The notes beneath the pieces are model-generated. The model did not search any database. It was given only the letters and a program-made list of their open reading frames with translations, and had not been told where the DNA came from. Source: an uncultured Candidatus Saccharibacteria bacterium (GTDB lineage: Bacteria; Patescibacteriota; Minisyncoccia; Phycocordibacterales; UBA9973). Taken from it: a stretch of 64,000 nucleotides of DNA. The stretch spans positions 67,747 through 131,746 of the forward strand of contig CAZHJZ010000003.1 in NCBI GenBank assembly GCA_964532495.1. The letters are read 5' to 3'. Positions 1-64,000 of this stretch are shown here, in pieces; the stretch's first letter is position 1, and each line of letters begins with the position of its first letter. A program made the position numbers and the translations under genes.

Positions 1-302
1 TGTTCGTCGGTGCGGAAGAACGGCGCGGCTCGTCCAATGCAAAAAACGGCGAGCCGCGCCTCACTCCCCGTTCTATAGAGCGCATCGTGAAGCAGCACGC
101 CATCAACGCCGGCATTTCCCGCAAAGTCACCCCGCACGTTCTTCGCCACTCATTCGCAACTGACCTGCTTTCAAACGGCGCAGATATTCGCTCGGTTCAA
201 ATGATGCTGGGCCACGCCAACATTGCAACCACACAAGTGTACACACACGTTACCGACAAGCAGCTCCTCGATGTTCATAAAAAGTTTCACTCGAAAAAAT
301 AA
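1..302 (+). CDS. tyrosine recombinase XerC/XerD family, C-terminal fragment (5' end cut by window)
   Basis: Frame open from nt 3; HVLRHSFAT (RHR box II), LGH, and catalytic Tyr in TQVYTHV. Confidence 0.85.
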
Positions 303-507
303 CCACTAATGTTTTTTTACGGTAGCCGGAAAACCCCGCCCTTTTTCGATCGAGGACTGGCGGCGAGGAGAATGACGTTTGTAACCAAACTGCTTGCGTC
401 CGCCTCCGCAGAGAGGAAAAGGGCGGGGTTTGAAGGCGATAGGTAATTAATGTTCAGTATAGTGTTGTTACCTTTGTATTCAGTTCCCACTGTTCTATAA
501 TACCCAC

Positions 508-1158
508 ATGGATTACTCTTCTCAGAAAAAGTTTTTTCAAACATCATACGCCACCGGAAGCGACCACTGGACTTCCCTTCCCTTTGCCCTCAAAGGCGGA
601 GAACTTATACAATCGCTTCAGCCCGGAGCTATGATTCTCGATATCGGCTCTGGCCGCGGACGATTCCCTTTCGAACTCGCCAAAGATGGATTTAAAGTGA
701 TCGGCCTCGACAACATCCCAGCTCTTATTGAAAAGAACAATCAGGAAGTAAAGAATTTTAAGCTCGAATCAAAAATTAGATTTATTGAAGGCGATATTTT
801 TGACATCCCTCTTTCAGATTCTAGTTTTGACGCAGTCGCTGACATCGGCCTCCTTCATCATATTCATCCAGAAGATTGGAGCGAATATCGAAACGAGATC
901 ATTCGAGTGCTCAAGCCCGGTGCGTATTTTTTCTTGATTACTCTTTCCAAAAACACCACAGCATTTCTCGATTGGAAGCCAAAGCAAAATGCTTTCGGCG
1001 ATTTCAGTCACGATGGAGTCTTCTATCACTTTTTTACAACGGAAGAATTGAACGTGCTTTTCGAAAGCGACTTCGATATTCTTTCCGAACGGACTGAAAC
1101 AGTTACTATTCACAACGATCAGGCCTCATATATTGTCAGCCTCATGCGAAAAAAATAG
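508..1158 (+). CDS. class I SAM-dependent methyltransferase
   Basis: ILDIGSGRGRF motif I, acidic LD motif II, VLKPGAYF motif. Confidence 0.75.
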   Translation: MDYSSQKKFFQTSYATGSDHWTSLPFALKGGELIQSLQPGAMILDIGSGRGRFPFELAKDGFKVIGLDNIPALIEKNNQEVKNFKLESKIRFIEGDIFDIPLSDSSFDAVADIGLLHHIHPEDWSEYRNEIIRVLKPGAYFFLITLSKNTTAFLDWKPKQNAFGDFSHDGVFYHFFTTEELNVLFESDFDILSERTETVTIHNDQASYIVSLMRKK

Positions 1159-1159
1159 T

Positions 1160-1981
1160 ATGAAAAAAAACACGCGCATCATTTCATGGAATACTAACGG
1201 CATCCGCTCAACCATCAAGCAAGGATACTTCGAGCCTCTTTTCAAAGAGCACAATCCTAACATTCTCTGCCTGCAGGAAACAAAGGCGACCCCGGAACAG
1301 CTTCCAGAAGAAGTGCGGAATGTTCCCGGATACTTTTCATGTTTCTCTCACCCAAAACTAAAAAAGGGATATAGCGGTGTTGCTATCTATTCAAAAGAAA
1401 AGCCAATCTCTGTGGCGTATGATTTCCCTGCTGCAATTCTCAAGAAGTTCAACATGAGCGAGGATAAGTATGGCGATCCTACACTCGAGGGGCGATTGCT
1501 TATTGCTGAATTCAAAGATTTTTATGTAGTAAACGTCTATACCCCGAATTCCAAAGGCGACCTGTCTCGCATTCCTCTACGCCACAAACTCTGGGATCCA
1601 GCATTTCTTGCCATGTGCAAGCAGCTCGAGAAAAAGAAGCCCGTGGTTTTTTGCGGAGATCTTAATGTTGCTCACCAAGCAATCGATCTCGCACGTCCAA
1701 AACAAAACGAAGGCTCGCATGGCTTTACCATCGAAGAGCGCGAAGGTGTAGATAAAATAATCAAAGCCGGCTTCGTTGATACCTTCCGACATTTCAATCC
1801 CACTCTCACTGAGGCTTATACGTACTGGGATCAGTTTTCTCATGCTCGCGATCGCAATATCGGATGGCGCATTGATTACTTTTTTGTTTCTAATTCTCTC
1901 GTGCCAAAACTAAAAACAGCCAGCATTCTTGCTGACTATTATGGAAGCGATCATTGTCCGATCGTTATAGACTTTAAATAG
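1160..1981 (+). CDS. xth: exodeoxyribonuclease III / AP endonuclease
   Basis: IISWNTNGIR...ILCLQETK N-terminal motif and SDHCP C-terminal motif of ExoIII family; start chosen at MKKNTRIISWN. Confidence 0.85.
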   Translation: MKKNTRIISWNTNGIRSTIKQGYFEPLFKEHNPNILCLQETKATPEQLPEEVRNVPGYFSCFSHPKLKKGYSGVAIYSKEKPISVAYDFPAAILKKFNMSEDKYGDPTLEGRLLIAEFKDFYVVNVYTPNSKGDLSRIPLRHKLWDPAFLAMCKQLEKKKPVVFCGDLNVAHQAIDLARPKQNEGSHGFTIEEREGVDKIIKAGFVDTFRHFNPTLTEAYTYWDQFSHARDRNIGWRIDYFFVSNSLVPKLKTASILADYYGSDHCPIVIDFK

Positions 1982-2648
1982 CTTCTTTCTTTTTCTTGTA
2001 TACGCCCGGTATCCATGTGCGTTCTTTTTTACTGCCAGTTCGAGCGAGGACATACTCACCGAAGGCGATGTCACGGATGAATTTAGAAAGGGCGAACAAA
2101 ATGGCAATGCCTATCAAGATAAGGAAAATATTTCGCACAGTTCCCAGTCCGTTTACGATCAATTGAAAACGATCTTGGAAATAATCCCCTACCAAAAGCA
2201 GTACTGGTACATATATAAGGAGGGCGGCAAGCTCATACTTCAAGAATTTCATGTATGGCATTTTCTTCTGTCCGGCGAGGAACGGCCCAAGGAATCTGAA
2301 TTGCATCATGAAGCGAGTGTAGAAAATCACTCTGCCCGGATTTCTGTCGATCCAGTCCTGTCGTGAGCTCAATGTTTTTGCGAAGAATCGGTCGTAGAAA
2401 GCTGTTAGAAGACGAGCGCCACGTCGAGCAAGCAGATACATGACAGTGTCGCTGATAATAAGCCCGAGCAAAATGATAGGAAATGCGATAAAGCCGTTGA
2501 TCACTCCAGTACCCACAACGTATCCCATGACCAAGATAACGATCTCTTCTGGGAACGGTACGACAACATTGGCGAGGATAGATATGACAAAAACGCCGAG
2601 GTATGAGAATGCGCCGATATTGTCTATAAGTATTTGTGTCTCAGTCAC
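1974..2648 (-). CDS. DedA/SNARE-associated (TVP38/TMEM64) family membrane protein
   Basis: Multi-TM protein with the VPFPEE ... G motif typical of DedA. Confidence 0.65.
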   Translation of the reverse strand: MTETQILIDNIGAFSYLGVFVISILANVVVPFPEEIVILVMGYVVGTGVINGFIAFPIILLGLIISDTVMYLLARRGARLLTAFYDRFFAKTLSSRQDWIDRNPGRVIFYTRFMMQFRFLGPFLAGQKKMPYMKFLKYELAALLIYVPVLLLVGDYFQDRFQLIVNGLGTVRNIFLILIGIAILFALSKFIRDIAFGEYVLARTGSKKERTWIPGVYKKKKEAI

Positions 2649-2757
2649 CGAGAAAGTATAGCAGAATCAAGCTCGTTTGACATCACGGGGGTATTTTAGT
2701 AGAACTAGGGCAAAACCGCAGTTATTTTGACTGTGCGAACTTAAAAACAAAACCATT

Positions 2758-4221
2758 ATGGCGATTAAAAAAATTAAACCAGGAGGCAAACTAAACAACA
2801 ACGCAAAACTGACAGACGATGAGCATGCCCTGCTCGCCCTTTCTCCACTCGATGGTAGGTACAAAAACACTACCAAAAAGCTGGGAGAGTATTTTAGCGA
2901 ATTTGCACTGCAAAAATACCGCTTATTGATTGAGGTTTTATACCTTGAAGATTTTTGCCGGATTACTGGTATTGATATATCGGGACGCCAGCAGAATATA
3001 TTGGATACTATAGTGCCGAATTTTTCCCGCGCAGATGCTAAGCGCATTAAAGAAATCGAAAAAGGCAAAAAGAACAGCAAAGGAATAATAACAGTGCCTG
3101 GCATTAACCACGACCTTAAATCAGTAGAAGTATTTTTGCGTGAAAAATTAACTGCGTTAAAGTTTAATAACAAAATTCTGGGCGCTATTCATTTTGGCCT
3201 CACCAGCGGCGATATCGATAATATCGCCAGAACGTGGATGCTGGCTGACGCTACGAATATTATGATGAAAGACACCTACGCAGTGATAGACAGGCTAAAA
3301 GCAGATTGCGAAGATTATGCCAGCTTGGCTATGGTTGCCAGAACTCACGGACAGCCGGCTGTGCCGACTACATATGGCAAAGAGGTAAACGTGTTTAAGC
3401 GTCGGCTTACCCATCAGTTAGGCACACTCACCGAGTTTACTTTCTCTGTAAAATTCGGAGGCGCGGTAGGAAACTTCAATGCGTTGCACGTTGCATACCC
3501 TAAGATTGATTGGGAGAAATTTGCTGATACATTTGTGGAGAAAATTTCAAACCGCATGATTTTTGGTAAATTACTGCGTGAAAAAGTTACTACGCAGATT
3601 GATTCCTACGATTCGCAGGCTGAATTTTTTGCCGTGTTTACTCGCTTCAATACTATATTGATGGGTTTATGCCATGATATGTGGGAAATGATAAGCGACG
3701 ATCTATTGCTTCAGAAAAAAGTAAAAGAAGAAGTAGGCTCATCCGCTATGCCGCAAAAGGTTAACCCGATTGATTTTGAAAATGCTGAAGGCAACCTGGG
3801 GTTGGCAAACTCGCAGTTTTTCCACTTTATGGCCAAACTTCCTATTTCTCGCCGTCAGCGAGATCTAACTGACTCGACGGTGGTTAGGAATATAGGTGTT
3901 GCATTGGGGCATAGTTTGATTGCATACCAATCGCTATTGAGAGGGTTGAATAAAATCAGCCCGAATGTTGATAAAATGCAGGCCCAACTTGAAGCAAACC
4001 CTGAAATAATTACCGAAGGCATACAGACGATTTTACGGAGAGAAGGTATGCCGGATGCTTACAATATGCTCAAAGACTTAAGCCGTGGAAACAAACTGAC
4101 ACGCGCAATGATTGCCCAGTTTGTACATGAGCTGAAAGTTAAGCAAAGCGTGAAGCAAGAGATTTTGGCAATTACGCCGCAAAATTATTTGGGGTATGCC
4201 AAAAATTTAGCCTGGCAATAG
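2758..4221 (+). CDS. purB: adenylosuccinate lyase
   Basis: Fumarate-lyase signature SSAMPQKVNP, TSGDIDN, HGQPAVPTT; ~487 aa long-type PurB. Confidence 0.9.
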   Translation: MAIKKIKPGGKLNNNAKLTDDEHALLALSPLDGRYKNTTKKLGEYFSEFALQKYRLLIEVLYLEDFCRITGIDISGRQQNILDTIVPNFSRADAKRIKEIEKGKKNSKGIITVPGINHDLKSVEVFLREKLTALKFNNKILGAIHFGLTSGDIDNIARTWMLADATNIMMKDTYAVIDRLKADCEDYASLAMVARTHGQPAVPTTYGKEVNVFKRRLTHQLGTLTEFTFSVKFGGAVGNFNALHVAYPKIDWEKFADTFVEKISNRMIFGKLLREKVTTQIDSYDSQAEFFAVFTRFNTILMGLCHDMWEMISDDLLLQKKVKEEVGSSAMPQKVNPIDFENAEGNLGLANSQFFHFMAKLPISRRQRDLTDSTVVRNIGVALGHSLIAYQSLLRGLNKISPNVDKMQAQLEANPEIITEGIQTILRREGMPDAYNMLKDLSRGNKLTRAMIAQFVHELKVKQSVKQEILAITPQNYLGYAKNLAWQ

Positions 4222-4251
4222 GACTAGTAGTACTTATATTTAATTCATTAA

Positions 4252-4283
4252 AACGGTCTCCAAATGGAGGCCGTCTTTTTTTA
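4252..4283 (+). terminator. rho-independent terminator after purB
   Basis: acggtctcc-aaat-ggaggccgt stem followed by a T7 run. Confidence 0.7.
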
Positions 4284-4316
4284 CCCACTTTCCGCTCATA
4301 ATGCTATACTATATAT

Positions 4317-4580
4317 ATGCAAGAAGTACTGCACGCAAATATATTCTTCATAATTACGGCAATCGGGGTTGTGGTCATTACGATCCTTCTTTCGATCTTG
4401 CTCGTATACGGCATCAAGCTGGTCAGAAACCTTTCGGATATTAGCCGAGAAGTGAAGGACGAAGCTCACGAGTATGTGGATGCCGCCCGAACGTTTCGGG
4501 AGAGAATCATGGACCTCCCTATGGTGTCCTGGTTTGCAGGAAAAAAGCATTCTCGCAAATCGAAGCGGGATCAGGATTAA
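4317..4580 (+). CDS. small membrane-anchored hypothetical protein
   Basis: 87-aa ORF with N-terminal TM helix and charged C-terminus; first gene of a two-gene unit between two terminators. Confidence 0.4.
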   Translation: MQEVLHANIFFIITAIGVVVITILLSILLVYGIKLVRNLSDISREVKDEAHEYVDAARTFRERIMDLPMVSWFAGKKHSRKSKRDQD

Positions 4581-4593
4581 TTTTTTACACGCT

Positions 4594-4995
4594 ATGGCAA
4601 AGAAAGCAATGTCTACAGGAGCAAAAGTAATGGTTGGTACAGGCTTGGCTGCTCTCGCAGTCGCAGGAGTAGCTGGCGCATATTTCCTCTATGGAAAGGA
4701 TGGTGCAAAGAATCGCAAAAAAGTAAAAACATGGGCAATGCGAGCAAAGGCTGACGTCATCGACAAATTGGAAAAGGCCAAGGTTGTTTCAGAAGAGAAC
4801 TACCACATGATCGTTGATGGCGCGCTTAGCAAGTACGCAAAGGTCAAGGATATCGGTCCAGAAGAACTCGCAGCTCTCTCAAAGGAACTCAAGTCACACT
4901 GGAAGACTATCAAGGCTGAACTTTCTCCAAAGGTAAAGCAGGCAAAAGGCGCTGCGAAGAAAGTAGTTGCGAAAGCAAAGAAAGCTGTTAAATAA
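4594..4995 (+). CDS. YtxH-like small protein (N-terminal TM anchor, lysine-rich tail)
   Basis: MAKKAMSTGAKVMVGTGLAALAVAGVAGAYFLYGKDG resembles YtxH/DUF948 N-termini; internal start chosen within ORF 4474..4995. Confidence 0.4.
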   Translation: MAKKAMSTGAKVMVGTGLAALAVAGVAGAYFLYGKDGAKNRKKVKTWAMRAKADVIDKLEKAKVVSEENYHMIVDGALSKYAKVKDIGPEELAALSKELKSHWKTIKAELSPKVKQAKGAAKKVVAKAKKAVK

Positions 4996-5010
4996 GCTTT
5001 AGGAAAAAAG

Positions 5011-5043
5011 AAAAGGGCGCCGGCGAAGCCGGCGCCCTTTTGC
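5011..5043. terminator. bidirectional rho-independent terminator
   Basis: aaaagggcgccggc-gaa-gccggcgcccttttg perfect GC stem flanked by A and T runs, between convergent genes. Confidence 0.8.
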
Positions 5044-5057
5044 ATTGTATTTTTTTC

Positions 5058-5543
5058 TTACTTCGCTACCGCAACCGTCAACGTATCCGGATTCAATCCC
5101 CCACTTGGATTGTCTTCAGTAAATTTCAATGTCATCCGTCCTGTGTAAGCAGGATTTGAGATTGAAGTAATAGTCGCAGAATACTGAGTAGCGTTTGATG
5201 TCATCCAATCGCTTGTTGTGCTGAGCGGTACCATTGCAACAACGTTTCCATTTTGATCCAATACTTCAACTGGTCCAGCCTGTGCTTCAAACACTGTCCA
5301 TGCACAGCCAAGAGATTGTGCCTGTGTGTTGTCCACTGTTGCATTGATGGTAAGCGGGAAGGTCACAGTATCTCCTGGAAGCGGGCTGTTTACTGTCAGT
5401 CCGCAGTGACTTGCCGCTACTGCTTGCTGCTGACCTTGGTTGTTATTATTTGTGCTTGGTGCAACAGCTCTATTTTTGCTGATAGTGTATGCACCAAGGC
5501 CGATAACAATGATAATAAGAATAGCTAAAAGTGTATTTTTCAT
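5058..5543 (-). CDS. secreted Gmad2-like immunoglobulin-fold domain protein
   Basis: Signal/TM MKNTLLAILIIIVIGLGA; SPLPGDTVTFPL ... FEAQAGPVEVLDQNGNVVA pattern of GerM/Gmad2 Ig-like domain. Confidence 0.45.
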   Translation of the reverse strand: MKNTLLAILIIIVIGLGAYTISKNRAVAPSTNNNNQGQQQAVAASHCGLTVNSPLPGDTVTFPLTINATVDNTQAQSLGCAWTVFEAQAGPVEVLDQNGNVVAMVPLSTTSDWMTSNATQYSATITSISNPAYTGRMTLKFTEDNPSGGLNPDTLTVAVAK

Positions 5544-5658
5544 GATTAAATGATTACTTATTAATGCTACATGTATACTATATATAGTATACCACCAAAA
5601 AATGTCCGCTTGACACTAACCCCTCTGACCGATAAGGTAAAGAAAAAACTTCTTCCCG

Positions 5659-6357
5659 ATGAAATATTCCCCCGAAACTCCTTTAAAAGTATTCGTATTT
5701 TTTCAAAACGGCGCAAGCGGCATTCGCTATTGCATGGAACATGATCCGTACTACGCTACCTCAAAAAAGTATACAGTAGTTGGCGTGTTTACTGATAACA
5801 AAAATGCCACGGCGCCTCCCTACTTTACAGAAAAAGGAATACCAACTTTTTGTCTGGATGTAGATGACTTCTATGCCCCATTCGGCGTACGGCCCAAAAA
5901 AGATCCTGATTTCAAAATTCGCGAAGAATATTGCAAGCAGGTATATGAAATGATTAAGGATCTCGACTTCGACCTTATATTATTTTCCGGTTTTGATTTG
6001 CTTATCACCAAATCGCTGATTGATCCGTATCCAAAACAGATCATCAACGAGCATCCTGCCGATGTACGTCCGCAGGAAAATGGCAAACCTAAATACGCTG
6101 GCCTGCATGACAAGCCCGTACAGTTGGCCATTGATGCTGGTGAGAAAGTTCTCTACTCAAGCGTTATATTCGTTGAAGGAACAGAAGCCGATACCGGAGC
6201 TATCGTATGTGTTTACGATGAAGAAGGTGTTACGGTTGATACCCAGCAATTTACTACTACGCAGCACCGCGAGCAGCTTAAGCCCTTCGGCGGAAAGTCG
6301 ATCCAAAAAGCATTGCATATGATTTGCGACGAAGAAATTGCTATCGGCGTTGAATAA
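5659..6357 (+). CDS. purN: divergent phosphoribosylglycinamide formyltransferase-like (formyl_trans_N fold)
   Basis: EKGIPTFCLD and IINEHPADVRP...AGLH align to PurN motifs (AGIPTFVLD; IINIHPSLLP..GLH); sits between purB and purD. Confidence 0.55.
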   Translation: MKYSPETPLKVFVFFQNGASGIRYCMEHDPYYATSKKYTVVGVFTDNKNATAPPYFTEKGIPTFCLDVDDFYAPFGVRPKKDPDFKIREEYCKQVYEMIKDLDFDLILFSGFDLLITKSLIDPYPKQIINEHPADVRPQENGKPKYAGLHDKPVQLAIDAGEKVLYSSVIFVEGTEADTGAIVCVYDEEGVTVDTQQFTTTQHREQLKPFGGKSIQKALHMICDEEIAIGVE

Positions 6358-6517
6358 CGTTTGATAAAAAAGATATAGAATTATATATGGTTACATTGGT
6401 TTACGATATGGTTTGGCTGCGTCTTGCGAAAGCGAGGCGCGGTTTTTTTATTTGCCCAAAGCCAGTTCCTGTGGTAATACTAAGGCATCACATTTTTTTA
6501 AACGTAAATAATTAATT

Positions 6518-7867
6518 ATGAAAACAACCTCTTTCAACATCCTCATTTTAGATAGTGGGGGCCGCGGTACTGCGCTAGCGCAGGCATTACGCGAAAGCAG
6601 TAAGAACAACAATCTTTTAGGTAGCCTCTATGTTGCTCCTGGCAATGCAGGTACAGCGCTTGTAGCGGAAAATGTACCCATTGGTATGAACGATTTCGAA
6701 GCGCTTAAAATATTTTGCTTACAAAAAGAAATTGATGTAATTATCCCTGGCTCGGAAGAACCGCTGGCTAATGGCATTAAAGATTTTTTTGCAAACGATC
6801 TGTCAACCAAAAGTATCTGCGTAGCAGGCCCGACCAAGGCAGCTGCTCAGATCGAATCAAGCAAATCCTTTGCGAAAGGGCTTATGCAAAAAAATGGCAT
6901 TCCGACTGCCGACTACCAGGTATTTACTCTGGATACTATTGCGGAAGGATTCGATTTTATTGATGAGTTTACTGGTCCGGTTGTTCTAAAAGCAGATGGC
7001 CTTGCCGGCGGCAAGGGTGTGATTATTTGCAAAGAAAACGGCGAAGCAAAAGAAACATTGAAAGCGATGCTTGAAGGCAAATTCGGCGCAGCGAGCGCTA
7101 CGGTTGTTGTTGAAGAATTTTTGGAAGGGATTGAATTTTCCGTGTTCGTGCTAACCAACGGCGTTGATTATTTTATTTTGCCGGTGGCGAAAGACTATAA
7201 GATGTCGCACAATGGGAATACTGGATTGAATACCGGTGGCACAGGAGTTGTTTCTCCGCTTCCATTTATTACATCATCCTTTATGCAGAAAGTTGAAGGG
7301 CGTATTATCAGGCCGATATTGCAGGCAATGCAGAATGAGAAAACGGCGTTTGCTGGCTTCCTCTACGGCGGACTGATTAAGGTTGGTGATGACCCGTTTG
7401 TAATTGAATTCAATTGCAGGCTGGGTGATCCCGAAACTGAACTATCGCTGCTTCGTTGCAAAACCAATTTCCTTGAATTGCTGCTTGCATATAAAGGTGG
7501 CACTTTGAAAAGCGTTGAAGATTTGGGCGACAAAGCCGGCTACAAAGTTGCAGTTGTAATTATGGACGAAGGTTACCCTGAAACCGTAAAACATAAAGGC
7601 AGAATAATAGAACCAAGCGACCCATTGCTACACAATTCTAATTTTATTATTTCCGGCCTTCAGATGAATGCCGAAGGAAAATTAGTTGTAACCAGCGGCC
7701 GTATTGGCGTATGTATCGGCAGCGATCCGAGTTCTCTTGCCTTCGCGAAACGGAATGCGGATGAAAACGCAGAAATTGTAATGGAAGCGCTTGGACCTGG
7801 GTTCCGTTACCGTACAGATATTGGCGATGATATTATTTCGCTTCAGTCGCAAGTTGCAGCTAAGTAA
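6518..7867 (+). CDS. purD: phosphoribosylamine--glycine ligase
   Basis: ILILDSGGRGTALA, VAPGNAGTA, ATP-grasp core (VLKADGLAGGKGV), PurD C-domain. Confidence 0.9.
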   Translation: MKTTSFNILILDSGGRGTALAQALRESSKNNNLLGSLYVAPGNAGTALVAENVPIGMNDFEALKIFCLQKEIDVIIPGSEEPLANGIKDFFANDLSTKSICVAGPTKAAAQIESSKSFAKGLMQKNGIPTADYQVFTLDTIAEGFDFIDEFTGPVVLKADGLAGGKGVIICKENGEAKETLKAMLEGKFGAASATVVVEEFLEGIEFSVFVLTNGVDYFILPVAKDYKMSHNGNTGLNTGGTGVVSPLPFITSSFMQKVEGRIIRPILQAMQNEKTAFAGFLYGGLIKVGDDPFVIEFNCRLGDPETELSLLRCKTNFLELLLAYKGGTLKSVEDLGDKAGYKVAVVIMDEGYPETVKHKGRIIEPSDPLLHNSNFIISGLQMNAEGKLVVTSGRIGVCIGSDPSSLAFAKRNADENAEIVMEALGPGFRYRTDIGDDIISLQSQVAAK

Positions 7868-7934
7868 TATAACTAAGTACAGATTATATAGAATGCTAAA
7901 GCATCTGCTTCACAATCGTGAGGTAGGTGTTTTT

Positions 7935-8693
7935 TTATTTCTCACTCTCCCACAATTTTTTAAATACTTCTCTCATGTTGTGCGCCAATACCGCATCATG
8001 AATTTCTACAAGATAGAACGGCCGCTGTCCGGTCACTACGAGAATAATATAATCTCCGCATATCCACTGTGTGCCGGTGAATTGATTCTCCCCTTTCCAA
8101 AATTTGATGAATCGCTTCTCCGCATATTTTCCTTCCATCATGTCTTCGGCGGCAGATTTGTTGCTGAAGAGTTTCAGTACCATTTCTTTCGGAGCGCGAT
8201 TCCATTCCCAATCAATAATGTGCTTGAAGTGTTCAACATACGTATGATCTTGAAAGCCCCAATATGTCAGGTCATGCATCTGCATGCTTTGATGCCATCG
8301 CGGAATAGCTTCGTACAGATACGATTCAAGATCTGCCTCGTCAACGAATCGGATTTTTGGAATTGAAAACGTTTTGGATTCTGGAATATTTTTGAGAACT
8401 TCTTGGAGTTCGTGGATGGAATTTTCTTTTTCTTTCAATACTTCGTGTTCACGCGAAATGATTTTCTCAAGTTCTTCTTGCCGCGCAGGCATGTAGTAGA
8501 GTACTTTGCCGCCAAGGTCTTCGACGATCAAGCCTTTTTCCTGCAATTCCTTCGCTACGCTATATACAGTTGTGCGATTGATCTTGGTCAGCCGAGAAAC
8601 TAGCGCTGGAGCGATCTTGCCCCGTTCAAGTATTAGTTTATAGATGATTTGCTCTTTATTACCGAGTCCAAGCTTCTCCAAGATTTTTTCCAT
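7935..8693 (-). CDS. TrmB-family transcriptional regulator (paralog 1)
   Basis: N-terminal wHTH GLGNKEQIIYKLILERGKIAPALVSRLTKINRTTVYSVAKELQEKGLI plus TrmB-type C-domain; paralog of 15262..16044. Confidence 0.7.
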   Translation of the reverse strand: MEKILEKLGLGNKEQIIYKLILERGKIAPALVSRLTKINRTTVYSVAKELQEKGLIVEDLGGKVLYYMPARQEELEKIISREHEVLKEKENSIHELQEVLKNIPESKTFSIPKIRFVDEADLESYLYEAIPRWHQSMQMHDLTYWGFQDHTYVEHFKHIIDWEWNRAPKEMVLKLFSNKSAAEDMMEGKYAEKRFIKFWKGENQFTGTQWICGDYIILVVTGQRPFYLVEIHDAVLAHNMREVFKKLWESEK

Positions 8694-8862
8694 ATAAGCT
8701 TACTGTAGCAGAGTTGTTGGAAAAGTGCCAACAGTATTTGCAGAAATATGGTTTATATATTGATAAATAAAGGTATTTTAGTCACATATTTATTGACATT
8801 ACGTAGAATTATGGCATTCTAAGAGAAAAGAATCTAATTTCCTCACTCTTTAATACAAATAT

Positions 8863-9477
8863 ATGGAAAAGAAAAAATTCTATGAAGGCTATGGCAAGCA
8901 ACTGTCTTTCATCTATCATCTCTATCCCCGCACTTGGAAGTTTACCGGTTCATTTTATTTAGCAGTGCTTTTTGGGATATTGGCACGGGATTCTATATTT
9001 AACGAACCTAGATCAATATGGCTTACTTTGCTGATGATTCTTGTAATTGCAGTATCTTGGATGTTCCGTCTTGCATATCTATACCAAATTTTTGCAATGC
9101 ACTATGAATACTACGGAAAAGGCTTTTTTGTGAAAAGATGCTGGGTATATGGCCGGAGGTTTTTTAAAAAAATACTAGTCTACCTAAGAGTTGCCGGTGC
9201 CATCATTATATTTATTTTGTATGCAGGAATTACTCTTTCTGTCCTAATGTGGACAGGACCTATAGTAATTGGAACTTTTGGTACCTGTATGTGGCTAGGT
9301 TTAATGATCTACGATATTGCCTTATCGCACGGAATTGAAGAACACATAAGCATACTGATCGGATTCACAGAAGTTTGTATCTACCTAGGTTTGGTTATTG
9401 TCCCCATAGACTTATATGGAGAGAAATTCCTTAAATGGTGGTTCGGCCTTTACGAGAAAATTGGTGAATTAGTGTAA
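8863..9477 (+). CDS. polytopic membrane protein, hypothetical
   Basis: 204 aa with ~6 hydrophobic helices; first gene of the 8863-11895 operon. Confidence 0.45.
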   Translation: MEKKKFYEGYGKQLSFIYHLYPRTWKFTGSFYLAVLFGILARDSIFNEPRSIWLTLLMILVIAVSWMFRLAYLYQIFAMHYEYYGKGFFVKRCWVYGRRFFKKILVYLRVAGAIIIFILYAGITLSVLMWTGPIVIGTFGTCMWLGLMIYDIALSHGIEEHISILIGFTEVCIYLGLVIVPIDLYGEKFLKWWFGLYEKIGELV

Positions 9478-9561
9478 TTAAAACGGAGATACTTCGGTAT
9501 CTCCTCATTCTTCAGCCCACGAGCATTCGCTGGCTGATTATGGGATAATGGGTTTACCAAT

Positions 9562-10137
9562 ATGAAAACAATCATCGATGTGAGTACCGACCAGGAAGTG
9601 CTTATCAATCAGGATAGTTTGCCTCTTATGATCCACGGACAGGATCGTTCGGGTGCGTCGTTCTTTACTATCTCGCTAGCCGCTCAGTTTCACGCTGCCG
9701 GAAACAAGCTGCTTATCTTCACTGCCTTTCAAATGGCAAAAGAAGAATTTTTGAATCAAGTTGCGGAGACAGTAGACAAAGTGTTTTATCTGGAATCCGA
9801 AAACGATTTTGAAAAAGCAAAAGAATTTCAGACCATCTATGTTCAAAGCGGCAATGTTGATCTGTTTATGAAAATACTTTCGCAAGCAACTGACAGAATT
9901 GTGTTTGTAAAAAATATAGAATCGATTGATCAGGATATTTTTACTGAACTATCGAGACACCCATTTATTGTTTCTGGTGACGTAGAAGTGAATCCAAAAC
10001 AAAAAGTTTTTCTTGATCATGCATATGCAACAAAAATACTCTTCTCCTCTCTTCCTGATGTAACCCTTCCCGCGTTGGCTAAATACCAGGCTTTCCTTCA
10101 AACAAAAAGCGCCGAACACATTATTGCTCTAAATTAA
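9562..10137 (+). CDS. hypothetical protein with degenerate RecA/KaiC-like P-loop
   Basis: LMIHGQDRSGASFFTISLAAQ resembles Walker A (GxxxxGK[ST]) but lacks the Lys/Thr; DRIVFV Walker-B-like hydrophobic-Asp; 7 nt upstream of the next gene. Confidence 0.4.
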   Translation: MKTIIDVSTDQEVLINQDSLPLMIHGQDRSGASFFTISLAAQFHAAGNKLLIFTAFQMAKEEFLNQVAETVDKVFYLESENDFEKAKEFQTIYVQSGNVDLFMKILSQATDRIVFVKNIESIDQDIFTELSRHPFIVSGDVEVNPKQKVFLDHAYATKILFSSLPDVTLPALAKYQAFLQTKSAEHIIALN

Positions 10138-10143
10138 TATCAT

Positions 10144-11895
10144 ATGAATCAAAACTGTCAGGACTGTAAAAAAGAATTTGTGATTGATGCTGAAGACCAA
10201 TCATTTTACGAACGAATGAAAGTCCCCGCTCCGACATTTTGCCCATCATGCCGATGGAAGCGTCGCGCAGCGTATCGTAACGAAGGGAAACTATTTCGAG
10301 TACAGAATGCTTTCACTGGAGAAACTATTTTTTCATTGTTCCCGCCCGAAGCTGGATTGAAAGTCGTAACGCAGGAACAATGGTTCTCAGATTCATGGAA
10401 CGCCATGGACTACGGCCGCGACTATGATTTCTCCCGAAACTTTTTCGAGCAGCTGTTTGAGTTGTACAAAGACGTGCCTGTCTATAACCTGAACGTAAAG
10501 CAGATGATCAACAGCCCATACTCCGCTAACGCTTCATTTCAAAAGAACTGCTACCTTGTTTTTAATGCTAGTGAAAATGAAAATTGCATGTACGGCAATG
10601 GAGTGGATTTTTGTCGCGACTGCGTTGATGCCTCCTGCATCAATCATTGCGAACGGTGCTACGAAGGATTCTGGCTAGAGAATTGTTACAAGTGCCACTT
10701 CACCATCTTGAGCGTAGATTGCCAGAATGTCTTGTTCTCTCGCGACTGTCTGGGATGCACGGACTGCTTTGGCTGCACCAACCTCCGAAAGTCGTCTTAC
10801 TGTATTTTCAACCAGCAGTATTCCAAAGAGGAATATGAGGCCAAGATCGCAGAAATGCGGTTGGATACTCATGAAGGAGTAACTGCTGCTCGGCAGGCCG
10901 CCCGCGCCTTCTGGAAAACTCAGCCCAACAAATACCACCAAGGTCTCAAGAATGTGAACTCCACTGGTTCATATGTTTCACACTCCAAAAATGTCCGTGA
11001 CAGCTACCTTGTCCGAGAGAGTGAGAACATGCGCTACTGTCAGAACATGCTCGTTCCAGCCAACAAAGACTGCTACGATACTTCATTTTGGGGAGAAAAG
11101 ACGGAGTTGAACTATGAAACAAGCGTTTGTGGAGAGAACTCGTACAACCTGAAATTCTCATGGGACTGCTGGCCGAATGTGCGTGAAACTGAGTATTCAA
11201 TGCATTTGAAGTCTTCCTCCGACTGTTTTGGGTGTGTTGGCATGAAGAAAGCCCAGTACTGTATCTTGAACAAGCAGTACACCAAGGAAGAATACGAAAA
11301 ACTTGTTTCACGGATAAAGGAACAGATGAATGAGATGCCATATATCGGACATGATGGTTCCGTGTATCGCTATGGCGAGTTCTTCCCTATCGACCTTGTT
11401 CCGTTCGGCTACAACAATTCCCTGGCCCAAGAATATTTTGAGATCACTATAGAAGCCGCAGAGAGAAAAGGCTACCCTTGGATCGAAGTAGATCGCGGCG
11501 ACTATGCGATCACCCTAAAAGCATCCGAACTTCCCTCTTCTATAGATGAGGTGTCGGATACCATCCTCAAGGACATTATCGAATGTGAAACATGCGGTTA
11601 TGCCTTCCGTATCATGCCTGAAGAGCTGACATTCCTCCGCAAAGAAGACCTCCCGCTTCCCCGTTCGTGCAATAATTGCCGCCACAAGCAAAGATTGCTC
11701 GACCGACTTCCCGCAGATCTGCATGAAACACATTGTATGTGTGCTGGAGAAAAAGATGCCACAAATCAGTATCAAAACTCAGTTTCACACCCGCATGGAA
11801 GCGTGCCGTGCCGTGAAAGCTTTCAAACAGGATACTCACCGACCTCGGGGGCGATCGTGTACTGCGAAAGTTGCTATCAGCAAGAGACGGTTTAA
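10144..11895 (+). CDS. cysteine-rich protein with N- and C-terminal zinc-ribbon modules (paralog A)
   Basis: N-term CQDC-x24-CPSCRWKRR..RNE; C-term CETCG-x24-CNNCRHKQR; central run of ~9-12-residue Cys-pair repeats; no signal peptide. Confidence 0.6.
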   Translation: MNQNCQDCKKEFVIDAEDQSFYERMKVPAPTFCPSCRWKRRAAYRNEGKLFRVQNAFTGETIFSLFPPEAGLKVVTQEQWFSDSWNAMDYGRDYDFSRNFFEQLFELYKDVPVYNLNVKQMINSPYSANASFQKNCYLVFNASENENCMYGNGVDFCRDCVDASCINHCERCYEGFWLENCYKCHFTILSVDCQNVLFSRDCLGCTDCFGCTNLRKSSYCIFNQQYSKEEYEAKIAEMRLDTHEGVTAARQAARAFWKTQPNKYHQGLKNVNSTGSYVSHSKNVRDSYLVRESENMRYCQNMLVPANKDCYDTSFWGEKTELNYETSVCGENSYNLKFSWDCWPNVRETEYSMHLKSSSDCFGCVGMKKAQYCILNKQYTKEEYEKLVSRIKEQMNEMPYIGHDGSVYRYGEFFPIDLVPFGYNNSLAQEYFEITIEAAERKGYPWIEVDRGDYAITLKASELPSSIDEVSDTILKDIIECETCGYAFRIMPEELTFLRKEDLPLPRSCNNCRHKQRLLDRLPADLHETHCMCAGEKDATNQYQNSVSHPHGSVPCRESFQTGYSPTSGAIVYCESCYQQETV

Positions 11896-11952
11896 TAAAA
11901 TAAGAGCGATGCTGCGTAGCAGCATCGCTCTTTTGTATATACTTCTGTCGTT

Positions 11953-12582
11953 TCACGAACTTTGTTTAATTCTAATTATCTCAAATGTGTAGGTGCCAAG
12001 GAATTCTTTTTTGTAAGAGAGTGAAACCTCAAGGCGTACTCCAGCGGGGATGCCTTTCTGCTGTTTCTCGCTAATCAAAAAATCATAGAGCTCCTGTTCC
12101 TTTAGGCTGATAATGGCCTTTAGAGTGTCCAGTCTATCGGACAAAATGTCCTTTTTGTTATTTGCAGTCTCTATCAGTGACCAGGTAAGGGTAGCTAAGG
12201 CTGACAGCGAATCCGATCTGGTTCCATATTCTTCTATGAGCTTAAGCACCTCATTCTCCTGAATGCCGGATTCTGATAAAAGTGCCACTGAGTCATTGTA
12301 AAGATTTGCATACCCGGTGTACCTCTTTGTGGTTGCCATCAGTTCAGTCACTACTGTTTTTACTGATTCCAAGGATTGCTCCGTAGTATCTTTTTGAAAG
12401 TAGAGGCGCACCAATTCATTTTTATAGATATTCCAATACTCTTTTTGTATGGAATTAAGAACAATGGGCCGTTTCAGTACCGTGTCATGGTTGGCCGCAG
12501 CGGATTGCTTTTGGAAAGTTTGTGCATACGGGGCAGTCAAAAAGGCGCAGGCAGTCAGCAAAAGTAGGATTCGTTTCTTCAT
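11953..12582 (-). CDS. secreted hypothetical protein
   Basis: Signal peptide MKKRILLLLTACAFLTAPYAQ; start chosen at internal Met of ORF 11953..12642. Confidence 0.45.
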   Translation of the reverse strand: MKKRILLLLTACAFLTAPYAQTFQKQSAAANHDTVLKRPIVLNSIQKEYWNIYKNELVRLYFQKDTTEQSLESVKTVVTELMATTKRYTGYANLYNDSVALLSESGIQENEVLKLIEEYGTRSDSLSALATLTWSLIETANNKKDILSDRLDTLKAIISLKEQELYDFLISEKQQKGIPAGVRLEVSLSYKKEFLGTYTFEIIRIKQSS

Positions 12583-12688
12583 GGTAAATAATTTTTTTTT
12601 CTTTACTTTGCCCTTTTTCCCAGCGTAAGTCAACCATGACATATTGACATAAAATCTTTATGAAGATATTCTCAAGAAAAACTAAAGA

Positions 12689-13165
12689 ATGACTAACAAC
12701 CGAAAAACCCACAGTGCCGCTGTAAAAGTCCTCCCTATTTGGTACACATACCGAGTGCAGATCGCCCTTGAACTTTCCAGGCTTCGCTTCCGGCCAGACT
12801 TTGTTGACCGAGTACTTGAATTTAAAGAGAAATTCGCCGGTACGACAAAATGGCTTATAAGTCAGGAACCTGATGAAGAAACGTATTCGGCACCCGAGAC
12901 ATCTTCCGCATGGGGAAAACATTTACGCCGCTGGCAAAAAAAACTATTGAACGAGAAAAAGAAATTGTTCAAATCATGCCCCGTTTTCTCTGACGCGCAG
13001 TGGGGTGACGATAAAGAGATATTATTCACTATGCTCTTCATGAGCATAACAAGCGAACTCAATTCGCTTGAAAAACCAGAAATTCCTTTTATCCAGCAAT
13101 TCAAAAAAATAAACAAAAGCAAGGCAAAGAAAAAGAAAAAGCGCAAAAACAAATCCCGGACCTAA
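12689..13165 (+). CDS. hypothetical protein with highly basic C-terminal tail
   Basis: 158-aa ORF ending KSKAKKKKKRKNKSRT; terminator overlaps its stop. Confidence 0.35.
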   Translation: MTNNRKTHSAAVKVLPIWYTYRVQIALELSRLRFRPDFVDRVLEFKEKFAGTTKWLISQEPDEETYSAPETSSAWGKHLRRWQKKLLNEKKKLFKSCPVFSDAQWGDDKEILFTMLFMSITSELNSLEKPEIPFIQQFKKINKSKAKKKKKRKNKSRT

Positions 13166-13185
13166 GGCCCGGGATTTTATTTTTG
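13153..13185. terminator. bidirectional terminator between convergent genes
   Basis: atcccgg..ccgggat hairpin with a T run. Confidence 0.6.
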
Positions 13186-13189
13186 ATCG

Positions 13190-14869
13190 CTATTGAATTT
13201 CCTGCTGATAGCAAGGCTCGCAATATACCTGCTCTGTTCGTTCTGGTGCATAGCTTGTCTCAAATTGATTGGAGCAGCTGCCACCCTGGTGACCGATATG
13301 TTCTTTGATAGTGCACATGCATGATCGCTTCCAGAGTTCGCGCGGCGTTCGTTTTTCCATTCGAGCTTTGTGTCGGCACTCGAAATCTTTATGCGGGATC
13401 GGCAGATGCATTCTCTTGTAGAAGTCGAGTTCAGCTTTGATCAGACGATAATTTTTACCGCAATCACTGCAAGTAAAGATATCTTGTAGAATCGAATCAG
13501 CAACTCCCTCTATCGTTTTTGGCATATCCGCTTCTTTCATTGTTTCTTTGCCGAATGTACCAGTGTTTGATTCTCGCCAACTAAATCCTTGAGCGAGTGC
13601 TTGTTCCTTTTCCATTGGGAAAAAGTCATGAGCCAAAGTCTCGTTGTAGCCGAAAGGTGCGATATCCGGCGGGAAGAACTGACCATAATTTTTGTCAGTT
13701 TTAAGTTGGTCTTCAATGTTACTTCGCAGTTCAAGATAGTCTTCTTTTGAATATTCTTTATTCAAAATCATATATGACCCTTTTCTGACGGCAATACATC
13801 CAAGAGCGTTAGATAGGTGGTGGCAACTTTCACAATATTCAACTTCGTTGCAGTAAAAGACAAAAGCGGAATTTTTTAATCTGCTCCCCTCCAGCGCTCC
13901 CATGATGTTGTAACCGAAAGAAGGCTTGTAGTAGTAGTTGTTGCAATCCATGCTGTCGGTCGGGCTTTCGGTGTCAGTCATATACGAACAATTTTTTGCA
14001 TCGTATGTATCGTAGAGTAATACCCCATCATGACAGTTGTACAGATAATTCCCAGTAACGTTGTTGCACTTTACTTGTGAGGCGAATTTTCTTATAGCTT
14101 GGCTTTTCAATATCTCAAATTCTTTTTTTGCCTCCTCGATACTTTCAAAGCTTGAAAGTATTTCTTTCTTCTTCTTTTCAAATTCTTCCTTAGAATATTT
14201 TACATTAAGTATCGCATTGGATACATGTCTCCCATTTGTAGAGAAAATACAGTTCTGGCTGTCTCGCATGTTGTAACAAAAGAGAAGATCGCTTGAAGAT
14301 TGGCATTGTTCAGAAAACATGCAGTTAAAACACTGTCTGCAATCAATACACTCATAACACAATTCAGATTCATGTAGAAAGGCGCAATCTACGCATTGCT
14401 TGTCGCGCTGAAGCAATCTTCCGTAAAGACAATCTTCATTGTAATCTGCGGCAAAAATAAGATAGCAGTCTTTGTTTTCTGCCGAGCCGTTTGTGTAGTC
14501 GCTCCGAACATTATTAAAGGCCATAAGGCTTAGTCGAGGAACTTTCTGTTGCAAGCTTTTATATTGTTCAAAAAAAGGCTTAGTTAGATCATAGTCTACG
14601 CCATAATCTTTGGGATCCCATTTATCACTCCACCAGCACTCATGACAGTACACAGTATATGGCGAGCTTGGCGAATAAACAGAAATCATATCTTTCTTAC
14701 AAAGATCGCAGGGTCGTTTGTAGAAAGTTCGTTCATTTCTGAAAACCAGCCGTTGTTTCATTCGACAATCCGGACAGTGTATAGGTTCCGCGACTTTCAT
14801 TTGCGTATAAAAAACCTGATCTTCAGGACGGATTTCAAATTGTGCGCTGCAAGTTTTACAGGTGGTCAT
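13190..14869 (-). CDS. cysteine-rich protein with N- and C-terminal zinc-ribbon modules (paralog B)
   Basis: N-term CKTC-x24-CPDCRMKQR..RNE; C-term CSDCG-x~24-CRHKARM; same architecture and Cys-repeat core as 10144..11895. Confidence 0.6.
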   Translation of the reverse strand: MTTCKTCSAQFEIRPEDQVFYTQMKVAEPIHCPDCRMKQRLVFRNERTFYKRPCDLCKKDMISVYSPSSPYTVYCHECWWSDKWDPKDYGVDYDLTKPFFEQYKSLQQKVPRLSLMAFNNVRSDYTNGSAENKDCYLIFAADYNEDCLYGRLLQRDKQCVDCAFLHESELCYECIDCRQCFNCMFSEQCQSSSDLLFCYNMRDSQNCIFSTNGRHVSNAILNVKYSKEEFEKKKKEILSSFESIEEAKKEFEILKSQAIRKFASQVKCNNVTGNYLYNCHDGVLLYDTYDAKNCSYMTDTESPTDSMDCNNYYYKPSFGYNIMGALEGSRLKNSAFVFYCNEVEYCESCHHLSNALGCIAVRKGSYMILNKEYSKEDYLELRSNIEDQLKTDKNYGQFFPPDIAPFGYNETLAHDFFPMEKEQALAQGFSWRESNTGTFGKETMKEADMPKTIEGVADSILQDIFTCSDCGKNYRLIKAELDFYKRMHLPIPHKDFECRHKARMEKRTPRELWKRSCMCTIKEHIGHQGGSCSNQFETSYAPERTEQVYCEPCYQQEIQ

Positions 14870-15261
14870 AATTATTTAGTATAACTTATATATCATTAAC
14901 TCTATAAAGCAGATAAGATGTGTGCACCAACTTCTCTACTTTAAAAGCCAATGCTTGGCTAATGTAGCTCAGTTCGACCATTTCTCGGAGGAAAGATGGC
15001 CACTACTACCCATAAAATCACGATAATGAAAATTATGATGGCGACTATTTTCATAAGGGATGTGTTACGTGTTAAATAGTTCATCTATTCGACAGACAGA
15101 TAAACTAACACAAGACTAGTATAGCAGATCCAAATTTATATGTCAATAGATATCGTCAATTTAACTTCAGAAATAAGCCTAAAAATAAGGTGATTTGCAC
15201 TAAAAAAGAATTTTGTGGAAGAATATTGACACAAATACCCTCCATAAAGTATACTTAAAAC

Positions 15262-16044
15262 ATGAAAAAAGACGATGTGAAACTCAAAAATGCCCTAGTT
15301 GAAATAGGTCTTTCTGATAAAGAAGCCGGAGTATATTTAGGGCTCCTGGAATTGGGTCGCGGCACTGTTTCTCAGATTTCTCGCAAAGCGAATATTAATC
15401 GTACAACCGGCTACGATATTTTGGATACATTAGCGCAAAAGGGTTTGGTGAGTATTTCTGGAAAAGAACCAAAACAAGAATATACTGCTGAGTCCCCCGA
15501 AAACTTGAGTACCTTTATCGCGCATGAAATCCAAACAAAGCATGAAGCACTTCGAAAAACAGAAAGCTTGATTCCTGAATTGAAATCTCTTCACAATGTA
15601 ACCGATAGACCCCGAGTAAGATTTTATGAAGGAATCGAAGGACTTACTCAGGTATATGAGGACACACTCACCTCTCATGAAACGATCCGCGCCTTTGCAA
15701 CAGTAGATGACATGCATGCCGCGCTGCCCAATTATTTTCCAAAATACTATAAGCGGCGAGCAAGTGCCGGCATTGAAATACGGGCGATCATACCTTCTAC
15801 TGAGATCGGAAAGGAACGTGCATTGCGTGATAAAGAGGAAGCTCGCGAAAGTGCTCTCGTGCCAGCGGATAAGTTTTACTTTTCTCCTGAGATCAACGTC
15901 TATGACAACAAAGTAATGATCGCTTCGTGGAGAGAAAAGCTCGGCATCATTATCGAATCAAGCGAGGTTGCCGATGCTATGAAAAAGATATACGAGCTTG
16001 CGTGGGCTGAAGCAAAACGACTCGATCGAGATATTCGACAATAA
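15262..16044 (+). CDS. TrmB-family transcriptional regulator (paralog 2)
   Basis: wHTH LSDKEAGVYLGLLELGRGTVSQISRKANINRTTGYDILDTLAQKGLV; same domain order as 7935..8693. Confidence 0.7.
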   Translation: MKKDDVKLKNALVEIGLSDKEAGVYLGLLELGRGTVSQISRKANINRTTGYDILDTLAQKGLVSISGKEPKQEYTAESPENLSTFIAHEIQTKHEALRKTESLIPELKSLHNVTDRPRVRFYEGIEGLTQVYEDTLTSHETIRAFATVDDMHAALPNYFPKYYKRRASAGIEIRAIIPSTEIGKERALRDKEEARESALVPADKFYFSPEINVYDNKVMIASWREKLGIIIESSEVADAMKKIYELAWAEAKRLDRDIRQ

Positions 16045-16069
16045 ATCAAAGTAATAATATACTTTATGT

Positions 16070-16486
16070 ATGGAAGGATCATTTCGCCAAGGTGCACAAA
16101 AACCAAACTCATCCCGAGAGATGTCGCAAGCGGAAGCGCACAAAAAATTTATTGCCGAACATATTGCTAAGGAAGGCATCCAAGGCACTATCTTAGGAAT
16201 GCATGATTATCGTTCTGATTTGCGAGAACTTGGATCTCACTTCTCCAAAAAAACGCCGCAAGAATTCTTTGAGCACATCAAAGCTCACCCCGTCCGATCA
16301 TTTAAGGATTATTTTAGAAATGTGGTTGCTACAAATTCAGATCTCCATAGAAAGATCCTCAATGATATGGCTCTTTATCCTGGCATCGTAAATAGATTCG
16401 AAGGAAATATTTTAATGCTTAATCAGGCCAAGACCCCAGAAGAAGCACGGTATCAATTTGAAGAGCTCAAGAACTTTTTCTTATAA
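16070..16486 (+). CDS. hypothetical protein
   Basis: 138-aa ORF immediately downstream of the TrmB paralog; no recognisable motif. Confidence 0.35.
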   Translation: MEGSFRQGAQKPNSSREMSQAEAHKKFIAEHIAKEGIQGTILGMHDYRSDLRELGSHFSKKTPQEFFEHIKAHPVRSFKDYFRNVVATNSDLHRKILNDMALYPGIVNRFEGNILMLNQAKTPEEARYQFEELKNFFL

Positions 16487-16532
16487 TTGACTCGCACCAT
16501 GCCTTGTAGTAGGCTTTAAAAAAAGTTCTACT

Positions 16533-17057
16533 ATGATAACAAATTTTACAATCAAACGAGTTATTGGCACCCTTACCCTCGAAGATGTTTCTTCTATCTG
16601 CTTTCAGCTTGGAGGAAAAGCAAGTTCGGTTTCATATTTTTGGGACATGGAAAATACCATTGCTTCCGGGGATTTCAGAGTTGAAATTAGCCGAAAGCAA
16701 TTGCTATCGCTATCAGGATGCAAAGTGCATTTTGTTACTGAGAGTACAAAACTCTCACACAGCGTTGATGAGAAATTCAATTTCTTGTGCATTGTTGTTC
16801 AGCAGCCAAACAAAAAAATTCATTGCGTAAACTCTAAAGATCTTGAATTCAAGAAGCATATCGATCTTGCCCCTCCCTATGACAAGTCTGTGCCCGTGTT
16901 GCTTATGTTTGAAGTACCGTGCGGACGCGACATTGACTATCTTTTTTTGATTGAGCCGCATGACGATGTAACTTCTCTTTCGTTTGAAGAAACAGACAAG
17001 ATACCAACACCGGTAGTTTTATCGAGTGAAGAAGAATTTGGATTTTCATACAGCTAG
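16533..17057 (+). CDS. hypothetical protein
   Basis: 174-aa ORF followed by a strong terminator. Confidence 0.35.
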   Translation: MITNFTIKRVIGTLTLEDVSSICFQLGGKASSVSYFWDMENTIASGDFRVEISRKQLLSLSGCKVHFVTESTKLSHSVDEKFNFLCIVVQQPNKKIHCVNSKDLEFKKHIDLAPPYDKSVPVLLMFEVPCGRDIDYLFLIEPHDDVTSLSFEETDKIPTPVVLSSEEEFGFSYS

Positions 17058-17078
17058 CATTTTATATTTAGGTATAGC

Positions 17079-17110
17079 AAAAGCCCGGTCTAAAACCGGG
17101 CTTTTTTATT
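17079..17110. terminator. bidirectional rho-independent terminator
   Basis: aaaagcccggt-ctaaa-accgggctttttt. Confidence 0.8.
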
Positions 17111-17114
17111 GCTG

Positions 17115-17609
17115 CTATTCTTTTGGCATTGGGTCCATTCCCGCCCACAAGTTCATTGTGTTGAGATGGGTCTGCCCCGTCATTTTCAAATACATGAAGA
17201 GCTGGAGCTTGTAAGCTGACGCCCATTTGATCGGGCCGTTCAAGAGGTGGAGCGCGCGAGTCTGCTTGCGTCCGAAGATTTCTACTTCTTCGTTGAGGTC
17301 ATCCTCTGACATTTCACCCACTACTTTTCTAAAATAATCCTCTTCTTTTTTCATGTGTTCGTTAAAGTTTTCAAGCGTCACTACGGACTGTTCATGTTTC
17401 CATTCTGTATCAGGAGTGCTTGTTCCCTGTTTGATGCTGTCTACTGCGTATCCGAATATTGTTGTAAGGAAATGCATGAGTTCGTGCATCGAGCGCTGTT
17501 TCGGGGTCGGTCGGAATTCGAATGTGTCAGCCTGCACTTTGCTTCCAAGATGGCGGATAACGTTAAATTCAAAACAGACTGAGTCGATATATTGTTGCTT
17601 AGTGATCAT
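17115..17609 (-). CDS. DinB/YfiT-like four-helix-bundle protein (putative)
   Basis: ~160 aa with spaced His residues (HLGSK, HELMHFL, HLLNGP) reminiscent of the DinB_2 family; weak. Confidence 0.3.
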   Translation of the reverse strand: MITKQQYIDSVCFEFNVIRHLGSKVQADTFEFRPTPKQRSMHELMHFLTTIFGYAVDSIKQGTSTPDTEWKHEQSVVTLENFNEHMKKEEDYFRKVVGEMSEDDLNEEVEIFGRKQTRALHLLNGPIKWASAYKLQLFMYLKMTGQTHLNTMNLWAGMDPMPKE

Positions 17610-17703
17610 AATGATTAATTAGCTGATTAATGGATGGAGTATAGCAAATATGCACACAAACAAAAAACCATCCTTGCGGATGGTTTTTTGTTTGTCAGAT
17701 CGC

Positions 17704-17901
17704 TTACGCGCGCTGAACGTTTACTGCGCTCAATCCTTTCGGTGAGTCTTCTGTTTCGAATGAAACTGCATCGCCTTCGCGGAGTTCATCAAAAGTTACA
17801 CCAACGAGAGAGTTTGAGTGGAAGAACAAGTCCTTCGCCATTCCTTCTGCAGTGATGAAACCGAAACCTTTGTCAGTAATCTTTTTGATTGTACCTTTCA
17901 T
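17704..17901 (-). CDS. cspA: cold-shock protein CspA family
   Basis: MKGTIKKITDKGFGFITAEG...VNVQ; RNP1 motif KGFGFI; start trimmed to MKGT. Confidence 0.85.
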   Translation of the reverse strand: MKGTIKKITDKGFGFITAEGMAKDLFFHSNSLVGVTFDELREGDAVSFETEDSPKGLSAVNVQRA

Positions 17902-18115
17902 AGTTTTAGTTTGATTTGTTGATAATGTCCAAAAATAAAATAAGAAATTCGACTTCCTACGCGCACTAACTTTTGTGTACATTCATTATAGCACACTTGC
18001 TTTTAAATGTACACTATATGGGATACGGAGCAGTTTCTCCTCGGAAGATGAGAGTTTTTGAAATTATAGTTGACTTGTCCTCTCTACATGCTACTTTTGA
18101 AGAAAACCTACAACT

Positions 18116-18643
18116 ATGTTCTTAAAACCGTATATCCATTTCCCCTACTCGAACGATTTTACCGAAATTAAGATAGAAGAAATATGTGAAGCACTGGGAG
18201 GAAACGTTAAAACGCTTTCCTGCTCATATACAAACGAAAAAGAAATTGAGCATGCAAGCTTTGCTGTCAGCCTTAAGCAAAAGGAGTACGAACTTATTTC
18301 TGGTGATTGTACGAAGTTCATGCATGTGAGCCCGCTGTGCCGTCCCCTATATGAACGCAATATGCTTGTAGAGTTTACCTGCATCGTTACCCTTTCTTCA
18401 TATTCACGCATGCTCCTCATTCATGATGCCATGCCTGGAAAAGACGGTTTGATAACGAAGTCAGTAGCTTTATATAGCGGCAAGCCCCATCTTTCATTTT
18501 TTGAAAACAAACGCGGACATTCCTTCAACTATCATTTCTACTTGCCGGACTCTAAGCCCCGAGTTGAAGTAACAGTCTTTAAATTTACACCGATACCACA
18601 AAATAAAATACGAACGAGTTCAGATGAATTTTCTGATAATTAA
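18116..18643 (+). CDS. hypothetical protein
   Basis: 175-aa ORF with no recognisable motif. Confidence 0.35.
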   Translation: MFLKPYIHFPYSNDFTEIKIEEICEALGGNVKTLSCSYTNEKEIEHASFAVSLKQKEYELISGDCTKFMHVSPLCRPLYERNMLVEFTCIVTLSSYSRMLLIHDAMPGKDGLITKSVALYSGKPHLSFFENKRGHSFNYHFYLPDSKPRVEVTVFKFTPIPQNKIRTSSDEFSDN

Positions 18644-18680
18644 AAAAAGCGCCTTCTCGACATACTGAGAAGGCGTTCCT

Positions 18681-20243
18681 TTATTTTACCCCGTGCTTGC
18701 CTCGGATTCTTGCTAGCTCTTCTTCTTCCGTTTCTTCCTTCGCTTTTTTGCCTTCCTCCCCTTTTGCTTTCAATTCGGCGTCGGTGAGGGTGTTCAATTC
18801 GAGTGTTCTCTTTTTCAAATATTCAATTTCATTTTTATCCGGATCTTCCAGTGATTCTTCGAGGAGAGTGTGGAGTATCCATCCCATGCGAGGGCCGGGG
18901 CGAATCCCAAGTTCTTTGATGAGCACTTCCCCATTGATCTTGAGCATGCCTACTGAAGTCGGTGCGCGCAATGCTTCCTCTATCATCGCATGGTATTTAC
19001 GGAGACGATATGGCGCTTCAACTTTCTTCATGCCCACACGGTCGCACTCGCGGATCTGCATCAATTCCCAAATATGTTCCCTGCCGATATTTACTATCGT
19101 TCGGCGGACCGCTGAAAGTGTGATTGCTTCTGTATCCGAGAAGAACATATGATAGCGGACAAGCTTCACTACGAGATCAGAAAGTTCGCGCGGATATTTC
19201 AATCGCTCCATAATCTTTGCTGCCATGCGGCCGCCCACTACTTCATGGCCATAAAATGTATATGCCTTTTTAGATCCAGGTCGTCGGGTTCGCGGCTTTC
19301 CTATGTCATGAAAGAGCGCGGCAAGCCTGATAGAGAGAGGCCAATCTTTTCCTGAAGCATGTCCCAGAGCTTGCAGTAGATGCTCGAACACATCATATAT
19401 ATGTACGCCTCCCTGCTCGCAGCCAATACCCTCACGAAGTTCGGGCACTATGTGTTCAAGCAATCCAAGCTTCTCCAATAGTCCCACTCCAATCATCGGA
19501 TCAGTAGATTCTATAATCTTCGTAAATTCATCACGTTTTCGTTCCCACGAAATATGTTTGAGAAGACCAGAGTTTTCCACAACCCCCTGCATCGTTTCTA
19601 CTGAGATGGCAAAACCTAATTGTGTGGAAAACCTTACCGCCCTCAACATGCGCAAGGCATCTTCTCTGAATCGTTCATCTGCGCTCCCTACTGTTACGAT
19701 GACTTTGTCCTTCAAGTCACGGACACCATTAAATTCATCTACAAGAAGTCCTTGAGATGGATTGTATGCCATAGCATTGACCGTAAAGTCACGTCTTTTT
19801 AAATCATCAAGTAAATTAAGGCTAAAAGACACATCATCAGGGTGCCGACTGTCACTATACCCTGCCTCTAACCTGTATGTTGTTATCTCTATGACCTTTA
19901 TCGTCTCATCGGTCTCCTCTTCGTTTACAATTGCTACTGTCCCAAAGATGTTTTCATAGACCGTTTTTGGATATAATGCTTGAATTTGAGCTGGAGTAGC
20001 GTTTGTTGTAATATCCCAGTCTTTGGGTTTTTTGTTCAGCAGAAGGTCTCGTACGCATCCACCGACGATGTATGCTTCGTATCCCGCACTTTCAAGTACG
20101 CCAAGTGTCGTTATGACTGATCCTGGTATTTGTTCTTTATTTATTGTGCCGTGGCCTTGGTTTTCCAATGTGACCATTAAATTGTGTGCGGGTAGGGAGA
20201 ATCGGACTCCCGTCTCATCCTTGGCAAGGACGTGTTCTACCAC
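18681..20243 (-). CDS. cca: CCA-adding tRNA nucleotidyltransferase with HD domain and Lys/Glu-rich C-terminal tail
   Basis: GGCVRDLLL..DWDITT polymerase-beta head motif; HDIGK HD domain; C-terminal KAKGEEGKKAKEETEEEE extension. Confidence 0.85.
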   Translation of the reverse strand: MVEHVLAKDETGVRFSLPAHNLMVTLENQGHGTINKEQIPGSVITTLGVLESAGYEAYIVGGCVRDLLLNKKPKDWDITTNATPAQIQALYPKTVYENIFGTVAIVNEEETDETIKVIEITTYRLEAGYSDSRHPDDVSFSLNLLDDLKRRDFTVNAMAYNPSQGLLVDEFNGVRDLKDKVIVTVGSADERFREDALRMLRAVRFSTQLGFAISVETMQGVVENSGLLKHISWERKRDEFTKIIESTDPMIGVGLLEKLGLLEHIVPELREGIGCEQGGVHIYDVFEHLLQALGHASGKDWPLSIRLAALFHDIGKPRTRRPGSKKAYTFYGHEVVGGRMAAKIMERLKYPRELSDLVVKLVRYHMFFSDTEAITLSAVRRTIVNIGREHIWELMQIRECDRVGMKKVEAPYRLRKYHAMIEEALRAPTSVGMLKINGEVLIKELGIRPGPRMGWILHTLLEESLEDPDKNEIEYLKKRTLELNTLTDAELKAKGEEGKKAKEETEEEELARIRGKHGVK

Positions 20244-20331
20244 TAAACCATACCCGCATAGTTATCTAGTAACGCGGATCATTATATACTGTGTTTCACA
20301 ATTTCGCAATTCGTGTATAATAGACCGGCAT

Positions 20332-20403
20332 GCACCCATGGTGAAATGGATATCACAACGGTCTTCGGAACCGTTATTGGGGGTTCGAATCCCTCTGGGT
20401 GCA
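20332..20403 (+). tRNA. tRNA-Arg (anticodon TCG)
   Basis: Cloverleaf: acceptor GCACCCA/TGGGTGC, anticodon stem ACGGT/ACCGT with loop CTTCGGA, T-arm GGGGG-TTCGAAT-CCCTC; CCA not encoded. Confidence 0.8.
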
Positions 20404-20451
20404 CATACATGAAAAAACCGCCTCCCGGGCGGTTTTTTCATGTATGTGCAC
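20399..20451 (+). terminator. 27-bp perfect hairpin overlapping the tRNA-Arg 3' end
   Basis: GTGCACATACATGAAAAAACCGCC-tcccg-GGCGGTTTTTTCATGTATGTGCAC; 22-nt arms (20399-20420/20430-20451) plus inner 5-bp GC stem. Confidence 0.7.
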
Positions 20452-20779
20452 CCAAGCTCGTTTGTCCCCTTCGGGACCGATGAGGCATCGCCTGCGCCTC
20501 TTGCGCGACCGAAAAGCACCCGCCACGGTAGCGGAGAATCCCTCTGCTGTCTTATTATATTATTTGACACTTCCCTGTCCCTTGTATAATTCTGTCAATG
20601 TCCTTTTAAAGTCCTTTTCCACATGATTTATCCTTGTATTTATTGGAAAATGGGGATAACCATGTGCATTATGTTGATAAGAGACACTAAATCTGTTGCC
20701 TAATTTGTACGTCTTTTATACATGATATCCTTATATACCAACGTATTTTACTTATTTTGACTAGAATATGGGTTTTCAA

Positions 20780-20979
20780 CTGTACATTCGTTTCACGTGA
20801 AACAGATTTAAAGTGTTACACATGAAACTTAAGATTAAGGACTCTAAGACATTTAAATACTAGATATCTAACAGATTGGGTAATACTGCAGGCTTAGGTT
20901 ATGTTTCATGTGTAACACTTAGATACATCTTTATTTAGTTTTTATATATATTTCATGCTGAATTGCTAGTATTTGTTTC
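20780..20979. promoter_or_regulatory. four operator-like inverted repeats GTTTCA-N2-TGAAAC upstream of yraN
   Basis: 20780-20793 GTTTCACGTGAAAC; 20805-20818 GTTACACATGAAAC; 20893-20906 GTTTCATGTGTAAC; 20964-20979 TGTTTCATATGAAACA; in a ~30% GC intergenic block. Confidence 0.5.
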
Positions 20980-21012
20980 ATATGAAACAGGTAAACGTAT
21001 TATATATAAGAT

Positions 21013-21423
21013 ATGCCTAGAGTTTTTACATCAAAAAGACAGAAGCTTGGCCAGCTAGGAGAGTCAATTGCTGTCACGTTCTTAAAAAATCATGGATTTC
21101 GCGTATTAGAAAGGAACTATACTCGCAAGTGGGGAGAATTAGATATTATTGCTGAAAAGGATCAAGAACTGCATTTTATTGAAGTTAAAGCTGTTTCACG
21201 TGAAAAAAATAGAATTAATACAAAGGATATAAGAGACCAATATAGGCCAGAAGAGAATATGCATCCTATAAAACTTCGCAAAATCTATCGGACAATACAA
21301 AGTTATCTAATAGACAGACATATACCAGACTCTATGGTCTGGCAAATTGATCTTGTGTGCGTATATCTTGATTCAGTCCGAAAGCAAGCAAAAGTTAAAA
21401 TTATAGAAAATATAGTCGGTTAG
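21013..21423 (+). CDS. yraN: YraN/UPF0102 family endonuclease-fold protein
   Basis: GQLGESIAVTFLKNHGFRVLERNYTRKWGELDIIA...LHFIEVKA matches the YraN signature. Confidence 0.75.
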   Translation: MPRVFTSKRQKLGQLGESIAVTFLKNHGFRVLERNYTRKWGELDIIAEKDQELHFIEVKAVSREKNRINTKDIRDQYRPEENMHPIKLRKIYRTIQSYLIDRHIPDSMVWQIDLVCVYLDSVRKQAKVKIIENIVG

Positions 21424-21608
21424 GGGATTGCAAGGAAGGCACTTCGGTTTCATGTAAAACGCCAGAAAATGAATATTTATGGCATGAGTCGGCCGCTGGT
21501 TTTATATAAGGATTACTAGTTGAGCGTAGTAACTGGCAATATCTCCAGCCATTTTTCGATATTTTCGTTGTAAAATTAAAAAAATATGCTACTATAGTCA
21601 CGTCGCAT

Positions 21609-21679
21609 CGGGGTGTAGTATATCGGTAGTATACTTGTTTTGGGAACAAGAGGGCCGAGTTCGATTCTCGGCACCCCGA
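21609..21679 (+). tRNA. tRNA-Pro (anticodon TGG)
   Basis: Acceptor CGGGGTG/CACCCCG, anticodon stem CTTGT/ACAAG with loop TTTGGGA, T-arm CCGAG-TTCGATT-CTCGG; D-arm pairing imperfect. Confidence 0.65.
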
Positions 21680-21687
21680 CAAAGAAT

Positions 21688-22041
21688 ATGGATATCAAGA
21701 ACGTCAAAGTGTCTTTTCCGACAGATAAGATAAAAAGCCCAATACAGGGGTTTGTTACTTTTATCCGTGAGCAGGGGATTGTTGGCCTCGCTGTTGGTTT
21801 TATCTTGGGAGGGGCTGTCTCGAAGATAGTCGCTTCGCTTGTAGAGAATGTTATAAATCCTCTCGTAGGTATTCTCCTTGGCAAGGTTAACCTTGTTGAC
21901 CGAATGTGGACAGTGGGAACCGCAACGCTTAAATATGGAGCTTTCCTCAGTACTCTCATAGATTTCATCATTATCGCCGCTGTTGTGTATTTTGGAGTCA
22001 CTTGGCTCGGATTGAACAAGCTTGATAAGAAGAAGGAATAA
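21688..22041 (+). CDS. mscL: large-conductance mechanosensitive channel
   Basis: GFVTFIREQGIVGLAVGFILGGAVSKIVASLVENVINPLVG and C-terminal LNKLDKKKE; start trimmed to MDIKN after the tRNA. Confidence 0.85.
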   Translation: MDIKNVKVSFPTDKIKSPIQGFVTFIREQGIVGLAVGFILGGAVSKIVASLVENVINPLVGILLGKVNLVDRMWTVGTATLKYGAFLSTLIDFIIIAAVVYFGVTWLGLNKLDKKKE

Positions 22042-22069
22042 GTAAAAATACATACTTAGAAACACATAA

Positions 22070-22098
22070 AAACACCTTAAGACTTAAGGTGTTTTTAT
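22070..22098 (+). terminator. rho-independent terminator after mscL
   Basis: aaaacaccttaag-ac-ttaaggtgttttt. Confidence 0.8.
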
Positions 22099-22153
22099 GT
22101 GTTTGACGAATGAATTCAGTACTGTATAGTGAGTTTAAATAAAACTCGTTACT

Positions 22154-23155
22154 ATGGCAAAAAAGGCTGAAATGGGCAATTCTAAAAAAATGCCACATAC
22201 AATACACAGGAACAACAAGGAAATACACAAGGAAAGAGGGAAGATGATAATATGCAATTTTGATAAGCAATCCCCGCAAGAACTTCCGTTCACAAACGTT
22301 AGTGGAAAGATTGGCATCAAAATCGAATTGCGTTTAAAAACCAACGAAGAATTCTTCTTTTATTCCTGCGATAGTACCATCGATGACAGTGAAGATCTGT
22401 TCACCGCACCGGTTAGCAGCAGGAAAAACCTTCGTTTGGTATATATCACACTTGCTCTCCGCCCGTCGACCCCAGGCCGCGGTTCAAAGAATGCTTTCTA
22501 TCTTTCTGTTGTTAATTTTAAAACAGGAGAAGGGTATACCTACAAAGTTGGAGTAATGAACGTTACGCCGGAAATGTCGGATAAGCAAATTTCCTATTTT
22601 GTTAAATGCAAAATCACTCCGCATTATCTTTGGAACAAAGGCAGCAAAATGCCAGAGATAGAATCTTTCATTGATGTGCCGCTTGATCAATTCTTGTGCC
22701 GGATGGGAAACAAGAAAGAAAAGTTTGCAATGCTTCCACGCAAATATCGCAAGCTAAAATTTCCGTATCCTAAACGTCCTCGCACAGAGAACACTGCACG
22801 CAATGTGTTCTTTGATCCTTTCGAAGGAAAGGGTATTGCGCTTACGCATCAGGGACAGCTAGCAATGTATGGCATTGAGTATTTGGAAACTAAGTTCTCA
22901 ACTATTTTCCCAAAAGAAGGTGAGAACTTTAAAGATTTCTTTTCTGTACCGCTCTACGACGCTACAAACCGACTTATTACGCATGTGGCAGTACGTAGAA
23001 AAAGTTTCGATGAAATTAAGAAAAGAAAAAAGAAGTACAACTACCAGGCTTCATACAATGAAGAAAAACTTAACCAGCTGTTCGACATACAAAGCTTTTA
23101 CCAGATAGGCGAAACACAAGGAGCAATTGTGCTTAGTAATTTCCTCTCCGATTAG
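22154..23155 (+). CDS. hypothetical cytoplasmic protein
   Basis: 333-aa ORF without signal peptide or recognisable domain; start uncertain. Confidence 0.35.
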   Translation: MAKKAEMGNSKKMPHTIHRNNKEIHKERGKMIICNFDKQSPQELPFTNVSGKIGIKIELRLKTNEEFFFYSCDSTIDDSEDLFTAPVSSRKNLRLVYITLALRPSTPGRGSKNAFYLSVVNFKTGEGYTYKVGVMNVTPEMSDKQISYFVKCKITPHYLWNKGSKMPEIESFIDVPLDQFLCRMGNKKEKFAMLPRKYRKLKFPYPKRPRTENTARNVFFDPFEGKGIALTHQGQLAMYGIEYLETKFSTIFPKEGENFKDFFSVPLYDATNRLITHVAVRRKSFDEIKKRKKKYNYQASYNEEKLNQLFDIQSFYQIGETQGAIVLSNFLSD

Positions 23156-23245
23156 GAACCAATCTAATAAAACCTAAATCCTCCGATAGCAAGGGGGATT
23201 TCATTTGTCTTTTTGTGAATTTTTGCTAGTATAGTGGATACCAAT

Positions 23246-23319
23246 GCGGGATTAGTTAAATGGTATAACTCTAGTTTTCCAAACTAGTGTCGGGAGTTCG
23301 ATTCTCCCATCCCGCACCA
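23246..23319 (+). tRNA. tRNA-Trp (anticodon CCA), CCA 3' end encoded
   Basis: Acceptor GCGGGAT/ATCCCGC, anticodon stem CTAGT/ACTAG with loop TTTCCAA, T-arm GGGAG-TTCGATT-CTCCC, terminal ACCA. Confidence 0.85.
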
Positions 23320-23326
23320 ATCAAAT

Positions 23327-24334
23327 ATGATAACAATTGTTCTACTTGTGCTTCTCGCATTTTCAGCCCTATTCTCAGGACTGACTATTGGTTTGATGGG
23401 TCTTGATGTATATACTTTGCGCCGTAAAATCAAAAGCGGGAACAAAGACGCCCTCAAGGTCTACGAAATCCGAAAGGAGGGGACGCTTCTTCTCACTACA
23501 CTCCTTTTTGGGAACGTAGCTATCAATGCAGTCGTATCTATCATCCTCGGTGAGCTCTTAGGAGGCGTATTGGCGGGCTTTATTGCTACTGGAGTTATCT
23601 TTATTGCTTGTGAGATTGTTCCACAAGCTGTGATGAGCAGACACGCGCTTCGCTTTGGTGCGACGTTTGCCGGTGTCGTCCGGTTCTTCATGTGGGTTTT
23701 GTATCCTATCTGCGGACCGCTTGCTTGGATCCTCAACCGCTTTCTTGGACATGAACTTCATCATCACCTCAGCAAGAAGGAATTGATCAGCATGATTGAA
23801 GAATACGAAGCGCATTTGCCTGAAAGTGCAATCGACGTCGATGAACAGCGCATCGCAAAAGGCTCACTGATGTATTCGCATAAAACCGTCGCCGATGTTA
23901 TGACGCCAACCACCGTTGCTATCGTTGCCGAACTTTCACAAGTCCTTGATCAGTCGACCATTGATCTTCTCAAGCAGTCCGGACTTTCTCGATTTCCAGT
24001 CTATGAAGATGATAGAAATAATATAATTGGAATCTTGTATTGGCGCGATCTCGTCGGAGTACAGCTTGGTACGCCGGTAAAAGATATTTATGATCCCTAT
24101 GTTCATTTTGTTAGCCCCGAAGACAAGCTCGACAATGTGCTCAATCAGTTTATCCAGAAGCGCGTGCACTTGTTCGTAGTTCGCGATGAGTTCGGATCAT
24201 TCCTCGGTGTGATCTCTCTTGAAGATGTGCTTGAACAAATTGTCGGAGCAGAGATTGTTGACGAAGACGACAAGCATGCCGACCTTCGAAGCGTCGCTCG
24301 AACTATGGCTGACAAAAATTCGAAACAAAAATAA
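23327..24334 (+). CDS. CNNM/DUF21 + CBS-pair membrane protein (HlyC/CorC family, no CorC_HlyC C-domain)
   Basis: N-terminal 4-TM DUF21 region, then two CBS motifs (VADVMTP..., ILYWRDLV..., LGVISLEDVLEQIVG). Confidence 0.7.
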   Translation: MITIVLLVLLAFSALFSGLTIGLMGLDVYTLRRKIKSGNKDALKVYEIRKEGTLLLTTLLFGNVAINAVVSIILGELLGGVLAGFIATGVIFIACEIVPQAVMSRHALRFGATFAGVVRFFMWVLYPICGPLAWILNRFLGHELHHHLSKKELISMIEEYEAHLPESAIDVDEQRIAKGSLMYSHKTVADVMTPTTVAIVAELSQVLDQSTIDLLKQSGLSRFPVYEDDRNNIIGILYWRDLVGVQLGTPVKDIYDPYVHFVSPEDKLDNVLNQFIQKRVHLFVVRDEFGSFLGVISLEDVLEQIVGAEIVDEDDKHADLRSVARTMADKNSKQK

Positions 24335-24335
24335 A

Positions 24336-24364
24336 AAAAACATCCGAAAGGATGTTTTTTTTTG
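24336..24364. terminator. rho-independent terminator (bidirectional)
   Basis: aaaaaaaacatcc-gaaa-ggatgttttttttt. Confidence 0.8.
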
Positions 24365-24410
24365 TTTTCTCTCTTTAGCTAGACTAACTTGCTTGCAGGC
24401 AAGAGAGTCA

Positions 24411-24683
24411 TTATTTTACTGAGTCCTTCAACCCTTTGGCTGCGCGGAACTTAGGGACTTTTGTAGCGGCAACTTTTACCTGCTCTCCAGTCTTTGGGTT
24501 TCGAGCCATACGGGCTGCACGAGCTTTCACGGAAAAGATTCCGAAGCCTGAGACCGAAACTTCGCCACCTTTTTTCAAGGTTGCGATGATTTGATCGAAC
24601 AAGCCATCGACAATCTGTTCGGCCTGCACTTTTGTGCCACCGAGCTGTCCATGAACCCAGTCAACGAGTGCTGCTTTGTTCAT
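24411..24683 (-). CDS. hup: HU family DNA-binding protein
   Basis: MNKAALVDWV...GFGIFSVKARAARMARNPKTGEQV arm motif of HU/IHF. Confidence 0.85.
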   Translation of the reverse strand: MNKAALVDWVHGQLGGTKVQAEQIVDGLFDQIIATLKKGGEVSVSGFGIFSVKARAARMARNPKTGEQVKVAATKVPKFRAAKGLKDSVK

Positions 24684-25108
24684 AGTCGAAAGTTTTTTGG
24701 TTGCTAAAGTTCGACCTACAGCTTCCTGCTCCCAGTTGCAGCATGCTGCCCAAGAGCCTTCTGTAAGCTAGATACATTATATACCCCCTTTTAAAATAGG
24801 CAATGTTTTCAAGGGAAGTTGGGGATTTCACCAAAAGTTGACAAAATCAAAATTTAGGTTAGTATTATCCCCATCTCATTCTTTTACAGATTCTTCTCGA
24901 TCCGGCAATTTGAGTTTTCTCGCAATCGGTCTTTTCAATTGGAATACTATAGGAGCAATTCTATATCCAATATACCGAGAAACTCGCTATTCCTTGCGCG
25001 CTAGCGCCTAGAAAGGGGAATAAAACCAAACAATTGTCGCCTAAACCATGCAATAGTATGGCCGTGGATTGATCTGGAAAAAGAAACAAAAACAAAAACG
25101 TAACTATT

Positions 25109-26151
25109 ATGAAAAAATTATTTTCTGCCCTTGGCACAAACTGGAACACTATCATCTATTTTACTGTAAATGGTGATTTTAAACGCCTGAAGAACAATAC
25201 CAACCCGGTTAGTTTTACACTACAAAAGGCGAACCAAACCAATGTAACTGAAGCCAATGCCAAATTTTTCGGCAATTTGAACTTACCAAACTTGAAAGTA
25301 AAAACTGTAGGCAACCCCGCCACCGGCGAAGGCTATGTGTTTACATCTGTGTTTAGAAATACCTTAGCAGGTACTAAGAACCCGGTATATTCGCTGGTAA
25401 CCATACCTATAACAAGCTGGGATGTACAACCTACCGCAACCGCGCAACTATGCAATATAGATGGCGTAACCCAAACAGGCGAAACTACCTCTACCGGCCA
25501 AAATCAACTTAACTTTGTAGAAGAAGCCGGAAGAGGCGCTATACACGGTACGTTTAAAAACACTACCTACAAAAAGTGGTTAGATGTTAGTGATGGTACT
25601 GCAGGTACTGATACGGTAACTTCGGTTGAACTATATAACAGCGCAGGTTTGAAATACGGCAATTTCGATTTTAACGCCTTAAAACAGGAAGATAAAAAGA
25701 AATTTAGCGCTACAGAAAAAAATCCGCTATTGTTGTTAACTTAGATTTTGCCGCCGGCGATAATGGTACGTTTATAACTAAGGCCAATCAGCAAGGTGCA
25801 GTTAACTCGGGTGATACTCAGCCAAAAGAGGCTTCTGATGAAATTACTGAAAAGCCGGTTATAACCGAATTGTTTGAAAAAGCGCTGAGCAATAATGCCG
25901 TTGTAAAAGGTAGCACTAACGTAAGTGTTGAGGAACTACAAAAAGTTGCCGGTACTACAGGAGGATTACTTGCAGATTTAACTGGTTTTAACAACGAAGA
26001 CTTTGGTCCGGTAGTGTTTGAAAACGTTACAAGTAGCGAAGATACGTTTAAAGCAACAACCCGGGATAGCAAAGTAGCTTTCGATTTAACTGTATTAGGT
26101 ACTACTGTTACTTTTAGCGCTACAGCACAAGGCCAGGCAGCTAACGGTTAA
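25109..26151 (+). pseudogene. hypothetical 347-aa protein split by a +1 frameshift in an A7 run (or assembly indel)
   Basis: Frame 2 (25109..25744) stops at TAG 25742; frame 1 is open 25708..26151; one extra A in the A7 run 25716-25722 fuses them. Confidence 0.45.
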
Positions 26152-26200
26152 ACAACCTACAAAACAAAAAGAATAAAATCAATTAACTAACCAATTACTA

Positions 26201-26234
26201 AAAAGGCGTTCCATTTGGGACGCCTTTATTTTTT
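26201..26234 (+). terminator. rho-independent terminator
   Basis: aaaaggcgttcc-attt-gggacgcctttattttttac. Confidence 0.75.
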
Positions 26235-26446
26235 ACCCAGAATACATTGACAGATAAAGGGTATTTGTATAAAGTTTGAAGATTCATGTTCTTTGGAAGT
26301 TAAATACCATTAAAGACTACATAAACCCGCACCGAGGAGGATGCACACAGGGGACCTTTGCTCCAATTACGAAGCAAAGTTTAGTATAATGAACGCTATT
26401 TCTTTTTGAAAGATCTGAAGATTTATATTACGAAATCATAATCAAT

Positions 26447-27094
26447 ATGAAACGTTATTTATTTCCCGCGATGTTTATGGCCGCACTGCTTTTCGGCATA
26501 AACGTAATCGCCAATTCAAAAACTGTGGTAATGAAAGAAAATACCAATACAGTTAGCAAGCACATTTCTACACCCTTAGTAAAAGCCACCTGCAACCCGT
26601 GCCACGATTGCTCTCCTCCGCCACTGGCAACAGTAAGCGACATGAAGAAAAATTTCGGCAAAGCGGTAGCAAAAAAAAGCGGTAGCAACATTAGCAACCT
26701 TAGCAATAACGGCATAATCAGTACCAGCGCTTCGTGCGATGTACCCATACCCCTGGTATCTACTACTTCTGCATATATAAATAAAGAAAGCGATGCTGCT
26801 GGCGTAAACGTAAATTGCCCAACCGGGATAGAGGCTAAAGCTAACGGGTGGAACAATCCTCAAAATATATCTGTTGTTGCTGCGCCTACATACATGGCGT
26901 TCGACCCATATATAATAAATCAGGGTTGCTACAAAAATTCTACTGGTAATACATACACAAAGGGTGCTGAAGTTCCCTTACCAAATGTATCAACCGTAGT
27001 AACTACTACCGCGAGCGTAAACAAAAATATACCGGGCGCAACAACTAACGTGACAGTTATACCACCAAATGTGGACTATAACATGACTACTTAG
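26447..27094 (+). CDS. secreted hypothetical protein (Thr/Asn/Ser-rich)
   Basis: Signal peptide MKRYLFPAMFMAALLFGINVIANS; low-complexity T/N/S-rich mature region. Confidence 0.45.
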   Translation: MKRYLFPAMFMAALLFGINVIANSKTVVMKENTNTVSKHISTPLVKATCNPCHDCSPPPLATVSDMKKNFGKAVAKKSGSNISNLSNNGIISTSASCDVPIPLVSTTSAYINKESDAAGVNVNCPTGIEAKANGWNNPQNISVVAAPTYMAFDPYIINQGCYKNSTGNTYTKGAEVPLPNVSTVVTTTASVNKNIPGATTNVTVIPPNVDYNMTT

Positions 27095-27273
27095 GCCAAA
27101 AGCGAAAGGCGCGGGTAGCCTAGCTATCTGCGCGATGATTTTAGATAATTAGACAATTTGAGAGAGTATGTATTTCCGAAAGGGAGTACATGCTCTTATT
27201 TTTTTATATGGCCATGATGTAGAAAATATGCAGAAGGTAGCGTAATCGCTGTAACTATCTTATACTCTCTGGT

Positions 27274-27909
27274 ATGGAAAGTTATTCATTAGGAAAACAC
27301 GAAATTCTTCCGCCACTGGAACAGAAACGAAATAAGGTAATGGAGGGTGCCCGAGAGGGGCGCGCTAAAATCTTTGATGATTTTTTTGAACAGGCGAAAC
27401 TCCAGCTGCAAAAGAACCTTCCTGAATTAAAAAAGGCGGGAGTTTTTGTTCTCGATTTCGTTCTTACTGCACCCTCGATGGGCAAGCAAGCATATCAAGG
27501 CAAAACGTTTGATGGCAAGAAACTTTCTAATGTAGAGCGCATGACGTATGGAATCACTGCTCTCAGTAGTGGAAGTTTTTATGCATGCAGCGGGTACGCA
27601 GCAGCGAGTGCTTACCTTGGATTGCCGGGGACGCAAGAAGCGCTTGAAGGCATGAAAGTTGCCGGCACCATGTCATGGCTTGTTTTTCTAGATCAAAAAG
27701 GATTAGATATACTGCAAAGTATTCACAGTACCGCTAAGGCGATTCAACCTAAATTAGCAGCATTTATTGAGGCCGGACAGAAACTCTTTGAACGAAAAGG
27801 CATAAAAAATATTCAGGAGTTGGTTCAAAAAGTCGAAGGACCAATCGTAAAAAATGATACATTAGAAGAAGTCGAAGAATTAGTCGAGGAAGAAGAACAT
27901 GTCGGATAA
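27274..27909 (+). CDS. hypothetical protein with acidic C-terminus
   Basis: 211-aa ORF; overlaps the next small ORF by 11 nt (coupled). Confidence 0.35.
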   Translation: MESYSLGKHEILPPLEQKRNKVMEGAREGRAKIFDDFFEQAKLQLQKNLPELKKAGVFVLDFVLTAPSMGKQAYQGKTFDGKKLSNVERMTYGITALSSGSFYACSGYAAASAYLGLPGTQEALEGMKVAGTMSWLVFLDQKGLDILQSIHSTAKAIQPKLAAFIEAGQKLFERKGIKNIQELVQKVEGPIVKNDTLEEVEELVEEEEHVG

Positions 27910-28084
27910 AAATATTTCAAAGGAGTATGTTACGAAGCTGATCAGTGATCTCGTCGCCGAAGGAGAGAGCAAAGAAGAGCTCGATCTGTGGCTTGATATA
28001 TTCAATACCATGGCTCCCGAGCAGCAACAAAAGCTCGTAGGGAACTTGGAAGCAGAGCTTGAGGAACTGAAGAAGATACAATAA
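27899..28084 (+). CDS. small acidic hypothetical protein
   Basis: 61 aa; start ATG overlaps upstream stop; followed by a strong terminator. Confidence 0.3.
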   Translation: MSDKNISKEYVTKLISDLVAEGESKEELDLWLDIFNTMAPEQQQKLVGNLEAELEELKKIQ

Positions 28085-28094
28085 TCAAAAAAGA

Positions 28095-28127
28095 AAAACC
28101 GCCACTTGGGCGGTTTTTCTTTTTTGA
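28095..28127. terminator. bidirectional rho-independent terminator
   Basis: aaaaaccgccac-ttg-ggcggtttttcttttttg between convergent genes. Confidence 0.8.
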
Positions 28128-28134
28128 GAGTATA

Positions 28135-29655
28135 TTATCTCGCGTATTCTACAATTCGATTTTCACGGATGAGCGTGACTCGAATTTCTCCTGGATACTT
28201 GAGTTCTGCTTCGATCTTCTTGGCGATTTCGCGAGCCATGTCTTTTGCTTCGACATCGCTCACTTTTTCTGGAGTGACAAAGATGCGGATCTCGCGGCCA
28301 GCTGAGAGGGCGTATGATTTCTCAACGCCACCGAAGCCGTTAACGAGCGCTTCAAGTTCCTGCAAACGCTTCAAGTAGTTTTCTACACTGTCGCGTCGCG
28401 CACCTGGGCGTCCGCCTGAGATAATGTCGGCTGTCTGAACGATAACTGCTTCCATAGATTCGTGAGGGCAGTCGTCGTGGTGAGACTTCATAGCAGTGAT
28501 CACACGTGGATCAGCACCGAACTTCTGAAGGATACGCATACCGATGTCGATGTGTGTTCCCTGAACTTCGTGGTCGAGAGCCTTACCGATGTCGTGAACG
28601 AGAGCACCAGCTTTTGCGACAGCCACGTCAGCACCGAGCTCTTCTGCGAGCATGCCGGCGATGTGCGCCATTTCAATAGAGTGCTGAAGCACATTTTGTC
28701 CGTAGCTGGTTCGGAAGTAGAGTCGTCCGACGATAGCGATCACGCGAGGATCAAAGTTGAAGATGCCGCATTCGAATACTGCTTCTTCACCTTTTTGCTT
28801 GATGATCTTGTTGATGTCTTCCTGAGCCTTGATGACCATTTCTTCGATCTTGGCTGGCTGTATGCGTCCGTCCATTATCAAGTTCTCAAGCGCAAGTCGA
28901 GCGACCTGGCGGCGAACTGGATCGAATGAAGAGATGATGATAGTACCAGGAGTTTCATCGACGATAAGTTCAACACCTGCTGAGCGTTCGAAAGCTCGAA
29001 TGTTGCGGCCTTCCTTTCCGATAATCTTTCCTTTGATTTCATCGTTTGGGATACTGACAGCAGTTGTCATCATCTCGCCTGCAGTTGATGAAGCGAGACG
29101 CTGGATAGTCGTAGAAAGAATATCTTTCGCGCGGCGTTCGAGTTTGTCCTGAGAATTCTGTTCGAGTTTCTGCATGCGTACCAAGAAGTCTTCTTCGTAC
29201 TTGCGTTCCACTTCGATCATGAGCTGGTCGCGTGCTTCTTCGGATTTCAATCCGGAAACGCGCTCGAGCTCCTTTCGCTTTTCTTCACTAGCGTTATCAA
29301 TGCGTTCTTTGATCTTCTTGATCTCTTCCACTTTGGATTTGATGTTCTCGACTTCTCGGTCGATCTCGATCTGTCGAGTATCAAGGAGTTCTTCTTTTTT
29401 GATCAGGCGCTTTTCAGTCTCTTTGAATTTCTCGTCCTTTTCGCGTTCGAGATTTCGAAGTTCGACGTCTTTTTCGTCTGCCTTTTTCTTGGCCTCATCG
29501 ACGATGCGATTGGCCTCTTCTTTGGCGCCGACGAGCATTTCCTTGATTTCAAGTTCGATCGAACCTTTCTGTCCGAGCGACTTGATCATCCGCAGGTAAT
29601 ACCCGATCCCTGTTCCCAGGGCGAGGGCGGCGATTGCTACTATAATTGTAATCAT
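28135..29655 (-). CDS. rny: ribonuclease Y
   Basis: N-terminal TM anchor, coiled-coil, KH domain (IGKEGRNIR), HD domain (HSIEMAHIAG...VHDIGK). Confidence 0.9.
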   Translation of the reverse strand: MITIIVAIAALALGTGIGYYLRMIKSLGQKGSIELEIKEMLVGAKEEANRIVDEAKKKADEKDVELRNLEREKDEKFKETEKRLIKKEELLDTRQIEIDREVENIKSKVEEIKKIKERIDNASEEKRKELERVSGLKSEEARDQLMIEVERKYEEDFLVRMQKLEQNSQDKLERRAKDILSTTIQRLASSTAGEMMTTAVSIPNDEIKGKIIGKEGRNIRAFERSAGVELIVDETPGTIIISSFDPVRRQVARLALENLIMDGRIQPAKIEEMVIKAQEDINKIIKQKGEEAVFECGIFNFDPRVIAIVGRLYFRTSYGQNVLQHSIEMAHIAGMLAEELGADVAVAKAGALVHDIGKALDHEVQGTHIDIGMRILQKFGADPRVITAMKSHHDDCPHESMEAVIVQTADIISGGRPGARRDSVENYLKRLQELEALVNGFGGVEKSYALSAGREIRIFVTPEKVSDVEAKDMAREIAKKIEAELKYPGEIRVTLIRENRIVEYAR

Positions 29656-29851
29656 GGCGACCTTTAGGCCGACGAATTAGGAGCGAAGTTTGGCTTCAAT
29701 AGGGTGCAACATATTTGATTGGGAGATGAGGTGGAAAGTCATGCAATGTGGTCACTAATTGGGCAGTTCGTTCGTAATGCGGAGGCCAACTAACTTATTA
29801 AAATTCAACAATTTCATCTTAGCAACAAAAGGGTATTCTGTCTATGCCATA

Positions 29852-29880
29852 TTGACTTAATGCTGTCAATAGGGTATAAT
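29852..29880 (+). promoter_or_regulatory. sigma70-like promoter (TTGACT-17-TATAAT)
   Basis: TTGACT 29852-57, 17-bp spacer containing GTCAATAGGG, TATAAT 29875-80; upstream of small ORFs 29902/30003. Confidence 0.5.
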
Positions 29881-29901
29881 ACATACAAATAAAAATCCTT
29901 T

Positions 29902-30105
29902 ATGCAAATAATGTATGTACTGTTAAAAACCGGAAATCCTCACAGTGATTTCTATGCCGTAATGCTCAGCAATTTAATTCCCGCCGCACTCATCATCGCC
30001 ATGTGTCTTTTCTTGCGCAAGCGCAAAGAAAAACAAGAGACAGCTGGAGAAACAATGATGAGCAAAATCAGGAAAAATGTAATGAGTTATTCTTCAAAAA
30101 ACTAA
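29902..30105 (+). CDS. small hydrophobic hypothetical protein; may be frameshift-linked to 30003..30290
   Basis: 67-aa ORF with one TM-like segment right after a consensus promoter; overlaps a second small TM-containing ORF in another frame. Confidence 0.25.
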   Translation: MQIMYVLLKTGNPHSDFYAVMLSNLIPAALIIAMCLFLRKRKEKQETAGETMMSKIRKNVMSYSSKN

Positions 30106-30306
30106 ACCAAAAAAACAGAAACATGCATTTCACACCTTTAGCCATTATTTTGGCAATCCCTATCGTACCTGCTACTCTCGCAATTTGCGCGATACTCACT
30201 GTACCTTTTACCCTTACTTCTTGGGGTAAAGATGAAAAGAGTGTATCTACGCAAGAGGCTTTAGAGCAAGCCGTTTGGTACAAAAACTAATTTACTGGCT
30301 TCGGTC

Positions 30307-30347
30307 AAAAAGCAAAAGCGCTCAGGTTTTATCCCGAGCGCTTTTTT
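30307..30347. terminator. terminator of clpP (bidirectional)
   Basis: agcgctcagg-ttttat-cccgagcgct; the single mismatch becomes G-U on the minus-strand transcript; A/T runs on both sides. Confidence 0.65.
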
Positions 30348-30353
30348 ATATGC

Positions 30354-30938
30354 TTATTTCTTCTTTGTTCCGATGATCTCATCGATCAAGCCGTATTTCT
30401 TTGCCTCTTCTGCTGACATGTAGTAGTCGCGGTCTGAGTCTTTTTCGATCTGTTCGATCTTCTTGCCGGCATTGTCAGCGAGGATCTTGTTCAATTTAGC
30501 CTTTGTTTTCAAGATATGTCGGGCTACGATCTCAATATCTGATGCCTGTCCTTCAGCTCCGCCCATAACCTGGTGGATCATGACTTCTGAGTTAGGGAGA
30601 CAAAGACGCTTGCCCTTGGTTCCAGACGAGAGAAGAACGGCTGCAGCAGAGGCTGCGATACCCACGCATATCGTTGAAACGTCTGGCTTGATGTGGTTCA
30701 TCGTATCATAAATAGCCATAGCCGCAGTAACTGAGCCGCCAGGTGAGTTGATATAGAGCATAATGTCCTTTTTAGGGTCTTCGTGCTCGAGATGGAGCAG
30801 CTGCGCGATGACAATATTGGCTACATTGTCATCAATACCTCCGCCGAGGAAGATAATGCGCTCGTTCAAGAGACGAGAGTAGATATCGTACGCTCGCTCG
30901 CCGAACTGTGATTTTTCGATAACTGTTGGAATTAACAT
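30354..30938 (-). CDS. clpP: ATP-dependent Clp protease proteolytic subunit
   Basis: [19 protein letters not shown], catalytic Ser/His/Asp context ([15 protein letters not shown]). Confidence 0.9.
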
Positions 30939-31004
30939 TGATTTACAAGGGTTTATTACAGGTTACTAATGTATCTCCAAACAGTATAGCAGATAGGAAG
31001 GAGC

Positions 31005-31034
31005 TTGACAATAGGGTATGTATTGTGCTATAAT
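31005..31034 (+). promoter_or_regulatory. sigma70-like promoter (TTGACA-18-TATAAT)
   Basis: TTGACA 31005-10 ... TATAAT 31029-34; shares GTCAATAGGGTAT with the 29852 promoter. Confidence 0.45.
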
Positions 31035-31147
31035 AGATGGGTAAGGTTCTTTGAAAAGGATGGCGGAAGAATGTTTAGCCGAGGGCTCAATACTTGAGCT
31101 TTGGACTAAACATTCTTAATCCTAACCATTTAAATAATAATTATTGT

Positions 31148-31690
31148 ATGAAAACTTCAAATTTAACCTTAATCCTGATTGCAATCGTATTAGTAACCTT
31201 CAGCTCTTGCCGCAAGAACTGCAATGACACATTAGATTGTGGCCAACAGCAGCAACAGTATGGCAACTACCAACAGAGTATTATCGGTAACTCGAGCAAT
31301 ACTTACACCAACACCACTACTACTACGAATACCAACACTACAACTACTACGAACTACGTTACTGACAGTACTTACTTCAACTTCAGCGATCCCGGAGCAA
31401 TTCTGAGCTTCGATGATTCTCCTGAAAGCAATGTAGGCGATACTGTATGGGTTTTAACAAGCTGTACGCTTGATGGCCCTAACGAAACTGGTACTGTTGT
31501 AAATGATGCTGAGCATGTAATTATTACAAGCGCTACTACTTATAGAAAAGTAGGCCCAAGTTACAATGCTTGCCATGCAAAACTGGCACACTACCGGTCT
31601 GATATGCCGAAATTAAAAGGTGATATTTTTGAAAGATTCCGTCCCGGAACAGCAAGAAATATGCTGATAGTAAGAATTTCAGAAATATAA
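31148..31690 (+). CDS. lipoprotein, hypothetical (Thr/Asn-rich linker)
   Basis: MKTSNLTLILIAIVLVTFSSC lipobox-like signal; TNTTTTTNTNTTTTTN low-complexity linker; terminator hairpin at 31717-31765. Confidence 0.45.
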   Translation: MKTSNLTLILIAIVLVTFSSCRKNCNDTLDCGQQQQQYGNYQQSIIGNSSNTYTNTTTTTNTNTTTTTNYVTDSTYFNFSDPGAILSFDDSPESNVGDTVWVLTSCTLDGPNETGTVVNDAEHVIITSATTYRKVGPSYNACHAKLAHYRSDMPKLKGDIFERFRPGTARNMLIVRISEI

Positions 31691-31830
31691 ACAATTAGTG
31701 CAAAATACAACAATGAAGCTAACAACGGTGGGAAACCTGAGTTAGCTTCTTTTTTTTACCCAAAATACGAAATATGCTAAAGAAAAACAGCGCACTCTTG
31801 CAAGTACGCCGTCGTTCTAAAAAAGTTTTT

Positions 31831-32904
31831 TTATTTTCCTTCCAAGATCTTGAATACTGCTTCGTTGATCTGGATCTGTTCTACATAATCCTTCGCTCGT
31901 CCTCGATCTGCTCCTGGGTATCCGCGCATGATTTCTTCAATCTGCTTTTCGGTTTCAGCGGCATCGGGAACTACTTTTTCTTGCTTCGCGATTTCTGCGA
32001 TGAGGAGTTCCATCTTCACTCGCTTCTCAGCATCAGCTCGGAGTTCGTCGCGCATCTGCGCTTCCGATTTTCCAAGATGCTTCATGTAGTCATCGTATGA
32101 AAGTCCCATTCCTGAAATATCCATTCGCATTCGATATGTCATGCGGTCGAGCTCAGCTTCAACGAGAACGTTTGGGATAACAGTCGTTGTTCCTTCCAAA
32201 ATCTTTTCCATGATATTCAATCGGTTCGCTTCGCGAGCGCGATTTTCTTTTTCAAGCTTCATGTTATCTCGGAATTTTGTCTTGAAGTCTTCGACGTTCT
32301 CGACATTGCCGAGCGTCTTTACGTATTCGTCAGTGAGTTCCGGAAGTTCTTCTTTGACTGCTTCCGCGCCCTCGACTGGTTCTGGGTTGGCGATGCCTTT
32401 TGCCATGTTTTCTTTTTCGATATTTTCCTTGATTCCTTTCGCGCGCATTTCTCGGATTTCCATCAATGCTTTTTCGAATTCCTCATCGGTAACATCGGTA
32501 GATTCGTCTTTGTGTTCAGCCTTTGCGATCTTCTTATAGTCAGGGAGTTTTACTTCCGGCATGACCGCTGTCTTGATGACGAAGCCGAGAGGATTGCCTT
32601 TGGCGATCTTGGTGATCTGCACTGCAGGTGATCCGATGGCTTCGACTTTGTGTTCAGCAAGAAGCTTTGGGTACATATCCATGATGGCGTGGTTAGCCAT
32701 TTCTTCAAGGATTGCCATTTCTGGAACATTCTTTTCGATAATGCTTTCTGGAGCTTTTCCTTTTCGAAATCCTGGGATCTCGAGATTGCCGCCAACGTGA
32801 CCGATGGCGTGCGAGCGGTAGCTGTCGAAGACTTCAGCGGCGATCTCGCCAGTGAATTCTGCTTCGCCTCCGTCTAATTTTTTGTAAGTTGCTGTGTATG
32901 ACAT
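31831..32904 (-). CDS. tig: trigger factor, short form lacking the FKBP-type PPIase domain
   Basis: N-terminal ribosome-binding domain with GFRKGKAP signature; C-terminal TF arm domain; 357 aa with no PPIase segment. Confidence 0.75.
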   Translation of the reverse strand: MSYTATYKKLDGGEAEFTGEIAAEVFDSYRSHAIGHVGGNLEIPGFRKGKAPESIIEKNVPEMAILEEMANHAIMDMYPKLLAEHKVEAIGSPAVQITKIAKGNPLGFVIKTAVMPEVKLPDYKKIAKAEHKDESTDVTDEEFEKALMEIREMRAKGIKENIEKENMAKGIANPEPVEGAEAVKEELPELTDEYVKTLGNVENVEDFKTKFRDNMKLEKENRAREANRLNIMEKILEGTTTVIPNVLVEAELDRMTYRMRMDISGMGLSYDDYMKHLGKSEAQMRDELRADAEKRVKMELLIAEIAKQEKVVPDAAETEKQIEEIMRGYPGADRGRAKDYVEQIQINEAVFKILEGK

Positions 32905-32906
32905 GA

Positions 32907-33143
32907 TTAGAAACTATTATCTGTAATGGTTGAACTTGGTGCTTGAATGACAGTAGCTTGGTTGTTCTCGACTGGCGTAAGGGCGAGAGAGTCGCCGTTC
33001 TTGTAAATAAGTACGCCTGCGGTGATGGTGCTTGCGATGATGAGACAAGCAAAGATGAATTCTTTGATATCGTTCAAGCTATGCTTCGGCGGTTGTGAAT
33101 TGACTCCGTTGTTGTGCATAATATTATTTATTCTTAGTAGCAA
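32907..33143 (-). CDS. small membrane protein, hypothetical
   Basis: 78-aa ORF with one TM helix, immediately upstream of tig. Confidence 0.3.
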   Translation of the reverse strand: MLLRINNIMHNNGVNSQPPKHSLNDIKEFIFACLIIASTITAGVLIYKNGDSLALTPVENNQATVIQAPSSTITDNSF

Positions 33144-33750
33144 TAAATTGCATAAGTACTGCTGCCGTTCGTCCTTCGTCGATCATTCCTTCAAGACACA
33201 TCTGTTGTACCTCAGAGAATGGCACCCATTTTGAATCTGTGATCTCTTCCGCTTCTTCATGAGAATGATCATGAGCACTTTCAGTCGGGTTCTCAGCGAT
33301 AAGATAATACAGATCCCATTCTACCGAAGCGCCGCACGAAGATTTTTTGAACAATTCAAGAGTAGTTGCTTCGAGCTTTGCTTCTTCTCTGAGTTCTTTT
33401 TTTCCTGCTTCAACAATGATATCTAGCGGAATTGCTTTGCCAATGTACTGCGCGTAGTCTTCAAAGCTGTCGACTACTTTTCCTCCCGGAAGGCGCCAGT
33501 CGTAGCCAGTTGCTGATTCGAGGCGTCGTTCGCGATGAAGATATATCGTATCGCCTTTGCAGGCAATAATGCGAGTGCCGGGCGGTCGGGCGAAACGCTC
33601 AAACATTTTCTTTACATAGCCGTTGCCTTGATCAACTAGAACTGGGAATGAAACGATAGCTCCGAGCTTTCCTTTGGAACCAATAATCGGTTCGCCATCC
33701 GGAATGATGAGTGGTTCGTCAGAATTTCGAGGCCGTACGATATCGCTCAT
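33124..33750 (-). CDS. NUDIX hydrolase
   Basis: Nudix-box-like LPGGKVVDSFEDY...AGKKELREEAKLE; start trimmed to MSDIVRP, 4 nt after the ppa stop. Confidence 0.5.
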   Translation of the reverse strand: MSDIVRPRNSDEPLIIPDGEPIIGSKGKLGAIVSFPVLVDQGNGYVKKMFERFARPPGTRIIACKGDTIYLHRERRLESATGYDWRLPGGKVVDSFEDYAQYIGKAIPLDIIVEAGKKELREEAKLEATTLELFKKSSCGASVEWDLYYLIAENPTESAHDHSHEEAEEITDSKWVPFSEVQQMCLEGMIDEGRTAAVLMQFIATKNK

Positions 33751-33754
33751 ACTA

Positions 33755-34339
33755 TTAATCAAGCAAGTGAGCGTAATCCTTTTGGTAGCGCTCAGTGCAT
33801 TCATCAATAATCTTGAGAGCTTCTTCAGTGTCAAAGAATCCTTCAACGAGACATGAATTCATTTTTTTGAGGTCTTTATAATGTTCCCAATAATTCTGAA
33901 TTTCTTTTTTTACATGTTCGCCGAACTGGTCGATTGAAGTAATGTGATCCATTCGCTTGTCATCATTCAATACTGCGATAACTTTGTCATCGACTTCTCC
34001 ACTGTCAGTGAATTTCATGATGCCGATAATTCGTGCTTCAACGAGACAGCCGGGAGCAAGAGGTTCGTTTGTTCCTACGATCTGAATATCAAGCGCGTCG
34101 TTATCTTGGTCGAGTGTTCCTGGTATTGCGCCGTATGCGACTGGGAATGCGAGTGAAGAGTATCCAACTCGATCAAGTTTGAGCTGGCCAGTTTCAGTGA
34201 TCAATTCGTATTTGTTGATCGTACCTGGGTTGATCTCGATGATAGCGTTTACTACCTTGCGTGATTCGTCAGTGAATGGAGGAAGGACATGCAGCAAGTT
34301 GAGCATGTACTTTGATGGTTTGTGATTGATGTTTGCCAT
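33755..34339 (-). CDS. ppa: inorganic pyrophosphatase (family I)
   Basis: EINPGTINKYE, DALDIQIVG, DDKVIAVLNDD active-site motifs. Confidence 0.9.
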   Translation of the reverse strand: MANINHKPSKYMLNLLHVLPPFTDESRKVVNAIIEINPGTINKYELITETGQLKLDRVGYSSLAFPVAYGAIPGTLDQDNDALDIQIVGTNEPLAPGCLVEARIIGIMKFTDSGEVDDKVIAVLNDDKRMDHITSIDQFGEHVKKEIQNYWEHYKDLKKMNSCLVEGFFDTEEALKIIDECTERYQKDYAHLLD

Positions 34340-34382
34340 AATGAATAGTAGTTAGGAATAAGTATTCTTCTATTTCAATTAT

Positions 34383-35648
34383 TTATTCGGCTGCCTCTGC
34401 TTCTGCCACAGCTTCGCCGGTAACTTCTGTTGGAAGATTTTCTGCTGCTGGTTCAAGCGCTTCTGGTTCGCCGGTTTTTGCATTGTCTACTTCGACAGAT
34501 TCGCCGTCAGATGAAACAACTTCGTCAGACTTTACGCCCTTGATGTCGATTCTCCATCCAGTAAGTTTTGCAGCGAGACGAACGTTCTGTCCGCCTTTGC
34601 CGATTGCGAGAGAGAGGACATCGTCAGTAACTTCAACGCTTGCTTTGTGTTCAGCATCGTCAACATTTACCGAAAGAATGTTCTGAGATTTTACTGGTGA
34701 AAGTGCTTTCGCAACATATGTCGCAGTATCCGGTGACCATTCAATGATGTCGATTTTTTCATTTCCAAGTTCGCTCATGACAGTTGTCACGCGAATGCCT
34801 TTTTGTCCGACGCATGATCCTACTGGATCAACATGCTCGTCGTTTGACCAGACCGCGATTTTTGATCGTGAGCCTGCTTCGCGGGCGATTGATTTGATTT
34901 CAACTGTTCCTGATGCAACTTCCGGAGCTTCGATAGCAAACAATGCTTCGATAAGCTTAGGATGCGTGCGGGACAATTTTACAGATACGCCTCGTGGCGT
35001 GTCTTCAACCTGGTAGAGGTATGCTTTGATGCGTTCGCCGCGGTTCCATCGTTCGCCAGGGATTTGTTCTTCGTAAGGAATGATTCCTGTTACGCGGTTG
35101 ATATCAACATAGAGAACTCCGCGCTCGAATTTCTGAACAACGCCGGAGATGATATCTCCTTCGTGTCCGCCGAATTCTGCCAAAACGCCTTCGCGTTCAG
35201 CTTCACGGATTTTTTGAATAATGACCTGTTTTGCAGTTTGAGCTGCGATGCGGCCGAAGTCATCCTGAGTTTCGAGCGGGAAGATGAGTTCGTCGCCTGG
35301 TTTTGCGCCTTTTTTGATGAGTTGAGCGTTTTCTACGAGAATGTGATGTTCTTCATTGAAGCGTACGCGTTCGTCGCCTTCGGGAGTTTCTGGTTCTTCT
35401 GCCGCTTCTTCGCCTTCAACCGGCATGCGGACTTCAGTAGGGTCGACAACGAGCTTAACCTGATAGAAATCGGTCGTTCCTGTCTCTTCGTTGAAACGGG
35501 TACGGACGATCTGACCGCGCTTTCCGTAGTCTTTCTTGTAAGCAGCCGCGAGTGCCTGTTCGATGGCCTCGAGGATCTTCGCTTTTGGTATTTTGCGTTC
35601 TTCTTCGAGCTGAGTCAAAGCAGAGTGCATAGTTTTGAGATCTAACAT
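34383..35648 (-). CDS. nusA: transcription termination/antitermination factor NusA
   Basis: NusA N-domain, S1 and two KH domains; acidic C-terminal tail. Confidence 0.9.
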   Translation of the reverse strand: MLDLKTMHSALTQLEEERKIPKAKILEAIEQALAAAYKKDYGKRGQIVRTRFNEETGTTDFYQVKLVVDPTEVRMPVEGEEAAEEPETPEGDERVRFNEEHHILVENAQLIKKGAKPGDELIFPLETQDDFGRIAAQTAKQVIIQKIREAEREGVLAEFGGHEGDIISGVVQKFERGVLYVDINRVTGIIPYEEQIPGERWNRGERIKAYLYQVEDTPRGVSVKLSRTHPKLIEALFAIEAPEVASGTVEIKSIAREAGSRSKIAVWSNDEHVDPVGSCVGQKGIRVTTVMSELGNEKIDIIEWSPDTATYVAKALSPVKSQNILSVNVDDAEHKASVEVTDDVLSLAIGKGGQNVRLAAKLTGWRIDIKGVKSDEVVSSDGESVEVDNAKTGEPEALEPAAENLPTEVTGEAVAEAEAAE

Positions 35649-35815
35649 ATGTAGTTTTGCGGTTTTTTCTTAGATATCCTTATTTTTTAAGGGTCTAATA
35701 GAAAACCAGACTATTAAGTTTTAATAAAAAGAGTCGGGCGAAACCGACCGACTAACGTAGGGAATATACCAAAAAACACCCTAAAAGGCAATCTGGTGCT
35801 GTTTTGGATTTGGGG

Positions 35816-35928
35816 GCGCTACGTCATACATCCTTCAGAGGCAACGCCATAAAACTTAGAGAAGTTTTTGGCTCCTGCTCGCGCCGTCGCGCTCCGCAAG
35901 TGCCTCTAAAGGATGTATGACGTAGCGC
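35816..35928. repeat. inverted repeat / hairpin A (28-nt arms, 27/28 complementary, 57-nt loop)
   Basis: GCGCTACGTCATACATCCTTCAGAGGCA (35816-35843) vs TGCCTCTAAAGGATGTATGACGTAGCGC (35901-35928). Confidence 0.8.
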
Positions 35929-35932
35929 TTTG

Positions 35933-35977
35933 ACATCTTCTCTCTATATTCCAATCATCCTCTTTACCGTAAGAGTG
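35933..35977. repeat. copy 1 of a ~50-nt dispersed intergenic repeat (second copy at 43634..43684)
   Basis: Identical 17-mer ACATCTTCTCTCTATAT and 15-mer TTTACCGTAAGAGTG in both copies, divergent middle with shared AATC. Confidence 0.75.
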
Positions 35978-36013
35978 TATTTTGATAATGAGTGGGGCGA
36001 TGAGATGCTCAGG

Positions 36014-36120
36014 GCGCTTGCACTATGTGGCCTTGGAAGGGGCTTGCGGACTGCAGGAGCAGGAGCAAAAATCTCTCAAGATTTTATGCGTACCCTTCCA
36101 AGGCCACATAGTGCAAGCGC
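36014..36120. repeat. inverted repeat / hairpin B (28-nt perfect arms, 51-nt loop)
   Basis: GCGCTTGCACTATGTGGCCTTGGAAGGG (36014-36041) vs CCCTTCCAAGGCCACATAGTGCAAGCGC (36093-36120). Confidence 0.85.
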
Positions 36121-36185
36121 ACAACGATAATATAAATTCAGCATTAAACAGAAAACAATACTGTATGTGATAGAAGTGAATATGA

Positions 36186-36203
36186 TTATCCACATTATCC
36201 ACT
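36186..36203 (+). promoter_or_regulatory. two tandem DnaA-box-like 9-mers
   Basis: TTATCCACA (perfect consensus, 36186-94) directly followed by TTATCCACT (36195-203). Confidence 0.4.
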
Positions 36204-36277
36204 CGCCAGCACTTTACCAATACATATATGTGATACAATATACTCACTATCACTTAATAGAGTATTTATAACTCGTT

Positions 36278-37495
36278 ATGCAAAAATTTTTTACAAAAGA
36301 AATCATCCAAGCGCTCAAGGTCATCGTTCTCGGTCTTGTCCTTGGACTCGGTGTCTCAGTCGTTTCAGCTGACTGGGTTCAGCCATCAGCGCAAGCTCCT
36401 ACTTGTCAGAGCGGCAATCCTGGTTGTGACGCTCCTATCAACGTCTCTTCAAGCAATCAAAGTAAAGATGGACCAGCGTTGGCTTCAAAGTTCAACGTCT
36501 ATGGAATCTTTTCTGCTGATAAGGTTCTCGCATTTAATCAATTGTGGGTAAAGTCAAACACTGTTTCACCAATCAGCCCAACCGCAATTCAGTTTGGCGG
36601 ACGAGCAAACATTGATCTCAGCGATTGGAATCAAGACCCAGCAGTGAATGGTAATGCACGCGATGCTATTCAGATCACAGGTGGTCCTCGAGAGAATTCA
36701 GTTGGTATCATTACAAACAAGCCTCAATTTTACTTCTGGAATACTCCAGGTAATGGATACGCAACAGTGCAGGCAAAGAACATTCAGTTGACTGACGGAA
36801 CTCAAGGCGAAGGAAAAGCTTTGGTGTCAGACGCAAACGGACTTTCTTCATGGAAAGACATTACTCCACCGACACCAACAGTAACTGTCACAGGAGGTGA
36901 TATGGATGTTGTGATCATGGGACACAAGCGTAATGTCACAAACATGTCTGAGTTCAATACTGAAGCATACTGCCCAGCATCTCATCCTATCTTGCTCGGC
37001 GGAGGCGGCGACTGTCAAAGTCCAGCTGCAATAATACAGTCTCACCCAACATATCCTGGCAATGCTCGTCCTCGAACAGAGTATAACTACGATATCGAAA
37101 GTAATGAGCCAGCACAATCAGGATGGACAACAGTCTGCCGCATCCCATCAACTCCGAACGGTAAAGATGTGCACTCATGGGCAATTTGTGGAAAACTTAA
37201 CCCAGTAAGCGTAGTCTTGAATGCACCTGCAACTCCTACTCCAAACTGGGTTCCAGTTGGAAATGGTCCATTGCGAGGTCAAGATAACATAAGCTGTCTC
37301 GCATGGGTTCGTGGCTTGTATCCTACACATACTATCTCGGTAAATGATCTACGAGTAGGTACGCAAACAACTCTTGTTGGCAAATGCGGATACCTTCCAA
37401 TAGGAGGAGGAAACATCATTTATTATCCTGCAGATCAAGCTGTTACCGGAAAATATCCAGTTAACAATACTAACCTCCAGGTTAATCTCTACTAA
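36278..37495 (+). CDS. secreted hypothetical protein
   Basis: N-terminal TM/signal VIVLGLVLGLGVSVVSA; Gly/Asn/Thr-rich mature part. Confidence 0.45.
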   Translation: MQKFFTKEIIQALKVIVLGLVLGLGVSVVSADWVQPSAQAPTCQSGNPGCDAPINVSSSNQSKDGPALASKFNVYGIFSADKVLAFNQLWVKSNTVSPISPTAIQFGGRANIDLSDWNQDPAVNGNARDAIQITGGPRENSVGIITNKPQFYFWNTPGNGYATVQAKNIQLTDGTQGEGKALVSDANGLSSWKDITPPTPTVTVTGGDMDVVIMGHKRNVTNMSEFNTEAYCPASHPILLGGGGDCQSPAAIIQSHPTYPGNARPRTEYNYDIESNEPAQSGWTTVCRIPSTPNGKDVHSWAICGKLNPVSVVLNAPATPTPNWVPVGNGPLRGQDNISCLAWVRGLYPTHTISVNDLRVGTQTTLVGKCGYLPIGGGNIIYYPADQAVTGKYPVNNTNLQVNLY

Positions 37496-37512
37496 ATAAA
37501 GTATTGATAAAT

Positions 37513-37546
37513 AAAAAGCCCGGCGCCGTAGGCGCCGGGCTTTTGT
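37513..37546. terminator. bidirectional rho-independent terminator
   Basis: aaaaagcccggcgcc-gta-ggcgccgggctttt. Confidence 0.85.
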
Positions 37547-37633
37547 ATTGATTAGGATCATCTATACAAACAAATAAAAAAACTGCATATCCAAAAGGAT
37601 ATGCAGCGTTGTATTTTAAAATCGAATTTCGAA

Positions 37634-38965
37634 CTATTGAACTATTAATTTATGGCCGTTTACAAAATGTAAACCGGTTGAAAGTGTTTGCGTGTTAATT
37701 GTTGTTTTGGTTCCTATCGACGAAGCGATAAGTTCTGTCCTACCAAGTAAATCGGTAATAACTATATTCTCTCCCTGTGGAACGCCATCAATAGTGATGA
37801 AGTCTTTTGTCGGGTTAGGATACATTGTTATTCTTGTAGAAGACAGATTTTGAATACCTGAAACCAAACTTGTTGGAGTGAAAATCCCACCCATAGACCA
37901 ACCAACGTAATTGTTTGGAGCTACTTCTAGTAGGTTTGTCATTCCGATATCAAGTCCTCCAATGGGAGATTGTTCTACAGTATTTGTACTTTCGTTAAAT
38001 ACTAAGCTTTTACCCATTATTGAGGTGGTATTGTCAGCCAAAGTCAGGCCGTCAAACCCACTCATTGTAGTTATTGCCACTTTGTCGCCTAGTAGACCTA
38101 TGCAACGGATGCCGAAGCCTCCATTGTGTTCAAAGGCAATTAATGACCAATCAGCAGAGCCGATTTTACGGTAGATGCAATCACCCAATGAATTAGGGCC
38201 TGCTGCATATACTGTGTCACCGTGTCCAATTAAGGCATAACATGCATTCATTTCCAAACCATTTGAAAGGTTAGTGAATGTTTGCGCGTGTAGGTCATAC
38301 ATAGTTGCGCCTGCGCGGCCTGCTATGTAAACCTTGCCATCCGGGGAGCAATAAATGCGCCCTGGTGTGTTGTAGGTTCCGAAACCGTCGCCAACTTTTA
38401 GAACTTCACCGGTAATAGTATTTAATGTGCAAATACCATTTACTTCTACGCCGTTCACATATTTCATGTATCCAATCAGCAACAAAAGTGAGTTGTTTAT
38501 TGTATACATATTGGTAATGGTGGTATCAGCGGTAAGTGTTACAGTTGTGGAAGTTTCAGTCGCAAGATCGTATTTATACAATCGAACTTCGCCTGAATAT
38601 AAGCCTGCATAGTACATACTATTGCCCTGAAAGGCTAAGCTCGTAACAGCGTCGCCCGAACTTAGAGATGCTAAGCCAGGTAGTGCGGTTGGGTTGCTGC
38701 TATTGCCGTTTTCAAATTTGGCAATGCCGTTGAAGCTCTGAGTAAGGCCATTTGATATTGAGGTCCCAGTTATGGGGCCTGTAGCATAGTAGTCGTTACC
38801 GTGAACAGTCATGTTTACGGTTTTTACATCGCTCGAGTTATCGAACGGTAGTGATGTTCTAAATACAAACTCTGGTCCAGAATTGCCTGCTGCTTGTGCA
38901 GTAGAAATTCCTGTAATAGCCAAAAGGGCTATGAAAAGCGCGAGTGTACGGAAATTTGGTTTCAT
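37634..38965 (-). CDS. secreted protein with T9SS (Por) type-A C-terminal sorting domain
   Basis: Signal peptide MKPNFRTLALFIALLAITGISTAQA; C-terminus ITMYPNPTKDFITIDG...ITDLLGRTEL...TGLHFV...KLIVQ matches the Por_Secre_tail pattern. Confidence 0.6.
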   Translation of the reverse strand: MKPNFRTLALFIALLAITGISTAQAAGNSGPEFVFRTSLPFDNSSDVKTVNMTVHGNDYYATGPITGTSISNGLTQSFNGIAKFENGNSSNPTALPGLASLSSGDAVTSLAFQGNSMYYAGLYSGEVRLYKYDLATETSTTVTLTADTTITNMYTINNSLLLLIGYMKYVNGVEVNGICTLNTITGEVLKVGDGFGTYNTPGRIYCSPDGKVYIAGRAGATMYDLHAQTFTNLSNGLEMNACYALIGHGDTVYAAGPNSLGDCIYRKIGSADWSLIAFEHNGGFGIRCIGLLGDKVAITTMSGFDGLTLADNTTSIMGKSLVFNESTNTVEQSPIGGLDIGMTNLLEVAPNNYVGWSMGGIFTPTSLVSGIQNLSSTRITMYPNPTKDFITIDGVPQGENIVITDLLGRTELIASSIGTKTTINTQTLSTGLHFVNGHKLIVQ

Positions 38966-39219
38966 ATTTTCTATTATTTTTTTTGATTGTGAAAGGACGG
39001 AAATCGGCTAGTAGTTAGCCTAGGCATATAGTTTACCATAAACAATACCGCTTGTCAATATTAAATCATAAAATGCTTGATTTGTATAGGTTTACTTATC
39101 CACACGCAGGGGAAAACCTGCTTACTCTCAGCGCTTACTGTGGTACAATAATTCAAGTAATAATAATTTCTTTTCTTATGCGAGAAACACTTCACACTAT
39201 CTCACCGCTCACTAATCCG

Positions 39220-39525
39220 ATGGATCAAATGCGATCCAGACGGGGAATTGCAATCGGGCTTATCTTGGTCGGTCTTCTTATCGTCGCTGCCGCAGTTGGA
39301 TATTATTTTTATCGAAAGCATGTAGCTGAAACTATTTCAAATCGCGTGCTCACTACTGAAGAGAAAAACGCCATCATTAGCGAAATGAACAAGCTTGGCG
39401 GACCAACACTTACTCCTGCTCAAAAAGAATCCGTCATCGAAGCACAGAGCAAAGTAGTTGCTGATACCAAAACCCTCAGTGCTGAAGAAAAATCTGACAT
39501 TATCAAGCAAATGAATTCACGCTAA
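39220..39525 (+). CDS. membrane-anchored small protein, hypothetical
   Basis: MDQMRSRRGIAIGLILVGLLIVAAAVGYYFY anchor; stop 1 nt before the next gene; start trimmed from ORF 39052. Confidence 0.35.
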   Translation: MDQMRSRRGIAIGLILVGLLIVAAAVGYYFYRKHVAETISNRVLTTEEKNAIISEMNKLGGPTLTPAQKESVIEAQSKVVADTKTLSAEEKSDIIKQMNSR

Positions 39526-39526
39526 T

Positions 39527-41584
39527 ATGAAAAACATTTTTTCGTTTAGAAATATCTTTCTCGCCTTTGCGTTCGTATTGGCAATTTCATTCTCACAGTT
39601 CTTTTCTGTACAAGCCCAACTTGTTGGCGGCCAGCAGATCGGACAGATCGGGGTTCAGTGCAATCCAACAGCATACAATGTTCATGGACAGATTTTTCAT
39701 TCTACTATCGGATGGATTTATCTTAACTGCGCTGACTATACGAATGGCATTACTCGAAATTTTGGAGTACAGCAATTTACAGATGGAACTTGGAGCGGAT
39801 ACGGATGGTCATCATCAATGGGATGGATTAAGTTCGGCGGCGTAGGCTGTCCTCCAGGCGCATCAGCGGCAACCGGAGCAACAAACTGCGAGGTGCAGCA
39901 TTTGAACCTAGCAGGAGCTTCATATCCTCTCGTGGGATGGGCTCGCGCATGTACGATGGCCCCAGGTTCTTCTGGCTGCGGAAGCAACCCAACCAATAGC
40001 CAGCCTACTACGACTTCCAATGATGGCTGGATCTCCATGAGTGGATTGAATGACCAAAACTGGAGTGCAGGAGGCGTTCAGACAACTAATAAATATGTTT
40101 CTAATCTTGGTTTAGCTCCTAACGGACGACAGCCAGTCAACGGTTATGTATGGGGAGGCGATGTCATGGGTTGGGGAAAATTTATGGGAGCATATGTTGA
40201 TGTTAATAACAGTTCTATCGGAGTAAACATCACACTCACTTCTAGCCTCGCTTCAGTAACCACTCAAAATGTAGTTCTTACGTACAAGATGGATGATCCT
40301 ACACAAAAGGCATACTTCACTGGTCAGCCATGTACCGCAACAACAACTACGACTCCAGTTTCTGGCAGCCCATGGGATGGTAGTAAAGCAAACTTCTCCG
40401 CAAGCTCAACAACATTTAGCAAAGATGTACAAAACGTTGTAGTTCCTGCACCAATCGGTTCATCGACGACTTACAAGATCAGCTGTCCGGTAAGCGGCAT
40501 TCCTAACTCAACGCAGAGTGAAGCAGTTGCGACTGTTACTGTCGAGAAGACAGGACTCAGTGGTACTCTCACTATCCCAACACATGATATGTGTATTGCG
40601 GGATCACAAGGAAATCCTCAGAACACTACTGCTACATGGATTGGCCCTGCAGGAGCAGTAACTGCAAAATTGTTCCAGGACGGAGTTGTTACTAATATTC
40701 AAAGCCAGCAAGTTATGGTAGGTTCGATGGTACTCGGTCCATTTACTACGGCAACATCATCACCAAACTATGTTACTCCGACTGCGCCAGGCAGCCACCA
40801 TGAATATTGGATGGAGTGGTATGACGCATCAGGCACATTGCTTGCTACAAGCAACAACGGCCAGCATGAATTCCTTGGTGTAGCACCTGCAACATTCCAT
40901 GGAGCTACTGCGAATGGAACCCTCGATTGTACTCAGGCAGAATGGGGTATCAGTCTCGGCGGCGGAGGCATTATCTGTCCCGCAGATCCTGGAACTCTTG
41001 CTTGGGAACCATGGGGAACTATTCCAGCTCAATATACAAAAGCAAAGTTGTTGCTCAGTACTAATGGTGTAAATGGCGCATACTCTACAACGGTAGGAAG
41101 TCATGATCGTTTGAGAGATAGTGAACCTAACGTCTTCCTTGCTGGCTGGTATAAAGTTGCTTACTACGACATTAACGGAAATGAAGCACCAATCTCAAGT
41201 CCTCCAATCAATGTCACTCTCAGTCCTAATGATCCAAGCGGAGGATGTTCGCATCACTTCAATGGAATCACGAGCGCTGGCCCATTCTGTCCTGCAGGAT
41301 CAGTAAACACCGCTGCTCTCTTGCCAAAGACATACGCATGGACTTCTGACGCTGCAAGCTGCGCCCTCAATACTATGGGCGGCGTAACATTGCCAGCAAA
41401 CGGTTCCACTACGATTTCAAGCCTCAATGTCGGATCAACATCTACGAGAGTGCTTACCTGTACTTGGACTGACGGATTTACTGCAACAAGCAGAGCCGTG
41501 TTTGGCCCAATGAAAACTGCGGATTCTGACTTCTGTAAGTCGATCCACAAGCCGGGAGGTTATCCAAGCGTTATTGAGAACTAA
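39527..41584 (+). CDS. large secreted hypothetical protein (685 aa)
   Basis: Signal peptide MKNIFSFRNIFLAFAFVLAISFSQFFSVQAQ; Gly/Thr/Ser/Asn-rich, Cys pairs. Confidence 0.45.
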   Translation: MKNIFSFRNIFLAFAFVLAISFSQFFSVQAQLVGGQQIGQIGVQCNPTAYNVHGQIFHSTIGWIYLNCADYTNGITRNFGVQQFTDGTWSGYGWSSSMGWIKFGGVGCPPGASAATGATNCEVQHLNLAGASYPLVGWARACTMAPGSSGCGSNPTNSQPTTTSNDGWISMSGLNDQNWSAGGVQTTNKYVSNLGLAPNGRQPVNGYVWGGDVMGWGKFMGAYVDVNNSSIGVNITLTSSLASVTTQNVVLTYKMDDPTQKAYFTGQPCTATTTTTPVSGSPWDGSKANFSASSTTFSKDVQNVVVPAPIGSSTTYKISCPVSGIPNSTQSEAVATVTVEKTGLSGTLTIPTHDMCIAGSQGNPQNTTATWIGPAGAVTAKLFQDGVVTNIQSQQVMVGSMVLGPFTTATSSPNYVTPTAPGSHHEYWMEWYDASGTLLATSNNGQHEFLGVAPATFHGATANGTLDCTQAEWGISLGGGGIICPADPGTLAWEPWGTIPAQYTKAKLLLSTNGVNGAYSTTVGSHDRLRDSEPNVFLAGWYKVAYYDINGNEAPISSPPINVTLSPNDPSGGCSHHFNGITSAGPFCPAGSVNTAALLPKTYAWTSDAASCALNTMGGVTLPANGSTTISSLNVGSTSTRVLTCTWTDGFTATSRAVFGPMKTADSDFCKSIHKPGGYPSVIEN

Positions 41585-41599
41585 GGATAGATACAATAC

Positions 41600-41630
41600 A
41601 AAGGGCGGCCGCGAAGCGGCCGCCCTTTGT
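41600..41630 (+). terminator. rho-independent terminator directly upstream of tpiA
   Basis: aagggcggccgc-gaa-gcggccgccctttgtg. Confidence 0.8.
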
Positions 41631-41644
41631 GCTACAATATCTTC

Positions 41645-42418
41645 ATGCAACAAAAAGTTTTGATCATCGGTAACTGGAAAATGAACCCTGCTACTGAAAA
41701 AGATGCCATCATCCTCGCCAAAGCGTACAAGGTTATGGAAATTCCTAAAGACGTGCAGCTGGGCTGTGCTGTTCCGGTACCTTTTATGCCGGCAGTAAAG
41801 AAAACAATTGGCAGAGGGAAGATCATTCTTGGCGTACAAACTATCAATGCTGACAAAACCGGCGCTCACACAGGAGAAGTATCTTTCCCAATGATTGCTC
41901 ACTTAAAACCTGAATTTACGCTTGTCGGACATTCTGAACGACGAGCAATGGGCGAAACAGACGCTGTTGTAAACTCTCAAATACTTACCGCGCTGAAAAA
42001 TAAAGTTACCCCTATTCTTTGTATTGGAGAAAAAGATCGCGATGAGCATGGATTTTTTCTCAGAACGATCGAAGAGCAGCTCAAACAATGTTTAGCGAAT
42101 ATTCCCAAAGCCTCTCTATCCCGAATCATTGTTGCATATGAACCGCTGTGGGCAATAGGTTCGCATGCAACCCGCGAAGCAACTCCCGAAGAATGCAGAG
42201 AGATGGTCATCTACATCAGAAAAGTAATTTCTGATATAGCGGGTGGCGTGCAAAAAGAAATGCCGTCAATATTGTATGGAGGATCAGTAAATGAATTGAA
42301 CGGACATTTGTTTATAAGCGCAGGCGCTGACGGATTGCTTCCAGGCAGGCTCTCGCTTGAACCGAAGAAGATGCAGAAATTAATTAACAGTTTGCAGCCA
42401 GTAGCATTAAAAAAATAG
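41645..42418 (+). CDS. tpiA: triose-phosphate isomerase
   Basis: GNWKMN, GHSERR, AYEPLWAIG, YGGSV motifs; start at MQQKV; TACAAT -10 box ~7 nt upstream suggests a near-leaderless mRNA. Confidence 0.85.
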   Translation: MQQKVLIIGNWKMNPATEKDAIILAKAYKVMEIPKDVQLGCAVPVPFMPAVKKTIGRGKIILGVQTINADKTGAHTGEVSFPMIAHLKPEFTLVGHSERRAMGETDAVVNSQILTALKNKVTPILCIGEKDRDEHGFFLRTIEEQLKQCLANIPKASLSRIIVAYEPLWAIGSHATREATPEECREMVIYIRKVISDIAGGVQKEMPSILYGGSVNELNGHLFISAGADGLLPGRLSLEPKKMQKLINSLQPVALKK

Positions 42419-42419
42419 T

Positions 42420-43529
42420 ATGACATCAATCACCAAAGCAAAAATCAAAAAAGGAACTCGAGTGCTTGTGCGTGCGGATTTCAATGTGCCGATTCAAAAT
42501 GGCAAAGTAGTTGATCCATTCCGCATTATTAAGACACTGCCTACGCTTTCGTATCTCCTCAAAAAAGGCGCGAAGGTAATCATCATTACTCATGCAGGTG
42601 AAGGTGACCAGACGCTTGAACCAGTTGCTGCTGTTTTGAAAAAGTATATTCCTGTCACATTTATTCCAGCGCTTTCGGGAGCGAGTGTGGACCATGCATT
42701 AGTAAACCAGAAAAATGGAACAGCTATCCTGCTCGAAAATCTCCGAAGCGAAGCTGGCGAGAAAAAGAACGATCCTAAGTTTGCGAAACAGCTTGCATCA
42801 TACGGAGATATTTTTGTGAACGATGCATTCCCGGTTTCGCATCGATCGCATGCTTCTCTTGTTGGTATTCCTAAATTCCTCCCAAGCTTTGCAGGATTCC
42901 AGCTCGAGCAAGAGATCAAGCATCTTGCTATTGCTCATACGCCGAAGCATCCATTTCTCTTCATCCTCGGCGGAAATAAGTTCTCTACCAAGATGCCACT
43001 ACTCAAGCGATTTGCAAAAACTGCTGATCATATCTTTGTGGGCGGAGCATTGCTCAATGATCTTCTCCGAGCGAAAGGATATGAGATCGGCATATCTGCA
43101 TTCGAAGACGGGTACAATGTAGACGCTATTTTGAAAAACAAAAAACTTATTCTTCCAATCGATCTCGTTGTTGCCAAAGGTTCAAAGTCTCGAATCTGTT
43201 CTCCCTACGAAGTTGCTCGCGATGAATCCATTATGGATGTCGGACCGGAGACGACCAAGTATATTGTTTCGGTGGCGAAAATTTCTAAATTTATTTTGTG
43301 GAACGGACCAATTGGATTTTATGAAAAGGGGTTTGATGAAGGTTCAAAAGCACTTCTTAAAGGCTTTGCTGCTTCAAAAGCAGATACGATCATCGGCGGA
43401 GGGGATACTGTTGAACTGGTGAACAAGCTCAAAATGGAAAAGAAATTCAAATTCGTTTCTACTGGAGGAGGCGCGACGTTGGACTTCTTGGTAGACGGAA
43501 GTTTGCCTGGTGTAAAAGCGCTGAAGTAA
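42420..43529 (+). CDS. pgk: phosphoglycerate kinase
   Basis: RADFNVP N-terminal motif, IIGGGDT C-terminal motif. Confidence 0.9.
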   Translation: MTSITKAKIKKGTRVLVRADFNVPIQNGKVVDPFRIIKTLPTLSYLLKKGAKVIIITHAGEGDQTLEPVAAVLKKYIPVTFIPALSGASVDHALVNQKNGTAILLENLRSEAGEKKNDPKFAKQLASYGDIFVNDAFPVSHRSHASLVGIPKFLPSFAGFQLEQEIKHLAIAHTPKHPFLFILGGNKFSTKMPLLKRFAKTADHIFVGGALLNDLLRAKGYEIGISAFEDGYNVDAILKNKKLILPIDLVVAKGSKSRICSPYEVARDESIMDVGPETTKYIVSVAKISKFILWNGPIGFYEKGFDEGSKALLKGFAASKADTIIGGGDTVELVNKLKMEKKFKFVSTGGGATLDFLVDGSLPGVKALK

Positions 43530-43633
43530 AAAGCCGGAACATCGTTCTCGGAGAAGCCTTCGCAGCACTTTATGATCGACTCGGCCCTAACCACAAAGGC
43601 CTCGCGCTCAAAAGTACTGCTCAGTCATCCTGA

Positions 43634-43684
43634 ACATCTTCTCTCTATATGTATTAACAATCGCCACTCTTTACCGTAAGAGTG
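43634..43684. repeat. copy 2 of the dispersed intergenic repeat (see 35933..35977)
   Basis: Same 17-mer and 15-mer cores; here embedded in the pgk/HIT bidirectional terminator hairpin. Confidence 0.75.
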
Positions 43685-43692
43685 GCGATTTA
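43658..43692. terminator. bidirectional terminator between pgk and the HIT gene
   Basis: atcgccactctt-taccg-taagagtggcgat 12-bp stem. Confidence 0.7.
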
Positions 43693-43744
43693 AAATATAT
43701 ATAGTACGGAGCGTTTGCCGAGAACTTATATTCCAGATATGTAA

Positions 43745-44122
43745 TTACACAAATAGCAGCGCGTCTCGGATCTTTTCGGCGATCAATTCGAATTCTTTTT
43801 CTTCTCCAGTTAGGGCAATGTCAGGCCAAACCCAGATATGGGCATGGAATATCTGCTCGCCATAGATCTGTGAGCGGATGATGTCGTGTCGAAAGACTTT
43901 TTGGAGGGCTTTGGCTATTTTACGGGCTGCTTCAAAGTATTCGCCAGCATTTGGGACATCCCAAACGAACCGATGGTGGTTCTTTGGTATTACCTGCACA
44001 TGGCCGGCTGCCAAAGGATGAATGTCTAAAAAGGCGATAAAATCGTTATCTTCATAGACTATATAGGCAGGAACCTCTCGGGCTACTATTTTGCAAAAGA
44101 TGCAATTTTCGTCGGTGATCAT
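43745..44122 (-). CDS. HIT-family (HINT-like) nucleotide hydrolase
   Basis: CIFCKI N-terminus, GHVQVIPK, histidine triad HAHIWVWP. Confidence 0.8.
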   Translation of the reverse strand: MITDENCIFCKIVAREVPAYIVYEDNDFIAFLDIHPLAAGHVQVIPKNHHRFVWDVPNAGEYFEAARKIAKALQKVFRHDIIRSQIYGEQIFHAHIWVWPDIALTGEEKEFELIAEKIRDALLFV

Positions 44123-44142
44123 ATATATCAGTATATGGTAGA

Positions 44143-45804
44143 ATGCTCTCTATGCAAAGCACTGATTTTCTCGACCGGCTTCTCGAAATTCGCGGCATCT
44201 CCAATGATGACCGCGAAGTCTTTCTTTCTCCGTTGTATGAAAAGCACCTTCATGACCCTTTCTTGATGAGCGATATGGAAAAGGCCGTCACGCGGATCTT
44301 GAAAGCGATGGAAAACAATGAGCCCATAGTTGTTTACTCCGACTACGATGCTGATGGAATCCCTGGCGGCGTCATTCTCCATGACTTTTTTCAAAAGGCT
44401 GGGTACAAGAATTTTAAAAACTATATCCCGCACCGACATGACGAAGGCTACGGACTTCACATGGACGCGGTGAAGCAATTTGTCGAAGACGGCGTAAAGC
44501 TCATCATCACTGTTGATTTGGGTATCACAGCTGTCGCTGAAACCGCATACGCTCAAGAAAATGGCATCGATGTGATCATCACCGACCATCATTTACCGCA
44601 GGCTATCATTCCTGACGCATTCGCAGTTCTCAATCCTAAAAAGCCTGGCGACAAATATCCATTCAAAGAATTGTGCGGAGCTGGAGTTGCGTTCAAGCTG
44701 GTGCAGGCATTGATTACGAAAATTCCTGAACTCGCGAACACTGGTTTTGAAAAATGGCTGCTTGATATGGCCGGCCTTGCAACGCTCTCTGACATGGTTC
44801 CGCTCACAGGAGAAAATCGCGTGCTGGCGTACTATGGATTGAAAGTTCTGCAGAAGACAAAACGCCCCGGCTTGCAGCATCTCTTGAAAAAAATGAAGAT
44901 CGATCCTACATATATTACTGAAGACGATATTACGTTTATGCTTACTCCGCGATTGAATGCTGCTTCACGAATGGATTCTCCGCAGCGCGCGTTTGAAGTG
45001 CTTGCCGAGACTGATCCTGCAACAGCTTCTGCAACAGCAGAGCATTTGATAAAAATAAACGACCTCCGTAAATCCACCGTTGCAACGATCATGAAAGATG
45101 TTCATAAGAAATTGGAAAAACGCGAACTGCATGATGTTATTGTCATCGGACATCCTGAATGGCGAGTGGGAGTGCTTGGGCTTGTTGCTTCGAAAATCAC
45201 CGAGACATATGGCAAGCCGAGTTTTGTCTGGGGAAGCGAGGGTGCGGAAGACAAGAATTTTATCAAAGGCTCATGCCGGTCTGAAGGTTCTGCAAACGTT
45301 GTCGATCTCATGGTAGAGGCGACTGATGCGCTCCATTCATTTGGCGGTCATGAACTTGCGGGAGGATTCGTGGTTACGCATGAAAAAGTTCATTTTCTTG
45401 AAGAGGCATTGAACAAAGCATTTTTGAAAGTTAAGCGCGAAAAAGAAGCTGTTGAAATAAAGAAGCATGATCTCGCTATTACTCTTGCGGAAGTTACCAG
45501 CAAAAACTATCAGCAAGTCGCACTCCTTTCTCCATTCGGCATGGCCAACGAAAAGCCGGTGTTTCTTTTCTCGGGGATTCTTATCTCGGGTATGAAGCAG
45601 TTTGGCAAAGAAAAAGAACATTTGGAGCTTATCTTGAGCCAAGAAGGAAAAATAATGAAAGCCATTTCATTCTTCAAGCAGCCAGGAGATTTTGGCATCC
45701 TTGTAGATGCTGGGCAGCACGTAAACCTATACGCCACGATGGAAATGTCGTATTTCATGGGACGACCGGAGCTTCGATTACGAATTGTTGATATACTCTC
45801 ATAA
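44143..45804 (+). CDS. recJ: single-stranded-DNA-specific exonuclease RecJ (DHH/DHHA1)
   Basis: DHH motifs (YSDYDADGI, ITDHH), DHHA1 domain. Confidence 0.8.
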   Translation: MLSMQSTDFLDRLLEIRGISNDDREVFLSPLYEKHLHDPFLMSDMEKAVTRILKAMENNEPIVVYSDYDADGIPGGVILHDFFQKAGYKNFKNYIPHRHDEGYGLHMDAVKQFVEDGVKLIITVDLGITAVAETAYAQENGIDVIITDHHLPQAIIPDAFAVLNPKKPGDKYPFKELCGAGVAFKLVQALITKIPELANTGFEKWLLDMAGLATLSDMVPLTGENRVLAYYGLKVLQKTKRPGLQHLLKKMKIDPTYITEDDITFMLTPRLNAASRMDSPQRAFEVLAETDPATASATAEHLIKINDLRKSTVATIMKDVHKKLEKRELHDVIVIGHPEWRVGVLGLVASKITETYGKPSFVWGSEGAEDKNFIKGSCRSEGSANVVDLMVEATDALHSFGGHELAGGFVVTHEKVHFLEEALNKAFLKVKREKEAVEIKKHDLAITLAEVTSKNYQQVALLSPFGMANEKPVFLFSGILISGMKQFGKEKEHLELILSQEGKIMKAISFFKQPGDFGILVDAGQHVNLYATMEMSYFMGRPELRLRIVDILS

Positions 45805-45805
45805 T

Positions 45806-46546
45806 ATGAAACCAATTGTTACTGTTTTTACTGACGGCTCATCGCGCGGCAATCCTGGTCCTGGCGGCTGGGGAGCTATCGTTATCGCCAATGCCGATAC
45901 CAGCGCACAGTCGAAGGTAATCGAGCTTGGAGGACGTGATGATCATACAACCAACAACCGAATGGAAATGACAGCCGCACTGGAAGCTCTGAAAACAATT
46001 CGCACGCGGGAGCTAGAGGGAGATGTAGAGATTCACACTGACTCTGCCTATCTCATCAATGGAGTAACCAAATGGATTTTTGGATGGGAAAAAAATAATT
46101 GGCTAACGAAAGAAGGCCAGGCAGTGCTCAATAAAGATTTATGGCAGGGACTTGCAGAAATTGTCCGCGTTTTCAAAATGAAGCGTGAGATACACTGGAA
46201 AAAAGTAGCAGGCCATAGCGGTCTTCGCGGCAATGAGCGAGTAGATGAGATTGCTACGATGTATGCAGACAAAGAATTTGTCCTGCTCTTTACGGGCTCG
46301 CTCGTACAATATGAAACCATGCTTGGTTCTGATATTTTCACCGTAGGGAAAACGGCGGTCAAAAAGAAAAGCGGAAGTTCAGCTAAGGCGTACTCGTATG
46401 TTTCGTTTGTAGACGGAAAAATATACGTTGATGCTACGTGGGCGGCATGCGAGAAGCGCGTAAAAGGAAAAAAAGGAGTGCGATTCAAGAAGTCACTCGA
46501 CGCGGCAGATGAGGCGGCTCTGATCAAGGAATTTACTCAGAAATAA
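45806..46546 (+). CDS. rnhA: ribonuclease HI with C-terminal extension
   Basis: TDGSSRGNPGPGGWG, TNNRMEMTAAL, HTDSAYL, WKKVAGHSG...NERVDEIA. Confidence 0.8.
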   Translation: MKPIVTVFTDGSSRGNPGPGGWGAIVIANADTSAQSKVIELGGRDDHTTNNRMEMTAALEALKTIRTRELEGDVEIHTDSAYLINGVTKWIFGWEKNNWLTKEGQAVLNKDLWQGLAEIVRVFKMKREIHWKKVAGHSGLRGNERVDEIATMYADKEFVLLFTGSLVQYETMLGSDIFTVGKTAVKKKSGSSAKAYSYVSFVDGKIYVDATWAACEKRVKGKKGVRFKKSLDAADEAALIKEFTQK

Positions 46547-46584
46547 TTCATAGTATCTTTAACTGAGTGCAGTAGGATCTGGAA

Positions 46585-48036
46585 GTGCCAGACCTGCTGC
46601 TTTTTGTTATAACATTTGGATTTTTGTCGGGGGTAATGAGCGGCCATGACTTTTTCTTTGGAGCTGCTGCTGGGTTAATAGCACTCTGCGGCACTATGTA
46701 TTTTGGCCGCCAAAGGCAAGAAGGATTTCATTATCGAAAATACGTATTGATCATTCTCATATTTATCAGCATGTTCATTGGGGGATATGCGAGGTATCAA
46801 AACGCGCAGGCCATTCCGCCTGATCATTTTCAATCTCGCCTAGATCAACATATTGAAGTTACTGGCACGATTACTAACGATCCTTCTTCGAGCGAAGGCA
46901 AAGTAACAGCAATTATCTATGTCGATGGGGTCGGTATTCGTTTGACGATCAAGACTGGCACAAAGCTTCGATATTCGGATACGGTCACTGTATCCGGAAC
47001 ACTGTCACTCCCAGAAAATTTCATGACTGATCAAGGAACAGAGTTTGATTATGTTTCTTATTTAAAAAAAGACAAGATACTATATCTTATTTCTGATGCG
47101 AAGCTGGTAACATTTACACAGGATACATCATTCTCACTCAAGCGCAGTTTGTATATGTTCCGTCATGCCGTCGAGGCAAGATTATTTGCAAGCATGCCAG
47201 AACAGGAAGCGGGATTGACTGCGGGAATTCTGTTGGGAACAAAAGCCGCTATAGATGAGCATTTATATAATGCACTGGTCGCAACAAGCACAGTACATAT
47301 TGTGGCTCTTTCCGGATACAATGTTTCGATTGTCGCCGATACTATCGCAAAAATTTTGGGATTATTTTTGCCGCGTATCGCAGGCTTATTTCTTGGCGGA
47401 CTTGGCATCATACTTTTTGTTTTGATGACCGGAGCTTCTTCGACGGCACTTCGCGCGGGAGTCATGGCACTTATCTTAATATTTTCTCGCATCACTGGCA
47501 GATCAACGCATGTCTTTAGAGTAATGGCGCTAGCCGCACTTGCAATGATCATCGCCAACCCAATGTTCCTTGTTTCAGATGTTTCATTCCAGCTTTCATT
47601 CCTCGCCACTATCGGCTTGTTGATCGTTTCACCGACGTATGTTTCATGGCTTGAGAAATATCTGCCTAAGGGCCTGGCAGAAGCAGTTGGTACCACTCTG
47701 GCGGCGGAGACAGCGGTTGCGCCGTTCATCATGTACAAAATGGGAGTCTTTTCTACTATCGCCTTGCCGGTAAACGTTATGATACTTCCATTTATACCGC
47801 TTTTAATGCTCGGTGGCTTCATTGTAATTTGTATTAGTTTCACGATGCCGTTACTTGGAACAATTATTGGATATCCAACATATGTACTTGCAGGGGGACT
47901 GATAGGCTTTATTGGGTTTGCCGCACGGGTACCGTTTGCTTCAGTCCATGTGCCGGAGATCCCTGCGGGAATTATGCTGCTTCTTTACGCATGGCTTACC
48001 TGGTACTTTATTGATAGGACTTTGACACAATCGTAG
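46585..48036 (+). CDS. comEC: ComEC/Rec2 DNA-uptake channel, DUF4131 + Competence domains only (no MBL domain)
   Basis: Polytopic membrane protein with the competence-domain core GASSTALRAGVMALILIFSRITGR; ends without the metallo-beta-lactamase module. Confidence 0.7.
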   Translation: MPDLLLFVITFGFLSGVMSGHDFFFGAAAGLIALCGTMYFGRQRQEGFHYRKYVLIILIFISMFIGGYARYQNAQAIPPDHFQSRLDQHIEVTGTITNDPSSSEGKVTAIIYVDGVGIRLTIKTGTKLRYSDTVTVSGTLSLPENFMTDQGTEFDYVSYLKKDKILYLISDAKLVTFTQDTSFSLKRSLYMFRHAVEARLFASMPEQEAGLTAGILLGTKAAIDEHLYNALVATSTVHIVALSGYNVSIVADTIAKILGLFLPRIAGLFLGGLGIILFVLMTGASSTALRAGVMALILIFSRITGRSTHVFRVMALAALAMIIANPMFLVSDVSFQLSFLATIGLLIVSPTYVSWLEKYLPKGLAEAVGTTLAAETAVAPFIMYKMGVFSTIALPVNVMILPFIPLLMLGGFIVICISFTMPLLGTIIGYPTYVLAGGLIGFIGFAARVPFASVHVPEIPAGIMLLLYAWLTWYFIDRTLTQS

Positions 48037-48040
48037 AAAT

Positions 48041-48646
48041 ATGCTATTATACAAGGAATTTTCAAACCCTATAAAAAAGCAATACGACATGACGACGCCA
48101 CAAAAACAGAAACACACGCAACCAGAGGGTGCGTTATTTAAAAACATTATTTTCACCCACTGTACCGATTCAGGCGTTTTTAAGCCTGCAGAAGTTTTTT
48201 TGAAAGATTTGTTTGAAGGTGAAATACCTCCAAATATTTTCCTATCAAACAACGTAGAAGCAGGTGTAAAGATTTTGGAATCAACAACGCACACTAGTCT
48301 GGTTATCTGTTCAGGCAAAACATCTTGGAACGGGAATAGCCTTATGGCTCGCGATTTTGCCGAGGCGATAAAAAACGAACATCCACAAACATTCATGGTT
48401 GCGTATTCGCAATCTACCGAACACAAATCTAATACGAAGGCTTTGGATGCGTTTATTCAAAGAGGAGCGTTAAGTAGTTCGAAGGATTATAAAGCAACAA
48501 GAAAACATAATCATCAAACTTGGTATGACATTTACTTCGGCGAATATCGCATAGCGCAATTTATCCATGCGGCTTGGTATTGCACTACACCGGAAGAAGT
48601 TCAGAAACTTTTTTCTGACGAAGATAAATTGTTTACAGGCGCATAG
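48041..48646 (+). CDS. hypothetical protein
   Basis: 201-aa ORF between the two ComEC-related genes. Confidence 0.3.
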   Translation: MLLYKEFSNPIKKQYDMTTPQKQKHTQPEGALFKNIIFTHCTDSGVFKPAEVFLKDLFEGEIPPNIFLSNNVEAGVKILESTTHTSLVICSGKTSWNGNSLMARDFAEAIKNEHPQTFMVAYSQSTEHKSNTKALDAFIQRGALSSSKDYKATRKHNHQTWYDIYFGEYRIAQFIHAAWYCTTPEEVQKLFSDEDKLFTGA

Positions 48647-48679
48647 CAGCTAATTACTATTTTGATTTAAAAAACAAAA

Positions 48680-48716
48680 CAGCACTCAGGTTTATCCGAG
48701 CGCTGTTTTTTTATTT
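48680..48716. terminator. terminator of sodA (bidirectional)
   Basis: aacagcactcagg-tttatcc-gagcgctgtt; both mismatches become G-U on the minus transcript; loop resembles the clpP terminator. Confidence 0.6.
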
Positions 48717-48722
48717 TCTATT

Positions 48723-49316
48723 TTATCGGGCTTTCTTGAAATTTTCTTCAATCGTTTCCCAGTTGAGATTTTCGAAGAATGCTTCAATATATTTTTTCTT
48801 GTCTCCGGGAGTGTAATCCATGAGATATGAGTGTTCCCACATATCGAGCATAAGCACTGGCTGAAGTCCGGTGAGATGTCCGAGGTGCTGCTCGTCTACC
48901 CAGCTGTGTGTCAGCTGCTCTGTATTTCTGTCCCATCCAATGATAGCCCATCCAATACCGCGAGTGAGCGCCATCGCTTTAAATCCCGCAAGCCACATAT
49001 CGAACGAAGGTGCTTGTTTTTCGATAGCCGCTTTGAGCGTTGAATTTTCTGGAAGTGAGGCCGCACCGCCTTCAAGGGAATGGAAATAGTATTCATGATT
49101 TCGCATGCCGCAAAATTCGAAGGCGAATCTTCGCTGGAGTTCGCCGATCACGTAAGCATTTTTTTCAGAATCTGCCATGAGTTCGCCGATTTTTTCCAAA
49201 ACAAGGTTAGCGTTTTTTACGTATCCTTGATAGAGCTTGATGTGCTCTTCTATTGTTTTTGCAGAGATGCCTTTGAGTTCAGGTACTGAGAATTCGTGTG
49301 GGGTGTATGGTTTCAT
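48723..49316 (-). CDS. sodA: Fe/Mn superoxide dismutase
   Basis: HH..HH N-domain, DMWEHSY C-terminal metal-ligand motif. Confidence 0.85.
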   Translation of the reverse strand: MKPYTPHEFSVPELKGISAKTIEEHIKLYQGYVKNANLVLEKIGELMADSEKNAYVIGELQRRFAFEFCGMRNHEYYFHSLEGGAASLPENSTLKAAIEKQAPSFDMWLAGFKAMALTRGIGWAIIGWDRNTEQLTHSWVDEQHLGHLTGLQPVLMLDMWEHSYLMDYTPGDKKKYIEAFFENLNWETIEENFKKAR

Positions 49317-49360
49317 AGTATTTTTATCAATTATTGATACTGATTTAGTATACTCTCATT

Positions 49361-50236
49361 GTGATAAAGATGCGAAAACTTCCATTGTATGCGCTTGCCA
49401 TGGTGGCAATAGTGGTTTTTTGCTTATGGTATTACCTGCTTTCGCAAAAAAGCGGCACCGAGCTGCAAGTTTCGTTTCTTTCTATAGGCCAGGGTGACTC
49501 TACATATATACAGGCTCCAAACGGCAGGCAAATGCTTATTGACGGAGGACCGAGAGGTTCACTGGTTAAAGTTCTCAAGACTGAGATGCCTCCGGGCGAC
49601 ACTTCGATCGATGTTGTACTGCTAACACATCCTGATGCTGACCATTATGCTGGATTGGTGGATCTCCTTAATACATATAGTGTGGGAACGATTATTGAGT
49701 CGGGTAAAACCTCTACTGCCAAAACATATCAAGAATTAGAGAAGTTGATAGCTGAAAAGCGGATATCTAAGGTGATCGCTCGAACTGGCACCACTATTAC
49801 GCTCGATCAAGACAATATAGTGGTGTTTAAGGTGCTATTTCCTAGTGGTGATGTGAGCAATTTGCCGACAAACGACGCTTCAATTGTTGGGCGGCTGACG
49901 TACGGGGCAACTTCGGTGATGTTTACTGGTGATGCCCCAGTTGCTACAGAGAAAATCCTCATTGCCGGTCAAAAACCGGAAGATTTGGCCAGTACTATCC
50001 TCAAAGTTGGCCATCACGGCTCGCGGACATCATCGAGCAGCGCTTTTTTAAAGATTGTGCAGCCCGAGTATGCCATCATTTCTGCCGGCAAAGGCAACCG
50101 CTATGGCCATCCCCATCAAGAAGTCGTTGATCTTTTAAAAAGTTTGGGAATTACTGTGCTGATTACCAAAGATGAAGGAACGATTACCTTTTTTAGTGAT
50201 GGAATTATATTTAGACATAAAGAATCTTCAAAATAA
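49361..50236 (+). CDS. free-standing ComEC-C-terminal-type MBL-fold hydrolase
   Basis: N-terminal TM anchor; LLTHPDADHYAG (HxHxDH), VGHHGS, GHPHQE motifs typical of the ComEC lactamase domain. Confidence 0.65.
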   Translation: MIKMRKLPLYALAMVAIVVFCLWYYLLSQKSGTELQVSFLSIGQGDSTYIQAPNGRQMLIDGGPRGSLVKVLKTEMPPGDTSIDVVLLTHPDADHYAGLVDLLNTYSVGTIIESGKTSTAKTYQELEKLIAEKRISKVIARTGTTITLDQDNIVVFKVLFPSGDVSNLPTNDASIVGRLTYGATSVMFTGDAPVATEKILIAGQKPEDLASTILKVGHHGSRTSSSSAFLKIVQPEYAIISAGKGNRYGHPHQEVVDLLKSLGITVLITKDEGTITFFSDGIIFRHKESSK

Positions 50237-50337
50237 GAGTTTTCCCCAAGAATATTTTATTTCCGTATCCTTCATGGTGCGAGAAGCGTATACTTAGTTG
50301 TATTAATAGCAGTAATTAGTAGAGAGAATTAAGTTAC

Positions 50338-52995
50338 ATGAAAAAATATATATTGGGGCTTATGCTCGCTTTAACCATCACTGGTTACGCAGCACAGGCG
50401 CACGCTGTATCGTTTGACGATCTTCTGCAAGAGATCAACAATCTAAAACAGCAGGTTTCTAATCTTCGAGGAGAACTCGGGGCGGCAGTTTATCGGGCAA
50501 CAGCAATTTCAGCTCAGCCAAAAGCAATGTCGGCGATAAGTACAAATGTAACAGCAGCAATTGCTACACCAGTTGATTTATATGCCCCAGGACTGACGTA
50601 TCGATATGTGGATGGCGGATGTCAGGCATATGACGGTAACGCATGGGTTGGGACTGTAACTTCTACAAATAGAACATGTGGAGCTATCGTCGTACCTACT
50701 CAAGTTTCAGCTAAGGCCGCTTTAGATGCTAAAGCCGGTCTTAATATCGGAGATATGGGGGAGACAACTTCAAATCAGCCAGGAACAACAGTACAATCAA
50801 ATGAACCTACAAAGCCTGAAGTTCCTACTTCATACATTGTAAGCCAACAGCCAACAGTCGTTGCTGCTCCAGCTGTGACTGTATCTTTTACGCACAACCT
50901 TACAATTGGTGAGCGAGGAGCTGAAGTTAAAAAACTCCAGGACGAGCTTGTTAGAAAGGGTTATCTTACATCTGATAACGCAACTAGCTTCTACGGCAAA
51001 GCAACTGCTGCTGCAGTCATGTCTTTCCAGCGAGCAAATGGCATCAATGATGACGGAACAGTTGTTGGTCCAAAGACACAGATGCTTCTCAATGGCGGCG
51101 TAAGCGCCCAGGCACAGACTCCATCAGGAACTGGAACTCCTGCATCAAGCATTTTGCCACCCGGCTGTACTTCATTCGTTGGATATAGCACGTTTAACGG
51201 ACAGCCTTGCGGCGCAAATATTCAAGTTGCTCAGATAGGATGGGTTTGCCAGTTCAATCCAAATGCAGCTCCTAAGCTTAAAGTGACTTCCCCAGATGGA
51301 GGAGAAATATATACAGCTGGTCAGCCGATCACTGTTACTTGGAAAACATGCAACATTCCTTCATCAGCATATGTTGATATTTTCCTGACTTTCCCAGGTA
51401 TTAACCAAGGAGTGAATCTTACTCACACACTCAATGACGGATCACAAGTAGTGACGTTGCCTTCAACCTCAACTTGGGGACAGATGGTGTATGGTCAGAA
51501 CTACAAGATAACAATTGTCGGGGCAGCAACTGATGCATCGGATAATTTGTTTACGATCAATGCCCCAGTTCAGACCATTGCAGTGCTTTCTGTAGCTAAA
51601 AATACTGCGTACGCAAACCAGACGCAGAGTCCTAACACAGCAGGTGTTAAGATCGGGTCATATGTGCTTCAGAACAACAGCACAACTGAAAGCTTCCGCA
51701 TAACTTCATTTGGTGTCGGTATCAGCGGTACTGCTCCACTTTCAGATCTTTCAAACCTCCGTACTTCAGAAACCTCAGGTTCAGGCTCAGTGCCAATCGT
51801 TCCTCAGGCTTCAAACAATTTCGCAGTTAACTTTATTCTTGCTCCAGGAGCATCAAAGATTGTCGACATTTTTGCTGATACAGGATCAGCAAGCGGCGTA
51901 AATGTTGTTACGACACTTTCTGTTACTGGTGTTAGTATGGTAAACAATGTAACTTTGATTCCTGCTGCAACTGGTCAAACAATTACTTTGGCGGCAGGAA
52001 CGCTTATGACTCCTACTCTCATTGTTTCTTCCTCGACTCAGTCACAGTACATTGCTGCTGGTGGTACTGGCGCAACAGACGCAACACGAGCAACATATAA
52101 CCTTACTTCATCAGGCGGATCGGTAACTATTTCTGATCTCAAATTTACTATCTCTGGTTCAGCAGTTAATCCAGTTACTAGTATTAAAGTGAATGGTAGT
52201 TCTGCACCAGTTGTCGCTAATGTTGCTTGGCTCACTGGCCTCAACATTGCTGTTCCGAACGGAGGGGCAGGGACAAATGTAGATGTTTTGGTAAGCTATG
52301 CTCCAGTCGGAACAAATGGAGTTCCATCAAACACTACTGCAGCTATTAGCCTGACATATGTTAAATACAATTCAGGCGGAGTAGTTTCAGTTATGACTCC
52401 TACAATTCCAGCTCCAACTATGACATTGGTTGGATCAAAGCCTACTGTTAGTGTAAACACTGCAGTAACTTCCGGTTTACTCCTAGGTGCTGAAAATAAA
52501 ATTGGCCAAGTTACTCTCACCGCAGATCCAAAAGGAAACATAAAGATAAACGATCTAGCGTTTACCTACAATCTTGCCAACTTCAATTCATTGGCGATCT
52601 CAAATGTTCGAATTGCTGATGGCCTAACCACAGTGCAAGGCACTAGTTGCGGAATCTCTGATGTAACTGATGCAATTTTCTGTGAGTTTGCCATGACAGG
52701 AAACACAATGTCTTCGGGAAATAACAGCTTTAATACCGAATCAAATTTCGATTTTGACGGGTATACAATTGCAGCTGGTACATCGAAAACATTTAACTTG
52801 TACGCGACATTGGTTGGTACATCAAACGGATATGGAATTGTTTCTACCTCATTAAATCGATATGGATTTAATTGGGATGATACTGCAACAGCATCATTTG
52901 TTGGTGACAACATTTCTGCTACTGGCAGCGGTACGAATTTGGGAGCTCAGTTAATCTATAATTTCCCAACTGGCTCGTACTCAATTAGACAGTAA
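50338..52995 (+). CDS. large secreted protein with PG_binding_1 domain (885 aa)
   Basis: Signal peptide; conserved post-signal module VSFDDLLQEINNLKQQVSNLRGELGAAV; PG-binding domain GERGAEVKKLQDELVRKGYL...DGTVVGPKTQ; T/S/G/N-rich remainder. Confidence 0.55.
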   Translation: MKKYILGLMLALTITGYAAQAHAVSFDDLLQEINNLKQQVSNLRGELGAAVYRATAISAQPKAMSAISTNVTAAIATPVDLYAPGLTYRYVDGGCQAYDGNAWVGTVTSTNRTCGAIVVPTQVSAKAALDAKAGLNIGDMGETTSNQPGTTVQSNEPTKPEVPTSYIVSQQPTVVAAPAVTVSFTHNLTIGERGAEVKKLQDELVRKGYLTSDNATSFYGKATAAAVMSFQRANGINDDGTVVGPKTQMLLNGGVSAQAQTPSGTGTPASSILPPGCTSFVGYSTFNGQPCGANIQVAQIGWVCQFNPNAAPKLKVTSPDGGEIYTAGQPITVTWKTCNIPSSAYVDIFLTFPGINQGVNLTHTLNDGSQVVTLPSTSTWGQMVYGQNYKITIVGAATDASDNLFTINAPVQTIAVLSVAKNTAYANQTQSPNTAGVKIGSYVLQNNSTTESFRITSFGVGISGTAPLSDLSNLRTSETSGSGSVPIVPQASNNFAVNFILAPGASKIVDIFADTGSASGVNVVTTLSVTGVSMVNNVTLIPAATGQTITLAAGTLMTPTLIVSSSTQSQYIAAGGTGATDATRATYNLTSSGGSVTISDLKFTISGSAVNPVTSIKVNGSSAPVVANVAWLTGLNIAVPNGGAGTNVDVLVSYAPVGTNGVPSNTTAAISLTYVKYNSGGVVSVMTPTIPAPTMTLVGSKPTVSVNTAVTSGLLLGAENKIGQVTLTADPKGNIKINDLAFTYNLANFNSLAISNVRIADGLTTVQGTSCGISDVTDAIFCEFAMTGNTMSSGNNSFNTESNFDFDGYTIAAGTSKTFNLYATLVGTSNGYGIVSTSLNRYGFNWDDTATASFVGDNISATGSGTNLGAQLIYNFPTGSYSIRQ

Positions 52996-53081
52996 GAAAC
53001 AGGTCTGAAAGACGAGAACTAAAAACACAGAGCGACGCCTGCGGCGTCGCTCTGTGTTTTATTATATCTATACTTTATTTT

Positions 53082-54884
53082 TTAAATGCAGCTATGATTC
53101 CAAATCGTAGTCGGTACTACCGGAGTCTGCATCTGTCCCGGCGGCGGTGTCGTTTCGAGCATGAAGATCATGTCATAGTTTACGAGCTGTTTTTCTTGAG
53201 AATGGCTGGCATTCCATTGTCGGCACAAAAACTTGCCATACCCAAGCCGATACTCTGAGAAATCGCGTCCCCACAGATTCATGAGATATTTCTGCCAACG
53301 CTGGTTCTTGTACATGTATGCGACCCATTCTGGTTTTGCGTACGATACTCCTTCTTTTCCTGAGAAGACATCTACTGCAGTACCATCGGCCAATTTTCCT
53401 GGGAAGACGTACCATCCATCTTCGGTGAGCGGCGTAGGCGCAAACATATTGAATTTTTGATCAAGGTGAGTGAACCAGCCGATACCGAGAAGTTGCGGCG
53501 GAATGATCTGCTTGCTGTTTCCAAGCGTATCAAGATTCCATGCTACTACGTAGAAGGTCAAAAAAATGACGACTAGTGTGACAATTGTTATGCCAGCCTT
53601 TTTCAACCCAGTTGGTTCTTCTTCGGTTGGTTCTGGAATGCATACTTGTTTTCGTTTATGCGAAAGATACGCATACAATTTTTCTCCGAAGAAATTCATA
53701 AACGGAAGACTAAGTATTGGAGCTGTCCAAAAAAAGATTGGTGAATGTCGAACGAGCGCCACCGCTACGCCCCAGCTTGTGTGTGTTGAGCCTTTTTCGT
53801 CGGTAATAACCCAAGAATTCTTTTTCATCATGTATGCCTCAATCGCAGGATCGGTGTGGGCGGGTTTAATTTCAGTTTCTGGATGAAGTAATAATACTCG
53901 CTTCATGAAGAAGCTTGTCTTGTAGCAAAAGCTGCACTCAAAATCATAATACACAGTAAGCCCTTTTTTGCCTTTGGATGCGATCCAACCGGTAAAGCGA
54001 TTCCACCCATCATTCCAAAAACCAGAGGGTAGTAGTCCGAGTGTCACGACAACAGCTATTGCACCGAAGAGACCAAGACGCATGGAGCTATTGAATCCAA
54101 TTTGCAAACAAGCGAATACAAAGATGCCGAATGTTCGGAAAAATCCTGTTGCAACTGGAGAAAAGAAAAGAAGTACTCCATACATTTCTATATACCAGGT
54201 AACATGGGTGAGTACACTCATTGTTCCTGGGAATTCTCGAAGGATCATTCCGACTGGAGCGATTAGCTGATCAACATTGAGCGCGTAGTAGACAGCAGTG
54301 CCATCATGCCAAGCAGTACCAGTTTTTAATAGTCCGGTAAATACATAGAGCAAGCAGATCTGTATTATGTACGCGACTGTAGCCGCAGAGAAAACCGTTT
54401 CCTTGGTTGGCTGGGGAACGCGATTGAACAACCGATCAAGCGACCATACGCGCCCAAGCGGGAGAAACATCATCCAGAAAAGAACAGAACGGAATAGCAC
54501 ATCTCCTCCTTGAAGTACCATTGGGTTTCGGACATGAAGGGAAATAAGAAGGAACCATGAGACAATCATTGCGAGGCGTGTTCGGTATCCAAAAATCAGC
54601 ATAAGGGCGAAGATGCCGGCAATAACGAAAAGCAATGCTTCAAAACCTGTCAGGCCGCTTGCCATATGAATCGAGATCCACCATTTATTTTCCCAGAGGC
54701 GCAAGAGATCTACTCGAGGCAGCACGCCGGCATCTGAGTAAAATGTTCGCAGATCAAATGACCGCTGAATCAGATCAAGAATAATAATGATTCCAGTTCC
54801 GATTCGAAGGACGGCGAGGGAACGATAGTCTAAGGAGAACCATTCTCGAACTTTGCTGATAATCAGGTACGCAATGTTTTTCAT
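53082..54884 (-). CDS. HTTM (gamma-carboxylase-like) membrane domain fused to DCC/DUF393 thiol-disulfide oxidoreductase domain
   Basis: HTTM N-terminus LAVLRIGTGIIIILDLIQRSFDLRTFYSDAGVLP..., multi-TM; DCC motif TVYYDFECSFCYKTSFFMKRV (CxxC); ~200-aa C-terminal extension. Confidence 0.7.
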   Translation of the reverse strand: MKNIAYLIISKVREWFSLDYRSLAVLRIGTGIIIILDLIQRSFDLRTFYSDAGVLPRVDLLRLWENKWWISIHMASGLTGFEALLFVIAGIFALMLIFGYRTRLAMIVSWFLLISLHVRNPMVLQGGDVLFRSVLFWMMFLPLGRVWSLDRLFNRVPQPTKETVFSAATVAYIIQICLLYVFTGLLKTGTAWHDGTAVYYALNVDQLIAPVGMILREFPGTMSVLTHVTWYIEMYGVLLFFSPVATGFFRTFGIFVFACLQIGFNSSMRLGLFGAIAVVVTLGLLPSGFWNDGWNRFTGWIASKGKKGLTVYYDFECSFCYKTSFFMKRVLLLHPETEIKPAHTDPAIEAYMMKKNSWVITDEKGSTHTSWGVAVALVRHSPIFFWTAPILSLPFMNFFGEKLYAYLSHKRKQVCIPEPTEEEPTGLKKAGITIVTLVVIFLTFYVVAWNLDTLGNSKQIIPPQLLGIGWFTHLDQKFNMFAPTPLTEDGWYVFPGKLADGTAVDVFSGKEGVSYAKPEWVAYMYKNQRWQKYLMNLWGRDFSEYRLGYGKFLCRQWNASHSQEKQLVNYDMIFMLETTPPPGQMQTPVVPTTIWNHSCI

Positions 54885-54953
54885 ATGTGGAAGTATACCA
54901 AACTGTGCATTACTCTAATAGCAGGGTAATTGCCTCGGTGATACAATATATAC

Positions 54954-55541
54954 ATGCAACAGCAAAACACGGTAACAAATTTCCTTTTGGGAATTATCGC
55001 GATCGCATTAGTATTAATTGTGATTTTTTTATTCGTACAAAAGAAGCCTGTAGTTCAGATGCAGAATCAGGATATGTATGGACAGCGGCCAGAGGTTCCT
55101 TTGAACAATCAAAATACTGGAACAATGCAGAATACAACAGGAACACAGGCTAACAGTCCGATTGTTTCTGTAAACAGCTCACAAAGCCAAACGTATCCGA
55201 TAACAGCTATTGCAACAAATAGCGATGATCCTCACATAGCAGGTGCTATCCCTGGTTCAAATGAACCGGCAAATTTTAACGGGCACTATAATGTAGTATT
55301 TATTGGCTGCGGATCAGGATGTGCGAATCCTGCGTTATATGACAGAACAAGCCGTACAATGTACAACTTCCCAGCAGCAATGCTGAGCGGAGCTCTTGCG
55401 GATAATGGCGCTATGGCAGATATTCCTTGGATGAGTTATGACGTAGCAAGTCCTGCTATCAGTCTTAAGAAAAAGAATTCAGCTGGAGCTTTATATATTG
55501 AGCAGTGGAAAATGGTAGGTAGTGGTTTTGTTAAACAATAA
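54954..55541 (+). CDS. membrane-anchored/secreted hypothetical protein
   Basis: TM anchor FLLGIIAIALVLIVIFLFV, Gln/Asn/Thr-rich linker, Cys pair GCGSGC. Confidence 0.4.
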   Translation: MQQQNTVTNFLLGIIAIALVLIVIFLFVQKKPVVQMQNQDMYGQRPEVPLNNQNTGTMQNTTGTQANSPIVSVNSSQSQTYPITAIATNSDDPHIAGAIPGSNEPANFNGHYNVVFIGCGSGCANPALYDRTSRTMYNFPAAMLSGALADNGAMADIPWMSYDVASPAISLKKKNSAGALYIEQWKMVGSGFVKQ

Positions 55542-55562
55542 GAAGGTTACGTGTAATTAATA

Positions 55563-55598
55563 CAAAGAGCGCGCGGGCTTCGCCCGCGCGCTCTTTGT
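55563..55598 (+). terminator. rho-independent terminator
   Basis: aaagagcgcgcgggc-ttcg-cccgcgcgctcttt. Confidence 0.85.
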
Positions 55599-55604
55599 AT
55601 TTCA

Positions 55605-55633
55605 TTGCTAATCCACCTAAGCTATGGGATACT
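55605..55633 (+). promoter_or_regulatory. conserved promoter (TTGCTA-17-GATACT), copy 1 of 3
   Basis: Same -35/-10 hexamers and 17-bp spacing as at 57717 and 59687; ATG start ~9 nt after the -10. Confidence 0.55.
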
Positions 55634-55641
55634 TTTCTCAT

Positions 55642-57690
55642 ATGAAACCATCATTTGCATTGCTAACTCTTTCAGTTGTAGCACTCGGCTTTCTTAGCAT
55701 CGCTCCCATTCATGACTTGAAAACTATTGGTCAAAACAGTCCCGCTGCAGTTCTCGCAGGCTTGCGTGCAGCTACAGACCGTACAATATATACTCCGAAG
55801 ACAATGGAAGGGGTTCTCGAGGTTACTCACTTCGATGACTTCAATTCAGGAGAAAATACTCCTGTCGTCGATCTTGTCACCAAAACAGGCACAGTCCATG
55901 TAGATATTGGAACAATTGATCATGATCAATTACCTGTTTCTGGTTCGACGGTCCGTATCAATGGCAGTTATGGAAACAATACGCTTAAGATTTCCGAGCT
56001 CGCTTCAGTAACTGAATTGAAAAGTGCACCTCAGACGCCAGGAGCAACATTGACTGGAAGCCGTTCTAATCCTACTCCGAAAAAAATATCAATCGTCCTA
56101 TTTAACTACAGCAACGATCCAGGCCAGCCGTTTACCAAGGAAGACGTCCGTAAGACATATTTCGAACCGAATGCAGACTCAGGCATCACCATGTCAGAGT
56201 TCTTGAAAAAATCTACGTATGACCAAATGTCGCTAGAAGGAAAGACATCCGTGAATGGAACGACTGATGTCTGGGGATGGTATACACTTCCAATAACTAG
56301 AACTCATTGTGATTCAGCGCCAGAACTAGTAACAAACGGCCATCGCGCGATCGCTATGGCAGTGCAAGCTGGTATGCAAGTTGGTCCTGATGATATTGTC
56401 GCCGTAGGAACATTTCCATATAGTGGCTGTACTACTGGCGGAGTTGTGTCAGTAGGCAATGCCGGGACTGCTCAGTATCGATCTATACATATGTCCAATA
56501 TGCTTGCATGGGGAGGAGCATTGCATGAGCTTGCTCATATTTCAAAAATTATTCCAGCTACGAGTAGTTTTAATACATCGAATTTTTTACAGCATTCAAA
56601 CGCGTTTGAATGTGTACTTGCTGGTGTTACTGTACCGTATGATACACAAGGTTCAACCTGTGCTATACATGAGTACGCTAGTCCATTTAGTATTCTGGGT
56701 GGATATACTTCTGGAGCCATGCGGGCACGCCTTATGGATGGACAGAACAGAATTGAGGGAGGATATCTCGGAATAAGTAATATTGTCGGTGGTGGAGCGA
56801 CAGGAGGAACATATGATTTAACGAAAGTTAATTACACCGATGCACAGATTTTACGGATACCAATTTATGTACAGCCGATATATTTGAATGGGACGAGAAT
56901 ACATACAGGCCGATCTGCTTATATTGAAGTGGAACCGCGAGATTTTCTTCCATTTGAACAAGCCGCTGATACATTTCCTAACACTGATGTTGTACTTATT
57001 CGCTGGAAAAGAGGTAGTGACTTTTCCGCATTGCTGCGACCCAAGTTAAATAGCAGGTTGCTTGCCCCTGGTCAATCATTTTACATTCCAAGCCTCGGAA
57101 CTACGATAACAAACCAAGGAGCCACGCCCGGTAATAACCGCAAAGTTCGAGTAACTGCTACATATGATACTGGCTCAATAACAGAAATTGAGCCGCAAAA
57201 GATCACATTCGGGTCAATTACTCCACAAAAAACGACTATCCAATCTTCGGGATCATTTGCGCACCCAATGCTTGCAGGTACGATTACAGGAGAATGGGGA
57301 GATCTAGTAGTTTGGCCGCATGACCCTGTTCGAATTTTCCCAGTAGGAGGCAGTCAACCTCTCGACGCTGTTATTGCATCATCCATGAACGGCTGGTCAG
57401 CGCAAGGCATACCGACGGGAACAAATAATTTTAATTTGGACGTATTAGGTGCTTTACATATTAGCCCTACCAAGCTTGTTGGGCAGAGCCGTTCTATTTA
57501 TAAGATAATGGTGAATATTAATCCTTTTAGTTTTAACACTCTTGTACCTGATGTGCCCATCTATCTAATGTATGGAACATTTTCATTTCAAGAACTTACG
57601 AATCTGGGAGTAATAACGATGCCAACTCCAACGGCAGCACAAATCAATCTCACTGGTGCTACGCAGGCGACATTCCCACGACAAAAATAG
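55642..57690 (+). CDS. secreted protein with HExxH motif (putative zinc metallopeptidase)
   Basis: Signal peptide MKPSFALLTLSVVALGFLSIAP; LAWGGALHELAHI contains HExxH; start trimmed from ORF 55624 (MGYFSH extension is promoter DNA). Confidence 0.45.
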   Translation: MKPSFALLTLSVVALGFLSIAPIHDLKTIGQNSPAAVLAGLRAATDRTIYTPKTMEGVLEVTHFDDFNSGENTPVVDLVTKTGTVHVDIGTIDHDQLPVSGSTVRINGSYGNNTLKISELASVTELKSAPQTPGATLTGSRSNPTPKKISIVLFNYSNDPGQPFTKEDVRKTYFEPNADSGITMSEFLKKSTYDQMSLEGKTSVNGTTDVWGWYTLPITRTHCDSAPELVTNGHRAIAMAVQAGMQVGPDDIVAVGTFPYSGCTTGGVVSVGNAGTAQYRSIHMSNMLAWGGALHELAHISKIIPATSSFNTSNFLQHSNAFECVLAGVTVPYDTQGSTCAIHEYASPFSILGGYTSGAMRARLMDGQNRIEGGYLGISNIVGGGATGGTYDLTKVNYTDAQILRIPIYVQPIYLNGTRIHTGRSAYIEVEPRDFLPFEQAADTFPNTDVVLIRWKRGSDFSALLRPKLNSRLLAPGQSFYIPSLGTTITNQGATPGNNRKVRVTATYDTGSITEIEPQKITFGSITPQKTTIQSSGSFAHPMLAGTITGEWGDLVVWPHDPVRIFPVGGSQPLDAVIASSMNGWSAQGIPTGTNNFNLDVLGALHISPTKLVGQSRSIYKIMVNINPFSFNTLVPDVPIYLMYGTFSFQELTNLGVITMPTPTAAQINLTGATQATFPRQK

Positions 57691-57716
57691 ACTGTCTGTA
57701 TTGTGGACTACTTGAA

Positions 57717-57745
57717 TTGCTAACCCGTATCTCATATGGGATACT
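57717..57745 (+). promoter_or_regulatory. conserved promoter (TTGCTA-17-GATACT), copy 2 of 3
   Basis: ttgcta-acccgtatctcatatgg-gatact, then tttcactat ATG. Confidence 0.55.
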
Positions 57746-57753
57746 TTCACTAT

Positions 57754-59616
57754 ATGAAAAAATACATAGTCGGACTCCTAAGCGCGTTCCTGATTCTTGG
57801 GTCGGTTTCGGTCGCGCAAGCTGCCACTCTTGATGATTTGTGGAATCAAGTTTCGACTTTAAGACAACAAATTATTGAACTGCGAAGTGAGCTTGGAGCA
57901 GCTGTTTCTCGAGCAATCACGTCAACGGCTGCATTAAAAGTAATAAGTCCTGATTATCAGCCTGTGACTGAAGCACAAGTTTTAACAAAAACTACGCCAA
58001 GCGTAACCGCAAACGCGGTTTTAATGCCAGCTACAACATTTACTGCAACAGTGGGGAGTGCCGTAGTTCCCGTAAATCCTGCACCAACCCCAGCACAGGG
58101 GCCAATAATTATACCAGGAGGAGTACAGCAAACGGTCCTATACATGCTTGGAGGTTTAAGTTTTAATGGGCCTGTGAATTCGCAAGCACCCCCACTTAAC
58201 GATGTTTATAAATCTACTGACGGAGAAAACTGGCAATTGATTTCTGCAGACACGGCAAACCCGGTTAATAAATGGAATCGAACAGATACAAGCGGTATAG
58301 GTGTGTATTTTAATGGATACTTATGGATCATTGGCGGATCGGATTGTCCCGCAATCTATGGTCCATGCGCGCCGGTTACGAATCACGTATGGCGTTCATC
58401 TGACGGTATAACATGGACAAAAATGGCTAATGCCCCATGGCTTGCTAGAAGAGGTCATACTGTCACTGTATTTGATAATAAAATTTGGGTGATGGGAGGC
58501 GACACTGCATATTCTCTTGTTTCAGATGTTTGGTCATTTGATGGTACTACATGGACGCAAGCATCACCGCAGGCTCCATGGCAGCCACGATTTGTTTCCC
58601 AATCAATTGTATTCAATGGAAAATTATGGGTTATTGGAGGACAAGCAGTTCAGAATAATTCTCAGATCTCGCTTTCAGACACATGGTCTTCAACTAACGG
58701 TGTAACATGGACACAAGGAGCTGCTAGTTCTGGATGGGGGCCCTCTGTTAATTTTTCTGCTCTTGTTTTCCAAAATAAAATGTGGGTACTGGGTGGCGCT
58801 TTTATGATTCCTGGAAGCCACTCAGGAGTTTGGTCGTCTACCGATGGCGTAACTTGGACGCAAGTACAGGCTAACCCTGCCTGGTTGTATGCCGCGCAAA
58901 ATACAACGAATGGACGCCAGGGTCTGCAGTCGTATGTTCTCAATAATAAAATGTATGTTTTGGGCGGTAGCCCTGGACAGCTCTCATACAATGCAAATCA
59001 AGACATTTGGTCATCTGTTGACGGAGTGAACTGGACACAGAGTGTTGTTCCTGGAATTTCTACACGCCGTACCCAGCATATTGTAATCACAGGCAAGCAA
59101 CCGGTCCAAGTTTTTTCTTCCGGAACATCCGGACCTATTCTGTGGCAAGGGAATCCGACAAGGCCTCTGACCCCCACTGTTCAGTCTTTATTGGTAAAAC
59201 CCGATTTGATAGTAGATAGTTTCAGCTGGACTCCTCAGTCTCCTCGCGTAACTTCGATCAATCCAGTAACTGCGCCTACTCCAAACCCAAATCCAAATTT
59301 CCAATTTACTGTACGAATTAAAAATATCGGTACTGCACCCGCAGTACTTCCTCGAGAAACTGAAGTAAGTGTTTCATCAGGAGGCATTAGCTATGGAGCT
59401 ACAAATTTCTTCTACGGTTCGATTACTCTTCAACCAGGACAAACATATGATGTTGTCGTTTATCAAACAGCTAATCCAAATATTTTGGCAACCGCACGAA
59501 CTCTTACACTTGTTGCAACGGTAGATGCGTATGGAAGCGGAACCACTTACAAAATGGTTGATGAATCGGATGAAACAAACAATACATTGAATAAAGTTTT
59601 TACGATATTGCCGTAA
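57754..59616 (+). CDS. secreted Kelch-repeat beta-propeller protein
   Basis: Signal MKKYIVGLLSAFLILGSVSVAQA; conserved module ATLDDLWNQVSTLRQQIIELRSELGAAV; at least 5 repeats of GH..VVF.NK[IL]WV[IM]GG...DVWSS.DG..WT. Confidence 0.55.
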   Translation: MKKYIVGLLSAFLILGSVSVAQAATLDDLWNQVSTLRQQIIELRSELGAAVSRAITSTAALKVISPDYQPVTEAQVLTKTTPSVTANAVLMPATTFTATVGSAVVPVNPAPTPAQGPIIIPGGVQQTVLYMLGGLSFNGPVNSQAPPLNDVYKSTDGENWQLISADTANPVNKWNRTDTSGIGVYFNGYLWIIGGSDCPAIYGPCAPVTNHVWRSSDGITWTKMANAPWLARRGHTVTVFDNKIWVMGGDTAYSLVSDVWSFDGTTWTQASPQAPWQPRFVSQSIVFNGKLWVIGGQAVQNNSQISLSDTWSSTNGVTWTQGAASSGWGPSVNFSALVFQNKMWVLGGAFMIPGSHSGVWSSTDGVTWTQVQANPAWLYAAQNTTNGRQGLQSYVLNNKMYVLGGSPGQLSYNANQDIWSSVDGVNWTQSVVPGISTRRTQHIVITGKQPVQVFSSGTSGPILWQGNPTRPLTPTVQSLLVKPDLIVDSFSWTPQSPRVTSINPVTAPTPNPNPNFQFTVRIKNIGTAPAVLPRETEVSVSSGGISYGATNFFYGSITLQPGQTYDVVVYQTANPNILATARTLTLVATVDAYGSGTTYKMVDESDETNNTLNKVFTILP

Positions 59617-59650
59617 CGTTCTTGGTTTTAGGCAAAAATACTATTTCATA

Positions 59651-59683
59651 AACAGGCCGGGCGCGAAGCGTCCGGCTTGTTTT
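59651..59683 (+). terminator. rho-independent terminator
   Basis: aaacaggccgggcgc-gaa-gcgtccggcttgtttt. Confidence 0.8.
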
Positions 59684-59686
59684 GCA

Positions 59687-59715
59687 TTGCCAACTTCCAA
59701 AACCCATGAGATACT
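59687..59715 (+). promoter_or_regulatory. conserved promoter (TTGCCA-17-GATACT), copy 3 of 3
   Basis: ttgcca-acttccaaaacccatga-gatact, then ttaatcat ATG. Confidence 0.5.
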
Positions 59716-59723
59716 TTAATCAT

Positions 59724-60686
59724 ATGAAAAAATATCTAATCGTATTCGTCCTTGTTGGTTCAGTGGTAATTGGTGCGCAGTCAGCAAAAGCCGTATCATT
59801 CGACGACCTCTCTGCTGCCATCGCCAGCCTCTCGCAGGAAGTTAGCAGTTTGAAAAGCCAAATACTTGAAGTGACATTGGGAAGCATGACGGCACAAGCA
59901 TTGCCTGGTGCGCAAGCAGCAAGCTCATATGTTTTTAGTCAGAATCTTCAGACAGGATCACAGGGTGCCGCTGTTCTCAATCTTCAAAACACACTTATTG
60001 CTCAGGGATATTTGCCGGCTGGTTCAGCGACTGGATACTATGGAAATCTTACAGCAGAAGCAGTTTCGCATTTCCAGAGTGCGAACAATCTTCCAGCTCT
60101 TGGTGTCGTTGGGTCACAAACAAATCATATCCTTAACCTGCAAAGTGCAGTTATTGGTGGCGGTGGAACGATTAGTTCATCAAACAACTTTCAAACAGGA
60201 ACATACCAGGCGGGCGTAGGAGCTCAGTCTGGAGTGATCGGAGCAAGCGGTACAGTAAGCGGAACAGGAGCTCATACTTCAAGCGGTGTGGTGCCAGCGC
60301 AATCATCAGGGTCACAAACTGGATCAATAAATATTGATGCGCAGGCCAATGCCGCGAAGTCTCAGACAAATTCATATGGAAGTACTGGGACCGGCAGCGC
60401 TACAGTTGGAACACTTTCAGCTACAGCTGCTCCAGGAACATTTACATTTACACACGTGCTTCAGTACGGAGAGAAAGGCGATGAAGTAAAAAAATTCCAG
60501 CTCTGGTTGAATACTAAAGGATATCTTGCATTAGATAATGCTACTGGATTTTATGGAATGAAAACAGTTGCTGGGGTAAAAGCTTTGCAAATCGCAAACG
60601 GAGTTCCGACTGGAGATGGAACTGCTGTCGGTCCTAAGACTCAGGCAGCTATTGCAAAAGGAGTAGTAATGGGATCTGTACGATAA
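59724..60686 (+). CDS. secreted protein with two PG_binding_1 domains
   Basis: Signal MKKYLIVFVLVGSVVIGAQSAKA; module VSFDDLSAAIASLSQEVSSLKSQ; PG-binding repeats AAVLNLQNTLIAQGYL... and DEVKKFQLWLNTKGYL...DGTAVGPKTQ. Confidence 0.6.
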   Translation: MKKYLIVFVLVGSVVIGAQSAKAVSFDDLSAAIASLSQEVSSLKSQILEVTLGSMTAQALPGAQAASSYVFSQNLQTGSQGAAVLNLQNTLIAQGYLPAGSATGYYGNLTAEAVSHFQSANNLPALGVVGSQTNHILNLQSAVIGGGGTISSSNNFQTGTYQAGVGAQSGVIGASGTVSGTGAHTSSGVVPAQSSGSQTGSINIDAQANAAKSQTNSYGSTGTGSATVGTLSATAAPGTFTFTHVLQYGEKGDEVKKFQLWLNTKGYLALDNATGFYGMKTVAGVKALQIANGVPTGDGTAVGPKTQAAIAKGVVMGSVR

Positions 60687-60698
60687 ACTTTCACAAAC

Positions 60699-60729
60699 AA
60701 AAAACCGCCACTCGGGCGGTTTTTTGTTT
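60699..60729. terminator. bidirectional rho-independent terminator
   Basis: aaaaaccgccac-tcg-ggcggttttttg; near-identical to the terminator at 28095. Confidence 0.85.
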
Positions 60730-60741
60730 GATGGTTGTGAA

Positions 60742-60984
60742 TTAGAGAATTCCAGCTTTCTTGAGAGTTGCGAATGCTCCTCGCTTTGCGATAGTGCGGA
60801 TTGCGCGAGTAGTGATCTCGAGAGTGATGTATTTCTTGAGTTCAGGTACGTACACCTTTTTCTTCTGGAGGTTTGGGTACTTGCGTACTTTTCCAGTTGG
60901 GTTGAATTTGGTTGCACGAACACGGTTGGAGTAACCCCCAGCGACGCGTGAACCTGTTTTTGTGATTGGACAGACTTTTGCCAT
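60742..60984 (-). CDS. rpmB: 50S ribosomal protein L28
   Basis: MAKVCPITKTGSRVAGGYSNRVRATKFNPTGKVRKYPN...; start trimmed to MAKVC. Confidence 0.8.
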   Translation of the reverse strand: MAKVCPITKTGSRVAGGYSNRVRATKFNPTGKVRKYPNLQKKKVYVPELKKYITLEITTRAIRTIAKRGAFATLKKAGIL

Positions 60985-61080
60985 ATGTCCCAGTACACTA
61001 ACATATAGGATTGAAATGTGCAACTCTTATCTTTCAACTATGATGCGAAAGGCCAATTAAAACGCAATTCTGTAGTGGGT

Positions 61081-61788
61081 TTAGAGCTTGAAGCCTGTGA
61101 GCACTGAATACAAGGCCGTCATAAGGGGAGATATGAAGTCATACTTCCAAAGTACAATAACAAGTATGAAAACGAGGATAAAGCCGCTTCGTTCAAGAGT
61201 ATCGCGAACTCCTCGTAGGCTTTGCGGCAGGAGAGAAAAGAGGATTTTGGAGCCATCGAGCGGGGGAACAGGTAAAAGGTTAAAGAATGCTAGGCCTATG
61301 TTGGCCAAGATGATGATGGATACAATATATAGGAAAGCATCATTGGCAAAGCCGAAGGCAACGCCAATACGGAATACCATTCCAAAAATAAAGGCAATAA
61401 GGAGGTTGGCCAAGATACCGGCAGAAGCTACTGCAAGAGTACCCCAGCGTTTGTTTGAAAGGTTATTTTCGTTGTAAGGCACTGGACGAGCCCAGCCGAA
61501 GGGGAATGGAGACCCGGAAATGATAAGAATGGCTGGTACGAGGATCGTACCGACAAGGTCTACGTGACGAAGTGGGTTGAGTGTGAGACGGTGGGCTAAT
61601 TCTGCTGTCCGATCCCCAAACCACAGTGCCATGTACCCGTGGGAGACCTCGTGGGCAACCACAGAGAGGATTATGATAGCAATACTCGCAATTTGCGTAA
61701 CGGTGTCATTCATGCCTTGAAGTATAGCAAGCGGGGTTCCTTTCCCAAAACTTGCATTATTCCAAGCTATCTTGTATAGTACAGCCAC
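61081..61788 (-). CDS. site-2 protease (peptidase M50) family membrane metalloprotease
   Basis: HEVSHGY (HExxH) in TM context, NPLRHVDLVG, polytopic. Confidence 0.7.
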   Translation of the reverse strand: MAVLYKIAWNNASFGKGTPLAILQGMNDTVTQIASIAIIILSVVAHEVSHGYMALWFGDRTAELAHRLTLNPLRHVDLVGTILVPAILIISGSPFPFGWARPVPYNENNLSNKRWGTLAVASAGILANLLIAFIFGMVFRIGVAFGFANDAFLYIVSIIILANIGLAFFNLLPVPPLDGSKILFSLLPQSLRGVRDTLERSGFILVFILVIVLWKYDFISPLMTALYSVLTGFKL

Positions 61789-61929
61789 AAGTCTCTAGCA
61801 GACTTTTTTGTTTAGGAAATGCTTTGTCTGAAGCCTTCCGGAAACAAACGAGTTGCCCACAAATTTTAGTTAGTTTTCATAATTTAGTCATAGATACCAA
61901 AGCGATTTAGCTTTCGGTTAGCAATACAA

Positions 61930-62358
61930 ATGCCCTCAATTAACCAATTAGTTCGAAACCCAAGAAAAAAAGTTGTTCGAAAGTCAAAAGCTGTCGCTCT
62001 TGCTCGCGGTTTCAACGCGCTCAATAACCGACCTATTTACTACGCATCACCATTCAAGCGAGGTGTGTGTACAAAAGTAACGACAACTACTCCAAAGAAG
62101 CCAAACTCAGCGCTCCGAAAGATCGCCCGTGTACGACTTACGAACGGAATGGAAGTTACTGCCTACATCCCAGGAGAAGGCCACAACTTGCAGGAACACT
62201 CAGTGGTTGTTATCCGCGGAGGCCGCGTGAAGGACTTGATCGGATGCCGATACCACATTGTTCGCGGACGTCTCGACGCCTCTGGCGTTGATAAGCGCCG
62301 ACAAGGTCGCTCTCTCTACGGAAACAAGAAGCCAAAAGCTGGCGCAGTTAAGAAATAA
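61930..62358 (+). CDS. rpsL: 30S ribosomal protein S12
   Basis: PTINQLVR..., [10 protein letters not shown], conserved KDLIG...HIVRG loop region. Confidence 0.95.
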
Positions 62359-62419
62359 TCTAATCAGTATCCCGCTTCCTGTTGTGAAGCAGTAAAAAGG
62401 GAGAAGAAACCATACGCAT

Positions 62420-62890
62420 ATGCGAAGAAAAGTAAAAAATCGAAATATCCCAAAGCCAGACAGCGTGTACAACTCAGCTGAACTCTCAAAGTTGATCAAC
62501 TCAGTCATGCAGTCAGGAAAGAAAGAAACAGCCCTCAAAGTTGTTTATGGAGCACTTGATCTCATCAAAGAAAAAAGCGAAGGAAAAGATCCTCTTGAAG
62601 TCTTTGCTGAAGCAATGAAGAACGCTTCTCCTCTTATGGAAGTCCGCTCACGCCGTATCGGTGGAGCTAACTACCAGGTTCCTCGCGAAGTTCGTCCAGA
62701 ACGACGTCAGGCACTCGCCATCCGATGGATCATCGCAGCGGCACGAGGCAAGAAAGGCCAGCCAATGCACATCAAGCTTGCAGACGAATTGCTTGCAGCA
62801 GCCAAAGGTGAAGGTTCAGCGGTTAAAAAGCGCGAAGACACTCACAAGATGGCAGAATCAAACAAGGCGTTCGCTCACTTTGCTTGGTAA
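62420..62890 (+). CDS. rpsG: 30S ribosomal protein S7
   Basis: MRRKVKNRNIPKPDSVYNS...VRSRRIGGANYQVP...ESNKAFAHFAW. Confidence 0.95.
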   Translation: MRRKVKNRNIPKPDSVYNSAELSKLINSVMQSGKKETALKVVYGALDLIKEKSEGKDPLEVFAEAMKNASPLMEVRSRRIGGANYQVPREVRPERRQALAIRWIIAAARGKKGQPMHIKLADELLAAAKGEGSAVKKREDTHKMAESNKAFAHFAW

Positions 62891-62906
62891 TCTTAAAGAA
62901 TATCCC

Positions 62907-62938
62907 CAAAAAACCTCCAGTTGGAGGTTTTTTGTTTG
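62907..62938 (+). terminator. rho-independent terminator immediately after rpsG
   Basis: aaaaaacctccag-ttg-gaggttttttgtttg. Confidence 0.85.
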
Positions 62939-62948
62939 TGTGGTTTAA

Positions 62949-63938
62949 TTGTCGTATATGGAAAAACCACCAACCCCAGGCAATAACCAGAACCAAGGTA
63001 ACAGTATGAGCCGAGGAAGCTTCTTGAAAAAGCTCGGACTTGGAATAGCAGCAGTGGCTGCTTCAGGTACAGAAGTTTTTGGACAGAATACTCAAGAGAC
63101 AAAGCGGATGGATAATCCTCGCCTAGAAAAAATGCCCGATCATAATTTACCTGACGGTTTTGAACGAATGCATGTATATGTAGAAATTAATGGCAAAAAA
63201 ACTAATGTTGGAAGCGCTAACTTTTTTGAATCAGGAAAAGCAAAAGCATCCTTTGTTACCAATGACTTGCACCCTGAATGTTTCTCTCCCGAAGTTGATT
63301 ACAGTAAAATTGAGAATGTAGTAAAACGTGAAGGGAAAGAAATTGTACTTTCTTTTGCTGGGGCATATGTTTCTGGAGACGGTAATATTGAAGGTGTAGC
63401 ATATGAAAAAGGGGTTTCAGTTGGACAAGCTCAACATGCTGCTTATAGTGGGGTTGTTTATTTTAGCCCATCTGGAAACATGGAGTTTATGCGATGTAAA
63501 GACGCTAACGACCAGTTTGATGAAGCAGCTTTCAATAATATTCAACAGCGTGCAAAAAGTGAAAAAGGCTCGTTCTATCAACAAAAAGCGGGAATTTGGA
63601 ATGGTACACAGACATTGTTTCCTAAAAACCAAAGTCCATTTAAAATGCGTGGAATCTGTGAAGCACATGATGGTAGAAAATTCATGATTAACTTTGCAGA
63701 ACAAACAACACAGGATCAATTTCTGAAGCTTTGTTTAGATATGAAGGATGAACACGGCAATCCTCTGGTTAAAAACCTTCTTTTGACTGATACGGGGGAG
63801 TGTTCATTGGGAATAATCCGCGACAAAAATCAGATCGCTTCTGACAATGCTTCAGGCAGATTCTCTGCCCACGATATGGTTGATTCAGGCTACGAAAACA
63901 AAGCTCGCCATACAAACGCTGTAGTTATTGCTAAATAG
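62949..63938 (+). CDS. secreted hypothetical protein (Tat-like but non-RR signal)
   Basis: MSRGSFLKKLGLGIAAVAASG resembles a Tat signal (SRRxFLK) with RG instead of RR; 329 aa; terminator at 63956-63988. Confidence 0.4.
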   Translation: MSYMEKPPTPGNNQNQGNSMSRGSFLKKLGLGIAAVAASGTEVFGQNTQETKRMDNPRLEKMPDHNLPDGFERMHVYVEINGKKTNVGSANFFESGKAKASFVTNDLHPECFSPEVDYSKIENVVKREGKEIVLSFAGAYVSGDGNIEGVAYEKGVSVGQAQHAAYSGVVYFSPSGNMEFMRCKDANDQFDEAAFNNIQQRAKSEKGSFYQQKAGIWNGTQTLFPKNQSPFKMRGICEAHDGRKFMINFAEQTTQDQFLKLCLDMKDEHGNPLVKNLLLTDTGECSLGIIRDKNQIASDNASGRFSAHDMVDSGYENKARHTNAVVIAK

Positions 63939-63955
63939 TAATAAGCGGTATGACT

Positions 63956-63988
63956 TAAAACAGGCACTTCTCAGTGCCTGTTTTTGAT
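63956..63988 (+). terminator. rho-independent terminator
   Basis: aaaacaggcact-tctc-agtgcctgtttttg. Confidence 0.8.
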
Positions 63989-64000
63989 TTGTAAATCCTG

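Follow-up and report, generated by a model that had tools for sequence, protein, structure and literature searches.

Between 7.9 and 17.1 kb of the window (the whole 64,000-nt stretch of DNA that was analyzed), two genes for TrmB-type regulators, TrmB1 and TrmB2, enclose two genes for large cysteine-rich proteins, CysA and CysB (Table 1). This arrangement raises the question whether the region works as one system enclosed by duplicated regulators, as a preliminary description had proposed, and what the cysteine-rich proteins might do. All open reading frames of that description were recovered, with identical coordinates and strands.

Table 1. Features of the region, with coordinates in the window.
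Feature	Coordinates	Strand	Description
TrmB1	7935..8693	-	252 aa, TrmB-type winged HTH; Pfam TrmB 32.6 bits (cut-off 25.6)
Small multi-pass membrane protein	8863..9477	+	204 aa, lineage-specific; 3 strong Kyte-Doolittle peaks
Hairpin	9485-9504		Downstream of the 8863 gene
f28	9562..10137	+	191 aa, degenerate Walker-A-like loop (HGQDRSGAS)
CysA	10144..11895	+	583 aa, Patescibacteria Cys-rich family; >7,900 matches; AF2 model
CysA N-terminal treble-clef zinc finger, then basic helix	10153..10272	+	PF13451 (zf_Tbcl) 29.2 bits (cut-off 24)
CysA core 1	10492..10821	+	Predicted beta-solenoid, ~8 12-residue C-x2-C-x8 coils (model)
CysA core 2	10924..11277	+	Predicted second beta-solenoid, duplicate of core 1, cap YCILNKQYTKEEY (hhalign, model)
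CysA C-terminal double zinc module	11572..11892	+	hhalign against N-module, probability 99.6%
Bidirectional terminator-like hairpin	11902..11932	.	14 bp stem; separates the convergent genes of CysA and the secreted protein
Probable secreted protein/lipoprotein	11953..12642	-	Signal-like MKKRILLLLTAC from internal Met
Promoter-like site	12644-12672		By the small basic protein gene
Small basic protein	12689..13165	+	158 aa, K+R 35 vs D+E 18, Lys-rich tail
Terminator-like hairpin	13151-13177		At CysB
CysB	13190..14869	-	559 aa, CysA paralog, separate conserved orthogroup
Small leader ORF	14959..15084	-	31-41 aa, hydrophobic: MKIVAIIIFIIVILWVVVAIFPPRNGRTELH
Sigma-70-type promoter facing CysB	15118..15146	-	TTGACA-17-TATACT, 11/12 consensus match
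Palindrome TTTGTG-N12-CACAAA	15212..15235	.	Straddles -35 box of TrmB2 promoter; candidate TrmB2 operator
Sigma-70-type promoter of TrmB2	15226..15255	+	TTGACA-18-TATACT
TrmB2	15262..16044	+	260 aa, TrmB-type regulator; Pfam TrmB 56.9 bits
Two hypothetical genes	16070..17057	+	138 and 174 aa, end at 17079-17105 hairpin

CysA and CysB Belong to a Large Patescibacteria Family

The two cysteine-rich proteins, previously described as paralogs, are indeed homologous over their full length (33% identity end to end, E = 1e-103). Their family comprises 4,631 clusters at 50% identity (E ≤ 1e-3; 2,000 at E ≤ 1e-30), all labelled hypothetical, and was found in at least 594 loci of GTDB species representatives. 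CysA has more than 7,900 word-index matches, the best 120 of which are 58-88% identical over full length; CysB has 1,981, and the other 119 of its best 120 are 65-81% identical. Informative source or record names are nearly all those of Patescibacteria lineages, and the family is a very large, uncharacterised one restricted to this group. Searches of Pfam, NCBIfam and PADLOC returned nothing apart from a treble-clef zinc finger (Pfam zf_Tbcl), and in the PDB sequence searches gave nothing significant and fold comparison only weak matches, in keeping with the earlier impression of an unusual, undescribed architecture. A role as a defence module, which had also been considered, finds no support: PADLOC gave no match, and with one fragment among 2.9 million viral contigs the family is all but missing from viruses.

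In many genomes, family members occur in tandem arrays of up to seven complete genes, or up to nine tblastn copies when partial ones are included. Compared in the same genome pairs, the family reached a best inter-genome identity of 54% where CysRS reached 56%, and of 51% where DnaK reached 58%. The family is ancient and multi-copy, and the pace at which its orthologs evolve is roughly the slow one of an aminoacyl-tRNA synthetase.

Domain Architecture of CysA and CysB

CysA and CysB contain 35 and 36 cysteines, respectively (~6% Cys). An AlphaFold (AF2) model of CysA, built from a deep alignment (pLDDT 93.7, pTM 0.92), predicts a layout of ~580 aa with a double zinc module at each end. Between these lie two duplicated thin beta-solenoids, built of 12-residue C-x2-C-x8 repeats, and after them an alpha/beta domain. 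Profile-profile comparison with hhalign identifies the N- and C-terminal modules as homologous (probability 99.6%, E = 1e-24) and the two cores as an internal duplication (probability 99.9%, E = 4e-36).

The order within a double module is a zf_Tbcl treble clef, a basic helix and a zf_Tbcl_2-like ribbon, the two Pfam families (PF13451 and PF23477) both being 'probable treble clef' zinc fingers. The motif C-x2-C-x24-C-x2-C-R, reported for both termini of both proteins, is exact at the two ends of CysA (C5/C8/C33/C36-R37 and C481/C484/C509/C512-R513) and likewise at the N-terminus of CysB, but in the C-terminal treble clef of CysB the third Cys is replaced by Asp495. The second part of the CysA C-terminal module is the zf_Tbcl_2-like ribbon (C531, C533, H549, H551, C556, C574, C577); CysB retains an ancestral second ribbon at its N-terminus (C54, C57, C75, C78) that CysA has lost. 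At the N-terminus of both proteins zf_Tbcl scores above threshold, whereas their second ribbons match zf_Tbcl_2 below it (CysA tail: 20.1 bits, E = 5e-4). These Pfam models cover the ~40-aa finger, on which small stand-alone phage 'zinc-ribbon domain proteins' also superpose; the ~480 other residues, the duplicated solenoids and the symmetric placing of the two modules fall outside them. Across 138 diverse family members, C5, C8, C33 and C36 are 98-100% conserved and the C-terminal ligand columns of CysA 77-99%, and near-invariance of Cys/His is limited to the terminal modules. These modules probably bind zinc, as their sequence pattern suggests, and may likewise bind nucleic acid.

The cysteine-pair repeats of the core, earlier given a length of ~9-12 residues, are real and have a period of exactly 12, with CysA cysteines at 136/148/160/172/184/208/220. 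DSSP on the high-confidence model places strands at 3-residue intervals, and core 1 is capped by a YCIFNQQYSKEEY motif and a helix. The Cys/Ser positions, 3 residues apart, form a ladder that probably faces inward; the model shows the cysteine-ladder solenoid with zinc fingers on both sides that had been anticipated. The antifreeze protein of the insect Tenebrio is a thin, Cys-containing beta-solenoid with a 12-residue repeat. Similar thin Cys-containing solenoids, the spruce budworm antifreeze protein (1m8n) and the ryegrass ice-binding protein (3ult), are among the closest known structures, together with the left-handed beta-helix (hexapeptide-repeat) acyltransferases and gamma-carbonic anhydrases (LpxD, GlmU, Cam). 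It is quite improbable, in our judgement, that end-to-end stacking of the solenoids, or polymerisation of the proteins, builds a bactofilin- or curli-like cytoskeletal or scaffold filament specific to these ultra-small cells.

The cysteine content and the stacking of C-x2-C pairs every 12 residues along the solenoid axis would fit a metal column, Fe-S-like clusters, or a thiol redox buffer or sensor, as would a C-x2-C-x2-C-x2-C segment (C202-C211, 75-93% Cys) and the position of CysA-type genes beside the stress genes dnaK/dnaJ. We consider such a role distinctly unlikely, and the first suggestion, that the core senses metal or redox state, is weakened. Overall, Cys accounts for 33-96% of each core Cys column, with Ser/Val/Leu as alternatives at 3-residue spacing; apart from C208 and C364 (93-96%) no column exceeds 83%. 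As the replacements are mainly Ser, Val and Leu rather than His or Asp, these positions appear to hold small core-packing residues, not ligands. Moreover, CysB lacks three of the four cysteines of the C202-C211 segment, and no Fe-S or metallochaperone family of Pfam or NCBIfam was matched. An enzymatic role is possible, given that a number of acidic and amide positions (D83, D95, D162, D312, N376) hardly vary. Neither CysA nor CysB has a signal peptide or TM segment, and the family proteins are thus probably cytoplasmic.

TrmB2 Is a Conserved, Divergent Neighbor of CysB

Both regulators had been assigned to the TrmB family, and both exceed the Pfam cut-off. They are paralogs as described, though distant ones: only their N-terminal 144 aa align, at 30% identity (E = 7e-13). 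TrmB2 matches the N-terminal region of TrmB in PDB 3qph (E = 0.0019). The window regulators share with TrmB/TrmBL1 of Thermococcales (PDB 3qph) the N-terminal winged HTH and the following coiled-coil region, but no counterpart of the sugar-binding domain at the C-terminus of true TrmB was detected in them, and they are shorter (~255 against ~340 aa).

Orthologs of TrmB2 (53-82% identity) lie upstream of and divergent to 28 of 45 CysB orthologs, as against none of 21 distant paralogs. Where both flanks were available, TrmB2 was kept in 15 of 19 loci, compared with 8 of 19 for a syntenic CCA-enzyme gene; since this unrelated gene is kept in 41% of loci, the linkage may in part be plain synteny among related Paceibacteria. 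The proposed link between cysteine-rich proteins and TrmB regulators thus holds for TrmB2 and CysB, but not for TrmB1, a lineage-specific paralog that is no conserved neighbor of either Cys-rich orthogroup.

TrmB2 and CysB are a conserved divergent pair with back-to-back promoters, which are the two best sigma-70-type sites in the 9.5-kb region. A regular-expression search found the CysB-facing TTGACA..TAnnnT element at similar distance in 20 of 27 aligned TrmB2-CysB intergenic regions; its distance to the start codon of TrmB2 is 94-127 nt there, or 184 nt in locus L087. The leader ORF lies between the CysB-side promoter and CysB, a site occupied by different genes in other genomes. On the other side, the -10 box of TrmB2 ends 6 nt before the ATG, so that its mRNA is probably leaderless or nearly so. 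The palindrome is the single match in the window, where 0.12 would be expected by chance (11 of 100 shuffles gave at least one match), and is kept in 26 of the 27 intergenic regions, a conservation that may partly mirror that of the promoter it overlaps. We know of no characterised TrmB-family site that it matches. TrmB2 might bind this palindrome and autoregulate, and might also control the outward promoter driving CysB; a regulator gene divergent to its putative target, the promoter region between them carrying a palindrome, is a further likeness to the TrmB family.

The two hypothetical genes downstream are probably co-transcribed with TrmB2 and are not kept beside TrmB2-CysB pairs elsewhere. 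The second of them (16533-17057) has a weak paralog at 18116-18643.

CysA and f28 Form a Separate Unit

The genes at 8863, 9562 and 10144 had been read as one operon. This stands for f28 and CysA, which are 6 bp apart, while the membrane protein gene is set off by a hairpin and an 84-bp gap; its product, earlier counted as 6-TM, is a membrane protein with the fewer hydropathy peaks listed in Table 1. The degenerate P-loop was seen correctly (HG-x3-SGAS, Walker lysine missing), and f28 is rare, with 8 homologs in the 5.8e9 proteins searched, all lacking the Walker lysine and sharing invariant SG[AT]S, F-x-K-N-x-E and S-G-D motifs. Wherever enough context was recovered, f28 adjoins Cys-rich family genes; in loci L014 and L082 it lies between two of them, in an operon ATPase-CYS-f28-CYS-ATPase-DnaJ. 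With the VirD4-like ATPase itself it has no relation detectable by hhalign (probability 0.8%). CysA orthologs elsewhere normally sit between two VirD4/HerA-like ATPase genes, in a tightly spaced DnaK..ATPase-CYS-CYS-ATPase-DnaJ block. The f28-CysA pair is probably a displaced remnant of a conserved operon of ATPase, CYS, sometimes f28, CYS, second ATPase and DnaJ.

That the whole 7.9-17.1 kb is a single co-regulated module for defence, sensing or regulation is highly improbable and largely refuted already by the neighborhood data, even though the local arrangement in the source genome suggests it and both regulators are divergent to outward-facing genes. The near-identical relative L001, the only one with a TrmB1 ortholog beside a CysA ortholog, keeps TrmB1, f28 and CysA together, but its CysB ortholog lies ~77 kb away on the same contig (CAYVDC010000002.1: 27005-42690 vs 118881-131987) with no TrmB beside it. 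No other gene of the region is conserved with either orthogroup: the membrane protein gene has no Pfam, NCBIfam or PADLOC match and no tblastn match in 80 related loci, the secreted-protein gene no match in related loci, and the small basic protein is not conserved near the family there. Terminators divide the region into at least five transcription units. In base composition it is no different from the remainder of the window, and it is therefore not an island in the sense of horizontal transfer. The region is two independent units placed side by side, each around one family member, and not one system.

Association With VirD4/HerA-like ATPases and Proposed Function

In relatives, the top neighbor family of the Cys-rich genes is a VirD4/HerA-like ATPase (47 Walker-motif copies, in a 61-member cluster with 14 non-Walker membrane proteins, present in 35 of 80 loci). 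Of 129 Cys-rich arrays, 25 are directly beside an ATPase gene and 49 have one within three genes; 80 have none within that distance. The adjacencies are co-directional in 28 of 29 cases with a median gap of 39 bp, and the operon genes in L082 are 1-39 bp apart. The long ATPase form carries a C-terminal zf_Tbcl_2 finger (49 bits), the model that the second ribbons of the Cys-rich proteins match at 17-20 bits. A second recurrent context consists of SecD/SecF, a HARE-HTH protein, a 460-aa membrane protein, a small TM protein, the ATPase and a CYS array. The partnership need not be encoded in cis, since no VirD4-like ATPase gene lies in the window.

VirD4/TrwB/TraG coupling proteins are often co-encoded with substrates or relaxosome adaptors, a gene neighborhood that the nearly contiguous genes described here resemble. 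The Cys-rich proteins could accordingly be cargo or effectors, recruited by these ATPases for export to the host cell of the episymbionts through a Patescibacteria T4SS or another channel, with the paralogs as a diversified repertoire. Tight linkage with ATPases that canonically recruit substrates, the multi-copy arrays, a highly conserved C-terminal tail (VYCExCYQQE) that could be a recognition signal, and membrane proteins adjoining the ATPase in the SecD/SecF context all speak for export. We nevertheless regard it as unlikely: orthologs as slow as housekeeping proteins are unusual for host-facing effectors, each paralog group is itself conserved (as for CysB above), the predicted zinc-clamped modules and rigid solenoids would be poor substrates for unfolding, and the window proteins lack a signal peptide or TM segment. 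In addition, the Patescibacteria ATPases checked have no N-terminal membrane anchor, and such ATPases are rarely near virB4 in this group; of the 5,713 VirD4 homologues counted across 2,918 Patescibacteria genomes, no more than 148 lie close to it, and their exaptation has been raised (PMC12102498).

The best joint explanation, which we hold tentatively and with not quite even confidence, is that of two independent units whose Cys-rich proteins are zinc-dependent, non-enzymatic adaptors for VirD4-like ATPases. The weakest step is that family members would be non-enzymatic, rigid adaptors stabilised by zinc. Their basic zinc modules might bind nucleic acid or the ATPase, and the proteins may serve soluble VirD4-like ATPases, which in Patescibacteria would have been exapted away from type IV secretion, as paralog-specific partners or substrate receptors.

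Gene content of the island

The ten open reading frames named in the preliminary description between positions 7935 and 17112 were all confirmed in position and strand. The region lies between housekeeping genes, purD upstream and the gene for the CCA-adding enzyme downstream, and its base composition resembles that of the remaining window, so that it is not a compositional island. Scans for promoters and terminators identified at least five transcription units within it, and an Rfam search of the window returned four tRNAs only, none inside the island.

Both flanking regulators carry the TrmB-type winged HTH (PF01978) that had been proposed for them, at 32.6 bits in the upstream protein (TrmB1) and 56.9 bits in the downstream protein (TrmB2; Pfam cut-off 25.6). 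They are distant paralogs, with 30% identity limited to the N-terminal ~144 residues, and TrmB2 aligns to residues 7–130 of P. furiosus TrmB (PDB 3qph). The two proteins have the N-terminal HTH in common with the TrmB family, but the C-terminal sugar-binding effector domain of that family was not detected in either by Pfam at E ≤ 0.1, and with the NCBIfam full-length equivalog models TrmB, TrmBL1 and TrmBL2 they score 14–32 bits, against cut-offs of 500–650.

The two large Cys-rich proteins, CysA (583 aa) and CysB (559 aa), are paralogous end to end (33% identity, E = 1e-103) and contain 35 and 36 cysteines, respectively. NCBIfam matched neither, Pfam recognized only an N-terminal zf_Tbcl "probable treble clef" finger, and the sole PHROGs match of the pair was a weak one of the CysB core to phrog_15341, a family whose function is not known. 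The membrane, secreted and basic proteins, the pseudo-P-loop protein (f28) and the two downstream proteins had no significant family match and a few far below threshold. PADLOC matched none of CysA, CysB, f28 and the membrane, secreted and basic proteins, and gave generic HTH cross-matches only for the two regulators, so the defence module considered earlier found no support.

Several other features of the window were recorded (see the table). A DinB-like and a cold-shock gene lie between the genes of two ~175-aa hypothetical proteins, one of them inside the island, which have five cysteines each, are weak paralogs (24% identity, E = 1e-6) and lack any family match. Genes for de novo purine synthesis, such as those just upstream of the island, are not commonly known from Patescibacteria, a group that most descriptions hold to be incapable of nucleotide synthesis. 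The longest open reading frame of the CCA-adding enzyme overlaps a tRNA gene at its 5′ end, and the true start codon of the enzyme is therefore probably farther downstream. Farther along, an HTTM protein, of the domain family of vitamin-K-dependent carboxylase, and a Kelch-repeat protein bring eukaryote-flavoured domains into a Patescibacteria genome.

Positions of the features discussed, in window coordinates
Feature	Position	Strand	Remark
Adenylosuccinate lyase (purB)	2758–4221		just upstream of island
Formyltransferase-domain protein (purN-like)	5659–6357		just upstream of island
GAR synthetase (purD)	6518–7867		just upstream of island
TrmB1	7935–8693	–	
f28	9562–10137	+	
CysA	10144–11895	+	
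Strong hairpin	11902–11932		promoter/terminator scan
Strong hairpin	13151–13177		promoter/terminator scan
CysB	13190–14869	–	
Sigma-70-type promoter, CysB side	15146–15118	–	one of the two best matches in the 9.5-kb region
Palindrome TTTGTG-N12-CACAAA	15212–15235		straddles –35 box of TrmB2 promoter; sole match in 64 kb
Sigma-70-type promoter, TrmB2 side	15226–15255	+	other of the two best matches in the 9.5-kb region
TrmB2	15262–16044	+	
~175-aa hypothetical protein	16533–17057		five Cys
Strong hairpin	17079–17105		promoter/terminator scan
~175-aa hypothetical protein	18116–18643		five Cys
CCA-adding enzyme, longest ORF	18681–20243	–	GTG start at 20243
tRNA	20187–20257	–	overlaps the preceding ORF
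tRNA	20332–20403		Rfam
tRNA	21609–21679		Rfam
tRNA	23246–23316		Rfam
HTTM-domain protein, 600 aa	53082–54884	–	
Kelch-repeat beta-propeller protein, 626 aa	57736–59616	+	C-terminal CARDB domain

Domain architecture of the Cys-rich proteins

A first AlphaFold run on a shallow alignment of 21 close homologs gave pLDDT values below 50 in the cores and was replaced by a second, based on 138 diverse representatives of 50%-identity clusters (mean pLDDT 93.7, pTM 0.92). This high-confidence model places beta-solenoid cores, with a strand every three residues, between zinc modules, in agreement with the Cys-ladder solenoid and zinc ribbons for which a structure prediction had been suggested as a test. 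In profile–profile comparisons core 1 (residues ~128–238) is homologous to core 2 (~276–391; probability 99.9%, E = 4e-36), and the N-terminal module (1–80) to the C-terminal module (477–578; probability 99.6%, E = 1e-24).

Each terminal module runs from a zf_Tbcl treble clef through a conserved basic helix (CRxxRRxxxRNERxLYxRxC) to a second ribbon ending in VYCxxC. The treble clef (PF13451, ligands CxxC...CPxCR, cut-off 24) scores 29.2 bits at the CysA N-terminus and, at that of CysB, 25.3 bits as an isolated segment and 20.4 bits in the whole-protein scan; the C-terminal copies were detected by profile–profile comparison only (probability 99.6%). Matches to zf_Tbcl_2 (PF23477, cut-off 27) in the tails of CysA (20.1 bits) and CysB (19.4 bits) and in the N-terminal second ribbon of CysB (17.5 bits) are below cut-off (E from 5e-4 to 3e-3), yet each is the top match of its segment. 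This N-terminal second ribbon has lost its cysteines in CysA and keeps them in CysB and about half of the aligned members, its four ligand columns being 50–80% Cys. The motif C-x2-C-x24-C-x2-C-R, described earlier for both termini of both proteins, is matched without deviation by the two copies in CysA and by the N-terminal copy in CysB, but the C-terminal copy of CysB has Asp495 in place of the third cysteine.

Near-invariant Cys and His residues occur across the family in the terminal modules only. In the first core of CysA, cysteines at positions 136, 148, 160, 172, 184, 208 and 220 set a coil length of 12 residues (C-x2-C-x8). A metal or redox function of this ladder would suit the regular spacing. 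Apart from C208 and C364 (93–96% Cys), the core Cys columns are 33–83% Cys and exchange with Ser, Val and Leu. We infer that the core cysteines, as small side chains, line the very narrow interior of the solenoid and are not obligatory metal ligands. The protein is acidic except for its zinc modules, which are mildly basic (family means +2.4 and +5.1). The most conserved element of the family is a solenoid cap, YCI[LF]NKQY[ST]KEEY, and the near-invariant residues include no obvious catalytic motif.

Sequence searches of all PDB chains with CysA and with a 21-sequence profile gave nothing significant, and Foldseek found no solved structure resembling the whole protein (TM-score ≤ 0.09 against PDB, ≤ 0.13 against BFVD); the finger taken alone is similar to small phage "zinc-ribbon domain proteins". 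The cores could be classed neither as hexapeptide-repeat left-handed beta-helices (judged by Hexapep Pfam repeats, 18-residue coils and significant superposition) nor as antifreeze or ice-binding beta-solenoids (judged by secretion, a regular Thr/Ser ice-binding face and a significant structural match). Treble-clef fingers and beta-solenoids are each known fold classes, and we found no described protein that combines both in this way.

Size, range and conservation of the family

A search with CysA returned more than 7,900 proteins, the best 120 of which are full-length (~586 aa), 58–88% identical, all labelled hypothetical, and derived from Paceibacterota, Nomura-, Staskawicz-, Minisyncoccia and related Patescibacteria. 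CysB belongs to an orthogroup of its own (1,981 matches; the other 119 of the top 120 at 65–81% identity). Exhaustive HMMER searches against 1.84 billion cluster representatives recovered 4,631 50%-identity clusters at E ≤ 1e-3, 2,000 of them at E ≤ 1e-30; at least 594 family loci were confirmed in GTDB species representatives, and a single family fragment was found in 2.9 million viral contigs. As judged from these searches, the family is very large and confined to one lineage, the Patescibacteria. Many TPA metagenome bins with family genes (L001, L003, L004 and others) bear the title "uncultured Candidatus Saccharibacteria", and the titles of two name Gammaproteobacteria or Bdellovibrionales; by gene content the bins correspond to Paceibacteria-type loci, and the titles look generic or wrong and are no guide to the taxonomic range of the family.

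The 80 best genomic loci, taken with 10 kb around each, contain 239 family genes, which form 129 arrays of up to seven complete genes; tblastn detects up to nine copies when partial ones are included (L029, L035, L071). Paralogs are 30–45% identical to each other. When proteins are compared within identical genome pairs, the best family matches average 54% identity vs 56% for cysteinyl-tRNA synthetase, and 51% vs 58% for DnaK. On these identities the paralogs are ancient and the orthologs slow-evolving.

In the source names examined, family members are hypothetical or uncharacterized, except for one CysB ortholog that JGI labels "ERCC4-type nuclease", a label that no profile search backs. No description of the family was found in the published literature searched. 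The earlier impression of an unusual architecture outside any described family was thus borne out in Pfam, NCBIfam, PADLOC, PDB and the literature, with the N-terminal zf_Tbcl finger as the only match, and the family fits no characterized kind of system. On entirely computational evidence, we hold what is stated here on the family and its architecture with high confidence.

Conservation of the neighbourhood and the TrmB2-CysB unit

The island had been read as a single coherent module linked to its duplicated regulators, a reading favoured by the local gene arrangement. Open reading frames called in the 80 genomic loci were grouped into clusters and set against the genes of the window. TrmB1 adjoins a CysA-type gene only in L001, a near-identical relative, and is not a conserved neighbour; for the membrane, secreted and basic proteins no homolog was detected in the 80 loci, and the first downstream hypothetical protein has one weak match, in L001. 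In that genome ~77 kb of the same contig separate the CysB ortholog from the CysA locus, and no TrmB gene adjoins the former. The island is not one system.

The pairing of TrmB2 with CysB, by comparison, is real. A metagenome scan with CysB yielded 80 loci, in which orthologs were defined by ≥50% identity and considered where the sequence extended 1 kb or more upstream. A full-length TrmB2 ortholog (53–82% identity) lies upstream of and divergent from 28 of the 45 CysB orthologs, within 1 kb in 26 of these 28, and upstream of none of 21 more distant paralogs. Where both flanks were available, TrmB2 was kept in 15 of 19 loci and the merely syntenic CCA-enzyme gene in 8 of 19. The intergenic layout is conserved as well, with two sigma-70-type promoters back to back. 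The palindrome is present in 26 of 27 aligned intergenic regions, a conservation inflated by its overlap with the TrmB2 promoter. TrmB2 may autoregulate and control the CysB-side promoter through this candidate site, and we consider a TrmB2-CysB regulatory unit somewhat more probable than its absence.

The content between the outward promoter and CysB varies. The window has a 31–41-aa hydrophobic open reading frame there, which is not a conserved leader, as other genomes have an acylphosphatase-like gene or membrane-protein genes in its place. In spacers of ~440 bp (L103, L117, L119, L134, L136, L141, L145) the outward promoter first drives a ~90-aa protein, which read by eye looks acylphosphatase-like, and then the CysB ortholog. 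In locus L150, the spacer that separates the orthologs of TrmB2 and CysB holds a free-standing 64-aa open reading frame consisting of the treble-clef finger alone (CKKCDKEFLIREDDIEFYES...CPNCR); the finger thus also exists as a mini-protein in this locus type, as in phages.

Linkage to VirD4/HerA-like ATPases

The only frequent neighbour of family genes is a P-loop ATPase matching TrwB_AAD_bind, T4SS-DNA_transf, DUF87/HerA and TraG-D_C, which occurs in forms of ~490–520 aa and of ~700 aa, the latter with a C-terminal zf_Tbcl_2 finger (49 bits). Its 47 Walker-motif copies belong to a 61-member cluster (including 14 non-Walker membrane proteins) present in 35 of the 80 loci. An ATPase gene directly adjoins 25 of the 129 arrays and lies within three genes of 49; of 29 adjacent pairs, 28 run in the same direction, and the median gap is 39 bp. 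This cis-linkage is seen in relatives and is absent from the 64-kb window, in which no homolog of the ATPase was found.

Two contexts recur. In context A, a PaaX-like gene on the opposite strand is followed by genes for DnaK, the ~700-aa ATPase, a family protein, sometimes f28, a further family protein, the ~500-aa ATPase, DnaJ and, farther on, CysRS. In the stretch of L082 that begins with the first ATPase and ends with DnaJ, gaps of 1–39 bp separate the genes. The PaaX-type protein (~180 aa; L014:3945–4517, minus strand, with equivalents in L011, L016, L018, L022, L052 and L069) has a Cas2-like middle domain and an HTH, lies divergently upstream of dnaK, and may be a heat-shock regulator replacing HrcA in these genomes. 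Context B comprises SecD, SecF, a HARE-HTH protein, a 460-aa membrane protein, a small TM protein, the ~490-aa ATPase, sometimes CutA, and a family array. Its ~460-aa protein with N-terminal TM segments and ~172-aa TM protein (L029:830–2799; L020, L034, L043) have no Pfam match, recur directly upstream of the soluble ATPase and downstream of SecD/SecF and the HARE-HTH gene, and may be membrane partners of the ATPase.

The f28 protein has only eight homologs in 5.8 billion sequences. It sits beside family genes in four of the five loci recovered (L001, L014, L033, L082), between two of them in L014 and L082; the fifth is a 2.7-kb contig that has no family gene. The Walker-like loop behind its earlier description as a pseudo-ATPase is present, as G-x4-SGAS/SGTS instead of GxxxxGK[ST], with SG[AT]S invariant and the lysine found in none of the eight homologs, but no recognizable NTPase family profile accompanies it: Pfam and NCBIfam do not match the window protein, and the L033 homolog has only a sub-threshold CbiA/ParA match (E = 0.004). 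Nor is it a degenerate copy of the neighbouring VirD4-like ATPase, to which hhalign shows no relation. As the closest orthologs of CysA sit in context A, the pair of f28 and CysA in the window resembles a fragment displaced from this operon.

According to a 2025 survey, VirD4 homologues number 5,713 across 2,918 Patescibacteria genomes and just 148 of these are encoded near virB4; the survey allowed for exaptation to other functions (PMC12102498). The linkage to the Cys-rich family was not found in the text of that survey.

Possible function and significance

Association with VirD4-type ATPases and, in context B, the membrane proteins beside the ATPase could suggest that the family proteins are exported cargo or effectors. 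We regard them as probably cytoplasmic, with structural zinc in four terminal sites, and are most confident of this point; regulation of CysB by TrmB2 comes second, and a role as non-enzymatic rigid adaptors last. As adaptors, they would use their basic zinc modules to bind nucleic acid or to attach to the ATPases, whose own finger is of the same type, and the paralogs would give specificity. A polymerizing scaffold is a further, unlikely alternative. The adaptor mechanism is put forward tentatively and is rather doubtful; taken together with the family and architecture and the TrmB2 unit, the whole falls a little short of an even chance. Less probable still, and in our estimate unlikely, is that the solenoid proteins and the orphan soluble VirD4/HerA-like ATPases form an unrecognized, Patescibacteria-specific ATP-driven machine, in which up to nine ancient paralogs per genome act as interchangeable zinc-finger-docked adaptors or cargo receptors. 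In a bolder variant of this machine, the stacked C-x2-C ladder would hold a linear column of metal ions.

Patescibacteria have genomes of ~1 Mb, and almost any gene they keep can be expected to be important. Here, a 1.7-kb gene is kept in several copies (up to about nine in some loci) in many members and conserved about like a tRNA synthetase. The family is a large, conserved, multi-copy and unexplained component of minimal genomes, and is tied to the question of orphan coupling-protein ATPases. Entry points to this microbial dark matter are an architecture that is new and confidently predicted, the linkage in operons to VirD4-like ATPases and, for one orthogroup, a dedicated TrmB-type regulator with a candidate operator. 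The 2025 survey (PMC12102498) expressly did not settle what VirD4-like ATPases do beyond type IV secretion; if the ATP-driven machine exists, it would explain what thousands of exapted T4CP homologues do in minimal genomes.

Follow-up and report, generated by a model that had tools for sequence, protein, structure and literature searches.

Two genes of the window (i.e., the whole 64-kb stretch of DNA that was analysed) encode what, judged from their sequences, are long-diverged paralogues belonging to ancient subfamilies of a very large, unnamed protein family that is specific to the ultra-small Patescibacteria. In these proteins, a predicted rod of two narrow β-solenoid modules is framed at both ends by a cassette of two zinc fingers. 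Both genes were identified as ORFs:

10144..11895, plus strand: gene A, 583 aa, A-type member
13190..14869, minus strand: gene B, 559 aa, B-type member

The two proteins align over their full length with 33% identity (E 1e-103), which makes them paralogues. Protein A has at least 7,929 homologues, the best matches being 580-600 aa long and 58-88% identical, while at least 1,981 were found for protein B (best matches 65-81% identical). An exact copy of B (P0121) is on record in a 135,666-bp NCBI contig and in an 8.4-kb Logan contig. The family comprises 5,009 clusters at 50% identity, and all its named matches are "hypothetical" proteins of Patescibacteria. No transmembrane segment was seen in the protein (maximum KD19 0.72) and there is no signal peptide, the first finger beginning already at residue 4-5. 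Family members are thus predicted to be soluble and cytoplasmic, in agreement with the preliminary description of this DNA.

That description had reported a Cys motif present four times over the two paralogues. The ORFs lie where it had placed them and all the peptides that it quoted occur in their translations. The motif copies belong to the following fingers:

10144..10287, plus strand: A finger 1 (aa 1-48), treble-clef CxxC-x24-CxxC, ligands C5, C8, C33 and C36
10288..10395, plus strand: A finger 2 (aa 49-84), degenerate homologue of CxxC-x17-CxxC with all four Cys lost (N55, T58, T76, Q79)
11572..11715, plus strand: A finger 3 (aa 477-524), second CxxC-x24-CxxC copy, ligands C481, C484, C509 and C512
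11716..11892, plus strand: A finger 4 (aa 525-583), C-x17-CxxC-type treble clef, ligands C531, C556, C574 and C577
14729..14869, minus strand: B finger 1 (aa 1-47), ligands C4, C7, C32 and C35
14621..14728, minus strand: B finger 2 (aa 48-83), intact CxxC-x17-CxxC, ligands C54, C57, C75 and C78
13340..13483, minus strand: B finger 3 (aa 463-510), C467, C470, D495 and C498
13193..13339, minus strand: B finger 4 (aa 511-559)

The four Cys of A finger 1 are 96-99% conserved across 191 relatives, marking the motif as a genuine module. In the model, this finger consists of a hairpin (DSSP E2-4/E11-13) and a helix (34-43) that begins at the second CxxC, and the finger is followed by the basic helix CRWKRRAAYRNE. 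Finger 3 repeats the spacing exactly (C5-x2-C8-x24-C33-x2-C36 and C481-x2-C484-x24-C509-x2-C512) as well as the hairpin and helix topology. Comparison of the family profiles of the N-terminal and internal motifs established their homology (hhalign probability 99.1%, E 8.2e-19), and an HMM of the N-terminal motif matches 190/190 internal copies (best E 1e-18). The copies described as C-terminal are not terminal, as ~65 further residues follow that hold another finger (in A, C531, C556, C574 and C577). Similarly, the proposed consensus breaks down in the internal copy of B, where Asp495 takes the third ligand position within 'KDFECRH', conserved among B-type proteins.

A finger 1 matches PF13451 (zf_Tbcl, 'probable treble clef domain', formerly 'probable zinc-ribbon') with 29.2 bits against a gathering score of 24 (36.1 bits as an isolated segment), and the motif was therefore rejected as new. 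B finger 1 reaches 20.4 bits within the whole protein and 25.5 bits in isolation. The likeness extends to the two CxxC pairs, the second of which opens a helix in the model of A. However, each of the present proteins has two copies of the domain, both accompanied by a second finger. The internal copy has diverged beyond the reach of the Pfam HMM, which does not detect A finger 3, and in B it has Asp at one ligand position. A match to a known Pfam zinc ribbon of documented function had been named in advance as the result that would count against the motif. The Pfam match was found, which is half of it; no function is documented for PF13451 and no paper on it was found in the literature searched.

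The second finger of each cassette resembles the CxxC-x17-CxxC domain (TIGR04272 and PF23477, zf_Tbcl_2) of zinc-binding small proteins of Methanosarcina mazei (PMC12704099), and these two are the only families that match the finger 2 and finger 4 segments. B finger 2 has its exact spacing and finger 4, which ends in VYCxxCY, has the form C-x17-CxxC. Nevertheless, the scores of 13-19 bits fall under both cut-offs: TIGR04272 (cutoff 36) is the sole NCBIfam match of B finger 2 (13.2 bits), and finger 4 scores 18.7 bits on PF23477 (gathering score 27) and 15.4 bits on TIGR04272 in A, and 19.3 and 16.6 bits in B. In addition, finger 4 draws one ligand from a distal Cys (C531) and A finger 2 lacks every Cys of the domain. 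In A, the four Cys of finger 4 are 96-99% conserved and its insert holds the additional C533, H549 and H551. By hhalign, the finger after the N-terminal motif and the one at the very C-terminus are homologues (93.8%, E 1.8e-7); since such a finger follows each motif copy, a two-finger cassette stands at both ends of the protein. LIM-domain proteins, whose tandem treble clefs serve as docking modules, likewise carry two consecutive fingers per cassette, and finger 4 weakly resembles the second LIM finger (PDB 1ctl E 0.056; Pfam LIM E 0.008 on B), a similarity that is not significant. LIM proteins are eukaryotic and differ in ligand spacing and in their first finger, hence the likeness would be one of use and not of membership.

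Finger Cys are kept or lost as sets (for the second finger, Zn2, 82 complete sets against 9.3 expected), the behaviour of real four-ligand sites. The CxxC-x24-CxxC module probably binds zinc, and small CxxC-x17-CxxC proteins were shown by ICP-MS to bind it (PMC12704099). We infer one zinc per finger, hence 3-4 per A protein, and 4 per B protein provided that finger 3 gains its last ligand from Asp495 or a His.

Between the cassettes, Pfam detected nothing in the 430-aa core, which an AF2 model of A based on a 124-sequence alignment (pLDDT 92.2, pTM 0.91) resolves into the following parts:

10501..10818, plus strand: A β-solenoid module 1 (aa 120-225), ~9 coils of 12 residues with end cap DCFGCTNLRKSSYCIFNQQYSKEEYE; holds the 'Cys ladder' of the preliminary description
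10819..10929, plus strand: A helical hairpin joining the modules (aa 226-262), helices 228-238 and 243-257 in the model
10930..11277, plus strand: A β-solenoid module 2 (aa 263-378), ~9 coils with matching end cap DCFGCVGMKKAQYCILNKQYTKEEYE
11278..11571, plus strand: A capping helix and small acidic α/β domain (aa 379-476), from conservation and the model
13484..14620, minus strand: B core (aa 84-462), linker, two β-solenoid modules, helices and α/β domain, from alignments

Modelled strands recur every 12-13 residues in module 2, and each module ends in a 'C(I/Y)(L/F)NxQY(S/T)KEEYE' helix cap, the sequence of the second repeating that of the first. The α/β domain (pLDDT >90, net charge -8) contains the invariant YGEFFP, PFGYN and GYxW, and together with the capping helix it had no match in Pfam, PDB or Foldseek. 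The modelled strands share their 12-residue period with the Cys pattern, whose suspected periodicity held up when counted: core Cys are spaced from one another by multiples of 3, with maxima at 9 and 12 (autocorrelation z 5-7 in A and B, z ~45 family-wide versus shuffles). The period of 3 and the analogy to the Tenebrio molitor antifreeze protein (1ezg) suggest that core Cys face inward at every third residue of the coils, where Ser, Ala and Val would be equivalent. The modules bear no sequence relationship to 1ezg or to the other narrow solenoids compared, ryegrass IBP (3ult) and curli CsgA (8c50). Unlike these, the present proteins are cytoplasmic and not secreted, lack regular cross-coil Cys pairs for disulfides and a Thr-x-Thr ice-binding face, and have helix-capped modules set between zinc-finger cassettes.

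The core had been described as a metal-binding Cys ladder. A metal-storage, redox or Fe-S protein, in which the 22 core Cys of A ligate a row of metals or the end of module 1 holds a cluster (C202-x2-C205-x2-C208-x2-C211 plus C190, C193 or C220), is nonetheless quite improbable. C202, C205 and C208 do occur together in 131/191 members, C208 is 98% conserved and this Cys-dense stretch is the sole poorly modelled part (pLDDT 60-74), as would fit a cofactor-dependent loop. However, coil Cys are exchanged singly for Ser, Val, Ile or Ala at the frequencies expected of independent positions, and complete four-Cys sets are no commoner than independence predicts. In B, where Ser, Met or Ala replace many ladder Cys, positions 202, 205, 208 and 211 are Met, Ser, Cys and Ser. 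Moreover, the motif is CxxCxxCxxC and not CxxCxxCxxxCP, and no Fer4 or other metal-cluster Pfam family matched among 81 members. The ladder was rejected on this difference, coil Cys varying independently whereas finger ligands go as sets, and on the β-solenoid form of the modelled core.

Duplication of the gene, thought unusual at first, proved to be the rule: tandem arrays of 2-7 same-strand paralogues are the family norm, and adjacent pairs share a strand in 93/93 cases with a median gap of 12 nt. For 96% of members the nearest relative is in another genome rather than an array-mate, A-type and B-type orthologues in other genomes reach up to ~88% and ~81% identity, and positional orthology holds in the dnaK...dnaJ context. 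Arrays thus consist of old, differentiated paralogues. Such co-transcribed paralogues of equal length, adjoined at some loci by ftsW and murG, could co-assemble through cassettes or solenoid ends into a bactofilin-like hetero-polymer or lattice. This structural or cytoskeletal role is improbable, as helix caps and globular flanks on both modules would normally block end-to-end polymerisation, no bactofilin matched in Pfam and the pTM of 0.91 indicates a compact monomer fold.

Around A and B, the following elements were noted:

9562..10137, plus strand: 191-aa ORF of family F20, ending 6 nt ahead of A
11902..11932, either strand: 14-bp GC-rich hairpin 7 nt past the A stop, terminator-like on both strands
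13151..13177, minus strand: terminator-like hairpin directly past the stop of B
15118..15146, minus strand: promoter-like site TTGACA-17-TATACT with TG upstream of B, a consensus match only

The F20 ORF, which has no match in Pfam or PADLOC, is probably co-transcribed with A, and F20 recurs next to family members at loci L003, L021 and L027. The putative promoter of B sits in a 392-bp region common to B and a divergent TrmB-family gene. ComEC and RecJ are also encoded within the window.

Fingers are the best-conserved parts of these proteins and solenoid bodies and helices the most variable, mean pairwise identity being 0.57 in finger 1 and 0.49 in finger 4 versus 0.30-0.36 in solenoids and helices. 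The proteins could on their own bind nucleic acids, the cassettes, about a solenoid length apart, clamping or bridging RNA or DNA (e.g., as an rRNA/tRNA chaperone, a nucleoid organiser or in the handling of incoming DNA) and the ATPase described below being incidental. The treble clefs have an Arg-rich helix (CRxxRRxxxRNE; R37, R41 and N46 at least 90% conserved), finger 3 is basic (family median charge +4, pI 9.2), some neighbouring genes are related to RNA or the ribosome (judged by eye to be RluA-like, L19-like and RsmE-like), and the ComEC and RecJ of the window would fit as well. This possibility is nevertheless considered unlikely: the treble clefs carry no more than a mild positive charge (+2 to +4), so binding is not evident, the whole proteins are acidic (net charge -18 for A and -12 for B), known nucleic-acid-binding finger families went unmatched in family and structure searches, and generic binding hardly explains up to seven differentiated paralogues.

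The commonest neighbour, found at 32/82 loci and directly adjacent in 21, is an orphan VirD4/TrwB-like ATPase (F1; TrwB_AAD_bind, T4SS-DNA_transf, TraG-D_C and DUF87 domains), which accompanies family members in several distinct syntenic settings. Phylogenetic relatedness of the loci means that these counts are not independent. It carries a bona fide CxxC-x17-CxxC finger (49 bits on PF23477, 57.9 bits on TIGR04272). Such ATPases share with A and B this finger type, their abundance and their distance from virB4 and other T4SS genes (PMC12102498), whereas A and B lack a P-loop and resemble no ATPase. Of 5,713 VirD4-like genes in 2,918 Patescibacteria genomes, 148 only lie near virB4, and exaptation was suggested (PMC12102498). 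The F1-type ATPase is absent from the window and from 50/82 loci, hence any partnership does not require the two to be encoded in cis. Other neighbours are housekeeping genes (dnaK, dnaJ, secDF, ftsW, murG, rplS-like and map-like), and arrays could merely occupy conserved core regions.

Adjacent T4CP-like ATPases, TmAFP-like coil geometry and effector-typical sets of diversified paralogues would also suit substrates of the coupling ATPase that leave the cell or enter that of a host; there, disulfides could form in the narrow Cys-rich solenoid, as in insect antifreeze proteins. This is very improbable, the least likely of the alternatives weighed here. A signal peptide is missing, four tightly folded zinc sites speak against unfolded translocation, arrays lie among housekeeping and not T4SS genes, and most Patescibacteria T4CPs are distant from virB4 (PMC12102498). 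Furthermore, orthologues are 58-88% identical, unlike fast-evolving effectors, and cross-coil Cys pairs (frame positions 6 and 12) occur in one coil only.

Tentatively, the sequences and the model are best accommodated by a zinc-finger-docked set of scaffolds or adaptors that would work with the orphan VirD4/TrwB-like ATPases, a reading held at somewhat less than even confidence. The fingers would dock onto one partner that all paralogues share, while the variable solenoid surfaces would set the paralogues apart, either in specificity or in the position that each takes up within a hetero-assembly. The P-loop ATPase would be the most likely partner, being the commonest neighbour and carrying the same type of finger. 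The adaptors or scaffolds would then present cargo, either nucleic acid or protein, to a translocase-type motor, or organise the motor itself.

Two paralogous genes of the window, A and B, encode proteins of 583 and 559 aa that align end to end with 33% identity (E 1e-103). Both ORFs exist as they were initially described, and all the peptides quoted at that time were found in the translations. The two genes are convergent, with two small ORFs in between, and their surroundings are organized as follows.

2758-4221, purB, upstream of A
5659-6357, purN, upstream of A
6518-7867, purD, upstream of A
7935-8693, minus strand, TrmB-family regulator gene, about 1.4 kb upstream of A
9562-10137, plus strand, 191-aa ORF of the small family F20, with its stop 6 nt before A
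10144-11895, plus strand, A
11953-12642, minus strand, 229-aa ORF between A and B, with a signal-peptide or lipoprotein-like N-terminus (MKKRILLLLTACAFLTAPYAQ)
12689-13165, plus strand, 158-aa ORF between A and B, with a poly-Lys tail at its end (KSKAKKKKKRKNKSRT)
13190-14869, minus strand, B
15262-16044, plus strand, TrmB-family regulator gene adjoining B, divergent, with a 392-bp shared region (14870-15261)

A terminator-like hairpin follows each of A and B, a good promoter-like site lies upstream of B, and the 392-bp region carries promoter-like sites on both strands. The pairing of a TrmB-family regulator with a member of the A/B family (F0) was found again in the loci L003, L019 (twice) and L075. 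The 229-aa and 158-aa ORFs gave no meaningful Pfam match. Elsewhere, the window encodes the following proteins, among which the genes of RecJ and ComEC are less than 1 kb apart, consistent with a DNA-uptake lifestyle.

28135-29655, RNase Y
44143-45804, RecJ
46585-48036, ComEC (competence)
53082-54884, HTTM-domain protein
57736-59616, Kelch-repeat protein

A gene of the CCA-adding enzyme/poly(A) polymerase family (18681-20243) is followed by four tRNA genes (Gly-GCC, Arg-TCG, Pro-TGG and Gly-TCC) spread over 3 kb within 20186-23319. A 443-aa protein (37634-38965, minus strand) matches Por_Secre_tail, the C-terminal sorting domain of the T9SS, at 33.2 bits (GA 27), which is unexpected in a Patescibacteria-type genome.

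A Cys motif had been noted four times across A and B, once at the N-terminus (finger 1) and once further down (finger 3) in each protein. The four copies are homologous because the N-terminal and internal profiles match (hhalign probability 99.1%, E 8e-19, from 184-190 family sequences), an HMM of the N-terminal motif matches 190 out of 190 internal copies, and the CxxC-x24-CxxC spacing is identical. The motif belongs to a named but uncharacterized Pfam family, PF13451 (zf_Tbcl, “probable treble clef domain”). Finger 1 of A scores 29.2 bits in the whole protein and 36.1 bits when isolated, above the gathering threshold of 24, and finger 1 of B scores 20.4 and 25.5 bits, respectively. The same HMM is matched at E<0.01 by 21 of 81 relatives, and finds no match in finger 3 of either protein even at E<=10. 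The CxxC-x24-CxxC arrangement is intact in three of the four copies; the internal copy of B reads C, C, D, C, with Asp495 at the third ligand position inside a “KDFECRH” stretch conserved across all B-type proteins. Among 191 relatives, the four Cys are all present in finger 1 of 184 and in finger 3 of 167. In the AlphaFold2 (AF2) model with a pLDDT of 92, DSSP assigns to finger 1 a hairpin (E2-4/E11-13) followed by a helix (H34-43) starting at C33/C36, and to finger 3 the same topology (E479-480/E487-488, then H510-518). Hence the PF13451-type copies are predicted to be treble clefs, with the knuckle in the β-hairpin and the last two ligands at the N-terminus of the helix.

The internal copies had been taken for C-terminal ones; the motif is present, but it is followed by about 65 more residues containing another four-Cys site, finger 4. 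In A, its ligand Cys are C531, C556, C574 and C577, 96-99% conserved, of which only C556-x17-C574-x2-C577 follows the CxxC-x17-CxxC pattern, C531 being the likely fourth ligand. The region of finger 2, next to finger 1, is homologous to finger 4 (hhalign 93.8%, E 1.8e-7); it holds an exact CxxC-x17-CxxC in B (C54, C57, C75, C78), and all four Cys are absent in A. Since both finger types recur at each end, the two ends of the protein carry the same two-finger cassette. The only families matched by the second finger type are PF23477 and TIGR04272, always below threshold (13-19 bits): finger 4 scores 15.4 bits in A and 16.6 bits in B on TIGR04272 (cut-off 36) and 18.7 and 19.3 bits on PF23477 (cut-off 27), and finger 2 of B scores 13.2 bits on TIGR04272. 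PF23477 is matched at E<0.01 by 20 of 81 relatives. ICP-MS has shown zinc binding by small proteins of archaea that consist of a CxxC-x17-CxxC domain (PMC12704099). The fingers of A and B are predicted to be occupied by zinc.

Between the cassettes, the preliminary description had seen a metal-binding Cys ladder and called for a structure prediction and a count of the Cys periodicity. With a 124-sequence alignment, built after adding more diverse relatives (38-53% identity) and superseding a 41-sequence run in which the core reached a pLDDT of about 58, AF2 returned a mean pLDDT of 92.2 and a pTM of 0.91. The core is a β-solenoid of two modules, in which the model places a short strand every 12 residues (the strands autocorrelate at 0.53 for lag 12 in module 1, and at 0.37/0.33 for lags 12/13 in module 2), and both modules end in the same cap, “DCFGC...YCI(F/L)NxQY(S/T)KEEYE” plus a helix. 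The Cys of the core are spaced by multiples of 3, with peaks at 9 and 12, a periodicity with a z of 5-7 in A and B and of about 45 summed over 191 relatives. Frame positions 3, 6, 9 and 12 hold C/S, A/V/I/L, C/S and C. The coil of 1ezg reads TCTxSxxCxxAx, with C, S, C and A facing inward, and by analogy the four frame positions of A and B would point inward by the same logic.

The ladder positions hold Cys in 12-98% of the 191 relatives (19-98% at most positions), the alternatives being Ser, Val, Ile, Leu, Thr or Ala. Candidate four-Cys sets in the coils are complete about as frequently as independence predicts (e.g. 5 observed vs 3.0 expected, 2 vs 3.9 and 109 vs 101), whereas finger 2 is all-or-none, with 82 complete sets vs 9.3 expected and 75 relatives with no Cys. 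Therefore the fingers behave as ligand sets and the ladder Cys as replaceable packing residues. The zinc fingers initially proposed are thus real, but the metal-binding ladder is not supported, its Cys being lost independently within a solenoid. The search for a [4Fe-4S] ferredoxin type (CxxCxxCxxxC(P) motif, Fer4-family HMM, joint ligand conservation) was negative, and that A and B, for all their Cys, are in essence metal or Fe-S proteins is very unlikely. Pfam HMMs for bactofilins (PF04519), hexapeptide and pentapeptide repeats find no match in A and B at E<=1, nor in 81 relatives at E<=0.01; a solenoid serving as a structural polymer appears quite improbable.

The core is a structural analogue of the insect antifreeze protein TmAFP, with which it shares coils of 12 residues and a small, presumably inward residue at every third position, but it does not belong to that family. 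TmAFP has a cross-coil disulfide in each coil, whereas only one coil of A (197-208) has Cys at position 6 as well as at position 12; TmAFP is secreted and has a TxT ice-binding face, whereas A and B have neither a TxT ladder nor a signal peptide. Nor is there a hydrophobic segment in A or B (maximum 0.72 for the Kyte-Doolittle 19-residue mean), and we give hardly any credence to the proteins being exported cargo. To our knowledge, the known 12-residue Cys-laddered β-solenoids of this kind are disulfide-bonded, secreted antifreeze proteins, which makes a cytoplasmic, Cys/Ser-laddered one of interest to structural biology.

In a 90%-clustered database, A has at least 7,929 homologues (own orthologues 58-88% identical) and B at least 1,981 (own orthologues 65-81% identical). 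A profile run exhaustively against 1.84 billion 50%-representatives recovered 5,009 clusters with E ≤ 1e-3, of which 2,108 reach E ≤ 1e-30, with lengths of 510-610 aa in nearly all of the 150 clusters listed. The only long match, P0396 (731 aa), was rejected as a domain fusion, since it looks like a frameshift or an assembly chimera of two adjacent paralogues. The family is restricted to one lineage, its named organisms being Paceibacterota, Minisyncoccia, and Nomura-, Staskawicz-, Lipton-, Jorgensen-, Giovannoni-, Sungii-, Magasanik- and Moranii-bacteria. A few members are titled Gammaproteobacteria, Aenigmatarchaeota or Saccharibacteria (L077, L081 and many loci with the title “uncultured Candidatus Saccharibacteria”), on short contigs or under generic labels, and these titles probably reflect binning or labelling rather than the true distribution. 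All source names are “hypothetical” or “uncharacterized” except one JGI label, “YbaR (Trm112 family)”. Pfam recognizes the two finger types and nothing else in 81 diverse members; NCBIfam, PADLOC and a Foldseek search of the PDB gave no family match, two family profiles found nothing significant among PDB sequences, and no paper on the family was found in the literature on PF13451, Parcubacteria zinc ribbons and Patescibacteria solenoids. A defence-system or phage origin was rejected, PADLOC giving no match for A, B or the upstream ORFs and the IMG/VR viral contigs holding no relative. As a whole, the protein is an undescribed architecture assembled from fold types that are known, and it belongs to a very large family confined to one lineage; we hold this architectural description with high confidence.

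ORF calling and clustering were performed on 82 loci, of which 80 come from species-representative genomes, one from a JGI contig and one is the window itself; they contain 222 family members. Among 83 fetched loci, 24 hold one copy, 22 two, 16 three, 11 four and 10 five to seven. In all 93 adjacent family pairs the two genes share a strand, and the gap between them has a median of 12 nt. The gene duplication that had seemed unusual is hence the habit of the family, with same-strand arrays of up to seven copies, of which the A/B pair is a modest, non-tandem case. Array-mates share a median best identity of 43%, 96% of the members are closer to a relative in another genome, and positional orthology is seen where the gene context is common; judging from these sequence comparisons, array-mates are old paralogues. 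Mean pairwise identity is highest in the fingers (0.57 and 0.49) and lowest in the solenoids and helices (0.30-0.36). The fingers may be docking modules for a partner common to all paralogues, and the solenoid surfaces the paralogue-specific part. That each protein instead binds nucleic acids autonomously is unlikely.

Housekeeping genes apart, a single neighbour recurs, a P-loop ATPase (family F1) matching TrwB_AAD_bind, T4SS-DNA_transf, TraG-D_C and DUF87. It is present in 32 of the 82 loci, immediately next to a family member in 21 and no more than two genes away in 28. Other recurrent small neighbours (F19, F26, F46, F47, F59 and others) look by eye like housekeeping genes rather than partners. 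The ATPase occurs in at least two unrelated settings, dnaK-ATPase-F0(n)-ATPase-dnaJ and secD-secF-sigma-like-TM protein-small protein-ATPase-F0(n), and in others besides. In one lineage with the first setting (L006, L016, L021, L027, L031, L055, L069 and others), an ATPase-F0-F0-ATPase block sits between dnaK and dnaJ in the same orientation and a PaaX-like regulator lies upstream, an arrangement that suggests co-transcription with these chaperone genes. Some F1 genes are split into a 450-aa TM-only protein and a 490-aa ATPase, and L037 and L076 carry fused 900-aa forms. Long F1 genes (L006:2854-4983, L043, L036, L053, L055) encode a bona fide CxxC-x17-CxxC finger with a long low-complexity tail behind it; the finger of L006:2854-4983 passes both cut-offs (TIGR04272 57.9 bits, PF23477 49.2 bits).

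A Patescibacteria genome of roughly a thousand genes carries an estimated two VirD4-like genes or so. The adjacency of F1 and F0 is far above chance, with the reservation that the loci are phylogenetically related and hence non-independent. A survey of 2,918 Patescibacteria genomes counted 5,713 VirD4-like genes, of which 148 are near virB4, and raised the possibility of exaptation (PMC12102498); the role of the orphan T4CP-like ATPases is already flagged as open in the literature. No VirD4/TrwB-like ATPase is encoded in the 64-kb window. The F20 family adjoins F0 members also in L003, L021 and L027; its 191-aa ORF has no Pfam or PADLOC match and was rejected as a degenerate ATPase fragment (hmmsearch/hhalign E 0.03-0.05, probability 1%), its resemblance to the Walker-A region of F1 not being significant. 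A general link with the purine operon was also rejected, because pur genes are not recurrent neighbours across the 82 loci; in L002 (5083-13821), an A-type gene lies between purL and purQ, with overlapping stop/start codons, in a complete pur operon.

The explanation as a whole, in which conserved fingers and divergent solenoids would work with the neighbouring orphan T4CP-like ATPases, is proposed with less than even confidence, and the partnership with the F1 ATPases, taken separately, is only tentative. A hitherto unrecognized, Patescibacteria-specific machine is more speculative and on balance improbable: differentiated solenoid adaptors, docking through the CxxC-x17-CxxC-type fingers common to the family and to a hexameric VirD4/TrwB-like translocase, would select distinct cargos (DNA, RNA, proteins) for uptake, export or remodelling, and the A-type subset might in addition hold a metal or an Fe-S site where solenoid module 1 ends.

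A large share of bacterial diversity belongs to Patescibacteria, whose genomes measure about 1 Mb and whose biology depends in large part on unnamed proteins. The A/B family is a major unexplained investment of these cells, with no fewer than 2,108 strong clusters at 50% identity (E ≤ 1e-30), runs of as many as seven copies within small genomes, a 430-residue core outside Pfam and no paper found that mentions it. A confident fold model, defined predicted metal sites and a candidate ATPase partner make this long-standing “hypothetical protein” problem experimentally approachable. If the adaptor-translocase machine is real, it would be a core part of macromolecule handling in reduced, host-dependent cells.

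Follow-up and report, generated by a model that had tools for sequence, protein, structure and literature searches.

The palindromes clustered around yraN in the chromosome of an uncultivated Paceibacteria (CPR) bacterium are, with high probability, parS sites, the 16-bp centromere-like sequences at which dimers of ParB (Spo0J) are loaded. They lie in a stretch of 64 kb, analysed at its full length and called here the window, which is chromosomal because it carries housekeeping genes (S12, S7, NusA, trigger factor, ClpP, PGK, TIM, RecJ and RNase Y). To judge by their sequence, the palindromes are canonical chromosomal parS with the consensus TGTTNCACGTGAAACA, the predicted site of ParB/Spo0J, and the array would mark the centromere of this chromosome, with a predicted role in its segregation. 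A conserved element to the left of the array is recognizable from its letters as a group of DnaA boxes (consensus TTATCCACA).

Palindromic sites in the window

Between positions 20790 and 21460 the motif GTTTCA-NN-TGAAAC is found six times when one mismatch is allowed, and in the other 63 kb of the window once. For GTTTCANNTGAAAC at the same threshold, seven sites were counted in the window against 0.41 expected, a number that none of 100 shuffles reached; six of the seven fall inside 671 bp, and four of them inside 200 bp. When the 16-mer TGTTTCACGTGAAACA was used, five window sites matched at 13 to 15 of the 16 positions, that is, five sites with at most three mismatches where 0.53 would be expected. 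Four of the six window sites differ from the consensus at two to four positions.

The four sites located upstream of yraN had already been pointed out in a sequence-only reading of this DNA; the sites exist as described, but their true starts are some 9-10 nt further right than the positions quoted there. None of the sites is assigned a strand. The first one, parS-1 (20789-20804, CGTTTCACGTGAAACA), matches the consensus at 15 of 16 positions, contains a perfect 14-bp palindromic core (20790-20803) and is also kept in the relatives L001, L003 and L004. The next, parS-2 (20814-20829, TGTTACACATGAAACT; 13 of 16), has as its core GTTACACATGAAAC, which is the most frequent 14-mer variant in the related loci (44 of 297 sites). 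The reverse complement of this variant is found at parS-3 (20902-20917, TGTTTCATGTGTAACA; 14 of 16), and together the two sites make up an inverted repeat with 22-nt arms that are 95% complementary (20811-20832 and 20899-20920) and stand 66 nt apart. The site closest to the gene, parS-4 (20974-20989, TGTTTCATATGAAACA), is a perfect 16-bp palindrome with TA instead of CG at its centre and lies 24 bp 5' of the yraN ATG. A half-conserved site had also been reported downstream of the gene, and it is indeed present: GGTTTCATGTAAAACG (21446-21461), 24 bp 3' of the yraN stop codon, is a weak parS-like sequence that matches at 12 of 16 positions, with one mismatch in its 14-mer core, and is not present at the homologous place in the relative L001. 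The remaining site, parS-5 (21192-21207, TGTTTCACGTGAAAAA; 15 of 16), lies within the yraN coding sequence, where it codes for V-S-R-E-K directly after the catalytic E-V-K motif. This copy had been overlooked in the earlier reading.

The inverted pair made up by parS-2 and parS-3 resembles the terminal inverted repeats of a MITE, and the sites could accordingly be taken for a mobile-element repeat, or else for a chance cluster in AT-rich DNA. Either origin has next to no probability. The arms of the pair are the parS variant itself and no transposase is present; as for chance, the seven sites stand against an expectation of less than one, and in over 180 loci of different species the cluster keeps this position.

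Identity of the motif

The sequence of parS is listed in a review table as TGTTNCACGTGAAACA for both Bacillus subtilis and Corynebacterium glutamicum, as GTTTCACGTGAAAC for Mycobacterium smegmatis and as TGTTTCACGTGAAACA for Hyphomonas (PMC7022226). Jalal et al. (2020) give the parS consensus as TGTTTCAC-GTGAAACA and that of the related Noc site as TATTTCCC-GGGAAATA, the two differing at two positions in each half-site (PMC7383237). The sites of the window and of 80 related loci were pooled into a set of 297, with no constraint placed on the flanks or on the two bases at the centre. At the positions that discriminate between parS and Noc sites the pooled set is parS-type (G in 92%, A in 92%); in the window, G and A are found in at least one half of all six sites, and in both halves of most of them. 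The free central dinucleotide turned out to be pyrimidine-purine in 91% of the 297 sites (CG in 95, CA or TG in 125, TA in 51), and the T...A flanks of the 16-mer are enriched in the pooled sites, 53% compared with a background of about 30%. The consensus of the Noc-binding site (NBS), TATTTCCC-GGGAAATA, is not that of these sites.

A partition element had been among the options offered by the sequence-only reading, and this option is borne out by the agreement with the parS consensus TGTTNCACGTGAAACA and by the presence of parS-type instead of NBS-type bases. The accompanying statement that the motif matches no operator that can be named was wrong, since the motif is the well-known parS. From this identity ParB would be expected to bind at the window sites.

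Distribution and turnover of the sites in related loci

Related loci were collected in two ways. Eighty genome loci were found by means of the CCA-enzyme protein (52-84% identity), relatives of which occur only in MAGs labelled Paceibacteria, Nomurabacteria or Patescibacteria, some of them under the generic label 'Saccharibacteria'. The other 105 loci came from a scan of metagenomes in which the DnaA-box core pattern was the sole query, and were thus unselected for yraN, CCA enzyme or parS. Long contigs of the clade include the 840-kb CBFHKH010000001.1, on which the locus occupies 612-626 kb, and the 350-kb JBAZQY010000001.1. Absence of the motif from orthologous loci had been named beforehand as the outcome that would speak against a functional array; the opposite was found, the motif being present in essentially all the loci examined, that is, in nearly every one of the 80 genome loci and again in the 105 metagenome loci.

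The copies are concentrated in a zone of about 3.7 kb that takes in yraN and the CCA-enzyme gene together with the tRNAs and extends from approximately -2500 to +1200 around the DnaA-box core. In the 35 loci with both flanks available, 160 sites lie in this zone (1.24 per kb) versus 2 in the other 371 kb (0.005 per kb), and none of these loci has fewer than two sites; the median is 4, and the richest locus has 13. The metagenome loci gave the same picture, with 315 of 319 parS-like sites in the same 3.7-kb zone; yraN was found in 101 of these 105 core-retrieved loci, the CCA enzyme in 75 of them. The number of sites and their positions vary between close relatives, and the cluster as a whole persists.

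Many of the copies lie inside genes. In the yraN of relatives, the loop that follows E-V-K reads VSRE(T/K), VSCVT, VSCET or VSYET, encoded by GTTTCA-YR-TGAAAC-like DNA, and in some lineages the site is placed five codons further on, where it reads VTRET. The CCA-enzyme gene of relatives carries up to several in-frame parS, distributed over about eight recurrent places; they are mostly read in the same frame, as V-S/T-x-E-T, and often fall in otherwise variable loops; a variable insertion accommodates several. The window and its nearest relatives L001, L003 and L004 have no copies in that gene, carrying instead four or five within an intergenic block of increased size. The start codon of yraN is itself part of a parS in the locus L061, where ten more copies are located in a 500-bp non-coding stretch after yraN. 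The copies would therefore turn over between coding and non-coding DNA, a behaviour that fits selection acting on the DNA sequence itself.

The distribution of the copies also bears on the proposal that the palindromes serve as operators through which a dimeric transcription factor controls yraN, or a whole regulon. The arrangement in the window would suit such a factor, as the 225 bp that precede the yraN start contain four palindromes, the closest of which is 24 bp from the ATG, and in some relatives a site overlaps the start codon of the gene. However, a promoter operator array is effectively ruled out by the many copies located within coding sequences, those in yraN itself and those at many places of the CCA-enzyme gene of relatives, and the ten-copy non-coding array of L061 is placed 3' of yraN. 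A regulon is not indicated either, because the copies are confined to one zone of 3.7 kb, with essentially none outside it in the 371 kb and 637 kb of related sequence. Given moreover that the motif is identical to parS and that number and position of the sites turn over between close relatives, the operator array proposed by the sequence-only reading finds no support, and very little probability can be granted to it.

The AT-rich block and its neighbourhood

The parS sites 1 to 4 occupy the right part of a non-coding block (20560-21012, no strand assigned), the left part of which holds the trio of DnaA boxes. This block, which may serve as the unwinding region of an origin, has 29.8% GC compared with 43.2% for the window; it is the lowest stretch of its length there and belongs to the lowest 0.06% of 453-bp windows. 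The earlier description of a block of about 30% GC, lower than its flanks and situated between two tRNAs, is thus accurate. The tRNA-Arg(TCG) gene (20332-20404, + strand) forms the left boundary of the intergenic region and is followed by a perfect 23-bp hairpin (20400-20450) and then by a GC-rich stretch, while tRNA-Pro (21609-21680) is located after yraN. No open reading frame of 40 or more amino acids lies within the block, and those that touch it do so only at its left edge, coming from the GC-rich flank. An Rfam scan of the region from 18 to 24 kb (E ≤ 1) returned four tRNAs and matches at chance level, none of them in the block, and a scan of the block for consensus promoters and terminators also remained at chance level.

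To the right of the block, yraN (21013-21423, + strand) belongs to Pfam UPF0102 and to the NCBIfam YraN family and codes for a predicted PD-(D/E)xK nuclease; this gene always adjoins the DnaA-box core and the parS cluster. On the other side of the block, the tRNA-Gly gene and the gene of the CCA-adding enzyme (18681-20177, - strand) run leftwards, the latter divergent from yraN. The CCA-enzyme gene of the window, free of parS, contains two DnaA-box-like 9-mers, at 19573 and 19623. An NCBIfam scan of the neighbouring hypothetical proteins assigned them to no family.

DnaA boxes at the left of the array

The trio of DnaA boxes is located about 130 bp left of the parS array, and its three members, each with at most one mismatch, span 66 bp. 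Box A (20615-20623, + strand; TTTTCCACA, one mismatch to TTATCCACA) faces box B (20651-20659, - strand; TGGGGATAA on the top strand, one mismatch) across an AT-rich spacer that in the window measures 27 nt. Box C (20672-20680, - strand; TGTTGATAA on the top strand, one mismatch) lies 12 nt from box B. In 44 loci the core can be written as TGTGGATAA - 12 nt - TGTTNATAA - AAGACA. Box B is the most constant part, being exactly TGTGGATAA in 35 of the 44 related loci and carrying one mismatch in the other nine; box C has one or two mismatches in nearly all relatives, and the conserved AAGACA that comes after it reads GAGACA in the window. Box A is recognisable in 35 loci, in the variants TTATACACA and TTTTCCACA, and in 24 of these the gap between boxes A and B is 24-27 nt; the layout of the trio is fixed as box A - 26/27 nt - box B - 12 nt - box C. 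Exact DnaA boxes amount to 52 in 569 kb of related loci, 37 of them at the core; from composition, about 7 would be expected in all of this sequence. The window contains a second, tandem pair of DnaA boxes at 36186-36203.

The analysis of 28 core sequences by RNAalifold yielded 0 base pairs and no consensus structure. Since there is no match in Rfam either, the conservation is one of primary sequence, as would be expected for a site that binds protein as a duplex. These results are relevant to another view of the left half (20596-20722), namely that it is a small RNA gene and not a group of DnaA boxes, the parS array being then unrelated to an origin. Such a gene could be started from a sigma-70-like promoter (TTGACA at 20565, TATAAT at 20585) that the window has in common with L001 and L003, and a possible hairpin followed by a T-run is found at 20680-20722. 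In most relatives, however, the distance from the end of a tRNA gene to the element is about 20 nt, too little to accommodate a promoter, and the invariant letters are exactly those of the DnaA-box 9-mers. With no pairs formed over the 28 sequences and no Rfam family, the small RNA was rejected as a reading of this half; it must be regarded as highly improbable.

Possible relation to a replication origin

The array of parS sites, which are usually origin-proximal (PMC7022226), is found about 130 bp from the DnaA boxes in the most AT-rich DNA of the window, and for this reason the intergenic region would probably be the origin or lie immediately beside it. The DnaA trio and the AT-rich DNA, together with a nearby change in GC3 skew (GC skew at third codon positions), suggest a locus at or next to oriC; that it is placed at oriC or within a few kb of it is given a chance of about one half. 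In the window the cumulative GC3 skew of the top strand declines over the first 20 kb, is at its lowest around 27 kb and climbs from there up to 61 kb, so that the minimum is not exactly at 20.6 kb but some 6 kb away from the DnaA boxes. Across the loci, the GC3 skew of + strand genes minus that of - strand genes is 0.15-0.22 to the right of the core (p < 1e-6), whereas left of the core this difference disappears or is slightly inverted, an effect that is weak and, when the CCA-enzyme gene is left out, non-significant. The loss of the difference on the left counts in favour of a switch, because the absence of a switch predicts the same positive difference there. The genes that flank the block are divergent, the CCA enzyme being read leftwards and yraN rightwards, and further left the orientation of the genes is mixed.

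A search by eye for a DnaA-trio on the alignment revealed no consistent (NAN)n array beside the boxes. The dnaA and dnaN genes are absent within 20 kb on one side and 43 kb on the other, and likewise from the flanks of all the loci. A position of oriC beside dnaA/dnaN is typical, not obligatory. In a paper on Patescibacteria dnaA is taken as the marker of the origin (PMC12102498), and a position of dnaA and dnaN near virB4 is noted for Paceibacteria in one paper; apart from this, a search of the literature on parS, ParB or oriC in Patescibacteria/Parcubacteria retrieved nothing specific.

On these grounds it is possible, with the balance slightly to the contrary, that replication in Paceibacteria starts from the intergenic region between the tRNA and yraN, in which case the origin would be physically joined to the centromere and not linked to dnaA. 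The three-box module, the AT-rich DNA and the parS cluster would then make up a single locus, and members of the cluster would have been repeatedly written into genes as V-S/T-x-E-T, with a turnover between coding and non-coding positions at a roughly constant number of sites.

Search for ParB and proposed mechanism

Genes for ParB, ParA/Soj and DnaA were sought by motif regexes and tblastn throughout the window of 64 kb and in both sets of related loci, 80 from genomes and 105 from metagenomes, which together make up about 1.5 Mb, and none was found; Pfam scans of about 60 open reading frames of the window gave no ParB, ParA or DnaA. Searches of protein databases with Spo0J and consensus-ParB queries, which were not restricted to the lineage, returned only ParBs of the Bacillus/Firmicutes type. 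A cognate ParB, which would have a helix-turn-helix and the CTP-binding motif GERRxRA, is here assumed to be present in the lineage.

The sites might otherwise be the targets of a ParB-family paralogue, or of a different protein, with a function unrelated to segregation, such as Noc-like occlusion, silencing, or SMC loading without ParA. This would agree with the lack of a ParB or ParA gene in the window and related loci, and ParB without ParA is listed for Streptococcus pneumoniae in a review table (PMC7022226). Such a role is nevertheless unlikely, as the specificity bases are parS-type and not NBS-type, and Noc sites are scattered over the chromosome while the sites described here form a single tight cluster.

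If the palindromes act as parS, the mechanism can be modelled on that of the studied species, in which ParB is loaded as a clamp at parS in a CTP-dependent manner, slides and recruits SMC, and in which multiple origin-proximal parS are of benefit (PMC7022226). ParB-CTP dimers would bind each parS, close to clamps and slide onto the flanking DNA. Four loaders inside 200 bp and a further two within 500 bp would produce one dense partition complex, which would mark the origin-proximal DNA for segregation (together with ParA, if present) and would also load SMC (condensin), as it does in the model species. All the steps beyond the parS-type identity of the sequence are predictions drawn from those systems.

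Comparison with known systems and significance

The sites share with the parS of Bacillus subtilis (TGTTNCACGTGAAACA) the same 16-bp palindrome, and in that species too the natural copies deviate by a few bases and some are located in coding sequences. The parS of Bacillus subtilis load a CTP-dependent ParB clamp and SMC; ten parS are present in that chromosome, eight of them in the origin domain, compared with six within 671 bp in the window (PMC7022226). Differences are also found at the centre of the palindrome, here often TA or CA/TG, and in that there is no parAB operon nearby.

The parS clusters of Corynebacterium glutamicum, Myxococcus xanthus and Caulobacter crescentus extend over several kb to tens of kb, near parAB. 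In having several parS the present locus resembles these species, with 10, 22 and 5 copies respectively, which lie in the origin domain and constitute one centromere (PMC7022226). In contrast to those clusters, the sites are here densest in a non-coding stretch of 200 bp that is joined to a group of DnaA boxes, and relatives carry copies in the yraN and CCA-enzyme genes. The NBS of Firmicutes is a related 16-bp palindrome, bound by a paralogue of ParB (PMC7383237), but its specificity positions are A and C instead of the G and A found here, and NBS are dispersed where the present sites are clustered. [quoted passage not shown]

The element itself is of a familiar, textbook kind, and its nature would not surprise a specialist. 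What is added is a module of DnaA boxes and parS that is conserved throughout the lineage, and the embedding of parS in coding sequence, where sites are retained at the expense of the encoded peptide. A DnaA-box core accompanied by parS clustered next to yraN and the CCA-enzyme gene makes a simple search target and could serve to orient or circularise MAGs; it could also calibrate growth-rate estimates based on coverage and guide the choice of sites for genetic tools. Hence, in a large class of uncultivated bacteria in which dnaA is the current marker of the origin, the module would provide a sequence landmark for the centromere and probably for the origin.

parS copies within coding sequence

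In the related genome loci (L005-L080) parS sites, palindromes of the GTTTCA-NN-TGAAAC type, lie within coding sequence at recurring positions in the CCA-adding enzyme gene and at codons ~60-66 of yraN. These copies are read mostly in one common frame, giving the peptide V-S/T-x-E-T, and the encoded peptides (VSHET, VTHET, VSYET, FSRET and VSCVT) frequently lie in variable loops. The window's own CCA-adding enzyme gene has lost its parS copies, as exemplified by ISVETM, which is encoded by ATCTCAGTAGAAAC with 3 mismatches. The longest ORF of this gene starts at a GTG at 20243 and overlaps tRNA-Gly(GCC) (20186-20257) on the same strand; translation probably begins instead at ATG 20177. The related locus L061 carries 13 parS-like sites in 900 bp (1961-2875 of that locus). 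Ten of them form a non-coding array 3' of yraN with spacings of roughly 26-112 bp, and the start codon of yraN falls within another site (CAT-ATG-AAAC).

Neighbouring protein genes

Two paralogous gene pairs (7935-8693, 10144-11895, 13190-14869 and 15262-16044) each encode a TrmB-family helix-turn-helix protein of ~255 aa and a large protein of 559-583 aa with a treble-clef zinc finger (zf_Tbcl) at its N-terminus. Many relatives have homologues of both proteins in the vicinity of the yraN-CCA locus, sometimes in duplicate. Just beyond the CCA-adding enzyme gene, a 164-aa protein (17115-17609) without a Pfam or NCBIfam match is conserved at 42-64% identity in the same place in more than 12 of the 80 genome loci; of the 105 metagenome loci, only 2 yielded it. 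The lysine-rich ORF of 333 aa at 22154-23155 matched no Pfam or NCBIfam family, and none of the 80 related loci has a homologue; the ORF resembles a lineage-specific insertion beside the centromere region. Since GC skew at third codon positions is negative in this ORF and in the next few genes, the skew minimum is moved to ~27 kb.

DnaA boxes in the window

Two DnaA boxes in tandem, TTATCCACA and TTATCCACT, one exact and the other with 1 mismatch, occupy 36186-36203, ~75 bp upstream of an ORF (36278-37495, 405 aa) with no Pfam family. This pair may mark a promoter regulated by DnaA or constitute a second cluster of DnaA boxes. The intergenic region between nusA and this ORF also holds two long GC-rich inverted repeats with 28-nt arms, one at 35816-35928 (96% complementary, 57 nt between arms) and one at 36014-36120 (100% complementary, 51 nt between arms), which may represent structured RNA, a terminator or a repeat element. 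Comparable GC-rich, hairpin-rich DNA (55.5% GC) follows tRNA-Arg at 20400-20559.

Beside the parS array, non-coding DNA at 20596-20687 contains a trio of DnaA boxes (20615-20623, 20651-20659 and 20672-20680), which served as the query for retrieving the 105 metagenome loci. Of 81 sequences compared (80 genome loci plus the window), 44 share the conserved trio with constant spacing: 26-27 nt between boxes A and B, 12 nt between boxes B and C, and AAGACA following box C. The dnaA gene does not adjoin it. The DnaA-box trio is a candidate for the oriC core in Paceibacteria.

Follow-up and report, generated by a model that had tools for sequence, protein, structure and literature searches.

The closest described counterparts of the element reported here are the REPINs, extragenic sequences of ~100 nt that form a single long hairpin and occur in multiple copies, mostly downstream of genes; changes in one half of the hairpin are compensated in the other, and single-stranded DNA is presumed to be the form in which REPINs act (PMC3116915; PMC3733652). 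In the current analysis we have identified, upstream of nusA in a 64,000-nucleotide stretch of contig CAZHJZ010000003.1 (hereafter the window) from a member of the Paceibacteria (Patescibacteria/CPR), two copies of a previously undescribed repeat of ~110 bases that belongs to Paceibacteria and Kaiserbacteria, groundwater bacteria with tiny genomes. The genomes of Patescibacteria are about 0.6-1 Mb in size and have very little spare DNA, and to our knowledge descriptions of repeat families or of structured non-coding elements in this group are few. Our literature searches returned no earlier description of this element.

The two copies correspond to a pair of long hairpins, A and B, whose coordinates, pairing (27 of 28 and 28 of 28 positions) and separation by 85 nt are reproduced here as they stood in the initial annotation (Table 1). 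The folding energy of A and B on either strand is -71 to -78 kcal/mol, with z-scores of -9.9 to -11.2 against dinucleotide shuffles, and is equalled by none of 200 shuffles. The two had been regarded as independent. This view is not retained, since loop A shares ~80% identity with the reverse complement of loop B, and the inverted-repeat finder pairs 35863-35888 in loop A with 36049-36074 in loop B. When A is aligned to the reverse complement of B the loop is conserved and the stems are alike only at their ends (GCGCT at the base, CCTT..GG at the top). Judged from this alignment, A and B are paralogues, copies of one dispersed palindromic element in inverted orientation. The ORFs at 35930 and 35982, which had been set aside as artefacts, do exist, and both lie wholly within DNA that is absent from the relatives. 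A coding role of the cores was rejected, as inspection of the sequences reveals no conservation of the short ORFs among A, B and the copies of a related contig, L013.

Table 1. Features of the nusA upstream region and of the second repeat locus, in positions of the window
Feature	Position	Strand	Description and basis
nusA CDS	34383..35648	-	
Leader terminator-like hairpin	35722..35749	-	GGTCGGTTTCGCCCGACT then CTTTTTATTA; conserved in relatives
nusA promoter	35763..35791	-	TTGCCT-17-TATATT, TG upstream of -10; conserved in relatives
Inserted block	35801..36185		~385 nt: A, rep1, B and 65 nt more; boundaries approximate; alignments with relatives
Element copy A	35816..35928	+ (core read)	arms 35816-35843 / 35901-35928, loop 57 nt; arms, fold, covariance model 74.9 bits
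Copy A core	35844-35900		P2 ~35846-35872, P3 35881-35892
rep1	35933..35977	+	17-mer ACATCTTCTCTCTATAT and 18-mer CTCTTTACCGTAAGAGTG; weak hairpin, TACCGT loop
Element copy B	36014..36120	- (core read)	arms 36014-36041 / 36093-36120, loop 51 nt; arms, fold, covariance model 61.5 bits
Copy B core	36042-36092	-	
Two abutting DnaA-type 9-mers	36186..36203	+	TTATCCACA, TTATCCACT
Divergent gene, 405 aa	36278..37495	+	no Pfam match; syntenic with 434-476-aa genes in relatives
rep2	43634..43704	+	27-nt-arm hairpin, 85% paired, same TACCGT loop as rep1

Further members of the family have been identified by searching metagenomes with a loop-only pattern derived from three copies (CATAAAA-N10-TTTT-N1-2-GCTCNNGCTC). 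Among the 43 stretches retrieved, about 20 (17 of them distinct) show features of the element that are no part of the pattern, namely the second hairpin P3 (GSSC-C(A)GTC-GSSC), an invariant T.CGC motif and flanking inverted repeats of 17-29 bp. With a covariance model trained on 18 copies, the copies score at least 51 bits and everything else at most 35 bits, matches to the pattern only reaching at most 25 bits. The model also revealed copies that do not match the pattern (L024b and the set L061-L064) and a divergent group, L066-L068, with scores of 23-35 bits (23 in L066, 35 in L067 and L068). Divergent subfamilies are under-sampled, because most copies were retrieved with a pattern taken from three of them. 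In L066 the divergent copy (L066:4020-4100) overlaps a 63-aa ORF (L066:3996-4187) between rplB and rpsS, which is probably not a gene.

Single contigs hold two to three copies. L013, whose NusA is 93% identical to that of the window, has one copy directly after the stop codon of tig and another, cut by the start of the contig, immediately upstream of the nusA -35. All the hosts that could be identified are Patescibacteria (annotated Paceibacterota, Kaiserbacteria or 'Patescibacteria group'), and the GC content of the element loci ranges from 37% to 65%. A stricter pattern, CATAAAANNTNGAGANNTTTTN{5,35}CCGCAAG, retrieved from genome contigs just two chance matches, in Oxyplasma and in a Desulfotomaculaceae MAG, one of which scores 15.5 bits with the covariance model, the other not being listed. 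Viral contigs scanned with both the strict and the loop-only patterns gave zero matches. No family of Rfam 15 matches the element at or above its gathering threshold, the only hits being generic long-hairpin miRNA precursor models far below it; hammerhead, twister and other known ribozymes, SRP, 6S and Y RNAs and retron ncRNA are without an Rfam match, and the core motifs of the hammerhead are missing from the sequence.

Each copy is ~105-115 nt long and is comprised of an asymmetric core of 51-58 nt (~55 nt) carried on a long, almost perfect stem. The consensus of the core is (U)ACGCAU, P2, UGCUCNNGCUC, P3, U(S)CGCA(A)G when written as RNA and (T)ACGCAT, P2, TGCTCNNGCTC, P3, T(C/G)CGCA(A)G as DNA. 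P2 has the form AAAANNN, a 4-nt loop and NNNTTTT, and appears on inspection to be extendable by GCA/TGC around a bulged T; in P3 a C(A)GTC loop closes a stem of 4 bp. The core folds as a three-way junction with P2 and P3 as its two short hairpins. In an alignment of 23 core sequences pairing holds in 96.5% of the cells and falls to 35-54% once the partner columns are slid. Double changes are seen in 13 of the 14 pairs and amount to 73 cells against 21.6 in shuffles, a count reached in none of 500. These figures lean towards the structure, as the model had served to fit the alignment and the sequences are not unrelated. The slid controls and an independent count on a MAFFT alignment agree with the covariation result. 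One-sided (wobble) changes are confined to one of 314 core cells.

The stems show the same preference. Over 19 copies they contain 379 Watson-Crick pairs, one G-U, five A-C and seven other mismatches, with lengths of 17-29 bp that fall between 25 and 29 bp in nine copies. Their sequence differs from copy to copy, the inner ~10 bp being common within subfamilies and the outer stem unrelated. The cores of the copies following pilC (L018) and secY (L029) agree at 55 of 57 positions, and yet the arms of these two copies are unrelated. At the secY locus of L061, whose SecY is 90% identical, a diverged copy occupies the same place with different arms that are still paired at 17 of 18 positions and with compensated changes in P2 and P3, while an ordinary hairpin neighbouring the secY copy in the same spacer is ~75% similar between the relatives. 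Similarly, L016 and L021, which belong to one 680-kb contig, have 28-nt arms identical at 19 of 28 positions, and each pair remains near-perfect. Decayed stems are found in L052, L022, L024a and the internal copy of L013. We take such pairing by Watson-Crick pairs only as the principal argument for a structure of importance at the level of DNA, or else for arms that serve as templates of each other's renewal, and the near-total lack of wobble pairs is unusual for selection at the RNA level. These comparisons suggest that the arms may be rewritten or re-paired at copying and then decay. An origin of the arms by copying of the local ancestral flank was rejected, as BLAST of A and B against the loci of relatives matched the core only. 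An 8-nt sequence, GCACCAGA, is common to the L013 arm and the flank in the window; the other arm of L013 is lost at the contig end.

Between A and B lies a second small repeat, which the initial annotation had described as a unit of ~50 nt recurring at 43634. The recurrence holds, while the single unit resolves into two stretches of exact identity, 17 and 18 nt long (35933-35949 and 35960-35977 against 43634-43650 and 43667-43684) with different spacers, and the 17-mer is found in exact form at just these two places of the window. The second occurrence lies in ~210 nt of extra DNA (43529-43745) between pgk and the next gene; in L008 pgk and the gene following it are only 2 nt apart. Neither rep1 nor rep2 was found in the other loci compared, and the idea that this repeat travels together with the element was rejected for this reason.

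The copies of the element are positioned at the edges of transcription units. Seven of them begin 1-14 nt after the stop codon of a gene with Pfam or annotation support (tig, rnj, pilC, secY, a DivIC-like gene, gyrA and nusG), all in the orientation termed forward, and L024b is a possible eighth, 6 nt after the stop of a putative 484-aa ORF. A T-run closes roughly half of the copies that adjoin a stop codon. Seven others, on the start or promoter side, are all in reverse orientation to the gene (window A, window B, L013, L067, L030, L040 and L052). Window A is 24 nt from the nusA -35, the L013 copy 0 nt from it, and the L067 copy 4 nt from the TTGACA-17-TAGTAT promoter of rpsS. In all 14 copies that could be called the 5' (P2) side of the core is towards the adjacent gene, in a sample that is small and partly non-independent.

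Presence of the element among relatives is patchy. At the nusA locus it is found in the window and in L013 and is missing in L005, L008, L010 and L015; on the 3' side of tig it is found in L013 and is missing in L008, L015 and L005; on the 3' side of secY it occurs in relatives of 100% and 90% identity and is missing in those of 71% and 68%. Several assemblies break exactly at the element. The contigs L002, L003, L004, L013 and L014, independent assemblies from close relatives, start 33-149 nt upstream of nusA; with five such starts, that of L013 inside the element core, the repeat evidently breaks assemblies.

Another set of hairpins with variable stems has been observed at L038:537-625, L040:858-928, L042 (~2760-2840), L002:3190-3260 and L013:3455-3505. 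In the loops of this set GAGGAC, an inner hairpin and (GAGT)TCCGCAG recur, and the resemblance of this 3' motif to the CCGCA(A)G end of the main core suggests that they may be modular relatives of the main family. In the spacer between gyrA and a methyltransferase gene a block of ~250 nt, comprising the element and one of these second hairpins, is inverted in L038 with respect to L040, the flanking genes being collinear. The terminators at gene ends of the window are also unusually long perfect palindromes, with stems of 16-27 bp (20396-20454, 22060-22104, 28085-28127, 53022-53060, 55559-55601 and 60694-60730), one of these gene-end terminators having a 27-bp stem around a AAAAAACCGCC/GGCGGTTTTTT core.

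A role of A and B in attenuation or antitermination in the leader of the nusA operon has in its favour that they lie within 170-470 nt of the nusA start. Such a role is now hardly credible. An attenuator is expected between the promoter and the start codon, with its hairpin followed by a U-run, and A and B both lie upstream of the nusA promoter and have no U-run on their 3' sides. In the alignment of the window with L005, L008, L010 and L015 the nusA promoter, the leader hairpin, the promoter region of the divergent gene and a DnaA-type box, TGTGGATAA, are conserved, and relatives with NusA 86-93% identical lack both hairpins and yet keep the promoter and the leader terminator; members of the family moreover adjoin many unrelated genes. 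Lying upstream of a conserved promoter, A and B are insertions and not structures of the nusA leader. The alignment is best read as the arrival of two copies of the element and another small repeat in a block of ~385 nt, missing from all four relatives, between the conserved box and the nusA -35. The attenuator arrangement is found instead in a separate hairpin at 35749-35732, present in all relatives examined and followed by CTTTTTATT. NusA autoregulation via a leader terminator is known in Bacillus subtilis, and this leader hairpin is the probable attenuator of that kind here. Equally improbable is the reading of the region as part of, or beside, the chromosomal replication origin, for which the two abutting DnaA-box 9-mers, present as noted initially, are the evidence. 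Across the window DnaA-box-like 9-mers are at chance density (18 observed against 15.9 expected), and the GC skew shows no switch at 36 kb. The box itself, read in nusA orientation, is invariant in the four relatives 0-40 nt upstream of the nusA -35, as fits a transcription-factor site; in the window it has been duplicated and moved ~385 nt from the -35. Its placement in the relatives identifies it as an ancestral promoter-proximal site and not an origin feature, and it may serve DnaA or another regulator acting on nusA or on the divergent gene. Elsewhere in the window, several palindromes of the form GTTTCAYRTGAAAC and a hairpin with 22-nt arms (20811-20920) occur in a 560-nt AT-rich non-coding stretch beside tRNA genes (20455-21012), together with three DnaA-box-like 9-mers, at 20615, 20651 and 20672. 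The stretch coincides with a local minimum of the cumulative GC skew and would be a better candidate for oriC than the nusA upstream region.

The remaining alternatives concern the family as a whole. It is possible, though less likely than not, that the element is an RNA module of benefit to the host at transcript boundaries. Transcription would run through it forward, so that the element would either form the 3' end of the message of the upstream gene or belong to a divergent transcript made from a promoter. The role of the long hairpin, capped by the three-way junction, would be to terminate transcripts, to insulate or stabilise them, or to offer a site for RNase III, and in the window A and B together would insulate two divergent promoters. 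The seven forward copies close after stop codons (with L024b as an eighth if its putative ORF is accepted), the T-run at the end of about half of these, the placing of the core 5' side towards the gene in all seven start- or promoter-side copies, four of them within 24 nt of a -35 or overlapping it, and the retention of copies with compensated changes at secY and after the DivIC-like gene are all consistent with such a role. It is weakened by the near absence of G-U pairs from core and stems, by the half of the stop-adjacent copies that have no U-run, and in the window by the lack of a U-run after A or B and by their location on the upstream side of the two conserved promoters, where no predicted promoter would transcribe them forward. 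A boundary role of this kind in RNA would be compatible with the mobile-element reading. An unlikely alternative is that of a small-RNA gene, in which the 25-29-bp stem would be an RNase III-type processing helix and the product either a three-way-junction RNA of ~55 nt or a guide-like variable duplex on a conserved handle. The clustering of stem lengths at 25-29 bp with hardly any mismatches, and a conserved and covarying core on a stem of free sequence, would suit it; several copies have stems of 17-19 bp or decayed ones, no associated protein gene is seen in the genome fragments, and the stem 20-mers of A and B have no matches in viral contigs, in what is a weak test for guide targets, or elsewhere in the window. 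More unlikely still is the version in which the element would be a hairpin-encoded RNA of a new type, whose three-way-junction handle would present the perfectly paired 25-29-bp duplex for processing, for instance by RNase III, to a guide-like or decoy RNA, serving an unrecognised effector of Patescibacteria, with the stem rewritten at each copying. We also consider it very improbable that the element is an inverton, with the 28-bp inverted repeats as recombination sites and a core that flips to switch a promoter. The opposite orientations of the A and B cores and the inversion of the element between L038 and L040 with collinear flanks could be so explained, but the segment between the arms is just 51-57 bp, and the known invertible segments are far longer. 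That inversion involves ~250 nt including the second hairpin and flank and not the core alone; the core has no promoter-like site, orientation is the same in independent assemblies (L029 and L046, L018 and L045), and no recombinase gene is seen beside the copies in the part of the neighbouring ORFs that was scanned.

The reading that we favour, with somewhat better than even confidence, is that of a mobile palindromic element that resembles the REPINs, is non-autonomous and acts through its structure in DNA. An enzyme from another locus would place further copies of such an element in intergenic DNA where transcription units begin or end. The structure of the element would most likely act as a hairpin of single-stranded DNA, perhaps in RNA too, and the stem would be renewed or re-paired on copying. 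The data show the membership of the family, the covarying core, the variable perfect stems, the patchy occurrence and the positions and polarity of the copies, from which the mechanism of mobility, an action in DNA and any effect on transcription are inferred. Against mobility stands the fact that no transposase or partner gene was identified in the genome fragments examined, nor was an excision or insertion junction seen directly. The 8-nt flanks of 19 copies contain no direct repeats of the kind left by target-site duplication. The description as MITE-like given earlier stands in so far as the copies are dispersed, multiple and present or absent among relatives; the lack of conserved terminal repeats and of target-site duplications separates them from classical MITEs. 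Copies maintained with compensated changes at one locus (L029 against L061 at secY, and L032 against L024b) look like the result of selection on a useful structure, which makes the element less like a purely selfish repeat, and the strict polarity in 14 of 14 copies suggests a strand-specific role coupled to transcription.

Mobility of the element, if confirmed, would point to a way of copying, unknown so far, by which perfect arms are made anew; a functional element would constitute a new transcript-boundary signal in a major uncultured lineage. In practice it breaks metagenome assemblies at housekeeping loci and can be miscalled as short ORFs or operon leaders.

Comparison with known systems places the element near several of them. 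With the MITEs and the Correia and ERIC elements it shares a short, non-coding, hairpin-forming and intergenic nature and presence or absence among strains, and like them it may affect neighbouring transcription; theirs are conserved terminal inverted repeats and target-site duplications, whereas the element has neither. The miniature elements of the IS200/IS605 group have small end hairpins comparable to P2 and P3, no target duplication and strand-specific behaviour. The element differs from them in that neither a TnpA or TnpB relative nor a conserved target tetranucleotide was seen in the fragments examined, and its enclosing perfect stem of 17-29 bp is without a counterpart there. The bidirectional intrinsic terminators of the same genomes are likewise perfect palindromes of 16-27 bp at gene ends, and some stems of the element begin with an A-run and end with a T-run as they do. 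The terminator loops are of 3-5 nt, in contrast to the conserved structured core of 51-58 nt that forms the loop of the element, and A and B lack the T-run. What the element has in common with the REPINs is its extragenic location, its multiple copies and a hairpin of ~100 nt in which changes are compensated. REPINs are doublets of REP sequences and are mobilised by RAYT (Y1) transposases; no RAYT came to light in the genome fragments seen here. The copy number of the element looks low, with two to three per contig seen, and its stem ends carry no GTAG or CGTC tag as REP sequences do, CGTC occurring only as the P3 loop of many copies. In REPINs the REP arms are conserved and the spacer is variable, whereas here the centre is conserved and the arms differ even within one genome (A against B; L016, L021 and L046). 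Placed at the edges of transcription units with a fixed polarity, the element reverses the usual pattern of palindromic repeats, in that conservation falls on the structured centre, and the arms, for all their perfect pairing, vary freely in sequence.
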